Shown: piece by piece, positions 1 to 64,000 of the stretch
How positions within the stretch are numbered: the stretch's first letter is position 1
Layout of the letters: each line of letters starts with the position of its first letter
Assembly: GCA_020510985.1 (NCBI GenBank)
Contig: CM035843.1
Location: forward strand, 157,187,922-157,251,921
DNA length: 64,000 nucleotides
Source of the DNA: Pholidichthys leucotaenia
Lineage: Eukaryota
Direction of reading: 5' to 3'
The notes under the pieces: generated by a model
The model's input: only the letters and a program-made list of their open reading frames with translations
Told to the model about the DNA's origin: nothing
Databases searched by the model: none
Position numbers and translations under genes: made by a program

Positions 1-1447
<1,447 letters not shown>

Positions 1448-2040
1448 TATGTTCTAATTTTGCTGAATATTTTAATCGGTAAAATACAAGTGCCACATCT
1501 CCGTAGTTTTAAACAAAAATGAACATAATCTGCTACTGTTACATTAACATGACCACTGTTTAATGGCCACTGTGCTATTAATGTGCTAACTTCAGTAGAA
1601 CTTTGATGTTTATCTGTTTAAAGTACAGCCTGGAAAGACTTGAGGCTCGAGTCTTTCTCAGAAATGATTGCAGCAGTTAGGCTATAATATTAACCTGAAT
1701 TTGGAGAAGGTTCATTCACCACCTTTAAGGGCTGTATATCCTGTCAAAACTGCATTGTCCAAACCGCCAAACTCATTTATGGATGTGTCCAGCTCCATTT
1801 AGCCATTACGACTGTATACAACCAGACTATGAGATAGCAAAAGGATTGTACTAACTCTCTTATTTGTTCAGTAGCGTTTATTTTGGGTGTACCACGCAGT
1901 AAACCAATAAGTATAGCTCCTCTCCTTTAACAGGCAAGGGTGCATGATCTAAGGCGTATTTCCACTGGTGGAAGTTGCCAAGCATGGTGCAAATGCATGC
2001 TTTAGATTGTCAAGAGGGCCCCAAGTACTCTATACTCTTT

Positions 2041-3100
2041 CAGTCAAATACTATATATAGTAAATACTCATATGACCAGTAGGCAATTTGTTTTAGCAAG
2101 GGGGATGGGGTAGTCACCAATTTAGCGTAAGGTACAAATGTATGAATGTAAATTATGTACAAATTTGCAAGAATAAAGGTGCAAAGCTGTGATAAAAGTT
2201 GCCAATTTAAAAATAAAGTTGTAAATTACAATTTAATTACACAAAATAAAAATTTAACAGCATCCAGATGAGTGTTGCCAATTTATGAGAAAGTTGCAAA
2301 AGTTTCAGGAAAAAAAGATGAAAATTTACAGGAAAAAAAAGTTGCACATTAATAAGAGAAAAGTTGATTTAAAAATTTGTAGAAGGAAGTTCAAAAGTCA
2401 CTTTTTTTGCAAATTTATGATAAGTTGCAAATCTTTGAGAAAAGTATAAAAATTTACAGGAAAAAAGTTGCAAATTAATGAGAAAACATGATTAAAAATT
2501 TACAGAAAAAAAAGTCAAAATTCACAAGTAAAGGTTTTGCAAATTTTGGAGAAAAATGTTACAAATTTATGAGGAAAAAAAATTAAAATTTATAGGAGAA
2601 AATAAATGCACAAGATTTTTTTTTGCAAATTTATTAGAAAAATGTTTCAAGTTTTTGAGGAAAAATGTTGCAAATTTTTGAGACAAGAGTACAGATTTAT
2701 GAGCGGAAAAAGCTGCAAATTTACAAGAAAAAAGTTGCAGATTTATGAAGAAAAAAATGAAAAATTATGGGAGAAAATGGATTTTTTTTTTTTTTACAAA
2801 TTTATGGAAAAATGTTGCAAATTTTTGAGAAAAAAGTTAAAGATTTATGAGGAAAAAAAGAACACAGGAAAACAGTTTCAGATTTATGCAGAAAAAGGTT
2901 GAACATTGACAATAATTTTTTTGCGAATTGTTAAGGAAAAATTAGCAAATTTATAAGGGGAAAAAAAGCTGCAGATTTAAGAGAAAAAAGTTGAAAGATT
3001 AGTTTTTTTAAATTTTTGTTTGTTTGCATTTCTGTTTAAAGTTGGGTTATTTTATCCAGTTACGTAACGTGATATAGAAAGGTTTATGATGTTGTGGGTA
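2041..3100 (+). repeat. Composite element built as a conserved head (about 2100-2290, ...TCACCAATTTAGCGTAAGGTACAAATGTAT...), a 23-bp VNTR (2290-3010, unit roughly GTTGCAAATTTATGAGGAAAAAA) and a conserved tail (3010-3100, ...TTACGTAACGTGATATAGAAAGGTTTATGATG).
   Basis: The same head recurs at 31390-31580, 59170-59290 and, reverse-complemented, 34440-34520. The same tail recurs at 35640-35710. The VNTR unit recurs at many sites, listed below. Confidence 0.7.
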
Positions 3101-3164
3101 CAATTCTCTGCAGTTGTGCCTCCCTCATCATTTAACCTCATTTCATTTTTTCCTCATTTCACAG

Positions 3165-3243
3165 AGTTTATTGTGAAACTGATCCGGACCTCCCAGCTTA
3201 TCCCGTCAACTTTCAGGTGGCCAAATATTCCATCTTTGAAAAG
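3165..3243 (+). CDS. PARP4: PARP4 exon (first base completes a split codon). Encodes VYCETDPDLPAYPVNFQVAKYSIFEK, aligning to human PARP4 ...EIPHLPQDFEVAKYNTLEK.
   Basis: Acceptor ag at 3163-3164 after a pyrimidine tract, donor gtaaag at 3244. Matches the PARP4 regulatory region. Confidence 0.7.
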
Positions 3244-3327
3244 GTAAAGAATTTATAGTTTGCTATATCACTACTCCATGATTAGAAGTTGTAGCTGCGG
3301 TCAATGATGATGCATGTTCTTCTGTAG

Positions 3328-3432
3328 GAAAACAGCAACAGTTGGTGCGTTCTGGAGCTTCAGAGCTTCAGAGGAGCAGAAGGACAGCAGTACCGTGTGG
3401 TCAGGTCCTGGAAGGAGGATATCCATGCTAAG
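3328..3432 (+). CDS. PARP4: PARP4 exon. Encodes ENSNSWCVLELQSFRGAEGQQYRVVRSWKEDIHAK.
   Basis: Acceptor tctgtag ends at 3327, donor gtgaag at 3433. Phase 0 on both sides. Colinear with human VGMEGGQEAVVVELQCSRDS... Confidence 0.7.
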
Positions 3433-3498
3433 GTGAAGGCTGCTCTCTGATTTTAGCTTTCATTTAGATTTGATCAGTGTATGCTAACCCTGCTAGTG

Positions 3499-6132
3499 CA
3501 GGGGTGTCCAAACTTTTTGCAAAGAGGGTCAGATTTGGTCAGGTGAAAATGTATGGGGGCCGACCATTCAGCCTGACATTCCTCGAACCATTACCATTGT
3601 AAATTACCATGTAAATATGTAACTATATCACTTTGCTGTCTGCAGCTAGGTTCACATTGCAAATGAGAATCTGTTGTCAATTGCATTACCAGGAGAGTTA
3701 AAGGTTAAAATAATAATAAATTACATACAAATAAACTATTTTATGAAATTTGACTCTGAATATTTTTAGAAACGTGTATTTATTGACTTTGTTTCAACAA
3801 ATCACATCCCAGTGCATTTTGACAAAGAATAGTATAGCCCAGTGTTTTTCAACCTTTTTTAAGCCACGGCACATTTTTTTACATTGACAAAATCCTGGGG
3901 CACACCACCAACCAAAATGACACTCTATAGCCTAACACAGTAAAAATAATAAAATATAGTTAGCAATACAGTTTCTAAATGTGTTTATACTCAGTGTGAA
4001 CCCTGGGCCTGTTTAGATGAACACAAAGCTGATATCCTGGCAGGAATGGAAGAAAGACACACACGGAGCTCTTCCTCAACAGCTCTCAGTCTCTCTCTGT
4101 TTTTAGTGTTTATCACAGTCAAGCTTGAAAAGCTCAGCTCACACGGATATGTCGTGGAAAATTGGAGCAATGTTGAAATAGCTTTGTTGGCCAGAATGGG
4201 GAACTCCTAGGCAGCAGTCAACCAAAAACTGTCCAAAGGAAGATCAGCAAAGTTTAGCTTTAAACCATGATCTTGTTTCAGTTCAATGAGTTCCTCTTGC
4301 TCCTGTAAAGTCATGTCGTTTCCAACAACTGATGCTGAGCTGTATGGACCATCTGATTACAATTCTGATCAGAATTTTACTGTTTACATGGATCCTGAAA
4401 AAGCTGATCGGATTTGGACATGCGTTTTCATGTGTCACAGGTTTGAACAGAATAAATCATTTTGACATGCGCAGGTCGACATTCAAAAAATAGTAGAAGA
4501 AGAAGCAACTTCCAGTGTTAGCGAGCCCCGCCTCGTGTCGAAATTGACCTGTATTGTGTTATTCAGACTGTACTTTTGCTTCTGCTAGTCTCCGTAATGA
4601 AGCTACAAGTACATACTTCTGCATATGATGAACAGAGACAGCAGGACGATACAGACCAGTTTTGTTTTACTCCCGCTATGTTTTCCGCTAGCTGCTGCTA
4701 CGGCGGAAATACGTCACGTCGACGTGCAGTTGGTGTACAGACATGCGCAGTAAATATATTTTCTGCCCTGTGTTCGGAATAAGTGTTTTCATGCGCACCA
4801 TTCGGATTAACAATCGGCATAACCCACCCCTCTCAATCGGAATGAAATTTTGATCCGAATGAGCGTGATCGGGTCAGAATATTCAGATTGCCGTGTTTTC
4901 GTGAAGCATTTTTATTCCGATCAGGCTTTTAATCCAGTTACTTGTGTCCATGTAAACATAGCCACTCACTCGAGTAATTAAGTTAAATTGGATAATTTCC
5001 CACCGCACACCTAACGATCTCTTATGGCACACAGGTTGAAAATCACTGGTATAGTCAAATTAAATGACAGAAATTTGACAAAACTGTGGTTTGATCATCA
5101 CAAAAAATAAATTCACTGAGACTTTGGAATTTATTCTCCTCAGAAGAATAAAAAAAATGTACCTGCATTAATGTGAAGGGTGACACTGGTGTTTTGACTG
5201 CAGTAAGCAGGCCAGGCCAGGTCTGGCTCAAAAGCAGTGGTTTTGATGCGCAAGATGTCACGCAGGTGAGAGTCACTTAGTCTTGTCCTCACACAGTTCT
5301 TGTTAATGTTCATAACCAAGAACGTCTTCTCGCACAAGTATGTCGAGCCAAACAAGCTCAGCATTTTCTTAGCAAATGTTCGAATCACTTGGAACCTGTC
5401 TTTGTCCAGCTGGCGGTAAAAGTCGATGAGAGGCAGTTGGTGGTGGCTGCAGTGTGACACTCCGCGTCACACTGCAGCTCAATGAGCTCCAGCTGCAGGT
5501 GGTCTGGAGCGTCATTAGGATCCACGGAAAAAGGAGTGGAAAAAAGTGTGATCTCCTTTTCAATAGCTGCGAAATCCCTGAAACTTTGTTGAAACTCCTC
5601 AGTCAGAGATGAGATGTTTTCTGCGTACCTCCTCATTTGTGCACTAATATTGTTTTCTGGAAAACTGGTCATCATTTCCTGCAGTGATGGGAAATGTGTG
5701 GTATTGGGCTGCGTTTGTGACAGGTGCCTTTGGAAAAGTAGCAGCTTTGTCCGAAAAGCTTTTATGTATGAATACAATTGGCTCACCACTGCATTTTGCA
5801 CCTGAAGGCTCGTGTTCAGCGCGTTCAGATGTCGTGTTATGTCAACTAAAAATCCAAAATCAGCCAGCCAAACAGGATTGCAGAGTTCTGACATCGGTTG
5901 TCTGATGCCGGAAAGTTCACACAGGGGTCATGTGACGAGAATGCGGCCACAGGTCTACTGCCACCCTCTGGTGAAATATAAAATTGCTGTTTTTGGTATG
6001 TGTGTATTGTTGACTGTGGGAAACTGTGCTGGCGGGCCACATATTATTGATTTTATGACAGGACGCTTCGGGCCGGTGGAAATTTGGACACGGGCCGGAT
6101 TTGGCCCGGGGGCCGGACTTTGGGCATGCCTG
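3499..6132 (+). mobile_element. Non-autonomous hAT-family DNA transposon (2.6 kb). It carries a remnant hAT C-terminal dimerisation-domain ORF on the minus strand at 5140-5894.
   Basis: Termini are CAGGGGTG... and ...CATGCCTG, with imperfect sub-terminal inverted repeats around a GTCCAAA motif. An 8-bp target-site duplication tGCTAGTG (3491-3498) and aGCTAGTG (6133-6140) flanks it. The internal ORF has the motif STYLCEKTFLVMNINKNCVRTRLSDSHLRDILRIK, typical of hAT/GTF2IRD2-like transposase C-termini. Confidence 0.7.
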
Positions 6133-6349
6133 AGCTAGTGTTAGCCCCAATATGGCCCCCTCAATAACCAATGGAAGATGGAGGTTGGGGTGAACTGGAG
6201 CAGATTAGCATCTCATTTAACATAAAATCCTAATCCTAAACTGGGTGTAAAATGCTGCTGAAGTGTTTAACCCCTGAGGTGTTTTGACCAAAGTGTGTCA
6301 CAGACTTCTGCAAAAACTTGATCCACACCATTCATCTGTGTGCCATCAG

Positions 6350-6508
6350 AGGGCGGCGGTCAGAGATAAGTTGGCGTTTCTGTCGACCTCAGAGGAAGCG
6401 GTGGAGGTTTACCAGGACTGGATCAACAGCCTGGAGGAGTCTGGGCTGCAGAGGAGGAGCATCCTTCCTTCACAGGAACACTCACTGGGATCTGAGCCCC
6501 TCCAGCAG
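6350..6508 (+). CDS. PARP4: PARP4 exon. Encodes RAAVRDKLAFLSTSEEAVEVYQDWINSLEESGLQRRSILPSQEHSLGSEPLQQ.
   Basis: Acceptor cag at 6347-6349, donor gtctga at 6509. Aligns to human FAIKKTSEDASEYFENYIEELKKQGF...SEQLQA. Confidence 0.75.
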
Positions 6509-6539
6509 GTCTGACACACGTCACCTGACACCTTTTTCT

Positions 6540-7200
6540 CATTAATATTTCACTGTTGCTTGAATATTTGTAATGTTTTCTCATATATTTACATTGTTTT
6601 CTTGTAAATTTGCCTTTTTTTCTTCTAAATTTTCAATTTTTCTTGTAAATTTTCTGCTTTTTTGATAAATTTGCCCCATTTTCCTCACAATTTTTTTCTC
6701 ATAAACTTGCCACTCATTTTGTTGTAAATTTGCCATTTTTTTTCTTAGAAATTTCAGATTTTTTTCTCATAAATATTTCACTTTTTTCTCATAAAATTGC
6801 AGTGTCTCCCTCTCTCTCTACATATATATTTATATACGTATATGCATTTTTTTCTTAAAAATTTGCAATTTTTTCCTGTAAATTTGCTACTTTTTTACTT
6901 GGAAATTTGCCAGTTTTTTTCTTACGAATTTCCTGCTTTTTTTTCTCATAAATTTGCATTTTTCTCTCATATACATGCAATTATTTGTTCTTGTAAATTT
7001 ACCATTTTTTTTCTTGTAAATTTGCTGCTTTTTTATTTGGAAGTTTGCAATGTTTTTCCTCATATTTGCATTTTTTTCTTATAAATTTGAATTCATTTTT
7101 CCTTCTAAATTTGCCTTTTTTATAAATCTGCTGGGGTTTTTTTTTGTAAATTTGCAACTTTTACATTGCCAATATGACTTTGTTTCTCATAAACTTATTT
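6540..7200 (-). repeat. 23-bp VNTR array in reverse orientation (TTCTCATAAATTTGCAA... units).
   Basis: Tandem units of about 21-24 bp, visible by eye and complementary to the 2290-3010 array. Followed by a (C)17 tract at 7216-7232. Confidence 0.8.
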
Positions 7201-7381
7201 TTTTTGTTGTAGAACCCCCCCCCCCCCCCCCAACATACACACACACATACACACAATCTAGGATTGCTTATTGACTTTAACAGGAAACGGTGCATGACCT
7301 AAGGTAGATTTCTGCCTTATAAAATGGCATTTACCTGGAAGGGCACATTGGTTTTGTGCCATCAGACAGCTGTACTTGTGT

Positions 7382-9369
7382 CCATCCATCCATCCATCCA
7401 TCTTCTACCGCTTTTCCGGAGGTCCGGGTCGCGGAGGCAGCAGTTCAAGCAGAGAAGCCCAGACTTCCCTCTCCCCAGCCACCTGCTCCAGCTCTTCAGA
7501 GGGGATACCAAGGCGTTCCCAGACTAGCTGGGAGACATAGTCTCTCCACCGAGTCCTGGGTCTGCCCCGGGGTCTCCTCCCAGTGGGACGTGCCTGAAAC
7601 ACCTCAAGTGGGAGACGTCCAGGAGGCATCCTAATCAGATGCCCATACCACCTCAACTGACTCCTTTCAATGTGGAGGAGCAGCGGTTCTACTCTGAGCC
7701 TCTTCCGGATGACTGAGCTCCTCACCCTATCTCTGAGGGTGAGTCCAGCAATCCTACGGAGAAAGCTCATTTCAGCCGCTTGTATCCGCGATCTCGTTCT
7801 TTCGGTCATTACCCAAAGCTCGTGACCATAGGTGAAAGTAGGAACGTAGATTGACTGGTAAATCGACAGCTTTGCCTTAGAACTAAGCTCCCTCTTCACC
7901 ACAACAGACCGGTACAACGTCCGCATCACTGCAGATGCTGCTCCAATCCGTCTGTCGATCTCTCGCTCCATTTTCCCCTCACTCGTGAACAAGACCCCAA
8001 GATACTTAAACTCCTCCACTTGGGGCAGGAGCCTGTCCCCAACCCGGAGAGGACAATCCACCTTTTTCCGGCTGAGGACCATGGACTCGGACTTGGAGGT
8101 GCTGATTCTCATCCCAGCCGCTTCACACTCAGCGGCAAACCGTCCCAGCAAGAGCTGTAGGTCATTGCTGGATGAAGCCAACAGGACAACATCATCTGCA
8201 AACAACAGAGATGAGATCCTGTGGTCACCAAGCATGACACCCTTCATTCCCTGGCTGCACCTAGAAATCCTGTCCATAAAAATTATGAACAGGACCGGTG
8301 ACAAAGGGCAGCCCTGGCGGAGTCCAACTCTCACTGGGAATGACTCCGACCGAGTGTTGGCAATACGAACTAAACTCTCACAACGGTCGTACAGAGACCG
8401 AATAGCTCGTAACAACAAGCCCGATACCCCATACTCCCGAAGCACCCCCCACAAAAATCCACGAGGGACGCGGTCAAATGCCTTCTCCAAGTCCACAAAA
8501 CACATGTAAACTGGTTGGGCAAACTCCCACGAACCCTCAAGAATTCTCGAGAGGGTAAAGAGCTGGTCCGATGTGCCACGGCCAGGACGAAAACCACATT
8601 GCTCCTCCTGAATCCGAGGTTCGACCAACGGCCGGACTCTCCTCTCCAGTACCTTGGCATAGACCTTCCCAGGGAGGCTGAGGAGTGTGATCCCTCTAAA
8701 GTTGGAGCACACCCTCCGGTCCCCTTTTTTGAAGAGAGGAACCACCACCCCGGTTTGCCATGCCAAAGGCACTGCCCCCGACCTCCACGCAATGTTGCAG
8801 AGGCGTGTCAACCATGACAACCCAACAACATCCAGGGCCTTGAGGTACTCGGGGCGAATCTCGTCCACCCCCGGGGCCCGGCCACCAAGGAGATTTTTAA
8901 CCACCTTGGCGACCTCAGCCCCTGTGATAGGCGAGTCATCCCCCTTGTCCCCAAACCCTGCTTCCTCTGTGGAAGGCGTATCAGTGGGATTGAGGAGATC
9001 CTCGAAGTATTCCTTCCACCGCCCGACGATATCCCCAGTTGAAGTCAACAGTGTCCCATCCGCACCATACACAGTGTGGACGGGGAGCTGCTTTCCCCTC
9101 CTGAGCCGCCGAACAGTTTGCCAGAATCTCTTTGAAGCCGACCGAAAGTCTTGTTCCATGGCCTCACCGAACTCCTCCCATACCCGGGTTTTTGCTTCAG
9201 CAACCACCCGAGCTGCACTCCGCTTGGCCTGCCGGTACACCTCAGCTGCTTCGGGAGTCCCACAAGCCAACCAAGCTTGATAGGACTCCTTCTTCAGCTT
9301 AATGGCCCCCCTCACCACTGGTGTCCACCACTTGGTTCGGGGGTTGCCACCACGAGATGCACCGACCAC
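7382..9369 (-). mobile_element. 5'-truncated non-LTR retrotransposon (Rex1/Babar- or CR1-like). RT ORF 7405-9369 (654 aa, FADD motif, C-terminal RPTGRRPRGRPRTRWRDYV). The 3' end terminates in (ATGG)n.
   Basis: Long minus-strand RT ORF ending exactly at the truncation point. A 12-bp TSD CTGTACTTGTGT lies at 7370-7381 and 9370-9381. (CCAT)5 on the + strand at 7382-7401. Confidence 0.75.
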
Positions 9370-9832
9370 CTGTACTTGTGTGCGAAGTGAAAATGCATCC
9401 GTACATCACCAGTCTGCACTGCTTGGCATTAAGACAGATATTAAGGAGTTTTAGTCTCTTTTACTGAATAAGTTCATTCATTCTATTAGTTAAATCAATT
9501 CTCAGGAAGAGCAGATTTAATGGGAGATGACCCCCAAATTTGCAGTAATTTTAGTTCAAGAAAACAATTGGAGAACACTTGTCTGGTCACAGACCTTTTG
9601 CATATGTGTGGTTTTAAATTAGATGACATGACCTTAAAAAGGGTCTTAAATTACATATCTTATAGTTACAGATATTGTACAACATTTTTGCTAATGTGGT
9701 AAATACAATTTTGTTTAATTGAGACAAAACTAGCCTGTTGAATTGATGTATTTTGTTTATAAATATGGCAGGTTGGATGTTATAAATTGTTGATGATCAC
9801 CTGTTATAACATGTGCTCTACCTGCTCCGCAG

Positions 9833-9971
9833 CTGCTCCTGGAGGAGAAGCTGAACACAGGAAGGTCTGTCAGAGGAAGTGGGCATGTTCGTGGAGCTGT
9901 TGTGGACTGAGGCCCTGGGCTGCCTCGGCCGGATCCTGGACGTTTTGGTCGACAAGCTCAGCCTCAACGAC
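9833..9971 (+). CDS. PARP4: PARP4 exon. The conservative model is 9861-9971 (EGLSEEVGMFVELLWTEALGCLGRILDVLVDKLSLND). The upstream 9833-9860 encodes LLLEEKLNTG in another frame (see finding).
   Basis: Donor gtaagg at 9972. Acceptor is either cag at 9858-9860 (frame-consistent) or ccgcag at 9830-9832 (better homology to human LLLEEVMNSSTLSQEV, but needs a 1-nt frame correction). Confidence 0.65.
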
Positions 9972-10409
9972 GTAAGGATTCCTCTGGGAATGTCAGTCTG
10001 CTGTGCTTAGTTAGGTTAGTCCTTCAGTCTCCCTTCTTCAAATCCCACCAGAGGTCTTCCTGTGTGGGGCTGTGGTGGCCACTCGAGAACTTCCAGGACC
10101 TTCTTTGAAACAAAGTTTAGTGGACTCGCGGTATCCTTGGAAGGCCCTAAGACACTCAAGCTTTCAGCTTCCTGGAATTATCTGGTTGAATCTCGTGTTT
10201 CAGTGGCGGACGGAGCAAAGCAGCCCCAGACCATGTCTGTGCCCCCACCATGCTTCACTGTAGGCAGGGTGCTTCATTCGTCCCTCCTCCAGTTTTGTTT
10301 CATATCTAGACAGGACAGAATCCCTCAAACTTCTGGGGATTATTTATGTGATTTTGAACATATTGACTCCAACTTTTCTTGAAAAGTGAAAAGTGAATCA
10401 TTATGTTTC

Positions 10410-10430
10410 TGTGTGTGTGTGTGTGTGTGT
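10410..10430 (+). repeat. (TG)10 microsatellite immediately upstream of the 3' splice site of the PARP4 exon at 10435.
   Basis: tctgtgtgtgtgtgtgtgtgtgtgtatag|GTGAGC. Confidence 0.9.
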
Positions 10431-10434
10431 ATAG

Positions 10435-10602
10435 GTGAGCAGAGCAGAAGGCCTGTTGCTTCAGGCTCAGAAGAAGCTGAGGGAGGACAATCATGTCGAG
10501 GCCGCCTCTTTGTTGGAGGAGTTTTACACTCTGGTGCCGCACCGAGAAGTCGACAGAGTTCCCCGCACCAGTCTCATCTCACAGAAACTGGATCTCTGCC
10601 AG
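10435..10602 (+). CDS. PARP4: PARP4 exon. Encodes VSRAEGLLLQAQKKLREDNHVEAASLLEEFYTLVPHREVDRVPRTSLISQKLDLCQ.
   Basis: Acceptor atag at 10431-10434, directly preceded by (TG)10. Donor gtaaga at 10603. Aligns to human VSKAEGILLLVKAALKNGETAEQLQKMMTEFYRLIPHKG...KKADLCQ. Confidence 0.8.
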
Positions 10603-10690
10603 GTAAGAACTGGCGCTTCCTTAAACGACTCTGACATGGACGCGATGTTTTAAACCAGTCAGCAGCACCGACTCTTTTCTTCCTCTACAG

Positions 10691-10842
10691 TTAATGCGAG
10701 ATGTGCTGAACGTGAGCGAGCTGTCCTGGAAGAGCCCCACCCCTTCATGTGTGGGGAAGTACCGTGCCCTGAGGTGCAGCATTGAGACGGTCCCCCTCAA
10801 CAGCCCAGAGTTTCAGGATGTGACCAATCTGCTGGTGGACAG
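10691..10842 (+). CDS. PARP4: PARP4 exon. Encodes LMRDVLNVSELSWKSPTPSCVGKYRALRCSIETVPLNSPEFQDVTNLLVD(R).
   Basis: Acceptor tctacag ends at 10690, donor gtgggg at 10843. Matches human LIRDMVNVCETNLSKPNPPSLAKYRALRCKIEH... Confidence 0.8.
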
Positions 10843-10929
10843 GTGGGGGGTTTACCGTCCATGGACAATATGAAGCCAGTAGCTTCAGTGTGTATAAACA
10901 TGAGGGTTTTTGTCTCTTCTGTGTTGCAG

Positions 10930-11061
10930 CCGCGTGTCTATCAAGCGGATTCTTCGCGTCTGCAGGGGAGTCGACCTCCAGACCTTCCAGAGTGACCTGG
11001 GCAACATCAGGCCCCTCCTCCACTCCTCCAATCCCAGCAACTTTGTGGGAATCCTGTCTCG
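10930..11061 (+). CDS. PARP4: PARP4 exon (PARP catalytic region). Encodes (S)RVSIKRILRVCRGVDLQTFQSDLGNIRPLLHSSNPSNFVGILS(R).
   Basis: Acceptor ttgcag ends at 10929, donor gtgaga at 11062. Matches human ...LGNVRPLLHGSPVQNIVGILCRG. The split codons are phase-consistent with the neighbouring exons. Confidence 0.8.
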
Positions 11062-12058
11062 GTGAGAACAATTGAAGTGTAGCGTATATATGATTTAACA
11101 GCAGCAGCAGACACAGAGAAGGTTTCTGATTTAATTCCCCAGGTCCTCCCTCTGCTTGTATGAGTTTACGCCGATTATCAGGTTTCCTCCTACAGTCCCG
11201 AGACATGCACGTTAGGTTATTTGCTGATTCTAAGTTGGCTCTGGGTAGCCATTAAGTTCATAGAATAGAGGGTTAATGTAGTGCTTAAAATGATGATCAT
11301 AAATACACCGAATGTTCCAGAACCTAAGTCATTGTTTTTCAGCCTTTTTTTGAGCAACAGAACCCCTTTTTACACTGGAAAAAAAAATCCAACAGAACCC
11401 CAAAATGTCACTTTGTAGTTGATCACAACATATATAATGATGACAATTTAGTCTTGTAATTTGGTCATACTCGGTGTGAAATGCGGCCCTATTACATAGA
11501 AAGTCAATGGAAAAACTTGAAGAGACGCATTTCATCCGGGCGACACGAGTCTGCACCAGTTGGACTTTGTTCAACTTGGCCCAGGAGTTCGCTTGATGCT
11601 TTTGGCGTTGGCTTTGGAATTGGTTTGAAAATGAGACAGGCTGCCACTCACCATAGATGTCTTCTGTCAGACACATGATCCCACGAAGGTGCTGGCTGTC
11701 TAGGCAGACGTGCTTTTCCCAGCTCCACACTTCACATCCACCGGTGCTCAGGCAGCTGACACGGGGATGCAGTTTTTGGGGGAGGTGGTGACATTTTCCC
11801 TATCTAGAAAACAGTAAACCTGAAGGTCCTAAAACTGCTGCTCCGGCTGTGTAAGAATCCCAGACTTGGGTTCAGCTACTATCAAGAGGAAGAAGAAGAG
11901 GAGCGATTCCCTTTGTGCTGCCGCCCACTGACATGGAGGAGCTACTGCAGGCACCAGTGCACGACAACAGCAAGTTCTTTTCAATTTTTGGACCAATTAA
12001 GATGTGAAATTAGACCCCCGAACATTCTTTAACAGACATACTGGGACTGAGGACCCCT

Positions 12059-15000
12059 TTCTTTCAAAGGTCTTTTTATTATTATTAATTGAAGTATCAA
12101 TACAATACAAAGTATTAGAAATTTTCATTTTTGTTTCAACCAAACAGTGAAAAACTAGAACTTAAAGCCAACAAATGTAAATGCTTCAAAGCACAAAAAC
12201 CTTTAAATAAACAATAATTAAAAAAAAATACAAAGAAAAATTGTGTGTGTGAAGTGGGGGTGGGGTAAAGGGGATATGAGCTACTCAGAAACTATAATCG
12301 TGGGTCTTTCAAAGAAATCAAGAAACGGGCGCCATAATTTATAGAATTTGTTTTCAGAGCCACAGACTGTATATCTGATTTTTTCTAAATCCAAACAGGA
12401 CATTATATCTTTTATCCACTGTAAATGTGAAGGGGGCGAAGAGTCTTTCCACTTCAGTAATACAGCACGTCTGGCCAATAATAATGAAAATTTGAATACT
12501 TTTAATTTGGAACTTGGCAAGACAAGTTCTGGAGCCACACCAAAAATGGCGCATAATGGATCAGGTTTAATTTGATATTGCAGGACTTCAGACATAGTGA
12601 TAAAAACAGAATGCCAAAAATTCATCAATGCAGGGCAGGACCAATACATGTGAAGCAAAGTGCCAGGAGCGCTACCACACTTTTCACAAGTTGGGTCTAT
12701 ATCCGAGTAAATACGTGCTAACTTAACCTTGGACAGGTGCATCCGGTGTACAATCTTAAATTGAATAAGAGCGTGACGAGCACACATTGATACAGTGTGA
12801 ACCTGGCCAAGAATAGAGTCCCACAGTTCATCAGTAAAAGTAAAATTAAGATCTTGTTCCCAGTTCAATTTGATAGCGGCCAGAGAAGAAGATTGTAAAT
12901 TTGAAATTAAATTATATAAAACTGACATTACCCCCTTAGAAGTTGGTTTAACTAATAAAAAATCATCTAGAGGATTATCAGAAGGTTTTTGAGGGAATTG
13001 TTTGTGTCATGGTTTGCACATAATGTCTGACCTGGATGGAAGCGGAAAAAATGTGTAGAAGTGATGTCGGAATTTGGTGGAAAGTTGAGAAAAACTTGCA
13101 AATTTGACCACTTAATATAAATCCGCAAAAGATTTTAAACCTTTTCTGTGCCATATATGAAATGCGCTATTCAATAGTTGATGGGGTAAATAAATGATTT
13201 GCGGCAATTGGACTTCTAATGGAAAAAAACTGAAGACCGAAATTTTTCCTGAATTGAGACCATATTCTAAGAGACTGACGAAACTACTTTATTATTACCC
13301 AGTGTAGACAAAGCAAGGGGAAGTGGTGAACCTAAAATTGCCGGTAGGGAGGTTTGATTGTCCACATGTGACTCCATAAGGATCCAAATAGGTGATTTGG
13401 GTTCCAGATAAAAATGTTTCCAATATAACATGCACCTGATATTTGCTGCCCAGTAGTAATATTGAAAGTTAGGCAGAGCCATGCCACCTACTGATTGGGG
13501 TCTTTGAAGAAAAACTTTCCTCAATCTCGGATGTTTACCATTCCAAATAAATGAGGTAATCAGAGAGTCCAAAGACTTAAAAAAGATTTTAGGAATAAAA
13601 ATGGGGAGACATTGAAACAAATATAAAAACTTTGGAAGTAACATCATTTTTACAGAATTGATTCTGCCAATTAAAGACAAGGATAATGGGACCATTTGGA
13701 AAGTATTAGCTTGCACTGGTCAAGTAAGGGGAGAAAATTATTTTTAAACAAGTAATTAAATTGTTTAGTGACATATATCCCAAGATAATTAAAATGATCA
13801 ATAACAACCTTGAAAGGAAAATTTTCAAAATCCTGAACTTGAATCTTTTCGTTAATCAGAAACAGTTCACTCTTATTAAGATTAATTTTATAACCAGAAA
13901 AACCTACTAAAACTATCCAAAAATGTTGAGTATAGCGGTAATGAAGTAAGTGGGTGGAGAGAAATAATAAAAGATCGTCAGCATAGAGTGAAACCCTATG
14001 CTCAATGCCACCCCTACGAATGCCTAGAAAGTCCCGGCCTCCCACGGATTTGCAATAGCTACGGCTCAACTGCCAAGGCAAAGAGCAACGGGCTCAAGGA
14101 CAGCCTTGCCTCGTACCACGGTAAAGTCTAAAATAGTCAGAATAGCGACAATTAGTTAACACTGAAGCTAAAGGACTAGCATAGAGAAGTTTAATCCAGG
14201 AACAGAAGGAAGGACCAAAACCGAACCTCTCCAAAGTAAAAAACAAATACTCCCACTCAACCCTATCGAATGCCTTTTCAGCGTCCAAACTAATAAGACA
14301 TTCAGGTATGTTGTGGTGAGGAGTATAAATAATATTAAACAACTGCCGCAAGTTAAAAAAAGAATGGCGATTTTTAATGAAACCGGTTTGGTCCTGTGAA
14401 ATTATAAAAGGAAGAATCTTTTCCAACCTTGAAGCTAACAACTTTGACAAAATTTTAACATCGGTATTTAACAAGGAAATAGGCCTGTAAGAAACACAAT
14501 CAACAGGATCCTTATCCTTTTTAAGCAACACAGTGATACAGGCCTGATAGCATGAAGGAGGAAGTGTACCAGAGTCAAGCGACTCTGTAAAAACTTGACA
14601 AAGGAAAGGGGCGAGGTCGTCAGAGAATTTTTTGAAAAAATCAGCGGAAAACCCATCAGGTCCTAGAGATTTTCCTGATTGCATGGATGATATTGCCAGC
14701 TGAATTTCTTCTTTTGTGATGGAGCTTCTAAAATTGCCGAGATTCTGAAGAAATCGAAGGAATATCAATAGAATCAAAAAAATTTCCAAATCCTTTAAGT
14801 TTGTTGTATATTCTGAGGTATATAATTTGGAATAAAATGACCTGAAAATATCATTAATCACTTGTTGGTCAGATGTCACCTCTCCTTTATCTGTCCTAAC
14901 TCCAGTAATAATTTGCTTAGCTCTAATACCACGTAGTTGATTAGCTAGAAGTTTACTGGTTTTTTCGCCATGTTCATAAAATTCACTCTTGTTCCTTATT

Positions 15001-17555
15001 AAACAACCTTCAATTTGTCGAGTAGAAAGTAAATTAAGTTTAGTTTGTAATGTCATACGTTCCTTGTACAGAGCGGGTGATGGAGCAGGATTTGATCTAA
15101 AATAACCTTCTGTTCCTGTATTAAGGATCGTCTTTTAAATGCTGCCAATGAAATAAATTCCCCCCCTAAGAAATGCCTTCATGGCCTCCCATATCGTTTT
15201 ATTTGGCATACCAGGAGTTTTATTTTCTTTCAAAAAAAAATTAATTTTAGAAGAAATATTCGCAACCAATTTTTCATCTGTAAGTAATAATGGATCCAAT
15301 CTCCAATGCTTTCTCATGGAGTCACATCCATGGAGGATCATTTAAGTACAAGAGGGGCATGATCAGAAACCGAGATGCTATCATAACTGCAAGAGCAAAG
15401 GTTATTAATTAATAAATTGTCAACAAAAAAATAATCTATTCTGGTATAAGTATGGTGTACGTGAGAGAAAAAAGAATAGTCCCTGCCGTTAGGATGTAAA
15501 AAACACCAAGGATCTGTAAGGCTATATTCCTCAAGAAAAGACTTAACATAAGTTGCAGATTTATTAAGACTAGCAGGTTTTGAGGATGAGCGGTCTAAGA
15601 TTGGATCCATATACAAATTAAAGTCACCCCCAAGAATTAGAGAATGAGTATTTAAATCTAGAAGTTGCGAAAAAAGGTTGCGAAAAAAGTGCACATCATC
15701 AAAATTCGGTGCATACAGATTAGCCAAGGTGACATGTTTATTGCCAAGTTTACCTGATACTATTACAAATCGTCCATTTTTATCTAATACAACATTAGAG
15801 GGAATAAATGGGATATTTCGATCAATAAGAATAGCAGCGCCCCTGGCCTTAGCTTTAAAATTTGAATGAAAAAATTGTCCTGACCAACATTTTGACAAAC
15901 GCAAGTGGTCGGAATCCTGCAAATGGGTTCCTGCAAAAACAATACCCCAGGCTTAAATTGCTTTAGACGTGACATGACTCTCTTTCGTTTAATTGGATGA
16001 TTCAACCCCTTCACATTCCAGCTTACCAAAGTAAGATTACTATTCATTCAAAGAGTAAAATTTATATATTATGTTGTGTAGCCCAAAGAAGAGTAAAGTG
16101 AGGTACGGGTAAAAAAAAAAAAAATAAAAAAAATTAAAAAAGGAGGGGGTAAGGGGGGTGTAAATAAAACCATAACAAAAAACAAAACAAAAAAAAAATA
16201 AAAAAATAAAAATAAAAAAAAATAAAAAAATCCAACAACCAAACCTATAACAACACTCCAGCCGGTTGCAAAAAAACAGCAACCGCTCCATCTCCTGCTC
16301 TATTTTCATCCTAACAGAATGCTTCCATACAACTGGCTTCAATCCTGCATAATATGAACGTTTTACCCTAAAAAAAATAAAAAAAATAAGATAAAATTAA
16401 AAAAAAGAATTAAGTAAACAACAACGTATAGGGAGCCAATTTTACCTTGTTTTTAAACATCTAAAAATGCATCAATGTCCAGTCAGTGCAGCTTCAATGA
16501 AGTAACAAGCAGTCCAGCGCGGCAGCTGGTCAACCCAGAAATGTCCAGTTCAAGGCGAAAATTGCTGGTTTCTCTCCCTAGTTTGCATGAAGCAGGTGGC
16601 CTCCGAGACGGACGCCAGCCACTGGTTTTTGCCGTCTGGAAGAGTTATCCGGAGCCTGGCGGGGAAAAGAAGAGAAGGACGAAAACCTCTCTTGTACAAC
16701 TCGGACATAACCTCCTTATATTCGGCTCGTTGCTTCTGAACGTCGGCGTTATAATCCTCGTAGAACTGAAGTTTATGCCCACGATATTCCAAAGTCCCAC
16801 GGCGTCTCCGCTCTTCTCTCATCACCAAGTCTTTGGTCCGAAACCGGTGGAAACAAATAATGACAGCGCGCGGCTTCCCATTCGGACTCGGCTTGGGCAT
16901 GAGGCTGCGGTGGGCTCTATCCAGCTCTGGGGGAGATGGCAAAGTTTGTGCGCCAAAGACGTCCACCAACAGCTGAGAAAAAAATTCAGATGGCCGTGGA
17001 CCCACATCAAAGGACTCCGGCAGACCCACCAGACGAATATTCAGCCTCCTGCTTCTTCCCTCCAGGTCAGAAAGTTTGTTTTTCAAAAGTTTGTTCTCCT
17101 CCTGCATTGACTCACATGTAACTTCAAGCGCCGCTAGGCGCTGGCTGACGTCCTCCGCGTTGTTTTCAAGGTCGCCAATGCGTTGCTCCTGGTTCGCCAC
17201 ATCTGCTTGAATTTTGTCCAGCTTACCATTAATAAGTTCAAATGAAGCTTTGAAGTCAGCAGCTATGGACATTCTGTGTTGCTCAAGCAAGGCAACAAGT
17301 GCAGGGTTAAGGCTGATGTTAAGGCTGATATTAGCATCCTCAGCTAAGCTGGTGTTAGTATTGTTCCCTGCTGCCTCCTTTTCAGTCTGCTTTCTTGTTT
17401 TGGACATATTTCACAACTCAAAACAGATTCTGCACGTATTAAATGTCCAAAACATTAACAGCTTACAGCAAAATAGGGTTTAAAAAGTAAGGAAAAAAAT
17501 ATAGCAGGAGCCAGCAACGCACACACCTACTCCATTGCCAGCACACCTGATCCTC
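12059..17555 (-). mobile_element. Full-length L1-clade LINE (about 5.5 kb). ORF1 is 16550-17407 (coiled coil plus RRM, motif NIRLVGLPE). ORF2 (APE endonuclease plus RT plus Cys-rich C-terminus) is broken into ORFs 15338-15922, 14094-15056, 13671-14081, 13267-13716 and 12281-12928.
   Basis: 15-bp target-site duplication GGACTGAGGACCCCT at 12044-12058 and 17556-17570. ORF1 intact at 285 aa. ORF2 frameshifted. A-rich spacer between the ORFs at 16080-16260. Confidence 0.85.
16550..17407 (-). CDS. L1 ORF1p (coiled-coil, RRM and CTD nucleic-acid chaperone), 285 aa.
   Basis: Intact ORF. Motifs LNIRLVGLPE and a heptad-repeat N-terminus. Lies inside the L1 element. Confidence 0.75.
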   Translation of the reverse strand: MSKTRKQTEKEAAGNNTNTSLAEDANISLNISLNPALVALLEQHRMSIAADFKASFELINGKLDKIQADVANQEQRIGDLENNAEDVSQRLAALEVTCESMQEENKLLKNKLSDLEGRSRRLNIRLVGLPESFDVGPRPSEFFSQLLVDVFGAQTLPSPPELDRAHRSLMPKPSPNGKPRAVIICFHRFRTKDLVMREERRRRGTLEYRGHKLQFYEDYNADVQKQRAEYKEVMSELYKRGFRPSLLFPARLRITLPDGKNQWLASVSEATCFMQTRERNQQFSP

Positions 17556-17679
17556 GGACTGAGGACCCCTGAGTGGAGAAACAAGGACGTAAGACGTCAG
17601 GGCACTTTTTGAAAACTCTAAAAACTTACCCAAACTTTGACTACACAAAGTTTAGGATTTTCTGTGTGATTTACCACCG

Positions 17680-17995
17680 GAGGGGTGGCTCAGTTGGTAG
17701 AGCATCCACCCCACACCCGGGAGGCAGGGGTTCAAGTCCCGGCTGGGTCATGCCGAAGACCATATAAAAATGGAACTTCCTGCCGTCCAGCTTGGTGCTC
17801 AGCAATAATGGAATGGAGGAGGGAAATTTTTGGCAGCGCCTTGCATGGCAGCGGCCCTCTGATTCTGCACTTGGGGTGTGTGTGATTAACACAGTAGATA
17901 GGTAAAGCACAATGTCTACTGTACATGATTGGTTGTACAGTTGAATGACAATAAGGGTGATTTAATTTAATTAATTTAATTTATGAGAAAACTTA
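17680..17995 (+). mobile_element. tRNA-derived SINE, about 300 bp, with an (ATTTA)n-like tail.
   Basis: tRNA-like head GGGGTGGCTCAGTTGGTAGAGCATCC...GGTTCAAGTCCCGGC followed by a conserved body. A second copy at 35040-35350 is about 93% identical. Confidence 0.75.
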
Positions 17996-18239
17996 CAAAT
18001 TTTTAAGAAAACAATTAGTTAAGTTAATTATTTAAGTTAATTCCCTTCCACAGCATGTGGGACACCATGTGGTGTACAAGGGCGGCGCCTATCTCCGTTC
18101 CTCTGACCCGAGGCCTCACAGCTGCTGTATGTAGTGAAAGCTGCAGTGTGGGGGTCAGTCCTCTGGTAGCTCTGTGCGTTAACTTTCCTTTCCCCGTTCT
18201 ATTATGCATGAGGACCAACCTAGAAGGTGGAAAGTGCTT

Positions 18240-18345
18240 TTTTTTTTTTTTTTTTTTTTTAAATTGATCTTTAGTATGACCCGGCTGGGGCATGAACCCA
18301 CAACCTCCTGGCTGTGGGGCGGCTGCTCTACCACTAGGCTGCCAC
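18240..18345 (-). mobile_element. Truncated tRNA-like SINE head followed by poly(A), seen as T25 at 18239-18263 on the + strand.
   Basis: The reverse complement reads CCAGAGTGGCAGCCTAGTGGTAGAGCAGCC...GGTTCATGCCCCAGCCGGGTCAT, then an A-run. Confidence 0.5.
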
Positions 18346-18359
18346 TCTGGTATAAAGCA

Positions 18360-19260
18360 AGAAAACAATTGCAGATTTACGGGAAAAAAGTTGAAAAAAG
18401 TCACAAATTTACGAGAAAACAGCTGAAATTTATGGGAGGAAAAAAATTCAAAAATTTATAGGAAAAAAGTTGAAAGTTTATGATTAAAAGTTTGAAAGTT
18501 TACATAAAAATTGCAACTTTTCTCAAATTTGCAAAATATTTTCAAGAAAACAATTTCTATAAGAAAAATGTTGCAGATTTATGGGAAAAACAAATTGCCA
18601 ATTTTTGATTAAAAAAATTAGAAAATTTATTTAAAAAAAAGTTGAAATGTTGCAAATTTATGAGGAAAGTCCCTAATTTATGAGGAAAAAGAGATGAAAA
18701 TATTCCAGAAAAAAGTCACAAATTTATGAGAAAATGGCTGAAAATTTATAGGGAAATTTAAAAAAAAAAATTACACTGAAAAAAGTTGCAAATTTATGAT
18801 AAAAAGATAGAAATTTATATAAAAATATGTAACTTTTGTCAAATTGACAATTGTTTTGAAATTTTTTTTACAGATTTATTAGAAAAATGTTGCAGATTTG
18901 AGTAAAAAAAAGTTGAAAATTTACAGGGGAAAAATGCCAATTTTTCATTAAAAAAATTGAAAACTTGTTTTTTTTTTAAAAATGAAGTTACTGGAAAAAA
19001 TTGCAAATTTTTGAGGAAAAAAGTTGCTAATTTGCTGATTTTTTTTTTTTTGAGAAGTTTTAAATTGATGAGAAAAAAGCTGAACATTTACAAGAAAAAG
19101 GTTCAGCATTTTTGAGAGAAAAGTCACAAATTTGAGGAAAAAGTTGCAAATTTGTGATTAAAAAGGTAGGAATTTAAATAAAAATTTCTAACTTTTGTCA
19201 AATTTGTAAAAAAAAAAATACAATGCAAATCTATAAGAAAAATGTTGCTAAGTTGTGAGG
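18360..19260 (+). repeat. 23-bp VNTR array (GTTGCAAATTTATGAG family).
   Basis: Tandem units. Interrupted at 19266 by a SINE insertion. Continues at 19600-19810. Confidence 0.8.
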
Positions 19261-19265
19261 AAAAA

Positions 19266-19600
19266 AATGAACATCCATCTTCTTCCGCTTAATCCTTTTC
19301 AGGTCGTGGGGGGGGCTGGAGCCTATCCCAGCATCTTTGGGTGAGAGGCAGGGTCCACCCTGGACAGATCGCCAGTCCATCGCAGGGCCAACACAGAGAG
19401 ACAAACAACCATTCACTCTCACAGTCATACCTAAGGACAATTTAGAATCCCCAGTTTGAGGCCAATTAACCTAACCTGCATGTTTGTTGGCATGTGGGAG
19501 GAAACCGGAGAAATCCCGGAGTAAACCCACGCAGACACGGGGAGAACATGCAAACTCCACACAGATCACTGTTGGTCGGGGGTGGGATCAAACCCAGAAT
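19266..19600 (-). mobile_element. tRNA-derived teleost SINE, 5'-truncated, with a 3' tail ...GGATTAAGCGGAAGAAGATGG(ATGG).
   Basis: Body CCTAACCTGCATGTTTGTTGGCATGTGGGAGGAAACCGGAGAAATCCCGGAGTAAACCCACGCAGACACGGGGAGAACATGCAAACTCCACACAG. The tail matches the 3' end of the Rex-like LINE at 7382-7440. Confidence 0.75.
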
Positions 19601-20203
19601 CTGAACATTTAGAGGAAAAAACTGCTAATTTTTGATTTAAAAAAAAAATGGAAAATTTATAGAAAAAAAGTTGGAAAAATGCAAATTTTTGAGAAGAAAG
19701 CTGCTAATTTACGAGGGGGAAACAAGCTGAAAATTTACAAGAAAAAAGTCAAGAAATTGCTGAAAATTTATGGGAAAAATTCAGAAATTTACAGGAAAAA
19801 GTTTCACATTCATGAGGACTTAATGAAGTCAGCAGGAGAGCAACGTAGGACCAGCTGTCAAAGTGTCAGTGTGATCTATTGTGGACTGTTTGTGTTGGCC
19901 ATGAGAGAGCTTCAGATAATAACCAGAACATCTGGTTGAGAGGAGGAGATTTGCTAGTGTACATGTCAGAAATGTCAGAATTCTGAGGTTTTACATTTTT
20001 TTAATTTCTTTTTTAGTGTTAAAAGGGTTCCGTGGCTCAAGAAATGTTGAAAATAGACAAAATCTCTTTAGTTGGTTAATTTCTCATTGTAGTTTGGCCC
20101 TCTGATGACTACAGGAACTCCAGCAGGTTTTGCTGTGGAGGATTTTGGTGGATAAGCCACCTTATTGTTCTAACCCAGTCGGCCTGTCCATGTCTTCCTC
20201 CAG

Positions 20204-20302
20204 TGGCCTGCTGCTGCCCCGTGTTGGAGTAGAGCATCATGGGATAGAAAGAACAGACGTCGGCAACCTGGGCAGCGGAATCTACTTCACTGATTCCATG
20301 AG
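20204..20302 (+). CDS. PARP4: PARP4 exon (PARP catalytic). Encodes (R)GLLLPRVGVEHHGIERTDVGNLGSGIYFTDSM.
   Basis: Acceptor cag at 20201-20203, donor gtttgt at 20303. Matches human LLLPKVVEDRGVQRTDVGNLGSGIYFSDSL. Confidence 0.85.
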
Positions 20303-20452
20303 GTTTGTCTAGAATCTGAAATCCTTAAAGTTTTACTGCCTTTCAGCTGTGGAACCCTTTCATTTCTGTGGAATAAAGGGGTGCAGGGGTGCCAGTGTTT
20401 TCAGGGTCTACCCCAGTACTCCACACACCATGAACTATTCTTCCGTCCGCAG

Positions 20453-20636
20453 CACCAGTCTGAAATACGCCAAACCCAGCATGACCGACGGCTCCCGGCT
20501 GCTGCTGGTGTGCGACGTGGCGTTGGGGCGGTGCAGGGACATTAGGAAGAGAGACCCCACCCTGACCGGGGCCCCCGAGGGCCACCACAGTGTTCATGGG
20601 CTCCGCAGCACGCCCAGGAATCCTTCTGAATTCCAG
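20453..20636 (+). CDS. PARP4: PARP4 exon (PARP catalytic). Encodes (S)TSLKYAKPSMTDGSRLLLVCDVALGRCRDIRKRDPTLTGAPEGHHSVHGLRSTPRNPSEFQ.
   Basis: Acceptor ccgcag ends at 20452, donor gtagga at 20637. Matches human STSIKYSHPGETDGTRLLLICDVALGKCMDLHEKDFSLTEAPPGYDSVHGV. Confidence 0.85.
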
Positions 20637-20727
20637 GTAGGAAATGGAACATGGTGGCGGTGGCGGTTTTGATTTCAGAGTGAGCCATTGTGAAGACCAT
20701 CTGTGCATCTGTGTGTGTTTCCTCCAG

Positions 20728-20869
20728 GATGACGAGTACGTCGTCTACAGCCCCGACCAGGTCAGACTCAAGTATGTGGTTCAGTTCAGCCTCCTGGGAG
20801 ACAAACCGACGGACTTCAGACCTGCCGTCGATGTCTCAGCCGAGCCAACTCTGCCCCCTTCTGACCGGG
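20728..20869 (+). CDS. PARP4: PARP4 exon (end of PARP catalytic). Encodes DDEYVVYSPDQVRLKYVVQFSLLGDKPTDFRPAVDVSAEPTLPPSDR(G).
   Basis: Acceptor cctccag ends at 20727, donor gtgagc at 20870. Matches human DDEFVVYKTNQVKMKYIIKFSMPGDQIKDFHPS and the PARP signature Y-x-E-Y-V-V-Y...LKY. Confidence 0.85.
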
Positions 20870-20989
20870 GTGAGCATCGCAGCTGGACAACAGTCTGCTC
20901 TGAGGTCGACACCAGACCAATACAAGGATGTTCATGTCATATTCAAGTTTGAGCTAAAGAGGAACCGCAGCTCGGTTGAAAATGTACAT

Positions 20990-21300
20990 AAAATTTGTAA
21001 CGCCTCTCAAATTGGCAAAAACATTCAAGGAAACACTTGCAAATCTATAAGAAAATGTTTCAGATTTATGAGGAAAAAAGTTGAAAATTTACAGGGGAAA
21101 AAATGCAAATTTTTGATTTTAAAAAATTTGAAAATTTATAGAAAAAAGTTACAGGGAAAAAACTGCAAATTTTTGAGAAATGTTGCAGAATTCTGAGGAA
21201 AAAAGTTGCTAAATGATGAGGGGGAAAAAAGATGAAAATTTACAAGAAAAAAGTCAAAAATTTGAGAAAATGGAAATGAGAAACGTTATGGGGAAAATTT
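20990..21300 (+). repeat. 23-bp VNTR array.
   Basis: Tandem GTTGCAAATTTATGAG-like units. Confidence 0.75.
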
Positions 21301-21309
21301 CAGAAATTT

Positions 21310-21650
21310 AACTAACTAACTAACCTGCACTTATATAGCGCTTTTCTAGTCACAAAGACCACTCAAAGCACTTTCATTAATACTAACCGTCTATTCTAAG
21401 GGCCTATAGGAAACAGATATCTAGGGACAATTTAGAACAGCCAATTAACCTAACATGCATGTTTTTGGCATGTGGGAGGAAACCGGAGAAATCCCGGAGT
21501 AAACCCACGCAACACGGGAAGAACATGCAAACTCCACACAGATCACTGTTGGTCGGGGGCTGGGATCGAACCCACGATCCCCACAATCCCCCGGCCAAGG
21601 GTAAACTGTGCTGCTGCAGTGCTAACCACTGCGCCACCGTGCAGCCCAAA
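21310..21650 (-). mobile_element. tRNA-derived SINE (same head and body family as 19266) with a different 3' tail (...GCGCTATATAAGTGCAGGTTAGTTAGTTAGTTA).
   Basis: The reverse complement of 21570-21645 is a tRNA-like head, GGCTGCACGGTGGCGCAGTGGTTAGCACTGCAGCAGCACAG...GGGTTCGATCCCAGCC. Confidence 0.7.
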
Positions 21651-22250
21651 TTTACAGAAAAAAGTTGCAAATTTATGATAAAAATGTTGAGAATTTACAT
21701 AAAAAGTTGTAACTTTTCTCAAATTTGCAAAAACATTTTCAAGAGAACAAATGTAAATCTATAAGAAAAGTGATGCAGATTTATGACGGAAAAGGTTGAA
21801 AATATACAGGGAAAAATGATAATTTTTGATATTTTTTTTGAGAATTTATAGAAAAAAAGTTGAAGTTACAGGGAAAAATCAAATTTTTGATAAATTCAAA
21901 AATTTATAGAAAAGTTGAAGGAATAAAATTGCTCATTTTTAAGAAATGTTGTAGATTTATGAGGAATAAAGTTGCTAATTTATGAGGAAAAATATGTAGA
22001 TTTGCAAGAAAAGTCACAAATTTATGAGAAAATGGCTGACAATTAATGGTGAAAAATTAAAACATTTACAGGAAAAAAGTTACAAATTTATGAGAGGTCA
22101 CATTTTTTGAGAGAAAAGTTTCAAATTTGCAGGAATTTTTTTTTTCCAATTTGAGAGAAGTCACAAATTTTTAAGAAATTTGCACATCTAATGTTGCCGA
22201 TTTATGAGGAAAGAAGTTGTGACTCTACAAGAAAAAGTTGCTTTGAGAAA
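21650..22250 (+). repeat. 23-bp VNTR array.
   Basis: Tandem units. Confidence 0.75.
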
Positions 22251-22354
22251 TAAGTGTTGTTGCATCAAAATGAAGTTTTGTCAGTGTAATCATGCAGTCT
22301 TCTAACTCATCATGAACCGGAATTATAACTGTGTGCATGTTGATGTGAGTTCAG

Positions 22355-22488
22355 CGGACGACATCCAGATTGATTTGGTTAAAAACCCTCTGGAGGACGT
22401 GACGGCCGGATTGCTGGACGGCGCCGGTCAGCGGCTCCTTCTGCAGGCCGTTCATGTGAAGTGCAGGCTGGTGGATCTGCTGTCTCAG
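22355..22488 (+). CDS. PARP4: PARP4 exon (start of VIT domain). Encodes (A)DDIQIDLVKNPLEDVTAGLLDGAGQRLLLQAVHVKCRLVDLLSQ.
   Basis: Acceptor ttcag ends at 22354, donor gtgaga at 22489. Matches human LVPLEDVHIKGRIIDTVAQ. The other candidate acceptors give in-frame stops. Confidence 0.75.
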
Positions 22489-22646
22489 GTGAGAACAGGA
22501 TTGTTCCCCTCCATGTTAGCATGCCACGTTCAGGCATTTAATAGTCCACTTGATTACAGTACATCTATGTTTGCATCACTGTGCGGTACGGGAAGAGATC
22601 TGCTGTCTAACATGTACAGTCCAGTCATATTTCGTTTGCCTCTCAG

Positions 22647-22778
22647 GTCATCATCTTCCAGAAATACACCAATCAGAGCAGCGTCCCCATAGAGGCCAAG
22701 TACGTGTTTCCTCTGGACGACAGCGCTGCCGTGTGTGGGTTTGAAGCGTTCATCAATGGGAAACATGTGGTGGGACAG
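22647..22778 (+). CDS. PARP4: PARP4 exon (VIT domain). Encodes VIIFQKYTNQSSVPIEAKYVFPLDDSAAVCGFEAFINGKHVVGQ.
   Basis: Acceptor tctcag ends at 22646, donor gtggga at 22779. Near-identical to human VIVFQTYTNKSHVPIEAKYIFPLDDKAAVCGFEAFINGKHIVGE. Confidence 0.9.
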
Positions 22779-22913
22779 GTGGGACGGCTGAAACGCTTTC
22801 TTTAGTTAGAGCCCAGTGTTCTGTGTTCCAAAATGAAATGCGGCCATATTTGATCAGGAGTGTGTGATGTGACCCAGAGTGACGTCTTTGTCTCTGTGGA
22901 CGTTGGATTTCAG

Positions 22914-23000
22914 GTGAAGGAGAAGGAGACGGCTCGTAAGGAGTACAAGCAGGCAGTGGAGCGAGGCCACGGAGCCTACCTGATGGACCAGGACGCCCCG
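22914..23000 (+). CDS. PARP4: PARP4 exon (VIT domain). Encodes VKEKETARKEYKQAVERGHGAYLMDQDAP.
   Basis: Acceptor tttcag ends at 22913, donor gtacat at 23001. Matches human IKEKEEAQQEYLEAVTQGHGAYLMSQDAP. Confidence 0.9.
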
Positions 23001-23039
23001 GTACATTCTTCACTTGGAACGCTTTTCCACTCTTTTCCC

Positions 23040-23400
23040 CTCTTACTCTTGTATGTTTCCTGTTGTTGTTCTCCCAGTTTGTTCATGTTTTTCCTCACCA
23101 GTTTTCCTGGTATCATTTCCTTGTACTTGCGCCCCCCCCCCCCAAAAAAAACAACCCTCAAGATTTTTGCTTTTTTTCATATTTTTACTGTGTTTTTGCT
23201 GTTTTTTCCCCCCATTTTTGTTGTCTTTCACCCATTTTTACTGTTTTTTTTTCTGTTTTGTGTTTATTCTGTTTTTACCATTTTTATCCCTTTTTCCATG
23301 ATGTTTACCCTGGTTTTTCCATTGTTTTAGTACTCTGTTTTATCTGTTTTGATTGTGCTTTTTTCAGTTTTTTTTCATGTTTTTTTTTCCTTTAACAGTC
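23040..23400 (+). repeat. T/C-rich degenerate minisatellite of about 11 bp (TGTTTTTACCC-like).
   Basis: Runs of TTTTTACCCTG, TTTTTACTGT and TTTTCCATTG units. Related arrays at 26580-26740 and 26940-27620. Confidence 0.6.
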
Positions 23401-23910
23401 TTCATTAAATTTTTATCCAAAGAAAATACATGAGAGAAAAGAAAAGTTTGAATTTGACAAATGCTAATAACCATATTCAAAACCCATTCCTTGTCCTTCC
23501 CTCTCACCCATCCTTCCCAGAGGTCCCTCCTTGTCTAACATAAATCCATATCACAAACATAAAAGGGGGGGGGGGTAATGTTAAACAATGGGACCAAAAA
23601 GTACTCTTAAGAGGAAAAAAAACACGGAGGGGGGTGTCATTCACTGCTAATATTTTTATTTCCCATTTAATGATATTTGTAAGCTTTCATAAGGGTCTAG
23701 AAAAGGAGTCCATGTATCCCAAATATTTTGCAGTGTTCTCTTACAGGTATATCTCATTTTCTCAAGTTTCAAAAAATACATAATATCTTAAATTTCCCTG
23801 TTTGGGATCAATATAGTACATCTGTCTGTCTGTCCGTCTCACCGTCCCTCCCTCCGTCGAAAAGTAGGGTGTATTGATTCCTTCCAAGACAACAAAATAA
23901 GGCGTCTTGT

Positions 23911-23913
<3 letters not shown>

Positions 23914-23957
<44 letters not shown>

Positions 23958-26400
23958 ATTTGTACCCGTAGGTAGACTTGGTTTGCAGTCTGGTGACAAG
24001 CCACTGGCTGCTGGTCGCTGCGTGCGCGAGCGCCCTAAACCTACATGTTTTTTTTTTTGGTGTGTGAGGTGTCAAATGAGGTGAATGCAACAATAGCTCT
24101 GGTCTTGATATGAAAAGAGCTAAGTTCCGGTACAGTTCCAGATAAGGCACTTTTAGGGTCAGAAGTAATATGCCTTTGGGATATTTTAGAATATGCATCA
24201 AAAACATTATTCCAGAACACACTAAGTTTAGGGCAAGACCAGAACACACACAATTCACAAAAATTTAGGGATATTCAACTTTTGGGTGAAATTTCAGGAT
24301 GCACCTAAAATGCACTATAACCTTTCCAGGTGAACTTAATTTGACCTTCTCTAACTTTTTGAATGCACATTTCCAACTGTTCAATATTTCTTTATTTTTT
24401 GTATAACTTGCTGTTCTCTAACAAGGTGCTTAACAGCAAAATTCACAACAGGTGTTTGATCCGTGAATCAGCCAGTAAATGTTCTGGTTCAATTAGAATT
24501 GGCATTTAAACAGTCCTCTTCATCATGCTGTTCATATTTTGACATCATGAGACCAAGACAACACCTAACAATTGATCAACAGTACCTCACCATTACAAGG
24601 CTTCAAACAGGATGGTCTCAGAGGGAAGTGACCACTGAGCTTAGAGTGTCACAGAGTGTCCTCAGCAGGTTGCAACAGAGATACAGAGAGACTGGAAGAG
24701 TCACAGAAAGGCATAGCAGTGGACGTCCTTTGGCTACATCCCACGCTGATGACCGCTCCATTGTGAACAGTGCTCTGCGGAACCGGATGATGAATGCCAC
24801 TCACCTCCAGGCACATTTAAGGGAGGTGAGAGGCACTCAAGTGTCACGTCAGACCATTCAAAACATTTACATCAGCGTGGTCTGTGTGCTAGACGACCTG
24901 CAAGGGTACCTGACCACACCACCAGGCACATGTGTCATTGTCTTGCATGGGCCAGGGAGCATTTACGCTGGACAAGGGGCCGTGGGCCTCAGTATTGTTC
25001 TCTGATGAAAGTCAATTCACGGTGAGCAGAAATGATGGCCGCCAACAATGTTGGAGACGTCAAGGAGAGCACTATGCATCAGTCACTGCTGTCAGTAGAT
25101 GAGCCTTTGGTGGTAGTGGTGTTACAGTCTGGGCAGGTGTGTCTAATCAATCTAACTGCCCTACACCTTGTGAATGGTACAGTGACAAGCCGATACTACC
25201 TGAATAACATTGTTAATCCAGTCATTGTGCCCCATCCATGAACAACACAGACCTAGTTTCATCTTCATGGACGACATTGCTCCAGCTCATCGAGGTCACA
25301 TCATTAGGGAATGGCTGCTGGACGCTGGGGTACCTCACCTGGAGTGGCCTGCACTTTCTCCAGACCTGAATCCCATAGAAAATCTATGGGATCAGCTGAG
25401 TCGCTGTGTAGAGGCTCGTAACCCTGCACCCCACAACCTCAATGACCTGAGGGCCACCCTTCAAGAAGAGTGGAATGCCATGCCTCAGCAGACAATAAGT
25501 CAACTTGTGAACAGCATGAGACGTCATTGTCAAGCTGTAATTGATGCTCAAGGGCACATGACAAGTTATTGAGATACTGACATCTTTTGTTGTGGTATAC
25601 CCACCACTGTTGTTGGCTTTTGTTTCAATAAATTGTTTGAGATGAGGAAATCACCATTGCATGTTTCTACTTAAATGCCCTACTTTCATGATATTGTATC
25701 ACTGTAGTGTGAACTTTTTACATTTTCCATAAATTTCACCCGGAAGCCAAATATCCCTAACTTTTTGTGAGTAGTGTATACTGTATATATGGTCTGCAGG
25801 TTGGCTTTTACATCGTGGACATAAAGGATCTGCATCTGGAAATATTTTGGCCAAACATGCATTAGTCAGATGTACTCTCAAAACTACCTGAAGTTGTATC
25901 AAATTATGCCTGATACAAGGGGAAGAAGAGTATAGTAGTTTACAGTAATGGCTGTCTCCCACTGATCATCAGTCGTTCCTTTTCCAAAGTCACTCTCCCA
26001 ATTCCTTCTGACCTTTGCTGAAGAGTGAGGAGTAGTGGTATTTATAATGCCATAAATCATAGAAATGAAATGTTTTTGAAATGGAGACAATGAAAGGATA
26101 TGATCAAGTATTTTGATTTGGGGAGTGTCTGAAAATGAAGTAAATTATTTCTGAATAAAATGTCTTAATTGTAAATATCGGAAAAAATGGGATTTAGGCA
26201 AGTCGTATTTTTCAGAAAATAGTATAAATGACCCAAACTTGCCATCTAAAATTAATTCAGAGACAGATTTAATGCTCTTAGAATACCATATTATAAAAGT
26301 ATTATCAGAGTGAGAGGGTGGAAAATGATTAGTTTTAATTGGAGAATACACTGAAAAGAATTTAATTTTTAAACGTCTCCTTAATGTGTGACCAAATCCT
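23914..26400 (-). mobile_element. 5'-truncated L1 3' fragment (ORF2 Cys-rich C-terminus at 24041-24253 and 25699-26351) with an A40 tail, seen as T40 at 23914-23953. It is split by a nested Tc1-like insertion at about 24250-25810.
   Basis: The motif VFWSCPKLSVFW (C-x-C...FW.CP) matches the C-termini of the other L1 copies. The pure T-run lies at the low-coordinate end. Confidence 0.6.
24250..25810 (+). mobile_element. Tc1-like DNA transposon, degenerate. Transposase fragments 24463-25005 and 25210-25572 carry the motif DNAPAH...[11 protein letters not shown].
   Basis: Inverted repeats CACAAAAATTTAGGGATATTCAACTTTTGGGTGAAATTT at 24268-24310 and the reverse complement at about 25740-25790. Confidence 0.6.
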
Positions 26401-26739
26401 AACTGAGTGACTAACTAGTGGGTCAAGACACTACTGGTTTAAAGGTAAGGAAAACAGAGCACATAATACTGAATCTAGGCCAAGTTGACAGTCAGTGTCA
26501 CATCTATCTGGCTGGTCCCTCTCATCCACCGGAACAAAGATGTTAGATTACAAGACCAATAATAATGCAAAAAGTTTGGTAAGGAGTTTTTTTTTTAATG
26601 TTTTTATTTTTTCTATTTTATCCTGTACTTACCCTGTTTTCTTTCCATATTTTTTACTGTTTTTTTCTGTTTTGCCCATTTTTATTCCCCCTGTTTTTAC
26701 TGTTTTTTTTTTTCCTGTTTTGATTGTGTTTATTCTGTT

Positions 26740-26940
26740 TTGACCATATTTAGCCCTTTATTATCATGAACCACCCAGAGCCCTCAGGTGGTCAGGGTCA
26801 GGCCTACTATCTGTGCCCAGAGTCAGAACCAGACATGGCGAGGCAGCGTTCAGTTTTGACGCTCCTCACATGTGGAACAAACTCCCAGAAAGCATCAGGG
26901 CTGCTGAAACTCTCAGCTGCTTTAAATCCAGGTTAAAAAC
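26740..26940 (+). mobile_element. L2-clade LINE 3'-terminal fragment.
   Basis: Encodes ...LRSS...VPRVRTRHGEAAFSFDAPHMWNKLPESIRAAETLSCFKSRLKT, the characteristic C-terminal tail of L2 ORF2. Confidence 0.6.
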
Positions 26941-27620
26941 GGTTTTCATTGTTTTTACCCAGTTATTTTTACTCTTTTTTTGCCTGTTTTCATCCAGTTC
27001 TTACCCTGTTTTTCCCATATTTTTGAATCTGTTTTGCTATTTTTCCCCATTTTAATTGTGTTTTTCCCTTTTTTTCCCAGTTTATTCACCCCTTTTTCAT
27101 GTTTTTACCCCATTTTCCCATTTAACATATTTTTACTCTTTTTCTCCCTATTTTTTCATATTTTTACCCTGTATTTCTTTTCTGGTATCTACCAGGTTTT
27201 TCCTGTTTTTCACCATGTTTTTGCTATTTTTTGTTGTTGTTCTATTTTTTGTTTTGGGCACGTCCAATGGGGAGGAGACCCCGGGGCAGATCTAGGACAC
27301 GCTGGAGAGACTGTGTCTCCAGTTGGTCTGGGAATGTCTTGGTATCTGGAAAAACGTTAGAAAATGGATGGGTCATTTTTTTTTCTGGTACTTGCTGTAT
27401 TTCTTTTCCTGTTTTTACTGTTTTTTTCCTGTTTTGAGCGTGTTTTTCAGGTTTTCTTTACCCTTTCTCCATGCTTTAACCCGTTTTTGTTTTGTTTTTT
27501 TACACGTTAACGGTGTTTTTACCCATTTTTTTTCTAACAGTTTTTCCTTGTTCTTCCCCTGCTTTTTCCCTGTTTTTTCTCCTACTTCCCCAGTATTTTT
27601 ACCTGTTACCCCTCCACCCC
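26940..27620 (+). repeat. T/C-rich minisatellite of about 11 bp. A small Rex-like LINE 3' fragment is embedded at 27240-27345.
   Basis: TGTTTTTACCC-like units. The embedded fragment encodes MGRRPRGRSRTRWRDCVSS. Confidence 0.6.
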
Positions 27621-27773
27621 TGAATTCTGATGCAGGTTTCTTTTATTTAAACAATAATGTGAACTGCCACCAAAAAAACTCCAAACTGAGCATGAAGACG
27701 TGGTGCGTGAGCGTCGCCTCAGAAAGCATCGTCAGTGTATCAGAATGCTCCCTGGTGTTTTATTTTTCTGTAG

Positions 27774-27938
27774 GACGTGTTCACCATCAGTGTGGGGAAT
27801 CTCCCGCCCGGCGCCACCGTCCTCATCAAAGTGACCTTCGTGTCAGAGCTGGTCGTCCAGGATGGAGCCATCGTCTTCTCGCTGCCAGGGAGTGTGGCTC
27901 CATGGCAGGAAAGCGCCGCGCTCAACCAGACCACACAG
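27774..27938 (+). CDS. PARP4: PARP4 exon (VIT domain). Encodes DVFTISVGNLPPGATVLIKVTFVSELVVQDGAIVFSLPGSVAPWQESAALNQTTQ.
   Basis: Acceptor ctgtag ends at 27773, donor gtcgga at 27939. Matches human DVFTVSVGNLPPKAKVLIKITYITELSILGTVGVFFMPATVAPWQQDKALNENLQ. Confidence 0.9.
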
Positions 27939-28250
27939 GTCGGAAGGCTTCTTCCTGCTGATCTTAAAAATCTGACTTTTTCCCTTCTTAAATTGGCAAC
28001 TTCTCCCTTAAAGTTGGAACTTCTGGTTTGATCTCAGGTATTTTAATTGAATGAATTAATTGTCCAATGCCAGCATGCGCTGGACTGATGAGCCCGAATT
28101 TACCATTTGTAAATGTCATGTCTTAAAAAGTCATTGACTTTCTTCTAGCTGCAGGTACCCTGGGGGGGGGGGGGGGGGACTTCTTTTGCTGTGTGATGTG
28201 GTGATATGTTGTGATTATGATGTGAATGTTGTGATGCATTTTATCACCAG

Positions 28251-28297
28251 GTCAGTGTGGAGAAGGTGTGTGTCCCCGATAAGGCCACAGACTGCAG
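28251..28297 (+). CDS. PARP4: PARP4 small exon. Encodes VSVEKVCVPDKATDC(R).
   Basis: Acceptor caccag ends at 28250, donor gtgaac at 28298. Matches human DTVEKICIKEIGTKQ. Phase agrees with the flanking exons. Confidence 0.7.
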
Positions 28298-28559
28298 GTG
28301 AACTCCTGTTTTACTTTATTTGCTCATTAATTTGTTCTGCAGTGAAATGATCAGTCTGTCTGCTGAACTCAGATCAGTCATTTAATTTTATTTAAGTTCA
28401 TCTATTGTCTTGGGGCTGGGCGAAGTATGGAATATATTCAGTGTATTTATGTATTTGTCCCAGTGAGAAACATAAAATGCCTATCTTGTGCCTACTGAAT
28501 ATAATTTTTCACATTAATTTTGATTTTTTTGATTTTGTATACTTTATTGATCCCCAGAG

Positions 28560-28860
28560 GGGAAATTGAGGGCATCCACCTGGATGGATGAAGCAGCCAC
28601 GTTACGGTGCTATCCCTTTACCATTCACACCTAGGGCCACTTTAGAGTCTCCAATTAACCTAACCTGCATGTTTTTGGCCTGTGGGAGGAAACCGGAGAA
28701 CTCCCAGAGTAAACCCACGCAGACACGGGGAGAACATGCAAACTCCACACAGATCACTGTTGGTCAGGGGCTGGGATCAAACCAGGGATCCCATGGCCAA
28801 GGGTGAGTTGCTGTGCCGCCACAGTGCTAACCACTCCGCCACCGCACCGCCAGCATGTAG
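28560..28860 (-). mobile_element. tRNA-derived SINE (tRNA head and body family).
   Basis: CCTAACCTGCATGTTTTTGGCCTGTGGGAGGAAACCGGAGAACTCCCAGAGTAAACCCACGCAGACACGGGGAGAACATGCAAACTCCACACAG followed by the reverse complement of a tRNA-like head. Confidence 0.7.
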
Positions 28861-29533
28861 GGGAATGGATTTTTCTTTGGAAAATTCCTTTTGCATGTTA
28901 ACGCTTTCAAGTATTTAAACCGATAATTGCTTTATGACATTGACTCGCAATTCAGTGGTCGAACTGTCCAATGTGTCCACCACCCCAACACGAAGAGCGC
29001 CTCAACCTGTTCCAGCTGATAGAGACGTGGCGAATGTTGGCAGCGGAGAAAAAAAGCCAGACCAACAAAATCAAACAGGTCCGTCTCCAAGCACACGAAA
29101 CAGGGGAACCAGATGAAGATGATTACAGTCTATAAAGGCTGAAGGGGTATTGTTGTCACCCCCACCGTGCGGATGGGCAGCTTCGGTTGTATCAGCACCT
29201 ACCTCGTGAATGTGATATCTAGAGAAAGAAATGACATGGACTTTTTAAATTGATGCCATGGGTGCATCTATGAAAACTCTTGGATGAGTTCGTATTTGGG
29301 TGACTTCTGACCTTTAGGCTGACCTAAAAGAATGAATATTTGAATTTTGATTATTTTTTCTAATTAAAATGTAAATGAAAGCTGAATTTTAAAGGACACC
29401 GAATGCACTGTATTGTGATATAGAGAAATAATATTGTGGTGCATGTTTTAGAGCTGTATCACCCAGCCCTAATTATTCTTATTTTAATTAACTTGTGGGA
29501 ACACATGTGATGAACCTGTGTCTCTTCTCTCAG

Positions 29534-29615
29534 AGAGTTCACCCTGGACTTATCTGTGGAGATGCCCAATAAAATCTCCACCCTGTTCTGTGTCACCCAT
29601 CAGGTCATGATGAAG
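29534..29615 (+). CDS. PARP4: PARP4 exon. Encodes (R)EFTLDLSVEMPNKISTLFCVTHQVMMK.
   Basis: Acceptor ctctcag ends at 29533, donor gtgagt at 29616. Matches human SFSLTMSIEMPYVIEFIFSDTHELKQK. Confidence 0.8.
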
Positions 29616-29666
29616 GTGAGTTTTCCAGTTTCATTTTTTTTTAAGTTTTTCTAAACCACAGACATC

Positions 29667-31351
<1,685 letters not shown>

Positions 31352-31559
31352 TATCATCATCAGGTGATTTATTTTTTTTAAACGGTGGATGGAAGGTATT
31401 CACCAATTTAGCATGAGGTACAAATGTATAAATGTAAATTAGGTATAAATTTGATAGAATAAAAGATACAAAGACATGGTAAAAGATACCAATTTGAAAA
31501 TTAAAGTCACAAATTACAATTTAATGACAGAGAAAATTTAACCAGCATCCAGATGAGTG

Positions 31560-31860
31560 TTGCAAATTTAACAGAAAAACTGCAACAAAATAGCAACTTT
31601 TTAAGAAAAAAAGTTACAAATTTATAAGAAAAGTGAGAATTTTTTAAAGAAAAAAGTTGCATATCTACAAGGAAAAAATACAAATTTATGAAAAAAGTTG
31701 AAAATTTACAGGGGCAAAAGTTGCATATTTATGAGGAAAAAAGTCACAATTATGAGAAAAAGGAATAAATTAAGAGTTACATTTTTGAGGGAAAAAGTAG
31801 CATATTTATGAGAAAGTCACAAATTTTTGAGGAAAAGTCAGTTTGTCCATTTTCATTTTT
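31560..31860 (+). repeat. 23-bp VNTR array preceded by the conserved head at 31390-31560.
   Basis: Head ATTCACCAATTTAGCATGAGGTACAAATGTATAAATGTAAATTAGG..., then tandem units. Confidence 0.75.
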
Positions 31861-31963
31861 TAAGAATATTTTCTCTGTTTTGTGTTAAAGCCAGAAATTT
31901 TTACATGTGTTGACTACTACAGGATACTGAATGGCATCAACCTAAACTAATAAATAAATATAT

Positions 31964-33603
31964 AGCGAGAGTGGTGTGAAAAAGTGTTTGCCCCTTCCTG
32001 ATTTCTCATTTTTTTGTATGTTTGTCACACTTAAATGTTTCAAATCATCAAACAAAATTAAATATGAGACAAAGATAACACAAGTAAACACAAAATGTAG
32101 TTTTTAAATTAGGCTGGTTATTATTAAGAGTAAAAAACGTCCCAACTTGCATGGCCCTGTGTGAAAAACTGACCCCCCCCCCCCCCACACACACACACAC
32201 ACTAAAACATAAATTAACTGTGGTTTATCACATCTTTGGAAAGCTGAGTTCAATTTCTCTAGCCACACCCAGGCCCGATTACTGCCATACCTGTTCTCAA
32301 TCAAGAAATCACTTAAATAGGACCTGCCTGAAAAAGTGAAGTAGACCAAAAGATCCTCAAAAGCTAGACATCATGCTGCTATCCAAAGAAATTCAGGAAC
32401 AAATGAGAAACAGAGTAATTGAGGTCTATCAGTCTGGAAAAGGTTATAAAGCCATTTCTAAAGCTTTGGGACTCCAGCAAGCCACAGTGCAAGCCATTAT
32501 CCACAATTGTGCAAAAACATGGAACAGTGGTGAACCTTCCCAGGAGTGGCCGGCCGACCAAAATTACCCCAAGAGTGCAGCGACAACTTATCCAAGAGGT
32601 CACAAAAGACCCCACAACAACATCCAAAGAACTGCAGGCCTCACTTGCCTCAGTTAAGGTCAGTGTTCATGACTCCACCATAAGAAAGAGACAAAAGGCA
32701 AAAATGGCCTGCATGGCAGAGTTCCAAGACGAAAACCACTGCTGAGCAAAAAGAACATAAAGGCTTGTCACAGTTTAGCCAGAAAACATCTAAGACTTTG
32801 GGGAAAATACTGTGTGGACTGACGAGACAAAAGTTGAACTTTTTGGAAGGTGTGTGTCCCATTGCATCAGTCGTAAAAGTAGCACAGCATTTCAGAAAAG
32901 GAACATCATACCAACAGTAAAATATGGTGGTGGTGGTGGTGGTAGTGTGATGGTCTAGGGCTGTTTTGCTGCTTCAGGACCTGGAAGACTTTCAGTGCTA
33001 AATGGAACCATGAATTCTTCTGTCTACCAAAAAATCCGGAAGGAGAATGTCTGGCCATCTGTTCGTGACCTCAAGTTGAAGTGCACTTGGGTTCTGCAGC
33101 AGGACAATGATCCAAAACACACCAGCAAGTCCACCTCTGAATGGCTTAAGAAAGACAATGTGAAGACTTTGGAGTGGGCTAATCAAAGTCCTGACCTGAA
33201 TCCCATTGAGATGCTGTGACATGACCTTAAAAAGGCGGCTCATGCTGGAAAACCCTCCATTGTGGCTGAATTACAACAATTCTGTAAAGATGAGTGGGCC
33301 AGAATTCCTCCACAGCTCTGTAAAAGACTCATTGCCAGTTATCGCAAACGCTTGATTGCAGTTGTTGCTGCTAAGGGTGACCCAGGTAGTTATTAGGTTT
33401 AGGGGGCAATCACTTTTTCACACAGGGCCAGTTTGGATTTTTTTACCCTTAATAATAAACGCCTTCATTTAAAAACTGCATTTTGTGTTTACTTATGTTA
33501 TCTTTGTCTAATATTTAAATTTGTTTGATGATCTGAAACATTTAAGTGTGACAAACATACAAAAAATGAGAAATCAGGAAGGGGGCAAACACTTTTTCAC
33601 ACC

Positions 33604-33609
<6 letters not shown>
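31964..33609 (+). mobile_element. Tc1-like DNA transposon with a frameshifted transposase (ORFs 32373-32745 and 32995-33370).
   Basis: TIR core AGAGTGGTGTGAAAAAGTGTTTGCCCC at 31967-31995 and the reverse complement at 33580-33609. (CA)n and (GT)n microsatellites at 32186-32205 and 33603-33640. Confidence 0.8.
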
Positions 33610-33643
<34 letters not shown>

Positions 33644-33789
33644 GTTACTGTAGGCTTGATAGTGGTTTCATTAATTGTGTAACCCATATACAGTATATAT
33701 TTGGTATATCATGTTACAGGACTGAATAAAATGACTTGGAAGCATCAATTCAAAGCAAAAAATAAAAAATTAACATTTGCAACTTTTTA

Positions 33790-34520
33790 TTGTAAAGCTG
33801 CATTTCCCCCTGCAAATTTCCAAATTTTTTCCCCATAAATTTTCAACTTTTTTCTTGTAGATTTGCAGCTTTTTTTCTCATAAATGTGGAACTTTTTTCC
33901 CATAGATTTTCAATATTTTTCTTAAAAATTTGCATTTTTTTCCTGTAAATTTGTTTTTCTTGTAGATCTATTGCCATTTTTCTGTAAATTTCCCACTTTT
34001 TTGTCTTTCCCAAAAATTTCCAATTTTATTTTAGTTTTTCCTGTACATTTTTTTTTACCTTTTTCCTCAAAAATTTGCAGCTTTCCTATAAATTTGCAAC
34101 ATTTTTCTCATTAATCTGTCATTTTTTTCCTGGAAATTTTCAGCTTTTTTCCCTCAAAAATTTGCTACTTTTTTCTCATAAATTTTCAACTTTAAAAAAA
34201 TCTCTTTTTCCTGTAAATGTACAACTTTTTTTCAAAGATTTGCAACTTTTTTCTCAAATGTGCATTTTTCTCTGTAAATTTGCACAATTTTTCTCATAAA
34301 TTTTCAGTTTTTTCCTTTAACTTTTCAACTTTTTTTCTCATGAATTTGCAGCTAAGTTCATCTGAATGCTGGTTCAATTTTTTGTTTTATGTAATTGTAA
34401 TTTATAAATGTTGGAATTTTTAAATTTGCATCTTATATTTTTGCATCTTTATTCTTGCAAATTTGTACCTAATTTACACTTATCCATTTGTACCTCATGC
34501 TAAATTTGTGAGTACGCCCA
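33790..34520 (-). repeat. 23-bp VNTR array in reverse orientation. The reverse-complemented conserved head lies at 34440-34520.
   Basis: Units such as TTTTCTCATAAATTTGCAAC, then the head reverse complement (...CATTTGTACCTCATGCTAAATTTGTGAGT). Confidence 0.75.
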
Positions 34521-34594
34521 TCCTCCTATTAAAAAGTAATAAATCGCATAAACGGTTTTGTTTTGTTTTGTTCCCCGTGTGTGTGACAATATAG

Positions 34595-34732
34595 AGGACA
34601 GACTGTAAGGCGGTGGTCCGGGTGCTGCCCGGACAGGTTATGGGTCCAGAGGGTTTTCAGCTTTGCATCACCCTGTCTGAGGTCCACCTGCCCAGGATGT
34701 GGGTGGAAAACCACCCCGACAAGGACAGCCAG
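34595..34732 (+). CDS. PARP4: PARP4 exon. Encodes RTDCKAVVRVLPGQVMGPEGFQLCITLSEVHLPRMWVENHPDKDSQ.
   Basis: Acceptor atatag ends at 34594, donor gtatgc at 34733. Matches human RTDCKAVISTMEGSS...HIGLSAAYLPRMWVEKHPEKESE. Confidence 0.85.
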
Positions 34733-34819
34733 GTATGCCTGCCCCCCGCCTGTCTGTTCGTCCTGATCTGTCTCCAGAACTCCTGTCTTTGTTAACACGT
34801 TTATGTCCCTCTCCTTCAG

Positions 34820-35009
34820 GCCTGCATGCTAGTGTTCTATCCCAGCTACGAGGTCAGCTCCTCCTCAGCGTCCCATGAAGTCATCCTGCTGTTGGACACG
34901 TCCAACTCCATGATCAGGGATTCTCTCGGCATGGCCCGGAAGGTCGCCTTGCAGGTTCTCAAAAACCTCAGCACCGACCTCAGACTGAACGTCATCGTGT
35001 TTGGCACTG
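34820..35009 (+). CDS. PARP4: PARP4 exon (vWA domain, MIDAS region). Encodes ACMLVFYPSYEVSSSSASHEVILLLDTSNSMIRDSLGMARKVALQVLKNLSTDLRLNVIVFGT(G).
   Basis: Acceptor ccttcag ends at 34819, donor gtatgt at 35010. Matches human ACMLVFQPDLDV...EVIICLDCSSSMEGVTFLQAKQIALHALSLVGEKQKVNIIQFGTG. Carries the D-x-S-x-S motif. Confidence 0.9.
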
Positions 35010-35039
35010 GTATGTTGGACAGTGCAGGTTTAGAGTGTC

Positions 35040-35350
35040 ATAACCGGAGTGGTGGCTCAGTTGGTAGAGCATCCGCCCCACATCCGGGAGGCAGGGGTTC
35101 AAATCCCGGCCGGGTCATGCCAAAGACCATATAAAAGTGGAATTTCCTGCCGTCCAGCTTGGTGCTCAGCAATAATGGAATGGAGGAGGGAAATTTGTGG
35201 CGGCGCCTTGCATGGCAGCGGCCCTCTGATTCTACACTTGGGGTGTGTGTGATTGACACGGTGGATAGGTAAAACACAATCTCGTTCTACTGTACATGAT
35301 TGGTTGTACAGTTGAATGACAATAAGGGTGATTTAATTTAATTTAATTTT
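35040..35350 (+). mobile_element. tRNA-derived SINE, second copy of the 17680 family.
   Basis: Head GTGGTGGCTCAGTTGGTAGAGCATCCGCCCCACATCCGGGAGGCAGGGGTTCAAATCCCGGCC and an (ATTTA)n tail. Confidence 0.75.
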
Positions 35351-35449
35351 AATTTAATTTTAATAAGCCAACAGTGGTCATAAGCTAAACAACTCACCAT
35401 AACAGCTGCGTAGTTCTCCACTGGTTTTCCTCATACCACAGATTAAAGT

Positions 35450-35710
35450 CACAAATTTTCAAGATAAGCATCGAAAACTTATGAGAAAAGTCACAAATGT
35501 TTGAGAAAAAAGTTAGAAATTTATGAAAAGTATCAAATTTATGAAAAGTCTCAATGAGAAATAATAGTCAAATTTATGCTAAAAAGTCAGAAATGTGTGA
35601 GAAAAGTCAAATTTTCAAGAAAAAAGTTGATCACTCATAAGATTTTTGTATTTCTGCTTATAACTGGTCATTAAAAGTTATTCAATTATGTAACATGATA
35701 TAGAAAGGTT
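35450..35710 (+). repeat. 23-bp VNTR array with the conserved tail (TTATGTAACATGATATAGAAAGGTTTGTGAAG) at about 35680-35715.
   Basis: Tandem units. The tail matches 3060-3100. Confidence 0.7.
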
Positions 35711-36189
35711 TGTGAAGATATTGGGGGGGGGGGTGACCATTTTTTCTTTTTTCCATGTTGGAGGGCAGTGACCCCCCCCCCCCCCATTCTCCCCTTAATT
35801 TACACCTACTAGTGTATACCCATGTATGTCAGTAGAAACCAAGTATAAGCAAGTATTTTTCATGCCCGTAGAAAGTTACTGTTACTATGGCAACAGTAAC
35901 TATGGTGAAACCTGCCTTTGATCTTGGACGTCACCATTCGTTCAGTGATGCCTGCCTTTGATCTTTGATGATGTCATAGCGAGTCCTATGAGCATCACAC
36001 ACACACACACACACTCACACAGATTTCTTGAATTATATTTAGAGTGATGAGTGGGGAATGGGGGGATAGCACCCCCCCAAAAAAAAATCACCTACTGATT
36101 ATAATTCATTTCTCAGTAAAGTTTTTGATCCATTTCCATTTTAAAAAAGACCTGTCAGTGCTATATGTAACTGGTGTTTTTGTTTTTAG

Positions 36190-36260
36190 ATCACAAAGAA
36201 GCTTTTCTCGCTCCACAGCCTGTGGATGAAGTTTATGAGAAAGCTGAGAGTTTCATCAAG
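36190..36260 (+). CDS. PARP4: PARP4 exon (vWA). Encodes (D)HKEAFLAPQPVDEVYEKAESFIK.
   Basis: Acceptor ttttag ends at 36189, donor gtgagt at 36261. Matches human YKELFSYPKHITSNTMAAEFIM. Phase 1 carry-over from the previous exon. Confidence 0.7.
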
Positions 36261-39200
36261 GTGAGTTCTGAAGGTAATACGCTTTATTTGCGTAGAAATA
36301 GGCTTTAAGAATTAAAACTCTGCCTCTACTACTAATGACAATAACAGTGTCATTATGCACATAAAAAAACAGTATGTGGTCCTCGTGAAAACTGATTGGG
36401 GAATCCTGCTGAAGGGTCATAAATCCGCAGTTCTACTTGAAACCCAGCAGGTGGCAGCAGGTGTCCATATAAAAGGCTTCCGACCAGTAGACGTTGGCAG
36501 CTTTCAGCCATGCCACTTTCTCACAGGTTTTCCTTAAGAAGTGGGTAAAGTCGTGGGGCGGACAAGCACGGGGACCTCTATAGCCATGGTTCTGCTCCTC
36601 CTCTTTTTGGCATTTTTACTCTTCATGTTACTACAGTGCGAGATGACACAATCAAACACACTTTAAATATGGAGACATAGAAATGCTGCCAAGTTTCTGA
36701 GAAAAGTCACATTTATGTCATCAAAAAATTAATTCACCAAAATAAAAATAAAAAATCTTAGAAAAAAGTTGCAAATTTCAGAGAAAGGTTACAAACTTAA
36801 AAAAAACCCACTCATTTTGTTTAAAAAAGTCACAAATTTGAGGAAAAAAGGTGCAAGCTTGCAAAAGCTTAACAAGTTTAATGAAAAAAATCAAAAATTT
36901 ACTTGAAAAAGGGACTTCTGGTTATGGCGGCCACGTGAGAAGGACGCGTATCACTCTGCTCTGCTCCTAGAGAAAAAAAAATTGGCAAATGACTCTCTCA
37001 TTTGGGACAGAGCCTATCCCAGCGTTTGGGCGAGGATATGTCGGTGAAGCCTAAGGCTGGAAAATCAGGTAGAGGAAAAAGCGAACCGCCGAAACAGTCC
37101 AAATTAACGGACTTTCACGTCTGTGACACAGCAGATAAAGCTCCATATATGGCGGAGGAAGCTAGCAGCGGTGCGGTGACTGCGGGAAACGGCACAGGTG
37201 CAGTGCTTGCTGCTATTAGTTCAATGAGAGCAGACTTTTCCGCTAAATTTGATGGGATTATGGCAGCGTTGGAAGGAATGAGAAAAGAATTGGGTGACTG
37301 TGTAGAGCGAATGGTGCAGGTGGAGCTTCGTGTCTCCAGTGCTGAAGATGACGTCACCAGCCTTCAATTAAAGGTGCGCACTTTGGAAAAAAAAAAAAAA
37401 AAAATGTCTGGAAGATAATGTCTTGGAGTCCCGGTCGAGACAGAACAACTTGAGGCTGGTGGGTTTACCGGAGGGAACCGAGGGTCGGGACCCATGTTCC
37501 TTTTTGGAAAAGTGGATTCCGGAGGTGCTGGGCAGCGCGGAGCTGCAATCAACAGTTGTCCTAGAAAGTGCACACCGAATTGGCCCACCGAGAGATAAGG
37601 GACCACCGAGGATGCTTATTATGAAGTTCCTCAGCAACAGAGACAGGATGAAGATCTCCAACGCTGCGCGAGCGAAAGGAGGGATTAAACACCAGGACCA
37701 GCAGGTGCGGTTCTACCCAGATTTGGCCACAGGAATCCAACAATTGAGGAAGCAGTTTGACCCCGTACGAAAAGAGCTGCGCAACCTTGGGATTCGTCAT
37801 GGTGTAATTTATCCTGCGAGACTGTTGACCACGTATGGGGGCAGAACACACATCTTCAAGACCCCAGAGGAGGCGCAGGAGTTCATCAAGAAGATCCAAG
37901 AAGAGACTGGTGGGAGCTAAGCATGAACAAAATATAAGGTAGAATATTTAAGCATTTGCACAGGCATCTGACTGATTTGAAGCAAATAGCAAGTTTACAA
38001 AATATAGATTGTATTATATATTAAAAAAAAACAAAAAAAAACTATGATGTACAAAGTTGCTAAAAATTTTGGAGTTAAGTTGGAAAACTACAGAAGAGAG
38101 TTAATGTTACGTCATTAAAAGCAGTAGAGTTAGGGTGATTGGGAGGATGAAGAAAGAGTGGTTTTGGCTGAGCCTCGTGGGTGTGGAGCGGTCGATGGCT
38201 ATATCAGGAGACGGAATTTTTCTTTTGATTTTGGGGGGTTTGCCACAAATGTGGGAAGGGGGAATTTGTTTGTGTGTAGTTTGTAGGATGAATGTTCAAC
38301 CACTCATGTTTTTGCTTCTCTGTATGAGCATGTTTACACTGCAAGGTAATCCCAAACTCCCTATTGATCATAAACCAAAGCGTTAATCTTAATTTAACTT
38401 CATGGAATTGCAGAGGTCTACAAAATTTAAAAAACTTAAACAAGTTATGAATAAAATAAAAGACATAGGTTCAAAAATTGTGTTTTTACAAGAAACTCAT
38501 CTAATAGAGGAGGATGTAAAAAGAATTAGGAGTAGATGGCAAGGAAGTGTTTTCACCTCATCATTTTCATCCCGAGCCAGGGGAGTTATGATTCTCATAC
38601 ATAAATCAGTCCCATTTCAAGTGAAAAATGTAATTGGAGACAAATTTGGAAGATATTTAATCATTCAAGGATCTTTGCTATTAGAAAATATAAATCTGGT
38701 GAACTTATATGGTCCCAATATAGATGATCAAAAGTTCTTTGCTAATTTATTTCTTATCTTATCATCACTTACAGGGCAACATATAATAGCAGGGGATTTT
38801 AATTGTACATTGAATCCCGGTATAGATAGATCAACAGGACTGGACTGTACGCACAATGGATGTAGGATGATCATTAATCATTTTATGAAAGAATTGAGAT
38901 TGCTAGATATATGGAGAGAAATGAAACCACAAGTTAAAGCCTACTCTTGTTATTCTAATACCTACAAGACATTCTCACGTATTGATTATTTTTTGATCTC
39001 CACAGAATTAAGGTCCAAGATTCAAAACTGCTTTTATGATAACATTGTGATCTCTGATCATGCACCCTGCTGTCTAATACTGTATATGTAGATAAGAAAT
39101 TGACAAAGGAACCAGGCAGGTGGCAATTTCAGCATAAATGGCTTCAGGATGAGGAATTTGTTAAGTACATAGAAAAACAGATAGATGAGTTCTTTGATAT

Positions 39201-41356
39201 CAATACTACACAAACATCAGCATGTGTAAAGTGGGAGGCTTTCAAAGCTTTTATTAGGGGACATATTATTAGCTATACAGGTTCAAAATCTAAGAAGACT
39301 CGAGAGGAGAGAGTCCAATTGGAACATAAAATAAAAATTCTTCAAGAAAAAGTGTATGCAGGAAGTGATCCAAGGTTGGAGAACGAATTACTGATTTTGA
39401 GAGCTGAATATGACAAAAAATCAGCGACTAGAGCTGCCTCGAGTCTTCGAAGATTGAAACAATCTTTTTATGAACAAGGTGAAAAATCAGGGAAATTATT
39501 GGCATGGCAGGTTAAACAATTAGAATTTAAAACACCAATTACCAGTATTATAAGTAACGGACAGGTAGTTGTAGATCCTTTAGAAATTAATAGAGCCTTT
39601 AGAGATTACTATGAAAAATTATGATACCAAAAATGAATCTGACTTAACAAAACTAAATGGGTTTTTGAACGGACTATCTATACCGTGTATTACAAATGAA
39701 AACAGGGAGATACTGGAGTCTAAAATTAGTCAAGAAGAAGTTGGGCTAGCCATTGATAATATGAAATCAGGAAAAAGTGCAGGACCAGATGGTCTTCCAG
39801 TTGACCTTTATAAAAAATTTAAGAATAAATTAATCAAACCTTTTTTGGAAATGGTTTTAGAAGCATTTCAAAATAGTAATTTACCATCATACATGAATAA
39901 TGCCTTAATTATACTGTTGCCCAAACCAGGTAAACTCTCTAATAAATGTGAAAATATGAGACCAATAAGCCTATTAAATGCCGACGTTAAGATAATCTGT
40001 AAAATTTTAGCAAGACGAATACAAGAAATTTTACCAAATATTATTAATCGAGATCAGAATGGCTTTATAAAGGGAAGACAAGGCTTCCATAATGTAAGAA
40101 GACTATTTAATATTATTTATTCTAATAAAGAAGCATCGGATACCGCTCTCCTATCATTGGACGCCGAAAAGGCCTTTGATAGAGTCGAATGGCCCTTTCT
40201 TTTTGAAGTCTTACAAAGGTTTGGACTTGGAAATAATTGCATAAAATGGGTTCAGATAATATACAATAATGCTACAGCAGAAATCCTAACAAATAGCAAT
40301 ATTTCAAAATCAATAAAAATCAATAGAGGATGTTGACAAGGCTGTCCACTTTCACCTTTACTGTTTACTATGGCAATTGAACCTTTAGCGATGGTGGTAC
40401 GTTTACGTTCACAAATATATGGAATTAAAGTTGGACCAACAGAACATAAAATCTCCCTGTATGCCGATGACATAATATTGTTTATGTCGAATCTTAAAAA
40501 ATCAATTCCGACCTTGTTGAATTTAATAAAGAATTTTGGGGAAATATCAGGATATAAAATAAATAAAACTAAATCTTCAATATTAATGCTAAATGAGACC
40601 CAGAGAAATCACCCAGCTCCTGAGGTAAATCAATTCAGTGTTGTAAATCAGTTTAAATATTTAGGAATCCAAATTGTGCCTAAGCTAGAATCAGTCGCCA
40701 GTGTCAACTATGAAGCCATAATGACAGACATTAATGAGTTACTTCAGAGATGGATGTCACTACCAATGTCGATGATCGGGAGAATCAATATACTTAAAGG
40801 TAATATCTTACCTAAAATACTTTATTTATTTCAATACATTCCCTTACCACCACCTTTAGATCTATTCTCAAGAATTAAAAAAAAGTTAATTCAATTCAAT
40901 TCAATTCAACTTTATTTATATAGCGCCATTTCACAACAACAGTCATCTCATAGCACTATCAACTGTAGGGAGGACCCCCACAGTTGCAGAAAGACCCCAG
41001 CAATCAGGCGATCCCCTGTGAGCAAGCACTTGGCGACGGTGGAGAGGAAAAACTCCCTTTTAACAGGAAGAAACCTCCAGCAGAACCAGGCTCAGGGAGG
41101 GGCAGTCATCTGCTGCGACTGGCTGGGGGGTGAGGGGACAGAGAAGAAGAAAAGAACAGACATGTAGAGAGCAAACAGCACGATGGGGACTCAATCTATG
41201 GGAGAGAACAAACAAATGTTAATGACCAGCAAAAAAAAAATATTTCATAGAGAGTGAGGAAAGGAGTGAGGCCCAGTGCATTACTGAAGGTCCCCCGGCT
41301 GACTAAACCTATTAGCAGCATAACTAAGGGAGGGTTCAGAAACACATGATCCCTCC

Positions 41357-44300
41357 CTAATTGTAGGCTATATCAAAAAGGTAGGTTTTAGCCCTATTCT
41401 TAAAAACAGAGATCAAGTCTGACTCCCGAATCCAGATTGGCAGCTGATTCCACAGGAGAGGAGCTTGATAACTAAAGGCTCTGCCTCCCATTGTACTTTT
41501 GGAGATTCTAGGTATTACAAGTAAACCTGCATTTTGGGAGCGTAGTGCTCTGTTAGGATGATACGGTAGTATCAGATCTTTTAAATAAAAAGGAGCCTGA
41601 TTGTTTAGAGCTTTGTAAGTAAGAAGAAGGATTTTAAACTTAATTCTAAACTCTATGGGAAGCCAATGAAGGGAGGCCAGAACCGGAGAGATATGATCTC
41701 TCTTTCTAGTACCTGTTAAAACTCTTGCTGCAGCATTTTGGATCAGCTGAAGACTTTTTAAAGATGTTTTAGGACAGCCTGATAATAAAGAATTACAATA
41801 ATCTAATCTCGAGCTAACAAAAGCGTGGATCAGCTTCTCAGCATCACTCTGAGACAAGATGCTCCTAATCTTGGCAATATTACGCAAATGATAGAAGGCA
41901 GTCTTAGAAACAAATTTAATATGTGAATTGAAGGACAAATCCTGATCAAAAATAACTCCAAGGTTCCTCACAGAGCTATTAAGAGAAAGAGTAACTGCAT
42001 CCAAACTGAAAGTTTGATTTGGAAAGGAATTTCTAAGGTTTTTTGGACCAACAAGAATGACTTCAGTCTTATCTGAATTTAATAGCAGGAAATTACAAGT
42101 CATCCAAACTTTGATTTCCTTAAGACAGGCTTCTAACTTGGCTAATTGATTAGTATCATCTGGCTTCATTGACAGGTATAATTGTGTGTCATCTGCATAA
42201 CAGTGAAAATGTATACAGTGCTTTCTAATAATGTTGCCTAACGGAAGCATATATAAACTAAAAAGAGTAGGGCCAAGCACAGATCCCTGTGGAACTCCAT
42301 GACTAAGCTTTGAGCTGAGAGAAAACTCATCATTTACATGAACAAACTGGAACCTATCAGATAAATAAGATCTAAACCACTGCAACGAAGTTCCATTAAG
42401 TCCAACATAGTGTTCTAATCTATCAAGTAGAATATTATGATCAATAGTATCAAAAGCTGCACTAAGATCTAAAAGGACAAGTACAGAAACTAGTCCATTA
42501 TCAGATGCAATGAGGAGGTCGTTAGTGACCTTCGCTAAGGCTGTTTCAGTGCTATGATGGATTCTAAACCCAGATTGAAACTCCTCAAATAAACCATTTC
42601 CCTGCAGGTGGTCAAATAATTGCGTAGCAACAACTCTTTCTAAGATTTTTGAAATGAAAGGGAGATTAGAGATTGGTCTATAGTTAGCTAAATCTCCTGG
42701 ATCTAGCGTTGGCTTTTTGAGTAAGGGTTTAATTACAGCCGTTTTAAAAGCCTGCGGTACATGGCCTAAAGTTAATGAAGAATTGATTATATGAAGAATA
42801 AAGCTACCAATAAGTGGGAAGACTTCTTTAAATAACCTGGTAGGAATAGGGTCTAAAAGACAAGTTGAAGGTTTGGATGAGGAAACTATTTTGTCTAACT
42901 CACAAAGGTCGATTGGAGTAAACTCATCAAGACAGACATCAATAGAAGGAGTTGTAGTAGTTACAGTATTTAAGTTAACTGTGGGAAGAATCTGATTGAT
43001 TTTATCTCTGATGGATGAAATTTTATTATTGAAAAAGTTCATAAAGTCCTGACTAGTAAGCTCTAAGGGGATGCTAGGATTGACAGAGTCCTGACTCTTT
43101 GTCAACCTGGCTACAGTACTGAAAAGAAACCTGGGATTATTCTTGTTCTCTTCTATTAATGCAGAGTAATAACTCGTTCTAGCTTTTCTAAGAGATTTTT
43201 TATAAATTAAAAGATGATTTCTCCAAGCTAAATAGATTTCATCTAAATTAGTAGAGCGCCATTTTCTTTCTAATTGACGAGTCTTCTGTTTTAAGCTACG
43301 AGTTTCTGTGTTGAACCAAGGAGTTAAAAATCTCTGATTAGCCTTTTTCTTTTTTAAGGGGGCCACCAAGTCTAGAGCCTGATGCAGAGAAGCTGAAACA
43401 CTATCCACCATGTTATCAATTACAGAAGGAGCAAGCTGACTATAGCTTATTTCCGTTGTGTTGACACATGGCATAGAGGAAACAATCTGCATAAATTTGG
43501 AAACAGCATCATCTGAGAGGCATCTACTGTGATAATATTTTTCTTTAGGAGCCAAATAGTCAGAAATAGTAAAATCAAAGGTTAACAGACAATGGTCTGA
43601 CAGTACAGGGTTATGAGGAGACACTACAAGATTTTCTATTTCTATGCCATATGTCAGAACAAGGTCCAATGTATGGTGGAGGTAATGAGTAGAATTTCCT
43701 ACTTTCTGAGAAAACCCAATCGAGTCTAATATTGAATTAAAAGCCACATTAAGGCAGTCACTATCTACATCCACATGTATATTAAAGTCCCCTACTATAA
43801 TTATTCTATCAGATTTCAGCACTAAATCAGCTAAGAAATCAGGAAATTCGGATAAAAATTCTGAATAGGTTGATGGGGGACGATAAACTATGGCAAATAA
43901 AATTGGGTTTAACCTGGAATTGCTAAAGTGCCCAACACTGAGGACCAGGCCCTCAAAGGAATTATAACATGTTTTTTGCTTTACATTAACTAGTAATTTG
44001 GAATGGTAAATTGTTGCTACTCCTCCTCCACGACCAGAACTTCTGGGATTTTGACAGTTTAAATAACCAGAGGGAGTTGATTCATTTAAACCAACATAAT
44101 CCTCTTGTCCTAACCAAGTCTCTGTAAGGGAAATTAAATCAATCTGATGATCAATTAACAGATCATGGACTAACAGAGACTTGGGAGTTAGAGACCTAAT
44201 ATTTAATAAACCACATTTAATTTTTAAATTATGAGGAGGAACAGAGGCCAAATCATTCAATTTAGAGGCTTTATGTTTAATTTGAGTTTTACCAATATTT

Positions 44301-44362
44301 TGCTTTATCACTTTGGGATGCTTATACATTATATTTTTATTTACTTTGGAGGGAGCAGACAA
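41357..44362 (-). CDS. L2 ORF2 (apurinic-endonuclease-like plus reverse transcriptase), 1001 aa, uninterrupted.
   Basis: Single long ORF. Shows APE motifs (LNIRSL...SLTETWL), the RT motif FDTIDHNIL, and YADDTQLY. Confidence 0.85.
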
Positions 44363-44473
44363 CGATTCTCTGATGGGGAAGACAGGGGCTAAGCTGAGGG
44401 GTGGCGGATGAAGAGGAGCTGCAGAGAGGCGTGTAAGACTGAGACTCTGCTTCCTGGTCCCAACTCTGAGTAG

Positions 44474-45352
44474 TTATGGTTTTGGAAATTTGGATAAAAA
44501 AGATGCCAGATTGTTAGATAAATGAGAAGCACCATTCAAAGTGGGATGAATGCTGTCTCGTCTCATAAGACCAGGTTTTCCCCAAAAAGAGCTCCAATTG
44601 TCAATGTAGCCCACGTCATTTTTAGGACACCACACAGACAGCCAGCGGTTCAAGGATGACGAGCGACTAAACATGTCATCACTGGTCAGATTGGGGAGGG
44701 GTCCAGAGAATACTACAGTGGCAGACATCGTTTTGGCAAAGTCACACACCGATTCTATATTAAGTTTCGTGACTTCCGACTGCCGGAGACGGATGTCATT
44801 AATGCCGGCGTGAATAACAATTGTGGAATATTTACAGTTACTTTTAGCCAGCATTTTCAAATTTGACTCGATGTCGCCTGCTCTGGCCCCAGGAATGCAT
44901 GTGACTATGGCCGATGGAGTCTCTAGGTTCACGTTTCTGACTACAGAGTCGCCAATGATCAGAGTTTTTTCCTCAGCGGGTGTGTCGCTGAGCGGGGAAA
45001 AACGATTAGAAACGTGAACAGGTTGGTGGTGAACCGGGGCTTTGCGACTAGGCTTCCTTCTCACCGTCACCCACCCAGTCTCCTCGCTGCTGAGGAGAGC
45101 CGGGGAACCACTGACAGGGGGGCCTAAGCTAGCTAGCTCCGCTGCAGCTAATGGGCGTCCGTCGAGATTAACTGGCGCAGACGGTGTTTCAATGCAGCGG
45201 AGCCGGGATTCCAAATCAGACAACCTCGCCTCGAGCGCCTCAAAAAGACAACATTTATTACATTTACCGTTATCACTAAAAGAGGCAGAGGTGTAGCTAA
45301 ACATCTGACAGAGAGAGCACACCAGAGGAGAGGAAAGAGAGGTAGTAGCCAT
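44474..45352 (-). CDS. L2 ORF1 with a C-x2-C zinc knuckle, a coiled coil and an SGNH-hydrolase (esterase) domain, 292 aa.
   Basis: Motifs [13 protein letters not shown] ... HAGINDIR ... DSIHPT. Esterase-type ORF1 is known from CR1 and L2 LINEs. Confidence 0.75.
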
Positions 45353-47278
45353 AGCTAGTGGCTAGAGAGCTGGAGAGCAAACCACACAGGCAGACAGCAA
45401 AACAGGAAGTGACGATACGTTACCACAAGGAAGTGACGATCACAATTCCTACCACAATTCCAAGTTAGTGGAATTTATATGGAACAACAGGAGGGCTAGA
45501 TTACGTCTGTCCTTATTATATTTACCATTTGATCGTGGAGGTCTGAAATGTCCAAACTTTATGTTGTATTATTGGTCGGCGCAACTGAGGTCTATGACAT
45601 ATTATTTTTCATCAAATGATCTCCCTCACTGGACGGAGATGGAATCATACAATTTACCTTTACCTCTTCCCATATTCATATACTCAGATTCGGCAAAAAA
45701 ATTACAAAAACAAGTTAAAAATCCATTTGTAAAGCATATGATCAAAATATGGTGTGAAACTAAAAACTATTTAAAAGAACCACACTTATTGTCACAATTT
45801 AGCCCAATATGGGGTAATCAATATTTTAAACCAGGGAGAGCGGATGCTGTATTTAAAGTATGGAATTTAAAAGGGATTCAAAAGAGTCAAGATTTATATC
45901 TGTCACGTTCAGATAACATAATGTCTTTTGAAGAGCTGAGGATCAAATTTAATCTTAATAGAACACATTTTTTTTAAATATCTTCAACTTCGGAACTTTA
46001 TTCGATCAAATCAAAATAAAGCTCTCACTCGACCTATTTATTCATCCTTGGAAAAAATGTTGATGAAAGATAGTAAAAGAAAGGGTATTATTTCAGAGTT
46101 TTATAACTCATTGACACTATCCTCAAGTGAAAACTCACAGAAAAGATTAAACTACTGGAAAGAAGATCTGCAAACTGAAATTTCAGAGGAACAATGGGAA
46201 TTGGCTTGTACAGAAGCTCAAACCAAATCAATAAATGTACGTCTTAAATTGATACATTTTAAATGGTTAATGCGGATGTATGTTACACCAGTGGAGTTAA
46301 ATAGATATAACAAAAACATACCAGATACATGCACAAAATGCATGGAAAGTAAAGGAACCCTATTTCATTGTGTATGGGAATGTAGAATAATTAGAGTGTT
46401 TTGGGAAGAGGTGAGGGTAACAATTGAAAAAATAATTTCAAAACAAATCATATTGAATCCTAAACTGTTTTTGTTGGGTCTGTACCCAGAAAAGCATAAC
46501 TTTAATAAAAGTGAAAGAACATTCATAGACCTCAGTTTGCTTAATGCCAAAAAATGTATTGCACTACTGTGGAAAAAGACTCATAGACCAGATGTGACTC
46601 AGTGGTTAAGACAGATGTTAATAAACCTTCCACTAGAAAGAATAACATACATACTGAAATCAAAGGAAACTGTGTTTGAGAATATATGGAGACCTTTTAT
46701 TGATTATGTAAAGAATTTAAACATAACTTTTGAAGAAGAAGGTGAATGATGTGTGTGGACCTTGTAAATTCCAAACTGGTGAATATAATATGTATACTTA
46801 TGTAATGGATTGCCTAGACTAAACAGAGGAGCATTGTTGAAGACTTGATTTTGTTGGTGGTTGTTGGTGTTTTTAGTGTATTTTTTTTTTTGTAGTACTT
46901 TAGTGTTAGTGTTTGTTTGTGTCATGTTTGTTAAAAAAAAAGGTTCAATAAAGATATTGTGGAAAAAAAAATTTACTTGAAAAAGTCACATACTACTGAA
47001 AAAAATTACAAGCTTCACCCCCCCCCCCCCCGCCCCGATCCCAAAGTAATATTGGATATTAAACTTGGTGGGCACTCATGCCATGAACGACTTTTGCAAG
47101 GACTGATATTGGATGGAGTCTCTCATTGGCCTAGCATCTCTGCTACTTTGCTGCTGCTAGCTTCTGTGTGGACTCCAGCATGTAAGTTCACCTGCTGCCA
47201 TCTTTGCGTGGACCCTGGCCTGTGACTTCATCACCTCTTCTTTAGTGAGCTTTACTTCATTGTGGCCCTGAGTGTCTA

Positions 47279-48950
47279 ATGGCCTTTGTAGTGTCTGGAA
47301 AAAAGACAGAAACTACAGCTGTTTGTGAGAGCTGCATCTTGGCTTTCACTATACTGGAGGATAAATTACATCACCTGGAGATGAAAATCAGGGACAAGGA
47401 CAAGCAGATTGATAACTTTTTATCAATTTCAGTATTCCAGAGTAAGCATATTTCATATATGCAAGCCTCCGTGGTTGCTCCACTAGTCCTGTCACCTTCC
47501 TCTCAGCTGTTTCAGGCTCAAGTTTCTGACAATGCCACAACTATTCCATGGCTAGCACCAATCAGCCCTGGAGTGTCTTCCTGAAGAATGTCTGGCTGCT
47601 GTAGTGGACAATTCACCCAAAGAGTGTGGACCTGTGGCCATACGGGCCAGCATTACCACTCCAGCAGAGGCCGCAGAATATCCCAATCCTACTTTCTCCA
47701 TACATGTTTTCACCCAACCTGATGCCAACTGGGGACTATTGGGAGCAAGGCCCAAGGCCCCTGTTAATACCGTCACTCCAAATCAGATTAATTTCCAGGC
47801 ACAATTGTCCTGGTCTGCTGTGGTCCGAGGTGGAAGGTATCATCCAGGTGAAGCAGCTCAACAATCTTGCCTTGAGCTTCACAACCAGTACGCACTCCTT
47901 CCCAACGATGGTGCAGCCCACCCTTCTGAAGCTACTAAAAAATAATTACATATCCTTTGAAAGCCTCACACTCTGCCTCTCTCATCCATCTGGCCGTTAC
48001 TCAGAATTTTTGTCTGAACTCTGAATTTCTGTCTGTTAGTGCTCAATACTGACAAATTATTATAGCTGGTGACTTCAGTATCCATATCAATGTTCATAGT
48101 GACAGTCTCAATACTGCATTTAATTCCTTATTAGAATCCATAAATTTCTGTCAGATGGTAACAAAACCCACTTACTGTCATAATCACATACTTGACCTTG
48201 TCTTGACTTATGGCATTGAGATAGAAAAATTGGTGATATTGCCTCATAACCCTCTTTTGTCTGATCGATCATTAATAACATTTGGCATTATGATCAATGG
48301 CTTTACAGAATTGCATAAAAATATCCAGTACTGCAGGTTTCTTTCAGTGCTGTGGTAAGGTCTAAGGAATTACTATCCCCATTGGTCTCTACATGCTTTA
48401 CCTCTGTTAATGAAAACTTTTGAAACTTTACTCCCTTTCAGATAGATTGTTTGGTTGACAGTGTTGCAGCCACTTTACGAGCGACTCTTGATAATATTGC
48501 CCCACTACAGAGAAAATTGTGCTCAGATTAGGTTCACACCCTGGTACAATGATCAATTGTGTGCCTTAAAACAAACTTCTAAGAAACTGGAAAGGAAATG
48601 GCGTGCCATTAAATCAAGAGAATGCTTTTTAGCCTGGAAAAGTTCTTTTATTTCGTACAAAAATGCCATACACAGAGTTAGAACTAGATACTATTCACTG
48701 CTAACTGAAGAGAATAAAAACAACCCCAAATTCCTTTTTAAGATGCTTGTCAGACTGACTAAGAGTCACAGTATTGTTGAACAACATATTCCCTCATCAC
48801 TGAGCTGCAATGACTTCATGAACTTCTTCACTAACAAGGTTGTAGTCATTAGAGAAAAGATTAGTCTTTCTCATCCCAATATCAGTACCACGCTCTTTTC
48901 TGATGATCTGACTGCGGAAATGTCAAAGCTAAGCTAGACTCTTATTACCT
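47279..48950 (+). mobile_element. Older L2-clade LINE copy, 5' portion (ORF1-like 47279-47940, APE C-terminus 48060-48360, RT N-terminus 48455-48937). An internal deletion has removed the esterase domain and the APE N-terminus. Further pieces of what is probably the same copy lie at about 52900-54140 and 55550-56110.
   Basis: Protein colinear with the young L2 ([16 protein letters not shown] matches [14 protein letters not shown]; [16 protein letters not shown] matches the same motif). Multiple frameshifts. Confidence 0.6.
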
Positions 48951-49189
48951 CCGCCAAGGAGGTTATGTTTTTACCGGGGTTTGTTTGTCTGTTTGTTTGT
49001 TTGTTTGTCTGTTACCAACATAACTCAAAAAGTTATGAATGCATTTTGACGAAATTTTCAGGACAAGTCCGAAATGGGACAAGGAAGAAATGATTAGATT
49101 TTGGGAGTGATCCGGATCACCATCTGGATCCAGGAATCTTTTTAAAGGATTCTTTATCATTGCGAGATAGGGCCATTTTTAGTATATAT

Positions 49190-50770
49190 GTACAGTGGGG
49201 CAAAAAAGTATTTAGTCGGCCACCAATTGTGCAAGTTCTCCCACTTAAAAGATGAGAGAGATCTCCAATTTTCATCATAGGTATACCTCAACTATGAGAG
49301 ACAAAATGAGAAAAAAAAAATCCAGAAAATCACATTGAAGGATTTTTAATGAATTAATTGGTAAATTCCTCAGTAAAATAAGTATTTGGTCACCTACAAA
49401 CAAGCAAGATTTCTGGCTCTCACAGACCTGTAACTACTTCTTTAAGAGGCTCCTCTGTCCTCCACTCGTTGCCTGTATTAATGGCACCTGTTTGAACTCG
49501 TTATCAGTATAAAAGACACCTGTCCACAACCTCAAACAGTCAGACTCTAAACTCCACTATGGCCAAGACCAAAGAGCTGTCAAAGGACACCAGAAACAAA
49601 ATTGTAGACCTGCACCAGGCTGGGAAGACTGAATCTGCAATAGGTAAGCAGCTTGGTGTGAAGAAATCAACTGTGGGAGCAATTATTAGAAAATGGAAGA
49701 CATACAAGACCATTGATAATGTCCCTCCATCTGGGGCTCCACGCAAGATCTCACCCCGTGGGGTCAAAATTATCACGGGAACGGTGAACAAAAATCCCAG
49801 AACCACATGGGGGGACCTAGTGAATGACCTGCAGAGAGCTGGGACCAAAGTAACAAAGGCTACATCAGAAACACACTACACCGCCAGGGACTCAAATCGT
49901 GCAGTGCCAGACGTGTCCCCCTGCTTAAGCCAGTACATGTCCAGGCGTGTCTGAAGTTTGCTAGAGAGCATTTGGATGATCCAGAAGAGGATTGGGAGAA
50001 TGTCATATGGTCAGATGAAACCATAATAGAACTTTGTGTTAAAAACTCAACTTGTCATGTTTGGAGGAGAAAGAGCACCATACCTACTATGAAGCATGGG
50101 GGTGGAAACATCATACTTTGGGACTGTTTTTCTGCAAAGGGACCAGGACGACTGATCCGTGTAAAGGAAAGAATGAATGGGGCCATGTATCGTGAGATTT
50201 TGAGTGAAAACCTCCTTCCACCAGCAAGGGCATTGAAGATGAAACGTGGCTGGGTCTTTCAGCATGACAATGATCCCAAACATACCACCCGGGCAACGAA
50301 GGAGTGGCTTCGTAAGAAGCATTTGAAGGTCCTGGAGTGGCCTAGCCAGTCTCCAGATCTCAACCCCATAGAAAATCTTTGGAGGGAGTTGAAAGTCTGT
50401 GTTGCCCAGCGACAGCCCCAAAACATCACTGCTCTAGAGGAGATCTGCATGGAGGAATGGGCCAAAATACCAGCAACAGTGTGTGAAAACATACAGAAAA
50501 CATTTGACCTCTGTCATTGCCAACAAAGGGTATATAACAAAGTATTGAGATGAAGTTTTTTTATTGACCAAATACTTATTTTACCGAGGAATTTACCAAT
50601 TAATTCATTAAAAATCCTTCAATGTGATTTTCTGGATTTTTTTTTTCCTATTTTGTCTCTCATAGTTGAGGTATACCTATGATGAAAATTGGAGACCTCT
50701 CTCATCTTTTAAGTGGGAGAACTTGCACAATTGGTGGCTGACTAAATACTTTTTTACCCCACTGTATATA
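49190..50770 (+). mobile_element. Tc1-like DNA transposon, copy A. Transposase ORFs 49559-49954 and 49972-50553 (one frameshift). TIRs of about 210 bp.
   Basis: TIR TACAGTGGGGCAAAAAAGTATTTAGTCGGCCACCAATTGTGCAAGTTCTCCCACTTAAAAGATGAGAG... at 49190-49400 and the reverse complement at 50560-50770. TA flanks both ends. Confidence 0.9.
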
Positions 50771-51171
50771 ACTCCACAATAAATGGTCAGGACGCTTGCC
50801 AAAAAAATACAGGATAAGATCCCAGTAGGTTCTACGAAATATCAAAGACTGATCCCGATCCTGCAAAAAATCCAGATACTGTGATCCAGAACAGGAAATA
50901 ATAGGGGATCTTTGGGATTTTCATCACTGTAAGGTAACAAATTAAGATATAAACATACAACAAACACCACAATATAGCCAAGACAATGAGGAATCTGTAG
51001 TGTGCCAATGGATTTGTTGTATCATCAAAAGCTATGGAGCTACTGTATATCCAGAAGAAAACCGCCATTACCGAAAAAGTGATTTTTCTTAATAACTACT
51101 GAACTAATAAAGATATCAATGTGAATCCAATTGCTAAAGGTATGTTTTGATGGTCAAGGAATCTGAAAATA

Positions 51172-52755
51172 TACAGTGGGGCAAAAAAGTATTTAGTCAG
51201 TCACCAATTGTGCAAGTTCTCCCACTTAAAAGATGAGAGAGGTCTCCAATTTTCATCATCGGTATACCTCAACTATGAGAGACAAAATGAGAAAAAAAAA
51301 TCCAGAAAATCACATTGAAGGATTTTTAATGAATTAATTGGTAAATTCCTCGGTAAAATAAGTATTTGGTCAATAACAAAAGTTCATCTCAGTACTTTGT
51401 TATATACCCTTTGTTGGCAATGACAGAGGTCAAACATTTTCTGTAAGTCTTCACAAGGTTTCACACACTGTTGCTGGTATTTTGGCCCATTCCTCTATGC
51501 AGATCTCCTCTAGAGCATTGATGTTTTGGGGCTGTCACTGGGCAACACGGACTTTCAACTCCCTCCAAAGATTTTCTATGGGGTTGAGATCTGGAGACTG
51601 GCTAGGCCACTCCAGGACCTTGAAATACTTCTTACAAAGCCACTCCTTCGTTGCCCGGGCAGTGTGTTTGGGATCATTGTCATGCTGAAAGACCCAGCCA
51701 CGTTTCATCTTCAATGCCTTTGCTGATGGAAGGAGGTTTTCACTCAAAATCTCACGATACATGGCCCCATTCATTCTTTCCTTTACACGGATCAGTCGTC
51801 CTGGTCCCTTTGCAGAAAAACAGCCCCAAAGTATGATGTTTCCACACCCATGCTTCACATGTGTGTGGAAAGGTGTTCCTTTTCCTCCAAACACGACAAG
51901 TTGATTTTTTACCAAAAAGTTCTATTTTGGTTTCATCTGACCATATGACATTCTCCCAATCCTCTTCTGGATCATCCAAATGCTCTCTAGCAAACTTCAG
52001 ACAGGCCTGGTCATGTACTGGCTTAAGCAGGGGGACACGTCTGGAACTGCAGGATTTGAGTCCCTGGCGGCGTAGTGTGTTACTGATGTAGCCTTTGTTA
52101 CTTTGGTCCCAGCTCTCTGCAGGTCATTCACTAGGTCCCCCCATGTGGTTCTGGGATTTTTGCTCACCGTTCTCGTGATCATTTTGACCCCACGGGGTGA
52201 GATCTTGCGTGGAGCCCCAGATCGAGGGAGATTATCAGTAGTTTTGTATGTCTTCCATTTTCTAATAATTGCTCCCACAGTTGATTTCTTCACACCAAGC
52301 TGCTTACCTATTGCAGATTCAGTCTTCCCAGCCTGGTGCAGGTCTACAATTTTGTTTCTGGTGTCCTTTGACAGGTCGTTGGTCTTGGCCATAGTGGAGT
52401 TTGGAGTCTGACTGTTTGAGGTTGGACAGGTGTCTTTTATACTGATAACGAGTTCAAGCAGGTGCCATTAATACAGGTAACGAGTGGAGGACAGAGGAGC
52501 CTCTTAAAGAAGAAGTTACAGGTCTGTGAGAACCAGAAATCTTGCTTGTTTGTAGGTGACCAAATACTTATTTTACTGAGGAATTTACCAATTTTCATTA
52601 AAAATCCTTCAATGTGATTTTCTGGATTTTTTTTCTCATTTTGTCTGTCATAGTTGAGGTATACCTATGATGAAAATTGGAGACCTCTCTCATCTTTTAA
52701 GTGGGAGAACTTGCACAATTGGTGGCTGACTAAATACTTTTTTACCCCACTGTAG
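51172..52755 (-). mobile_element. Tc1-like DNA transposon, copy B. Same family as copy A and about 97% identical, but on the opposite strand. Its 3' end faces copy A across a 400-bp spacer.
   Basis: Transposase ORFs 51997-52392, 51752-51979 and 51535-51915 on the minus strand. The TIRs are identical in type to copy A. The frameshift position is shared with copy A. Confidence 0.9.
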
Positions 52756-52839
52756 ATAAAATAAATGTAGGACTATTATATTTGGGGAAAATCCCAATAT
52801 TGGGGGGAACTGAGGTATTTGGCAGAGGTCTGCGCTCTC

Positions 52840-52910
52840 CGAGCACTTTTCTAGTTCGCGACCCAAAAAAGATTAAGCGGAAGAAGATGGATGGATGGAT
52901 GGATGGTCTG
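52840..52910 (+). mobile_element. SINE 3'-tail fragment (...GATTAAGCGGAAGAAGATGGATGGATGGATGG).
   Basis: Matches the tails of the SINEs at 19266 and 53770, in the opposite orientation. Confidence 0.5.
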
Positions 52911-53769
52911 CTTGAGTTGATGCCCATTATCACTGTCTCTAAACCATCTACAAGTTTGTTGGATCCCATTCCTACAAGACTGTTTAAGGATATTCTGCCC
53001 CTTATTAACACCGCTGTACTTGATCTGATTAATCTTTCTCTACTAACTGGTTATGTACCTCATGCCTTTAAGTTGGCCATAATTAAACCATTGCTTAAAA
53101 AGTCTACTCTTGATCCCGATGTTTGAGCTAATTATAGGACCAAAGTTACAAATGACCTCCTTATTGCCTCTGACAATGGACTTGTCTCTGTGCTCATCCT
53201 GTTAGATCTGAGTGCTGCATTTGACACCATCGACCATACAGTTTTGCTACATAGACTTGGAACACATCATTGGGATCAAGGGAGCTTTTTTGGCCTGGTT
53301 TAAATCATTTCTCAGATAGATTCCAGTTTGTACATGTAAATATACAAATTTCTCAACTTAGTTATTGTGTTCCTCAGGGTTCTGGTCTTGGACCAGTTTT
53401 GTTTACCTTAAATATATACTTCCACTGGGCACTATTATCAGAAAACATTATATGAATTTTCACTGCTATGCCAGTAACACACAGATCTATTTAGCCATGG
53501 ACACTAAATACACTCATCAGTTAGTGAAATTACAGGCATGCCTTGAAGGCATAAAGGCCTGGATGACTGGTAACTTCCTTATGCTAAATTCAAGCGAAAC
53601 TAAGGTAATTGTTTTCGGCCCTAAAAAAGTCAAAGATTCCCTGTCTAACCATATAGTTACACTGGATGGCTTTACTTGGCATCCAGTACTACTGTGAGGA
53701 ATCTTGGAGTAATTTTTGACCACGACTTGTCTTTTAATTCACACATAAAACAGATGTATAGAGCTGCTT

Positions 53770-53890
53770 TCTTTCATCCATCGCCATCTTCTTCCGCTTA
53801 ATCCTTTTCGGGTCGCGGGGGGGCTGGAGCCTATCCCAGCATCTTAAGGCGAGAGGCAGGGTACACCCTGGACAGATCGCCAGTCCATCT
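53770..53890 (-). mobile_element. SINE 3'-half fragment inserted in the old L2 RT region.
   Basis: CCATCTTCTTCCGCTTAATCCTTTTCGGGTCGCGGGGGGGCTGGAGCCTATCCCAGCATCTTAAGGCGAGAGGCAGGGTACACCCTGGACAGATCGCCAGTCCATC. Confidence 0.7.
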
Positions 53891-56800
53891 GCGCAATATT
53901 GCAGAAATCAGGAGCATCCTGTCTCAAACTGGCGCTGAAAAATTGGTCCATGTATTTGTTGCATCTAGGCTAGACTACTGCAATGCACTGTTGGCTGGAT
54001 GTCCAAACAATTCCCTCAAAATTCTTCAATGGATTCAAAATGCTGCTGCCAGAGTACTGACAGGTGCTACCAAGAGGTCACATTTCTCCTATCCTATCAT
54101 CTCTACATTGGCTCCCCATTAAATCTAGAATAGAATTTAACCTCTTGCACTCCGGGATACCGCGGGCGGTCACGTCTCTGCATTCTAGTGCGTCCTCGTG
54201 CATCTCAGTGCGCACTGAAAAAAAAAAAAGGCAGCATTTCCGTTCTTCCACTACAGACACAGCCGCGAACAGAAAGCCAATGGAGTGCTTTGATTGGTTT
54301 AGATTTGATTGACCTCTCATTTGACTAATAAGAGCCTTGAATTGGGTTTCTGAAACCTTGAAGAACAAATGACTGAAAACCTAGCAAGAAGGACCCGCCT
54401 ACCAACGACTGCGAATACAATGAGCCAATTGAAGCAGAGAAGTTCGACGATTGAAAGTGTGCGCCCCGTGCATAAAATCTGTTTTGTGTAAGCTGCTGTG
54501 TGTAATGGTAGCGTTTGCCAGCCTTTTTTTATTACTACTGTTCTTATTTGTTTTGAAAAATCGTTCGCCAAAACCGCAATCAATCATGGAAGCGCAAAAC
54601 CGCAATCATGGAATCATGGTTTGACCGGGTCGCGTGACCAGAACCACGAGTCGTAACAAGCGGACCAGCGTCATGTTCGTCTGACAATGAGGAACAGATG
54701 TTCGCCAGCGACACTGCTGTTGTGGACAGGTAAGTGTTATAAGCTAAATTATTCTTTATCCCTGAAAATAGTAATAAAAATGACTTTTGACCGATCGGTA
54801 AATTACAACTGTGCGTCATCGCCACATGATGGACCGCGGCACACGGTCCAGTCCGTGCTTCTCTGTAGCGGGGGGGGGGGGGAGTTGTTATCCTCTTCAT
54901 TGCAGATATTTTAGTATAATTTTTATTGCACTGTAGGTTATTTTTTCTTGTAAAAAAAGGCCACACATTTTTTACGTGGCATGCTTCTTTGTGTGTGGGG
55001 AGGCTTGTTTGTTCATTCATTCATTCATGAATGAATAAACAACCTCCCACACACACACACACACAGCCCTGAGTGTCACCTTTCATTAGAGCCCAAGATG
55101 AAGCTTCTATATTGAATCATTCAAAAGTTATAGACGTTTTTCCAAACTGTGCCATTTGGCACAATTTGGCACAGTTCAAAAATGCCTGGGAACAACCTGA
55201 GAAGAAAGCTGTGTAATATATTCATTTTTTGTGGTATTGTTACAAAATTTTGACCTCAGCTGGACAACACTTGGTTCTACATTTCTGTTGCATTTTCCAG
55301 CCAGTATCTGACAGCTGTGTGTTATTTGCAAGCATTTGTATCTAAAAAAAAAACACCCAAGCAAACTTTATTTTCTTCAAGTTCAGTATGTTTAGATGAC
55401 TGTTACTCAGTGGCAGGAGCACTTAGAGAGATTATGACTGTTTTGCCAAAAAATTCAAAGTGTTTTCTTTTAAATGAGACCAACCCCATGAAGATGCTGC
55501 AAAGGGTTGAAGAACAGCTTTTGATTTACTTTGGGTATGTTATTTTTAGGTGTTTTTAGGGAAATTGACCAGAGTGCAACTGGTTAAAATCCTCCTCATT
55601 ACTTATAAAGCCCTCAGCATCCAAGCCCCTTCTGACCTTAAAGACCTTATTTTTCCATATTACCCTTCAAGACCTTTTCGCTCTCAGAATGCAGGCTTAG
55701 TTGTGGTTCCCAGATTTTTCAAAAGTAAATTTGGAGGCAGAGCCTTCAGTTATCAGACCACTCTCCTATGGAACCAGCTCCCTGCCTGGGTACGGGATGC
55801 TGATACTATCTCTTCTTTTAAAATCAAGTTTCAACTTTTCTTTTTGATCGAGCTTACAATTAGCTTTATTGTTATTATTAGTTATGTTGTTATTGTTATT
55901 TTCACTGATTTCCAAGTCGTGGTATTTTGACTCTGACTTTGACTGTTTTATTGTGATTTTATTATCTTATAGTTGTTTTAATCAGTTCCTTTCTTCATAT
56001 TTTTGAATATTTTAACCTCTTACCTTTTTTGTGTTTTTATGTGTTTCTGTTTGACTATGGTTCTGTGAAGCACCTTGGGTTGCATGTGTCCTTGAGAGGT
56101 GCTATATGAATAAAGTGAACTGAACTGAAGGACAATGGCAAGTTTTTAAGATGGAGTGTGGAGCACTGTGAATGGGTGCACCTGTGTGTAATACGGTGAA
56201 ACTGGGGGCAAGTGTATGCAGTATGAAAGAAGTGGTCATGTATGAGCTACTAAAATGCAGATAAAATGGAGGGGGGCACCCCACTGCATCGGGCAGCATA
56301 GGTTCCTTCCACATCCAACCCAAACCCTCACTGTCTACAACGCAATTAAGAGAGGACCCCTCCTCACGGACTCCCCACGCCACAACCCTAAATATATGAG
56401 ATGGGATGTGTAGTCCACCTAGCACAGCCAGCTCTGTAAACTGGGTCCAGAACCCATCCCCACTCCCTAAATCCTGGCCAAGGATGAAGGGCACCAGGGC
56501 CCGCCGCTGCCACATCCCAGAGCACTGCCAGCACCATGGGGCAGTGACCATCCTTCCCAGCCCCAGGGCACTAGATGTGCAGGCCCACCCAAGACCCTGC
56601 CAGTCCCCATTTCCCCAGCAGTCAAACTCCCAGACATAACGACGCGCTCACCCATACAGATACACACAATCATACCTGGTCTACCCCAGAACACGCCCAG
56701 GGAGGAACGGGCCCAGCCTGGTTAAGAACAGACCTTTTTTTCTTTTTTCCCCTCCTATCTTGAATGGTGGAAGCTGTTGTGTGACATGCCTGAATCAGTG

Positions 56801-56927
56801 CAGTTCAGGCCCTGTTGGGTGTCATTTAGGTGTAACAGCTGTGCTGTCAAAGGTGTAGTAATATGGCAGAAATTATTTTAACAATAGAGCATCACCCAGG
56901 TCTGACATTCTTCCCTCCTCCTGACAG

Positions 56928-57115
56928 AGGGCCTGTCCAGTAGGGGGCAGCACTGAGCTGTGGCGGCCCCTGAGAGCCCTCAGCCTGCTCCCTCCGTCCC
57001 GGGGCATCAGGAACCTGCTGCTGCTGTCGGATGGACACATCCACAATGCCGAGCTGACCCTGAAGCTGGTTAGAGACAACGCCCAGCACAGCCGCCTCTT
57101 CACCTGTGGCCTCAG
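56928..57115 (+). CDS. PARP4: PARP4 exon (vWA). Encodes RACPVGGSTELWRPLRALSLLPPSRGIRNLLLLSDGHIHNAELTLKLVRDNAQHSRLFTCGL.
   Basis: Acceptor cctgacag ends at 56927 after a pyrimidine tract, donor gtctga at 57116. Matches human SATPTMGNTDFWKTLRYLSLLYPARGSRNILLVSDGHLQDESLTLQLVKRSRPHTRLFACGI. The preceding intron is about 20.7 kb and consists of LINE, Tc1 and SINE insertions. Confidence 0.8.
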
Positions 57116-57203
57116 GTCTGATGAGCCCAGCGGTACCAAGATTAATCGACATGTTTATTATCGGACCAGACGCCGTAAATGTGCCTGTGTTTTCACATTT
57201 CAG

Positions 57204-57303
57204 CTCAACAGCCAACAGACACATGCTGAGGACCCTGGCCCAGGCAGGGGGCGGATCCTACGCCTTCTTTGACAGGAAAACCAAACACAACTGGGCCGAG
57301 AAG
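57204..57303 (+). CDS. PARP4: PARP4 exon. Encodes (S)TANRHMLRTLAQAGGGSYAFFDRKTKHNWAEK.
   Basis: Acceptor catttcag ends at 57203, donor gtaaat at 57304. Matches human GSTANRHVLRILSQCGAGVFEYFNAKSKHSWRKQ. Confidence 0.85.
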
Positions 57304-57375
57304 GTAAATAATCACATAATCAGTTTTCTGCAGTGAAATGAAAGTTGTAGGAGTTATTAATCGTTTGTGTTGCAG

Positions 57376-57546
57376 GTGGCCTCTCAGGTGAAGCGTATGG
57401 CATCTCCCGGCTGCAGCTCGGTGTCGGTGAAGTGGCAGCAGTTCAGCCAGATGGCCCCCCCTCCCATCCAGGCCCCCAAGCAGCTGCACGCCCTGTTCAA
57501 CGACTTCCACACCCTGGTGTACGGCTTCGTGCCTCACTGCACTCAG
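57376..57546 (+). CDS. PARP4: PARP4 exon. Encodes VASQVKRMASPGCSSVSVKWQQFSQMAPPPIQAPKQLHALFNDFHTLVYGFVPHCTQ.
   Basis: Acceptor ttgcag ends at 57375, donor gtaaac at 57547. Matches human LCSPSCHSVSVKWQQLNPDVPEALQAPAQVPSLFLNDRLLVYGFIPHCTQ. Confidence 0.9.
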
Positions 57547-58189
57547 GTAAACGACCGGATATTTGTGTTTATGTTGGATACTCCCCAACAGCACACATAC
57601 ACCGCTGCAACATCAGCCCAACATACCAGTTTACATCGGCAATACAGCTTATAGGGGTGTTTTCCCCTTGGCAAGACAGTATGCCTTTTTACACCAGTCC
57701 ACCTTTTTAAGTCACACTGGCAGCCTCAACCCCTCCATGGATTGCTGCCATATCATGGGGGAGGAGTTTGTGTGCCGTAATGATTCTGGGAGCTGTGTTG
57801 TCAGGGGCAGTTTGCTCCTGGTCGGGTCTCCCAACGTAAGATTGATCCGGAGTGAAGAGCCAGACCAAGAGAGCGGTCCAGCTGACCCCCAGCTGCAACA
57901 AGGATCCAGTCTACCCCACCCAATTAGGGATTACCGAGGCTCAAGGGCAAGAGCTTTGTGACCCAGTGAGCCACATGGGTCCGACCTTCAGTGGACTCAC
58001 TACCTGCAGGAGGGATCATCGGGATTATAGGGCTATGTGAACTAGCCCACAGTCTGGGCTACTCTGCTTAGACTGCTGTCCCTGCGACCTGGCCCCCGAT
58101 TAAGAGGTAGAAGATGGATGGATGCCAACCTCTAGCCTCTATAAATACTACATATGACGTTGTAATGCAGTCGTCATCACACATAGGGT

Positions 58190-58330
58190 GCTGTCTGGGA
58201 AATTTTTGATGCAAATTTGTGATGAAAGTTTTAAATTTACAATGGCGGAAAGTTTGAAATTTACCAACCTGGGGAAAAAGTCACAAATTGACGAGATGGA
58301 AAAAGTGGCAAACTTAAGAGGAAGGAAAGA
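58190..58330 (+). repeat. Short 23-bp VNTR block flanked by direct repeats of about 90 bp (58110-58200 and 58330-58430).
   Basis: GATGGATGGATGCCAACCTCTAGCCTCTATAAATACTACA...GGGTGCTGTCTGGGAAA is present on both sides. Confidence 0.7.
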
Positions 58331-58672
58331 TGGATCAATGAATGGATTCCAACCTCTAGCCTCTATAAATACTACACAGGACATTAAGTAACGCCGTCAT
58401 CATCACACGTAGGGTGCTGTCTGGGAAAGGGACCAACTGTATGGAAGTTCCAGCCGATTCAAAACGTTGCCATGACGTGTAGTTACATTTCTGAAGAGGT
58501 GCCCATCAGGTCACCATGAGCAGCCTAGCTGAGCCCTGACGGGGCAGAGGTTATCGCTACTGTAGCATCATCAGGATTAAACGCTGCATCACCAGGTGTT
58601 GCTGCTGGTAGATCAATATGGACCTGAATCTTCATATTTAAAGTGTGTTTTGTTTTTTTACATGTTATACAG

Positions 58673-58753
58673 GCCACCCTGCATGGAAACCTGAGCGGGC
58701 AGCAGCTCAGCACCATGGTGTCCACCAGTGAGCTGCAGAAGACTAAAGGAACA
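58673..58753 (+). CDS. PARP4: PARP4 exon. Encodes ATLHGNLSGQQLSTMVSTSELQKTKGT.
   Basis: Acceptor tatacag ends at 58672, donor gtaaga at 58754. Matches human ATLCALIQEKEFRTMVSTTELQKTTGT. Confidence 0.85.
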
Positions 58754-58849
58754 GTAAGAACATGGACATCTTCACAGCACGCCAGATCTAAACTTGTTTC
58801 ATGGCTCGTCTGATGTAACAAAATGTTGATGGGGTTTTTTTTGGCTCAG

Positions 58850-58930
58850 TTTCTCCACAAGCTCACAGCGAGGGCCCTGATCAGGGACTACGAGGACGGA
58901 AGCCTGGATCCCAGCGAGGCTGAGCACGAG
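58850..58930 (+). CDS. PARP4: PARP4 exon. Encodes FLHKLTARALIRDYEDGSLDPSEAEHE.
   Basis: Acceptor gctcag ends at 58849, donor gtattt at 58931. Matches human MIHKLAARALIRDYEDGILHENETSHE. Confidence 0.85.
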
Positions 58931-59019
58931 GTATTTTTGTCACCGAGACCCAACAGTCGTTCATGTTGTTTTAAACGCTGAGTCAGCGCTTTTCCCCGTT
59001 TTGTGTTTTGATGTTTCAG

Positions 59020-59115
59020 GGTAAGAAAGCCGAGCTGAAGTTGTTCATCACTGAGCTGAGCAAAGAGTACTCCATCCTCTCTCAGTTCACAAGCTTCGTG
59101 GCCATTGAGGAAAGG
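59020..59115 (+). CDS. PARP4: PARP4 exon. Encodes GKKAELKLFITELSKEYSILSQFTSFVAIEER.
   Basis: Acceptor gtttcag ends at 59019, donor gtctgt at 59116. Matches human MKKQTLKSLIIKLSKENSLITQFTSFVAVEKR. Confidence 0.85.
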
Positions 59116-59149
59116 GTCTGTGCCGTTTTCTAGTTGATTTCCAAGTTTG

Positions 59150-59620
59150 TGCTCATTGCAAGAAATATCATACTCTCACAAATTTAGCATAAGGTAGAAA
59201 TATATAAATGTAAATTAGGTACAAATTTGCAAGAATAAAGGTGCAAAGATGTGATAAAAGATGTCATTTTAAGTTATTTTACAAGAAGAAATTGTATTTT
59301 GATGAGGAAAAAAGTTGCAAATTTGAGAAAAAAGTAGTAAATTTAGAAGAAAAAAGTTGCAATTTTATGAGAAAAAAGTTGCAAATTTGCAAGAAAAAAT
59401 TGCTATTTCAGGAAAAAGTTGCAAATTTGAGAAAGTTGCAATTTTCTGAGGGGAAAAAGCTGCAAGTTTACAAGAAAAAAAGTTGCAAATTTAGAAAAAG
59501 TGGCAAATGTACAAGAAAAAATTGCAATTTGACAAGGAGAAAAGTAGCAAATTTGACAAAAAAGTTTCATTTTTCTGAGAAAAAAAAAAGCTGCAAATTT
59601 ACCAGAAAAAAATAATTCAT
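59150..59620 (+). repeat. Composite element copy. Head at 59170-59290, then a VNTR array at 59290-59620.
   Basis: Head CTCACAAATTTAGCATAAGGTAGAAATATATAAATGTAAATTAGGTACAAATTTGCAAGAATAAAGGTGCAAAG, followed by GTTGCAAATTT units. Confidence 0.75.
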
Positions 59621-59960
59621 AAGGCAAAACAAGTAAGTAATTTGGGAGTATGTTTCATTTGGTGTAAATTTAAATGCTGAAAAACAAGATCTACTCTTTT
59701 TTTAAGTTGAGCCAGCTGGGGAGGCCGACACCACCTCAGGGAGTGACATTTTTGAAGCATTTATGAAAAAAAGTTGCTAATTTCCTATTTTTTTCTGTCG
59801 TGAATTGTAAACTTTTTTCTACCTGTGTATTAGATATTTGTTTGTAAAATTTAAGTTACAATGATTTTTAAATTGGAGAAAAGAGGATAATAAAAATTAT
59901 CTTTTTTTTTAGGCCTTCATTAGACTTTAATCTGACAGAATTTAATGAATCTTTCTTCAG

Positions 59961-60152
59961 GACTCGGAGGGAGAAGTTGAGGGCTTCACAGACGTCCCCA
60001 AGTTGATATCAGAGGAAGACGTGGACTTCCTCCCCTACATCAGCTGGGCAGCTCCTCAGGATGAAACTCTTGAATTTGACCACATTGACGATGACGAAGA
60101 TTGGAGTGATGAAGAAGAAGTCACCATCATCTCTCCAAAATATGAACCCACG
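59961..60152 (+). CDS. PARP4: PARP4 exon. Encodes DSEGEVEGFTDVPKLISEEDVDFLPYISWAAPQDETLEFDHIDDDEDWSDEEEVTIISPKYEPT.
   Basis: Acceptor tcttcag ends at 59960, donor gtgagt at 60153. Matches human DENESPFPDIPKVSELIAKEDVDFLPYMSWQGEPQEA. The rest of the gene continues beyond the window. Confidence 0.8.
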
Positions 60153-60594
60153 GTGAGTCTGATTGGAGTTCTGCACTTTGAAAGTAAAATTGAACTCAGC
60201 AAATATTTGATTAATAGATTCTCCCTATTTTCATACTGCGCACAGAACACAAAGTTTAGTGTGGTGTAAATTTAATTCTGCTTTTTAAAATGTTATAATT
60301 TGTGCACATTAATTAATTTTTCAACAGAAAAAAATAAACTGTTATATAGAATAAAAATATGTAACCAGTTTATATGACTGTTAATTTTTTGGGGGGGGGA
60401 AAAGTCAAACATTTATAAGAAAAAGTTGCAAATTGATCGTAGAAGAAGATTCCAAATTTACAGAAAAACACAAATATGAGAAAAATGGGAATGGGGATTT
60501 CAGGGGATCGTCACTTCCTTGTGGTAACGTATCGTCACTTCCTGTTTTGCTGTCTGCCTGTGTGGTTTGCTCTCCAGCTCTCTAGCCACTAGCT

Positions 60595-61473
60595 ATGGCT
60601 ACTACCTCTCTTTCCTCTCCTCTGGTGTGCTCTCTCTGTCAGATGTTTAGCTACACCTCTGCCTCTTTTAGTGATAACGGTAAATGTAATAAATGTTGTC
60701 TTTTTGAGGCGCTCGAGGCGAGGTTGTCTGATTTGGAATCCCGGCTCCGCTGCATTGAAACACCGTCTGCGCCAGTTAATCTCGACGGACGCCCATTAGC
60801 TGCAGCGGAGCTAGCTAGCTTAGGCCCCCCTGTCAGTGGTTCCCCGGCTCTCCTCAGCAGCGAGGAGACTGGGTGGGTGACGGTGAGAAGGAAGCCTAGT
60901 CGCAAAGCCCCGGTACACCACCAACCTGTTCACGTTTCTAATCGTTTTTCCCCGCTCAGCGACACACCCACTGAGGAAAAAACTCTGATCATTGGCGACT
61001 CTGTAGTCAGAAACGTGAACCTAGAGACTCCAGCGGTCATAGTCCAATGTATTCCTGGGGCCAGAGCAGGCGACATCGAGTCAAATTTGAAAATGCTGGC
61101 TAAAAGTAACTGTAAATATTCCACAATTGTTATTCACGCCGGCATTAATGGCATCCGTCTCCGGCAGTCGGAAGTCACGAAACTTAATATAGAATCGGTG
61201 TGTGACTTTGCAAAAACGATGTCTGCCACTGTAGTATTCTCTGGGCCCCTCCCCAATCTGACCAGTGATGACATGTTTAGTCGCTCGTCATCCTTGAACC
61301 GCTGGCTGTCTGTGTGGTGTCCTAAAAATGACGTGGGCTACATTGACAATTGGAGCTCTTTTTGGGGAAAACCTGGTCTTATGAGACGAGACAGCATTCA
61401 TCCCACTTTGGATGGTGCTTCTCATTTATCTAACAATCTGGCATCTTTTTTATCCAAATTTCCAAAACCATAA
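60595..61473 (+). CDS. L2 ORF1 (zinc knuckle, coiled coil and SGNH esterase), 292 aa.
   Basis: Differs from the 44474-45352 copy at only about 6 residues. Confidence 0.8.
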
Positions 61474-61584
61474 CTACTCAGAGTTGGGACCAGGAAGCAG
61501 AGTCTCAGTCTTACACGCCTCTCTGCAGCTCCTCTTCATCCGCCACCCCTCAGCTTAGCCCCTGTCTTCCCCATCAGAGAATCG

Positions 61585-64000
61585 TTGTCTGCTCCCTCCA
61601 AAGTGAATAAAAATATAATGTATAAGCATCCCAAAGTGATAAAGCAAAATATTGGTAAAACTCAAATTAAACATAAAGCCTCTAAATTGAATGATTTGGC
61701 CTCTGTTCCTCCTCATAATTTAAAAATTAAATGTGGTTTGTTAAATATTAGGTCTCTAACTCCCAAGTCTCTGTTAGTCCATGATCTGTTAATTGATCAT
61801 CAGATTGATTTAATTTCCCTTACAGAGACTTGGTTAGGACAAGAGGATTATGTTGGTTTAAATGAATCAACCCCCTCTGGTTATTTAAACTGTCAAAATC
61901 CCAGAAGTTCTGGTCGTGGAGGAGGAGTAGCAACAATTTACCATTCCAAATTACTAGTTAATGTAAAGCAAAAAACATGTTATAATTCCTTTGAGGGCCT
62001 GGTCCTCAGTATTGGGCACTTTAGCAATTTCAGGTTAAACCCAATTTTATTTGCCATTGTTTATCGTCCCCCATCAACCTATTCAGAATTTTTATCCGAA
62101 TTTGCTGATTTCTTAGCTGATTTAGTGTTGAAATCTGATAGAATAATTATAGTAGGGGACTTTAATATACATGTGGATGTAGATAGTGACTGCCTTAATG
62201 TGGCTTTTAATTCAATATTAGACTCGATTGGGTTTTCTCAGAAAGTAGGAAATTCTACTCATTACCTCCACCATACATTGGACCTTGTTCTGACATATGG
62301 CATAGAAATAGAAAATCTTGTAGTGTCTCCTCATAACCCTGTACTGTCAGACCATTGTCTGTTAACCTTTGATTTTACTATTTCTGACTATTTGGCTCCT
62401 AAAGAAAAATATTATCACAGTAGATGCCTCTCAGATGATGCTGTTTCCAAATTTATGCAGATTGTTTCCTCTATGCCATGTGTCAACACAACGGAAATAA
62501 GCTATAGACAGCTTGCTCCTTCTGTAATTGATAACATGGTGGATAGTGTTTCAGCTTCTCTGCATCAGGCTCTAGACTTGGTGGCCCCCTTAAAAAAGAA
62601 AAAGTCTAATCAGAGATTTTTAACTCCTTGGTTCAACACAGAAACTCGTAGCTTAAAACAGAAGACTCGTCAATTAGAAAGAAAATGGCGCTCTACTAAT
62701 TTAGATGAAATCTATTTAGCTTGGAGAAATCATCTTTTAATTTATAAAAAATCCCTTAGAAAAGCTAGAACGAGTTATTACTCTGCATTAATAGAAGAGG
62801 ACAAGAATAATCCCAGGTTTCTTTTCAGTACTGTAGCCAGGTTGACAAAGAGTCAGGACTCTGTCAATCCTAGCATCCCCTTAGAGCTTACTAGTCAGGA
62901 CTTTATGAACTTTTTCAATAATAAAATTTCATCCATCAGAGATAAAATCAATCAGATTCTTCCCACAGTTAACTTAAATACTGTAACTACTACAACTCCT
63001 TCTATTGATGTCTGTCTTGATGAGTTTACTCCAATCGACCTTTGTGAGTTAGACAAAGTAGTTTCCTCATCCAAACCTTCAACTTGTCTTTTAGACCCTA
63101 TTCCTACCAGGTTATTTAAAGAAGTCTTCCCACTTATTGGTAGCTTTATTCTTCATATAATCAATTCTTCATTAACTTTAGGCCATGTACCGCAGGCTTT
63201 TAAAACGGCTGTAATTAAACCCTTACTCAAAAAGCCAACGCTAGATCCAGGAGCTTTAGCTAACTATAGACCAATCTCTAATCTCCCTTTCATTTCAAAA
63301 ATCTTAGAAAGAGTTGTTGCTACGCAATTATTTGACCACCTGCAGGGAAATGGTTTACTTGAAGAGTTTCAATCTGGGTTTAGAATCCATCATAGTACTG
63401 AAACAGCCTTAGCGAAGGTCACTAACGACCTCCTCACTGCATCTGATAATGGACTAGTTTCTGTACTTGTCCTTTTAGATCTTAGTGCAGCTTTTGATAC
63501 TATTGATCATAATATTCTACTTGATAGATTAGAACACTATGTTGGACTTAATGGAACTTCGTTGCAGTGGTTTAGATCTTATTTATCTGATAGGTTCCAG
63601 TTTGTTCATGTAAATGATGAGTTTTCTTTCAGCTCAAAGCTTAGTCATGGAGTTCCACAGGGATCTGTGCTAGGCCCTGCTCTTTTTAGTTTATATATGC
63701 TTCCGTTAGGCAACATTATTAGAAAGCACTGTATACATTTTCATTGTTATGCAGATGACACACAATTATACCTGTCAATGAAGCCAGATGATACTAATCA
63801 ATTAGCCAAGTTAGAAGCCTGTCTTAAGGAAATCAAAGCTTGGATGACTTGTAATTTCCTGCTATTAAATTCAGATAAGACTGAAGTCATTCTTGTTGGT
63901 CCAAAAAACCTTAGAAATTCCTTTCCAAATCAAACTTTCAGTTTGGACGCAGTTACTCTTTCTCTTAATAGCTCTGTGAGGAACCTTGGAGTTATTTTTG
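61585..64000 (+). CDS. L2 ORF2 (APE plus RT), partial. It is open to the end of the window.
   Basis: Colinear with the 1001-aa ORF2 at 41357-44362 ([17 protein letters not shown]...[14 protein letters not shown]...YADDTQLY). Confidence 0.8.

Follow-up and report, generated by a model that had tools for sequence, protein, structure and literature searches.

A dispersed repeat of head, minisatellite array and tail in the PARP4 introns of Pholidichthys leucotaenia

The 64,000-nucleotide stretch of Pholidichthys leucotaenia DNA analysed here (the window) contains 11 intronic loci of a degenerate, A-rich 22-23-bp minisatellite, which together amount to ~6.4 kb, or ~10% of the window. We consider it probable (roughly 0.6) that these loci belong to a lineage-specific, long-inactive family of non-coding, and hence non-autonomous, interspersed repeats in which a head, a length-variable array and a tail moved as a unit. 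We regard this family as ordinary in kind among non-autonomous repeats and leave its class unassigned. An earlier note, written from the letters of the window alone, had described a composite of head, VNTR-like array and tail in both orientations, and this organisation was recovered by BLAST, nhmmer and TRF; TRF also found arrays of 20-23-bp period at every site that the note had listed. As in the note, no named family could be matched.

The window is spanned by the PARP4 (vault PARP) gene of a bony fish (percomorph teleost), which lies on the + strand and whose introns are full of transposable elements. Stop-free stretches of the + strand encode PARP catalytic, VIT and VWA segments, and a 483-aa concatenate of such stretches retrieved PARP4 proteins, the best of which came from percomorph fishes and shared ~66-70% identity. 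Using those proteins as tblastn queries, we located ~18 exons between 3163 and 60086, all on the + strand. The distance from the PARP catalytic exons to the VWA exons is ~37 kb in the window compared to ~12 kb in Dissostichus, because the introns of the window are filled with transposable elements; in Liparis, the introns of PARP4 measure from ~90 bp to a few hundred bp. Apart from the exons and the repeat described here, the window consists of transposable-element debris, namely Tc1-like elements with ~210-bp inverted ends, several LINE families, a tRNA-derived SINE and other SINEs. The tRNA-derived SINE is present in two copies (17676-17983 and 35043-35356) that are 92.7% identical, with an Rfam tRNA match at 35046-35117, and an inverted pair of Tc1-like elements within 49187-52758 shows 94.7% identity over 1.6 kb and has ~210-bp terminal repeats.

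Head, array and tail occur together in only two copies. The first, c1 (+), comprises a head at 2075-2272 (nhmmer head profile, E = 1e-54, and BLAST against the other heads), an array of ~30 degenerate 22-23-bp units with 43-45-bp dimer sub-repeats at 2273-3021 (TRF rows at 2290-2858, and the sequence itself) and a tail at 3022-3111 (leave-one-out nhmmer, E = 2.3e-6, and BLAST to 35645-35715), which ends 53 bp upstream of the PARP4 exon placed at 3164 on the exon map. The second, c3, lies on the − strand at 33702-34554, with its head at 34554-34358, its array at 34357-33776 and its tail at 33775-33702; ~40 bp separate its head edge from a PARP4 exon at 34595. Two copies on the + strand are made of head and array: c2 (31357-31850, head 31357-31557), which has no recognisable tail and whose head begins 3 bp past the end of a Tc1 element at 31354, and c4 (59138-59615, head 59138-59305), which starts ~23 bp past the end of a PARP4 exon at 59115. 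The fifth, c5 (35440-35726, +), has a short array and a tail (35642-35726) without a head, and is found downstream of the tRNA-derived SINE at 35043-35356. Copies c2 (+) and c3 (−) face each other within 31357-34554 in a foldback-like arrangement; the interval that separates them holds nothing but a (CA)16 run, ~200 bp of further sequence and a Tc1 element (31968-33608) with TIRs of 214 bp.

The six other loci carry arrays only. The one at 6530-7200 (−) starts ~20 bp past an exon end at 6511; those at 18360-19815 and 20975-22260 (both +) are interrupted by SINEs at 19266-19600 and 21310-21647, respectively, and the latter occupies most of one PARP4 intron. Two short remnants on the + strand, at 36700-36910 and at ~60395-60500, adjoin the 5' end of a LINE and the 5' end of a young LINE copy, respectively, and an array fragment of ~135 bp (58203-58337, +) is flanked by direct repeats of 89-91 bp. 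These direct repeats (58114-58202 and 58338-58428) are 88% identical and each opens with a LINE-tail-like (GATG)n stretch; judging from its sequence, the segment 58114-58428 resembles either a local duplication or an insertion whose target duplication is unusually long. No shared flanks were found among the array-only loci, and a density map of the core motif marked the same loci and no major additional ones. Several copies of the repeat lie only 20-100 bp from PARP4 splice sites, since the corresponding introns are short in other fishes. A 38-bp segment present on the same strand at 1925-1962 and 7275-7312 (84% identical), ~125 bp upstream of the c1 head and ~75 bp past the array at 6530-7200, may be a fragment of some other repeat.

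When the c1 head (2090-2280) was compared to the window by BLAST, it matched 31384-31563 (+; 82%, E = 1.5e-44), 34527-34358 (−; 79%, E = 6e-37) and 59176-59272 (+; 90%, E = 4e-33), and an nhmmer search of the window with a head profile returned exactly four heads, those of c1 to c4 (2075-2272, 31357-31557, 34554-34358 and 59138-59305), along with weak matches to the arrays. The head measures ~200 bp. Its first ~70-100 bp are unique (GTTTRTGCGATTTATT...GGATGG..TCACMAATTTAGCRTRAGG), and from AGGTACAAATG onward the remaining ~100-130 bp are made of ~5 degenerate array monomers followed by CAGCATCCAGATGAGT; judged by its sequence, this second part of the head is a run of fossilised ('frozen') array monomers. 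The conserved head of ~180 bp put forward in the earlier note therefore exists in four copies, but its last ~100-130 bp belong to these fossilised monomers.

All arrays have in common the A-rich, 22-23-bp monomer consensus AAAAGTTGCAAATTTATRAGAAA. TRF assigned them periods of 20-23 bp and higher-order periods of 41-45, 62-64, 91 and 104 bp, and their length differs between loci, the variable array of the unit extending over 290-750 bp. Some higher-order duplications are private to one or two copies, with lengths of 43-45 bp for c1 and c3, of 62-64 and 104 bp for c4 and of 91 bp for the locus at 6530, while a higher-order repeat of ~315-340 bp is common to 18360-19815 and 20975-22260, with 77-84% identity in a self-BLAST. 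Mean monomer identity within arrays does not exceed that between arrays, indicating that no recent homogenisation took place. The window also harbours a second, unrelated A-rich degenerate minisatellite at 23171-23390 and 26589-27607 (−), with units like GGGTAAAAACAGGAAAAA and periods of 11-32, located in another PARP4 intron and interrupted by a repeat fragment. The A-rich repeats at 26600-27600 were considered as members of the family and rejected as a different repeat, since they lack the GCAAATTT core.

The tail spans ~70-90 bp (...TTTCTGYTTA...GTTACGTAACRTGATATAGAAAGGTTTRTGA). Three tails are backed by leave-one-out profiles, in which each tail was recovered by a profile made from the other two: 3022-3111 (E = 2e-6), 35642-35726 (E = 6e-7) and 33753-33702 (E = 4e-3). 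A fourth candidate behind c2, at 31836-31937, was discarded because its support was circular: it is 42-43% identical to the others and was missed by every profile that excluded it. The tail that the earlier note had seen in at least two copies is thus present in three, but the full composite in only two.

In the window, an array directly follows four of four heads in the same relative orientation (E = 1e-33 to 1e-55) and directly precedes three of three tails. The copies stand in both orientations and in different introns, and the homology between them begins at about GTTTRTGCGATTTATT and stops at about GTAACRTGATATAGAAAGGTTTRTGA, the exact termini being uncertain by ~6 bp; the flanks beyond are unrelated. 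Such sharp, reproducible edges set in unrelated flanks argue for a discrete mobile unit rather than a segmental duplication.

The c1 tail contains a 10-bp palindrome, GTTACGTAAC (3053-3062), ~20-50 bp from the inferred end of the copy. Its counterparts are ATTATGTAAC in c5 and GTCCTGTAAC in c3, and as the differences include CG-to-TG changes, the comparison of the three sequences suggests CpG decay of an ancestral tail palindrome in c5 and c3. The c1 palindrome conforms to RTTAYGTAAY, the PAR-bZIP/D-box consensus; as it is intact in c1 alone, this fit is probably incidental.

Head, tail and array were all missing from ~180 kb drawn from seven other percomorph genomes, a sample made up of the PARP4 loci of Lates, Dissostichus, Nematolebias and Liparis and of LINE-bearing loci of Pampus, Parambassis and Channa. 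The earlier note had also called the family abundant, a term that we apply to the window only. The exon breaks of PARP4 in Liparis, Dissostichus and Nematolebias coincide with those of the window. Since the element is absent from the four PARP4 loci sampled and the exon breaks match, the copies represent lineage-specific insertions into ancestral introns, and the same exon breaks led us to reject an introner reading, in which the element makes introns. The head core, the tail and the array were also sought by exact-pattern scans; collections of metagenomes and bacterial genomes yielded no more than two 21-mers, both chance matches to bacterial DNA, and viral collections yielded none. Stop-free translations of the arrays from both strands, used as a 437-aa query, matched no ORF elsewhere, and strings of the monomer, the head and the Tc1 TIR were not found in literature string searches.

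Head identity is 75-79% among c1, c2 and c3 (K2P 0.26-0.30), and the head copies are roughly equally diverged from one another. On this divergence, on the later insertions and on a monomer identity that is no higher within arrays than between them, the family is judged to be old, in agreement with the earlier note, which had also seen younger elements in the arrays; SINE, LINE and Tc1 elements do lie in or beside them. The SINE copies at 19275-19596 and 21417-21639 match SINEs at 28631-28844 and 53784-53889 (84-96%). A LINE with endonuclease and RT ORFs begins at ~36912, where it abuts an array remnant, and a young LINE copy begins at 60506, immediately past the array at ~60400; its 99%-identical twin at 45441 has no adjoining array. 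This CR1/L2-type pair (41947-45441, −, and 60506-64000, +) is 99% identical over 3.5 kb, which at the level of sequence implies very recent activity. The element codes for an ORF1 with a GDSL-esterase domain and an intact 1001-aa ORF2, for which an exact look-up gave no record and whose best relative in a protein search was 69% identical (73% over half its length).

The earlier note had likened the repeat to SVA-type retroelements, MITEs and Helitrons, and searches for the marks of these classes lent none of the three any backing. Local alignments of heads to reverse-complemented tails scored no better than shuffled sequences, so that neither the TIRs of a MITE nor subterminal inverted repeats were detected, although in copies 21-25% diverged short decayed inverted repeats could escape this test. 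Direct repeats at the inferred edges, which are uncertain by ~6 bp, were limited to chance-level 5-6-mers (CAGTAG/CAGTTG, CATCA and AAACC), so there was no convincing TSD, and no poly(A) or microsatellite follows the tail. The tails have no consistent similarity to the 3' ends of the LINEs in the window, and no SINE-like module was seen. Canonical Helitrons have a 5' TC, a 3' CTRR, a hairpin of 16-20 nt ~11 bp from the 3' end and insert between A and T. The ends inferred here read G(T)TT.../...TG or, in the opposite orientation, CA.../...AAAC, unlike the TC...CTRR of a canonical Helitron; terminal folding energies did not differ from those of shuffled sequences, the c1 palindrome included, with no significant 3' hairpin, and a left-flank hairpin was predicted in c2 only and is not conserved. 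No Rep/helicase or other candidate autonomous partner was found among the ORFs of the window. An Rfam scan of heads and tails at E≤1 revealed no tRNA, 5S, 7SL or hammerhead match, and we consequently rejected a SINE with a Pol III head, for want of tRNA, 5S or 7SL similarity, and a Penelope-like element or retrozyme, for want of any ribozyme match. The A-rich strand is the sense strand at 9 of the 11 loci (two-sided binomial test, P ~ 0.07); a plausible, if hypothetical, reason for such a bias is that cryptic acceptors of the polypyrimidine-plus-CAG kind would arise from the T-rich strand.

The same observations bear on other explanations of the 11 loci. Satellite-like 'seeds' might have spread without a transposase, in which case head and tail would be no more than the co-copied flanks of an ancestral array; possible routes are the reintegration of extrachromosomal circles, the use of filler DNA when double-strand breaks are repaired or an ectopic duplication on a local scale within the PARP4 region. 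With 11 loci clustered in 64 kb, of which they fill ~10%, the very high local density could reflect local, non-transpositional spread of this sort, and such a process would also fit the six loci with neither head nor tail, the 135-bp array fragment between direct repeats of ~90 bp that resemble no standard TSD, the failure to find transposition hallmarks and the absence of the family from all other fish loci sampled. We nevertheless hold it to be unlikely, since head and tail have sharp edges whose positions agree between independent copies, the flanks of the copies are unrelated, both orientations and different introns are involved, and the about equal divergence of the heads is more in keeping with a burst from one master copy than with local copying step by step.

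The missing poly(A) or microsatellite at the tail ends, the failure to find TSDs, tails without consistent similarity to LINE 3' ends in the window and a head with no likeness to tRNA, 5S or 7SL even at E≤1 all weigh against an SVA-like composite retroposon that was transcribed and then reinserted by a LINE reverse transcriptase, leaving c5 and the array-only loci as 5'-truncated copies. The composite architecture with its internal VNTR would suit such a retroposon, as would c5, with its array and tail but no head, the presence of several LINE families in the window, one of them 99% identical between copies, and the position of 9 of the 11 loci on the strand of the host transcript; c2 and c4, however, keep the head and lose the tail, which is the opposite of 5' truncation, and we find this origin quite improbable. 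Highly improbable, in our view, is a Foldback-type DNA transposon, of which c2 (+) and c3 (−) would be a single element split by Tc1 and the other copies half-elements, each long inverted arm being a unique terminal 'head' followed by tandem repeats. That c2 and c3 face each other with only Tc1, a (CA)n run and ~200 bp between them agrees with it, and a unique terminal segment with an inward array corresponds to the arms of Foldback/Tetris-type elements (PMC4079207). Nonetheless, c2 and c3 are no more similar to each other (76%) than they are to c1 (79% and 75%), no target duplication is seen at the two outer head edges of the pair, c1, c4 and c5 have no inverted partner, and a conserved tail is unexpected in a pure foldback arm.

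Under the preferred reading of a non-autonomous family moved as a unit, the whole unit would have entered PARP4 introns that were originally short, and presumably other places in the genome as well. Slippage and unequal exchange would then have altered the length of the internal array, and the copies would have decayed and later been hit by SINE, LINE and Tc1 insertions. The array-only loci could be truncated or eroded copies, or members of a sister subfamily with the ~320-bp higher-order repeat. Satellite arrays dispersed by transposable elements are known from oysters and insects. At long odds, the family might be a vertebrate counterpart of these, that is, a previously unclassified mobile element of percomorph fish, devoid of TIRs, TSDs, poly(A) and terminal hairpins and possibly mobilised by fish Helentrons, which plants minisatellites that can expand, with a preference for the short introns of transcribed genes and with the A-rich strand mostly sense.

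For annotation, the loci should be masked as one repeat family and not as separate VNTRs or regulatory sequences. Making up about one tenth of the gene region, they help to explain why the PARP4 introns are several-fold larger than in other percomorphs. Should the family turn out to be abundant across the genome and to be linked to a Helentron or some other partner, it would represent a vertebrate case of minisatellites dispersed by transposons, a process for which the documented cases have so far, to our knowledge, come mainly from bivalves and insects; failing that, it is decayed repetitive DNA of an ordinary kind.

Several known systems resemble the repeat in part. Tandem-repeat MITEs are short, non-coding, dispersed elements with an expandable internal array, and it is their TIRs and TSDs that define them as MITEs. 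The fish repeat is likewise short, non-coding and dispersed, with an expandable array, but TIRs and TSDs were looked for in it and not found. The SVA elements of hominids are non-autonomous composites with an internal VNTR between conserved modules, a description that also applies to the fish repeat, which differs in its host lineage and in having no poly(A), TSD, hexamer repeat, Alu-like or SINE-R module and no link to a LINE tail. Among Foldback-type transposons, the FB of Drosophila and Tetris (PMC4079207) have arms made of tandem repeats. As in the fish repeat, these tandem repeats come after a unique terminal segment, and the window holds one inverted pair (c2 and c3); most fish copies, however, are single, the fish repeat has a distinct tail, and neither TSDs nor additional similarity between arms was found.

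HINE/DINE-1-like elements are recognised by a central block of tandem repeats or microsatellite that keeps one orientation between conserved flanks, by subterminal inverted repeats of 11-15 bp near both ends, with a complementary inverted repeat in the left flank, by a short palindrome 8-35 bp from the 3' end, by TT insertion without TSD and by a partner Helentron that shares their termini. HINEs with central tandem repeats have been described as Cg_HINE in Crassostrea gigas (PMC7492417) and in mites, Culex and Drosophila (PMC4067079), with a layout of left flank, central tandem repeats and right flank with a palindrome (PMC4067079, PMC7492417). Helentrons have been reported in many fish families. 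The fish repeat departs from HINEs in having monomers of 22-23 bp as opposed to ~140-180 bp, no left-flank microsatellite, no detectable subterminal inverted repeats of 11-15 bp or left-flank inverted-repeat hairpin, and no Rep/helicase-endonuclease gene in the window; because the defining subterminal inverted repeats were not found, we do not place the family among the HINEs. In architecture, both are non-coding and consist of an array of variable copy number set between two conserved flanks, of which the right one is short, with the array always running the same way between them (four of four heads and three of three tails in the fish repeat). Copies of both, truncated derivatives among them, are scattered in either orientation and frequently within introns of genes, and the two may also share a right-flank palindrome (GTTACGTAAC in c1, degraded at CpG sites in c5 and c3). 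A rolling-circle, Helentron-associated element of the HINE/DINE-1-like type would thus appear to be the best architectural analogue of the family.

Follow-up and report, generated by a model that had tools for sequence, protein, structure and literature searches.

The plus strand of the window, the whole 64-kb stretch of DNA analysed here, carries most of a teleost PARP4 (vault PARP) gene, of which 26 exons were mapped. A tblastn search with a human PARP4 sequence, used as a lead only, returned collinear exon matches from 3187 to 60062, and our conclusions are based on database proteins and on six orthologous genomic loci: Notothenia coriiceps (L001), Coregonus (L003), Xenoophorus captivus (L005), Goodea atripinnis (L006) and two Logan fish contigs (L002 and L004). 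The mapped series opens with an exon starting at 3163 and closes with one starting at 59961; the 5′ exons for the N-terminal BRCT domain, and the 3′ end of the gene with the C-terminal MVP-interaction domain, fall beyond the 64 kb. In two protein database searches, the exon translations matched NCBI-named PARP4 or PARP4-like proteins with E values down to 1e-157. The top named database matches were all PARP4 or PARP4-like, with no other PARPs among them, and the named PARP4 matches spanned fish (including Notothenia, Hippocampus, Liparis, Plectropomus and Goodeidae), amphibians, reptiles, birds and mammals. Pfam recognised the PARP catalytic domain in the conceptual translation (PF00644, E = 4.3e-30), and the catalytic H-Y-E residues are present in the window exons in the motifs PLLHSS, GIYFTDS and DDEYVVY. 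The translation of the downstream exons matched VIT (PF08487, 1.1e-38) and VWA (PF13768/PF00092, 6.5e-16/1.6e-08). To our knowledge, VIT and VWA domains placed C-terminal to the catalytic domain form an architecture that is unique to PARP4 among PARPs. The assignment of the gene to PARP4 in the first-pass annotation is correct. The closest relatives in the collection were the percomorphs Goodeidae, Nematolebias, Notothenia and Hippocampus, with 70–93% identity by exon. Same-species sequence was not found: exact look-ups of the ORFs at 10062-10382, 9787-9975 and 10694-10873 came back empty, and the best protein identity in two protein searches was only about 83–93%, which indicates that the species is absent from the searched collections.

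The introns of the gene also house repeats. A young non-LTR retrotransposon (LINE) is present in two inverted copies, at 41357-45441 on the minus strand and at 60506-64000 on the plus strand, the latter running off the end of the window. The two are 99.0% identical over 3,495 bp, with no indels, and the complete copy encodes a GDSL-esterase-like ORF1 of 292 aa and an ORF2 of 1001 aa with endonuclease and reverse transcriptase. Both copies lie in PARP4 introns and together bracket about 15 kb with seven PARP4 exons (56928-60062), an inverted arrangement that could in principle mediate an inversion. A tRNA-derived SINE-like repeat at 35043-35356 (Rfam tRNA match at 35046-35117, 29.5 bits, just above threshold) sits immediately 3′ of the donor that closes the exon ending near 35011; another intron contains a copy of it with 93% identity, at 17676-17983. 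A second inverted repeat pair (49187-50769/51169-52758; about 1.6 kb, 94.7% identity, 9 gap openings) is found in a 20-kb intron.

One exon of the gene, at 9833-9971, is interrupted by a change of reading frame. The coding sequence of the PARP helical/regulatory domain starts in this exon, and a weak Pfam PARP_reg match begins just downstream of it. The features of the exon and its surroundings are as follows (a slash marks a splice boundary).

6350-6508, plus strand: upstream PARP4 exon, RAAVRDKLAFLSTSEE...GSEPLQQ, placed by tblastn with fish PARP4 proteins and by junction enumeration; it ends at 6508/6509 as ...EPLQQ, in phase 0, at the donor cag/GTCTGA
9803-9832, plus strand: 3′ end of the intron, with a branch-point-like TTATAAC (A at 9809, 23 nt upstream of the canonical AG), the pyrimidine tract CTCTACCTGCTCC and the acceptor CAG at 9830-9832, where the intron runs out as ...ctctacctgctccgcag
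9833-9971, plus strand: the PARP4 exon in question, 139 nt here versus 138 nt in the orthologs
9833-9862, plus strand: codons 1-10 of the exon, LLLEEKLNTG, which continue the frame of the upstream exon
9858-9860, plus strand: internal CAG, the sole frame-restoring AG, with a poor acceptor score
9863-9865, plus strand: AGG, the site of the surplus base, with six orthologs gapped opposite 9864 in two alignments
9864-9971, plus strand: remainder of the exon, read in the +1 frame as GLSEEVGMFVELLWTEALGCLGRILDVLVDKLSLND, matching the phase of the donor and the next exon
9908-9910, plus strand: premature TGA reached from the canonical acceptor, 61 nt short of the exon's 3′ end
9972-9977, plus strand: donor GTAAGG, with the boundary GAC/gtaagg at 9971/9972
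10435-10602, plus strand: next PARP4 exon, VSRAEGLLLQ...KLDLCQ, phase 0, tatag/GTGAGC; at its acceptor (10405-10434) a (TG)n microsatellite replaces the classical polypyrimidine tract (TGTGTGTGTGTGTGTGTGTATAG/GTG)

Read from 9833, the exon yields LLLEEKLNTG, then RSVRGSGHVRGAVVD and then the TGA at 9908-9910; spliced at the canonical acceptor, the assembled sequence gives LLLEEKLNTGRSVRGSGHVRGAVVD before it reaches the same stop. The upstream exon demands the LLLEE frame and the donor and downstream exon demand the GLSEEV frame, so that the break must be internal to the exon and exactly +1. At the protein level, Hippocampus comes matches QLLLEEKLNTG with 100% identity, and fish proteins share 65–78% identity with the remaining part of the exon. 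Because both halves match PARP4 orthologs, the frame break is not a chance juxtaposition. The first-pass annotation had described an acceptor ccgcag ending at 9832, LLLEEKLNTG from 9833, a TGA at 9908 and a +1 break within the exon, and all of these are present in the sequence.

Comparison with the orthologs locates the change. The exon measures 138 nt (46 codons, phase 0/0) in all six orthologous fish loci and 139 nt only in the window, and its 46 codons are conserved without indels in the proteins of seahorse, carp, whitefish, frog, lizard, turkey and one mammal. The CAG acceptor is invariant in all seven aligned sequences, as is the GT of the donor. In the seven-way DNA alignment, a single one-column gap falls opposite window position 9864 in each of the six orthologs, within the AGG at 9863-9865. 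The assembled context is GGAAGGTCTG, with two Gs at 9864-9865 (run length 2), and the single-G version is GGAAGTCTG. Removing one G changes ACA GGA AGG TCT GTC AGA to ACA GGA AGT CTG TCA GAG, which reads TGSLSE; the repaired window then has TGSLSEEV where Notothenia has TGSLSQEV. An indel near 9860-9864 had been proposed from the window alone: the surplus base is confirmed, and its location is slightly further 3′ than proposed, at the AGG (9863-9865) or the AA (9862-9863). Nucleotide identity to the six orthologs is 82% over the first 30 exonic nucleotides and 73% over the remainder of the exon, versus 42–43% in the flanking introns; within the exon, LLLEE is the best-conserved motif between fish and mammals. 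As these alignments show, the window has one inserted base in a deeply conserved exon.

Beyond this exon, the mapped exons, their junctions and the catalytic residues are intact. The other 25 mapped exons have open frames and phase-compatible GT-AG junctions, and a search for a second lesion (stop, frameshift or splice defect) across the 26 exons found none. Three junctions were at first unsolved. At 3423 to 6347, the acceptor lay inside the chosen anchor; those from 27938 to 29532 and from 35008 to 56931 were resolved by two small unmapped exons, both intact.

28251-28297: small PARP4 exon of 47 nt, VSVEKVCVPDKATDC (compare human DTVEKICIKE), located by a targeted search
about 36189-36260: small PARP4 exon of about 75 nt, with a TTTTTAG acceptor just upstream of 36189, encoding DHKEAFLAPQPVDEVYEKAESFIK (compare Austrofundulus DHTEAFLKAQPLSEVRQAAESFIK)

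Ordinary tblastn missed both of these exons. The GenBank PARP4 models of Liparis and Xenoophorus skip 28251-28297 together with 29534-29615, joining ...NQTTQ to RTDCKAV, and the Xenoophorus model is also without the exon at 36189; such small exons are easily lost in annotation. We also looked in the protein alignment for relaxed constraint in this lineage and did not see it. The window protein deviates at 5 of 89 otherwise invariant columns, all of the changes being conservative (E/D, K/R, S/T, S/A and V/L), and this proportion falls within the 1.5–21.6% range of the other species. Given that the gene has no other lesion and no sign of relaxed constraint, the insertion is very recent in evolutionary terms, whatever its cause.

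We consider a single-base consensus error of sequencing or assembly to be the most likely cause of the surplus G at 9864/9865, at a rough probability of 45%. The real exon would then be 138 nt long, be spliced at the conserved acceptor 9832/9833 and encode LLLEEKLNTGSLSEEVGMFVELLWTEALG..., the first helix of the PARP helical domain, and its biology would be unremarkable. An error is favoured because only the window has 139 nt and deletion of one G restores TGSLSEEV, because conservation is at coding level on both sides of the break while the rest of the gene is intact, and because consensus errors of long-read assemblies classically show up as a lone 1-bp indel in a gene that is perfect elsewhere. 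In support of this idea, a passage in PMC12007338 treats single-base indels that create false frameshifts as a well-documented artefact of long-read assembly. The window resembles such an assembly in that it contains no Ns and resolves two 3.5-kb LINE copies at 99% identity.

Several considerations count against an error. First, the local base-level accuracy looks good, with no indel noise where it is measurable: the LINE copies at 60506-64000 and 41947-45441 (inverted) show 35 substitutions but 0 indels between them over 3,495 bp, homopolymer runs of at least 4 nt are of equal length in both copies (66/66), and the LINE ORFs of 1001 aa and 292 aa are intact. Second, the change is from G to GG and does not lie in a long homopolymer or a low-complexity run; HiFi and nanopore errors concentrate in long homopolymers. 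Third, duplication of a neighbouring base is the commonest kind of real 1-bp insertion as well. It is base rates, together with the lack of any other sign of decay, that suggest that the surplus base is absent from the DNA of the animal. This evidence accommodates a real but very young mutation nearly as well, and by rough base-rate reasoning the artefact and a real young allele lie within a factor of about 1.2 of each other.

A genuine and very young 1-bp insertion (a G duplication), either segregating or recently fixed, is accordingly a serious if tentative second candidate, and would make the window sequence a PARP4 null allele. Canonical splicing would produce LLLEEKLNTGRSVRGSGHVRGAVVD and then the TGA at 9908-9910, and the mRNA would probably be degraded by nonsense-mediated decay, which is expected of a stop that lies 61 nt before the end of its exon with many junctions before the last exon, by the 50–55 nt rule. 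Any product would be predicted to end after the WGR-like region, without the helical, catalytic, VIT, VWA and vault-binding parts. A null allele fits all of the exon anatomy as well as a consensus error does, and it is consistent with a local assembly without indel noise and with the non-homopolymer context of the G-to-GG change. Mice can do without PARP4, and humans tolerate loss-of-function variants of it, which makes a segregating null allele plausible. So does the loss of vaults from several eukaryotic lineages; vaults are not essential everywhere (PMC4038475). On the other side, the finding of no second lesion in the 26 exons and of no relaxed constraint means that such an allele must be extremely recent, and across vertebrates purifying selection acts on PARP4 outside its largest exon (PMC4038475). 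A literature search for pseudogenisation or frameshifts of fish PARP4 returned nothing relevant.

That the extra G is both real and fixed seems unlikely to us. If it were, PARP4 might survive by low-level use of the AG at 9860 or by exon skipping, which would amount to an acceptor shift or exon loss at its birth, or the lineage might just be starting to lose its vault PARP.

The more specific proposal that the insertion is real and that splicing has moved to the AG at 9859-9860, leaving a functional gene with a 111-nt exon (QQ/EGLSEEVGMF...) that lacks LLLEEKLNT, is improbable. Junction enumeration identified this AG as the only GT-AG solution between the flanking anchors that joins both frames, and the resulting ORF is open across all later exons. 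The first-pass annotation was therefore correct to name the cag at 9858-9860 as a frame-consistent alternative, giving QQ/EGLSEEV without LLLEEKLNT. However, apart from its AG the site lacks the features of an acceptor. Only 6 of the 20 nucleotides upstream of it are pyrimidines (GGAGGAGAAGCTGAACAC), below every one of the 20 other acceptors of the gene (10–17). Scored with a position weight matrix (PWM) built from those 20 acceptors, whose leave-one-out scores range from 3.5 to 11.1, the AG at 9860 reaches −4.3; among all 4,168 AGs of the strand, it ranks at the 45th percentile. With 14/20 pyrimidines and a PWM score of 4.9 (92nd percentile among the AGs), the canonical acceptor at 9832 falls within the range of the gene's other acceptors. 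It stands undamaged 28 nt upstream of 9860, with the branch-like TTATAAC 23 nt before it, and three out-of-frame AGs (9843, 9846 and 9849) intervene between it and 9860. Other ways of rescuing the frame were also rejected, since the third frame has a TGA at 9852-9854 and the AGs at 9843, 9846, 9849 and 9863 are out of frame.

The segment that an acceptor shift would discard argues in the same direction. These 28–30 nt encode an exact LLLEEKLNTG and are 82% identical to the orthologs, versus about 42% for intron; with conservation at this coding level, they are not evolving as intron. The shift would also cost the exon LLLEE, its most conserved motif. Moreover, the CAG arises from the codons ACA GGA and is present in Notothenia too, whose exon is intact. 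A random-like score for the AG and coding-level conservation of the discarded 28 nt together disfavour an evolved acceptor shift, and the lineage-specific shift that had been suggested on first inspection, at a site with no polypyrimidine tract, is not borne out. The two other suggestions made then, an assembly indel and an incipient inactivating lesion, both stay plausible.

Skipping of the whole exon would also rescue a real insertion, because both flanking junctions are in phase 0: a 6508/10435 junction would give an in-frame PARP4 without the 46 residues at the start of the helical domain. A GenBank PARP4-like model from Electrophorus electricus (P0009) joins ...HTLQQ to VSRVEGLLLQ, so a skipped form does give an open frame; however, this model is an automated prediction and not a transcript. 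Its omission of the ortholog of 9833-9971 may reflect a similar problem in that exon of the Electrophorus genome, or the predictor may have dropped the exon. Against skipping, the window exon has a good acceptor and a good donor, it opens with a purine-rich GGAGGAGAAG of a type that would be expected to favour inclusion, and its length and sequence are highly conserved across vertebrates. We regard exon skipping as more doubtful still than a moved acceptor. Finally, programmed +1 ribosomal frameshifting at GGA-AGG-T, in which A9863 would be skipped to yield a full-length LLLEEKLNTG-GLSEEV..., has in its favour solely a product of exact ortholog length and sequence, and can in practice be set aside, given that the site has no stop and no known slippery or hungry-codon context, no stable downstream RNA structure (z = +1.19; 179/200 shuffles fold at least as well) and no Rfam element, and that 0/6 orthologous loci need a frameshift. 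An Rfam search found no RNA genes at the exon locus.

Taken together, a conserved peptide split over two frames within one exon of an otherwise perfect gene is the mark of a very recent single-base event and not of an evolved splicing change. The locus presents an ordinary single-base frameshift in a known gene, either an error or a very young null allele, and no new biology. If the base is an error, the gene model needs repair by deletion of one G, giving an exon of 138 nt that starts at 9833. A real base would instead mean a PARP4 null allele in the sequenced animal. This fish would then be a mildly useful natural knockout for the vault poly(ADP-ribose) polymerase, though an unsurprising one, as the gene is dispensable in some lineages. 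Beyond annotation, the importance of either outcome is small.

In its exon order and protein sequence, in its domain order (helical, PARP catalytic, VIT, VWA) and in the boundaries of the exon at 9833-9971, which are identical in six other fish, the window gene resembles vertebrate PARP4 (vault PARP, vPARP/ARTD4); the one surplus base in that exon is where it differs. From the programmed +1 frameshifts of the antizyme and Ty type it is set apart by the lack of a shift-prone site, of a stimulatory structure and of conservation in orthologs. Known cryptic 3′ splice sites come into use when the authentic site is weakened. The in-frame AG 28 nt inside the exon recalls such cryptic or alternative 3′ splice-site use after an exonic mutation, but the AG in the window is without the other features of an acceptor and the canonical site is intact. 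Like young loss-of-function alleles and incipient unitary pseudogenes, the window gene carries a disabling lesion, which leads to a premature stop after 15 codons, and PARP4 is reported to be dispensable in some lineages; unlike an established pseudogene, the window gene shows neither further lesions nor relaxed constraint. From the false frameshifts of long-read assemblies the locus differs in that its surplus base lies in no long homopolymer and that the surrounding 64 kb show no other indel noise where it is measurable. In other respects they offer a close likeness: an isolated 1-bp indel in a conserved exon, a frame that is restored by the removal of one base and no other sign of decay in the gene. 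NCBI annotation repairs such false frameshifts and labels the products 'LOW QUALITY PROTEIN'.

Follow-up and report, generated by a model that had tools for sequence, protein, structure and literature searches.

Two closely similar copies of an esterase-ORF1 L2-like retrotransposon in Pholidichthys leucotaenia, with ORF1 and ORF2 in one frame and parted by a single stop codon

The stretch of DNA analysed here, called the window below, comprises 64,000 nucleotides of Pholidichthys leucotaenia (assembly GCA_020510985.1, contig CM035843.1, positions 157,187,922 to 157,251,921). A sequence-only reading had placed in it two L2 copies with open reading frames. By self-BLAST and the list of ORFs we found both copies at these places, and all their ORFs are open, those of copy B as far as the window shows. 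Copy B is seen up to the window end; its last ~196 ORF2 codons, its 3' UTR and its 3' flank with the target-site duplication (TSD) lie beyond. The features of the locus are the following:

38402..46749, plus strand: host LINE of another type (endonuclease and reverse transcriptase), interrupted by copy A (ORF list, excision test)
40883..40888, no strand: TSD AAGTTA, left copy, adjoining the 3' tail of copy A (junction sequence)
40889..45461, minus strand: copy A, complete L2 insertion, 4573 nt (self-BLAST, junction sequences, host ORF rejoined on removal)
40889..40908, minus strand: copy A 3' tail, (TGAAT)x4, without poly(A)
40909..40957, minus strand: copy A 3'-terminal stem-loop (40922-40957), then GCGCTATATAAATAAAGT (folding, motif count, cross-locus alignment)
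40960..40986, minus strand: copy A second, upstream 11-bp hairpin in the 3' UTR (folding)
41357..44329, minus strand: copy A ORF2 from its first ATG, 990 aa (ORF list, Pfam)
about 41951-42709, minus strand: ORF2 reverse transcriptase, YADD motif present
about 43592-44206, minus strand: ORF2 APE endonuclease, SDH motif present
44330..44473, minus strand: copy A spacer, 48 open codons from the ORF1 stop to the first ATG, in the ORF1/ORF2 frame
44474..44476, minus strand: sole stop between ORF1 and ORF2 of copy A, TAA followed by CTA, the two ORFs being in one frame
44477..45352, minus strand: copy A ORF1, 292 aa (45352..44474 with the stop)
44495-44965, minus strand: ORF1 SGNH esterase
45188-45259, minus strand: ORF1 coiled-coil helix
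45251-45319, minus strand: ORF1 C4 finger
45353..45441, minus strand: copy A 5' UTR, 89 nt, the same in copy B
45442..45461, minus strand: 20 nt at the 5' junction of copy A, missing from copy B, GGAATTGTGGTAGGAATTGT
45462..45467, no strand: TSD AAGTTA, right copy (junction sequence)
60506..64000, plus strand: copy B, ending at the window edge (self-BLAST, ORF list)
60506-60594, plus strand: copy B 5' UTR
60595-61473, plus strand: copy B ORF1, with TAA at 61471-61473
61474 to 64000, plus strand: copy B ORF2 frame, open to the window end
47267..48886, plus strand: old L2 piece 1, with ORF2 aa 186-463 at 48053-48886
52908..54147, plus strand: old L2 piece 2, ORF2 aa 486-912, frameshifted
55584..56132, plus strand: old L2 piece 3, ORF2 C-terminus, 3' UTR and tail GTGCTATATGAATAAAGTGAACTGAACTGAA
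26750..26941, plus strand: isolated L2 ORF2 C-terminal fragment, aa 930-993, 49% identity

Copy A interrupts a LINE whose two parts lie on either side of it (38402-40888 and 45462-46749). When copy A was excised in silico, we obtained a continuous host-LINE ORF of 342 codons; both copies of AAGTTA read AAG TTA in the frame of this host. The TSD of 6 bp fits the short-TSD criterion for L2 elements, for which a peak at 3-5 bp was reported (PMC4245944). Copy A had first been delimited as 40889-45441, which is indeed the span of the element, but the true insertion reaches 45461, 20 nt further to the TSD. These nucleotides, which are included in the 4573 nt of copy A, are either 5' extra nucleotides, as is common for zebrafish L2 inserts (PMC4245944), or else copy B is shorter by 20 nt. 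In the 5' UTR of copy A a sequence of 13 nt, ATCGTCACTTCCT, also occurs twice in direct orientation (45428-45440 and 45404-45416).

The window also holds older L2 sequence, which had been assigned to the same family as the young copies. The pieces do exist, and three of the four intervals listed at that time belong to one element: old pieces 1 to 3, as they lie in the sequence, read as one older L2 split by later insertions, to which a single separate fragment is added. In piece 1 a putative remnant of the ORF1 finger and coiled coil (47267-47467) gave a weak match. In comparison with the young copies, the identity of the old pieces is ~70% in DNA and 42-64% in protein. At about 70% DNA identity, membership in the same family was rejected, and we regard the old pieces as a different, older L2 family or subfamily.

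ORF1 of copy A combines an N-terminal finger, a coiled-coil helix, a disordered basic linker and an SGNH esterase. The esterase, which had been proposed from the sequence, is well supported: copy A ORF1 is above the cut-off for Pfam Lipase_GDSL_2, and its closest solved structure, which is also the top Foldseek match, is the esterase of ZfL2-1 ORF1p (PDB 4c1b, E=2e-29). The catalytic residues, found in the blocks IIGDS (S136), G155, GIND (N185) and DSIH (D266, H269), are invariant in 21 homologues. ORF1 of copy B is just under the Pfam cut-off (31.1 vs 32.9) and carries the change D186G within the near-invariant GxND block of the esterase. A coiled coil had been proposed as well, and the AF2 model of ORF1 indeed contains a helix at residues 32-55, together with a small N-terminal module (pLDDT about 70-77). 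The N-terminal module had been described as a zinc knuckle (CCHC); we observed instead a conserved C4 finger, C-x2-C-x15-C-x2-C (C12, C15, C31, C34), and Pfam detected neither an RRM nor a zf-CCHC domain in ORF1. ORF1p is predicted to bind metal and to oligomerise.

By these features ORF1 can be assigned to the known "type IV" esterase ORF1p. The view that this type is unusual could not be kept, since no other ORF1 type can be identified in the CR1/L2 lineages of vertebrates and since most teleost L2s encode this one (PMC13343379). Esterase activity and binding of acidic phospholipids are known for ZfL2-1 only (PMC3905857), and the mobility of ZfL2-1 in cultured cells does not need the esterase (PMC3905857; PMC13343379).

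The program-listed ORF2 of copy A (44362..41357, 1001 aa) had been taken as uninterrupted at that length. It is open, but its TTG start is the first TTG chosen by the tool; the frame is open right from the ORF1 stop (1038 codons) and its first ATG, at 44329, gives 990 aa. Pfam detected Exo_endo_phos (1.3e-12) and RVT_1 (9e-34) in ORF2, with no other domain and no RNase H. Similarity of ORF2 to L1 and R2 structures is limited to the reverse transcriptase core (E about 1e-8). For comparison we used ZfL2-1 of Danio rerio (PDB 4c1a/4c1b), a retrotransposition-competent L2-clade LINE, and the ZfL2-1-like locus L004, whose ORF1 esterase is ~80% identical to that of ZfL2-1. ORF2 of copy A is 53% identical to that of L004, end to end.

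At the 3' end of copy A, the two hairpins of the 3' UTR fold with z = -5, and the motif GCGCTATATAAATAAAGT occurs twice in the window, for 0.2 occurrences expected. When the 3' stem-loop was aligned across loci, compensatory changes were observed in 4 of its 12 pairs. Conservation of the stem and of the last ~50 nt extends to L004, to three further loci (L007, L008 and L014) and to the old L2 copy of the window; the TGAAT repeat tail also ends L004, L007 and L008. A search of Rfam, among whose families a model of the UnaL2 3' element is presumably found, gave no match in the element at E<=1. The 3' end can thus be described as of the stringent L2 type, with a stem-loop and short repeats and without poly(A). 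Pairwise ORF2 similarity, the 3' end and the TSD together point to a probable placement of the family in the L2 clade.

The family resembles ZfL2-1 in its two ORFs, in an ORF1p with coiled coil, basic linker and SGNH esterase, and in an ORF2 with endonuclease and reverse transcriptase. It also shares with L004 the stem-loop followed by GCTATA(T/C)AAATAAA and (TGAAT)n, and ORF1 and ORF2 frames parted by one stop. The differences are that ORF1 is only about 38-47% and ORF2 53% identical, that the element measures 4.55 kb instead of 5.0 kb, and that the stop is TAA-CTA instead of the TGA-CTA-G of L004. The C4 finger conserved at the N-terminus of ORF1 in the window family may be a further difference; the published domain scheme of ZfL2-1 ORF1p consists of a coiled coil, an arginine-rich motif and the esterase (PMC3905857); the TSDs are short in both cases (PMC4245944).

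A look-up of the exact ORF1 protein among public assemblies returned nothing. Percomorph teleost L2 families with a type IVB ORF1 (zinc finger/leucine zipper and esterase), a subtype described by Metcalfe & Casane, gave the best protein matches, which cover both ORFs in full at 66-70% identity. These families are often labelled CR1/Maui in Repbase. The finger C-x2-C-x15-C-x2-C and the esterase blocks occur in them as in the window family, and so does the LEARLSELEARLR helix, but the post-stop motif and the motif IETVSVPR, the second being conserved in relatives, have diverged in the window family. As we found no relative above 70% identity, we consider this family a distinct lineage at the family level.

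More distant systems share parts of this design. UnaL2 of the eel has another tail repeat and is not known to have an ORF1. The window element has the conserved stem-loop and would be of the same mechanism class as UnaL2 and other stringent L2s, in which ORF2p recognises a specific 3' stem-loop and short tail repeats (PMC4176376); it differs in giving no Rfam match at E<=1. Chicken and other amniote CR1 elements belong to the same CR1 group, with an esterase ORF1 in some members and short TSDs, but would form a separate superfamily; most teleosts have no genuine young canonical CR1 elements (PMC13343379). Human LINE-1 is likewise autonomous and bicistronic, its ORF1p having a coiled coil and its ORF2p carrying endonuclease and reverse transcriptase, and the ORF2 reverse transcriptase of the window family matches L1 ORF2p structures (E about 1e-8). 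The ORF1p of LINE-1, however, has an RRM and a CTD and is not known to carry an esterase. In addition, the TSDs of LINE-1 are of about 15 bp (PMC4245944), and the element ends in poly(A), its 3' recognition being relaxed (PMC4176376).

We then consider the junction of the two ORFs. In 22 of 26 loci, a count that includes copy A, ORF1 and ORF2 are in one frame with exactly one stop between them, and this single in-frame stop is kept across elements down to about 35-45% ORF1 identity. The length of the spacer varies across loci from about 61 to about 305 codons. The spacers comprise 1576 codons, none of which is a stop in the ORF frame, while the two remaining frames contain 106 and 153 stops. 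An ATG upstream of the endonuclease domain is absent in 12 of 18 loci. The stop is TAA in both window copies, where the junction reads UAA-CUA, and TGA in 21 related loci. All 17 outside loci tabulated have UGA, with C at +4 in 15 of them and CAA or CUA as the next codon in 12. Viral readthrough contexts resemble such a UGA with C at +4 (PMC13517186). Over the 90 nt past the stop, RNAalifold gave one 6-bp stem, 23 nt downstream, with two covarying pairs and weak covariation (term -0.24).

These observations suggest a reading of ORF2 translation which we prefer, although tentatively: in the esterase-ORF1 teleost L2 lineage, ribosomes may read through the single in-frame stop in a programmed way, by which ORF2p would be produced fused to ORF1p. 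The same tentative claim would take in both the window family and the ZfL2-1-like elements. The case is made by the frame, the avoidance of stops and the stop context, and not by an RNA stimulator. A single in-frame stop also lies between a structural or accessory protein and the polymerase in gammaretroviral gag-pol and alphavirus nsP3/nsP4, with C at +4 (UGA CUA or UGA CAA-like) and an RNA stem downstream; the elements are unrelated, however, with only a 6-bp stem here, and readthrough is by this analogy a proposal. In the searchable literature, including papers on ZfL2-1, on the CR1 group and on recoding, we found neither a statement on the frame relation of L2 ORF1 and ORF2 nor a gag-pol-like expression strategy for any LINE; earlier descriptions may exist.

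It is also quite possible that translation ends at the ORF1 stop and is taken up again close by, or that ribosomes enter at an internal AUG (44329), so that the shared frame would be inherited and not required. Human L1 translates its ORF2 by termination-reinitiation. Reinitiation is described for SART1 too (PMC3708506), and the window family offers an in-frame ATG 48 codons past the ORF1 stop. Mobility of ZfL2-1 depends little on ORF1p (PMC3905857; PMC13343379), the intact relative L005 has its ORF2 in an overlapping +1 frame, and the spacers, with an overall pN/pS of 0.44-1.17, show no clear constraint at the peptide level. A restart of this kind is harder to reconcile with 22 of 26 loci keeping exactly one in-frame stop despite spacers of such different lengths, with the stop-free ORF frame of these spacers, with the 12 of 18 loci that lack an ATG ahead of the endonuclease domain, and with the uniform UGA of the outside loci and its readthrough-like context (PMC13517186).

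As to the two copies themselves, we compared copy A from 45441 to 41947 with copy B from 60506 to 64000. Over these 3495 nt there are 0 gaps and 35 mismatches; the identity is thus 99.0%, higher than the about 98% first estimated. The 5' UTRs had been called identical, and they are so over their 89 nt; the sameness in fact runs to 409 nt. Six aa differences were found in ORF1 and 13 in ORF2, the latter over the 805 open codons visible in copy B. With 20 nonsynonymous and 15 synonymous changes, pN/pS is 0.39 (binomial p = 0.006). The differences are unevenly spread: the first 409 nt are free of them (p about 0.013), and a single stretch of 18 nt holds five (p about 0.0007). Two of the 35 fall at CpG sites, and 2 of 130 CpG positions differ; dating of the copies by CpG decay was dropped, this number of sites being too small.

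Very probably, copies A and B were inserted by retrotransposition, recently and independently of each other, as members of one autonomous family of L2-clade LINEs, which belongs to the esterase-ORF1 "clade A" teleost lineage that includes ZfL2-1. The 6-bp TSD, the restoration of the host ORF on removal of copy A and the end of similarity exactly at the 5' ends of the element argue for retrotransposition and not for segmental duplication. In addition, the pN/pS of 0.39 points to distinct, selected source elements and thus to recent activity, in agreement with the sequence-only reading. Taken with the uneven spread and the 2 of 35 differences at CpG sites, it indicates that some of the differences had arisen while the sources replicated, and not by decay after insertion. 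We infer that the lineage may still be active.

It appears unlikely that these young insertions belong to a lineage that has ceased to move, or have themselves become immobile, their ORFs being open for want of time to decay. With a divergence of about 0.5% per copy, ORFs would be expected to stay open in the absence of selection too; in copy B a near-invariant residue of the esterase is changed (D186G), both copies have TAA and not the lineage-typical TGA at the ORF1/ORF2 junction, and IETVSVPR has diverged. But the pN/pS implies that the sources were under selection until shortly before insertion, the TAA variant inserted at least twice, and the esterase of ZfL2-1 is dispensable for mobility in cultured cells (PMC3905857; PMC13343379). 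Segmental duplication or gene conversion as the origin of the likeness, to which the high identity, the identical first 409 nt and the uneven differences (as conversion tracts) could be ascribed, is highly improbable, since the resemblance of the two copies ends with the first base of the element, the sequences upstream being unrelated, copy A lies with its TSD inside another LINE whose ORF rejoins on its removal, a check for shared flanks found none and no second copy of the host flanks in the window, and the two copies are inverted to one another, about 15 kb apart.

By analogy with ZfL2-1 and UnaL2, a full-length RNA would be transcribed from the short 5' UTR, and ORF1p would multimerise through its coiled coil and carry the lipid-binding SGNH esterase with the basic linker. 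ORF2p would then use its tail-binding region to bind the conserved 3' stem-loop, nick the target with its APE endonuclease and prime reverse transcription on the (TGAAT)n tail. Short TSDs, often with extra nucleotides at the 5' junction, would be the outcome. Each of these biochemical steps is taken from homology with the two elements; what we observed directly is the anatomy, the homology itself, the signal of selection and the marks that insertion left at copy A.

The finding of two such copies is routine. Teleost genomes commonly contain young esterase-ORF1 L2s, and a crystal structure of their ORF1p exists. Copy A is complete with both ORFs intact, and copy B is intact as far as visible; they provide a clean full-length reference for a family without a database relative above 70% identity, and are candidates for activity in the source species. 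The junction with its single in-frame stop could matter more than the two young copies. If it is true, readthrough would set the ratio of ORF1p to ORF2p and, in cis, would link the polymerase to the module of esterase and coiled coil. The translation of ORF2 is understood for very few LINEs, and a clade using readthrough would, if confirmed, add a retrovirus-like solution.

Comparing the window with itself, we observed one element in two copies of opposite orientation, copy A (minus strand) and copy B (plus strand). The segments 45441->41947 and 60506-64000 align over 3495 nt, gap-free, with 98.999% identity, and the 35 mismatches consist of 24 transitions and 11 transversions. The identity had been put at about 98% by the sequence-only reading; the actual value in this self-comparison is 99.0%.

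45352..44474, minus strand, ORF1 of copy A, 292 aa
44362..41357, minus strand, ORF2 of copy A as listed, 1001 aa
60595..61473, plus strand, ORF1 of copy B

The ORF2 frame of copy A is open right from the ORF1 stop. This frame is indeed uninterrupted, as had been claimed, but the length of 1001 aa depends on the start chosen, since the first ATG (44329) gives a protein of 990 aa. In copy B the frame runs for 805 codons up to the window end with zero stops, and the claim of two near-identical copies with open ORFs is thereby confirmed, for copy B ORF2 as far as the window reaches. The proteins of the two copies differ at 6 of 292 residues in ORF1 and at 13 of 805 in ORF2.

We then considered a segmental duplication with shared flanks, which had been named as an origin that would undermine the first interpretation. 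In both copies the shared sequence stops at the identical element base (GATCGTCACTTCC...), and the upstream flanks are unrelated. The host of copy A is a different type of LINE, on the plus strand (38402-40888 and 45462-46749) and with endonuclease and RT domains; a short duplication flanks the insertion.

40883-40888 and 45462-45467, AAGTTA hexamer, target-site duplication flanking copy A
45442-45461, 20 extra nt, GGAATTGTGGTAGGAATTGT, separating AAGTTA from the 5' end that both copies have in common (45441 in copy A)

Removal of 40889-45467, that is copy A and one AAGTTA, leaves an uninterrupted host ORF of 342 codons, reading ...SRIKKKLVEFIWNNRRARL..., the best approximation of an empty site that a single window can offer. 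No second copy of the host flanks was found in the window. A duplication origin was rejected because the similarity ends at the element's 5' end and because excision mends the host ORF. The target-site evidence comes from copy A, the 3' junction of copy B lying beyond the window; its 6 bp agree with the L2 peak of 3-5 bp and with the roughly 5 bp of the zebrafish element ZfL2-1 (PMC4245944). Either the 20 nt were added at the 5' junction, as 5' extra nucleotides are in about half of the ZfL2-2 inserts of zebrafish (PMC4245944), or copy B is shorter by 20 nt. The stretch contains GGAATTGT twice and also TTGTGGTA, found again at positions 14-21 of the element, a hint of template switching at the 5' end of copy A. 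At its extreme 5' end the element carries ATCGTCACTTCCT as a direct repeat of 13 nt (minus strand, 45404-45416 and 45428-45440). The ACTTCC core of this repeat resembles an ETS-type site, and the repeat might belong to an internal promoter. The sequence immediately before copy B is a lysine-rich low-complexity repeat (59241-59615 and up to 60505) with an ORF of KKL..KSCKF.. units.

ORF1 matches Lipase_GDSL_2 (Pfam, 1.2e-8), and its nearest solved structure is 4c1b (E=2e-29, residues 131-286), the esterase domain of ZfL2-1 ORF1p (Schneider et al., PMC3905857). The AlphaFold model of ORF1 (mean pLDDT 64) has four parts, namely a small N-terminal module, a helix (32-55), a disordered segment (59-125) holding a basic 10-residue motif, and an alpha/beta domain (130-286); Foldseek also ranked 4c1b first for this model, followed by GDSL lipases and PAF acetylhydrolase. 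The SGNH esterase recognized from the sequence alone is therefore well founded. In an alignment with 19 homologues, S136 (IIGDS), G155, N185 (GIND), D266 and H269 (DSIH) are invariant. The same alignment shows conserved C12/C15/C31/C34, with a conserved 13-residue stretch immediately after; this C-x2-C-x15-C-x2-C arrangement is a C4 finger instead of the CCHC zinc knuckle initially proposed. The product is a "type IV" ORF1p. Such a protein had been called unusual, yet esterase ORF1s are not rare: in vertebrate CR1/L2 lineages the esterase is the sole identifiable ORF1, and most teleost L2s encode it (PMC13343379). Copy B carries D186G in the GxND block, at a residue that at least 90% of homologues retain. 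Esterase block I reads GSS, not GDS, in many homologues, the serine being invariant, and the window family retains GDS. Some protein matches (P0019, P0235, P0029 and others) bear unexpected names. A caecilian (Rhinatrema) ORF1, about 65% identical, stands amid teleost entries and could reflect horizontal transfer or contamination; a "Vibrio parahaemolyticus" RT and "Mustela" names appear to be fish contamination in the assemblies of other organisms.

ORF2 contains Exo_endo_phos and RVT_1 (Pfam) with SDH and YADD motifs. The closest database proteins are full-length teleost ORF2s; those of percomorphs reach 66-70% identity, those of cyprinids, characins and catfishes about 53-55%. Among them, P0186 comes from the related-element locus L004. 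The ORF1 esterase of L004 shares about 80% identity and the C-terminal end point with that of ZfL2-1, and the window ORF2 is 53% identical to P0186 from end to end; ZfL2-1 is an L2-clade LINE of the stringent type (PMC4176376). The 3' UTR of copy A has two hairpins (folding z = -5) and terminates in GGCGCTATATAAATAAAGT(TGAAT)4. This terminal motif and tail are also present in loci L004, L007, L008, L002 and L014, and the stem immediately before it remains paired, 4 of its 12 base pairs showing compensatory changes. The proposed membership of the L2 clade rests on these ORF2 and 3'-end similarities, together with the published reassignment of young teleost "CR1" elements to L2 (PMC13343379). 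No protein more than 70% identical was found in a collection of 5.8 billion sequences, and an exact look-up of ORF1 was also without match.

Of the differences between the copies, 15 are synonymous and 20 nonsynonymous (pN/pS = 0.39, Nei-Gojobori), against a neutral expectation of 78% nonsynonymous (binomial p = 0.006). The differences are unevenly spread: the first 409 nt (45033-45441) are identical (permutation p = 0.013), and five substitutions fall within 18 nt of ORF1 at 44897-44914 (p = 0.0007; S147A, A148V, T151Q, C152C). Two of 130 CpG positions differ. The source elements may have had a mosaic or recombinant past, which would account for the uneven pattern. Given both this pattern and the pN/pS value, copies A and B probably derived from slightly different source elements under selection. 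This is the picture expected of an active lineage, and it supports the recent activity first proposed, for a family that may still be mobile. With an assumed neutral rate of about 3-5e-9 per site per year, the total divergence of 1% sets a limit of roughly 2-3 million years on the ages of the two copies added together.

Older L2 sequences are present in the window as well.

48053-48886, plus strand, old L2 piece, ORF2 aa 186-463 (tblastn and blastn)
48887-52907, first insertion in the old L2, roughly 4 kb, with a fragmentary Tc1/mariner-like DDE_3 transposase ORF (49972-50553)
52908-54147, plus strand, old L2 piece, ORF2 aa 486-912 (tblastn and blastn)
54148-55583, second insertion in the old L2, about 1.4 kb
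55586-55843, plus strand, old L2 piece, ORF2 aa 910-995 (tblastn and blastn)
26750-26941, separate L2 fragment, 64 codons

The three pieces are colinear and are a single old L2 element, split by two later insertions; the last one extends to the tail GTGCTATATGAATAAAGTGAACTGAACTGAA, ending at 56132. A weak profile match to the ORF1 finger/coiled coil at 47267-47467 suggests a remnant of that region. Elements with the same tail type have thus long been resident in this genome, and the persistence inferred at first stands, but not the assignment to the same family: with an identity to the window family of 42-64% in protein and about 70% in DNA, the old copies belong to another family or subfamily, an older one. 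Further LINE remnants lie at 7405-9369 and 12281-15922 (a 654-aa RT ORF and a minus-strand EN/RT/zf-RVT element), and the entire window is transposon-dense.

In both window copies ORF1 and ORF2 lie in one frame with a single stop between them.

44330-44476, minus strand, junction interval of copy A, with the stop TAA at 44476-44474 followed by CTA
61471-61617, plus strand, junction interval of copy B

Among related elements gathered from assemblies and metagenomes (loci L001-L040), we scored each locus with both an ORF1 C-terminus and an ORF2 N-terminus. Of 26 such loci, copy A counted, 22 have the two ORFs in a common frame interrupted by exactly one stop. Three of the four exceptions appear decayed; the fourth, L005, is intact, and its ORF2, 50% identical, lies in an overlapping +1 frame (2947-3001), which indicates another mode of ORF coupling in at least one sublineage. 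The spacer from the stop to the endonuclease domain measures 61 to 305 codons. In the 18 loci tabulated, its 1576 codons contain 0 in-frame stops versus 106 and 153 in the other frames, and an in-frame ATG before the endonuclease domain is absent in 12 loci. From this stop-free frame and the junction data, the spacer clearly appears to be translated in the ORF1 frame, and its pN/pS of 0.44-1.17 fits a loosely constrained linker. In L003 (1627-2540) the spacer of about 305 codons consists of proline-rich tandem repeats without in-frame stops.

The junction stop is TGA in 17 of the 17 outside loci tabulated, with C at +4 in 15 and CAA or CTA next in 12 of those 15; the window copies have UAA-C. 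The outside contexts are similar to the viral readthrough signals UGA-CUA and UAG-CAA (PMC13517186), and the ZfL2-1-like locus L004 reads TGA CTA G. Weak evidence also comes from a 6-bp stem that begins 23 nt past the stop; most loci preserve it, and two of its pairs covary. The simplest reading suggested by these junctions is readthrough, predicted to yield an ORF1p-ORF2p fusion. Termination at the ORF1 stop followed by nearby reinitiation is a possible alternative, and it agrees with the reported low ORF1p dependence of ZfL2-1. In the searchable literature, which did not cover Nakamura 2012, Sugano 2006 and Kajikawa 2012, we found no statement on the ORF1/ORF2 frame arrangement.

Overall, the first observation is confirmed and its interpretation supported with minor corrections: the element is an ordinary young representative of a type already known, the L2-clade LINEs whose ORF1 encodes an esterase. 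The finding itself is of low interest, and the junction architecture would be of moderate interest if it is undescribed so far.
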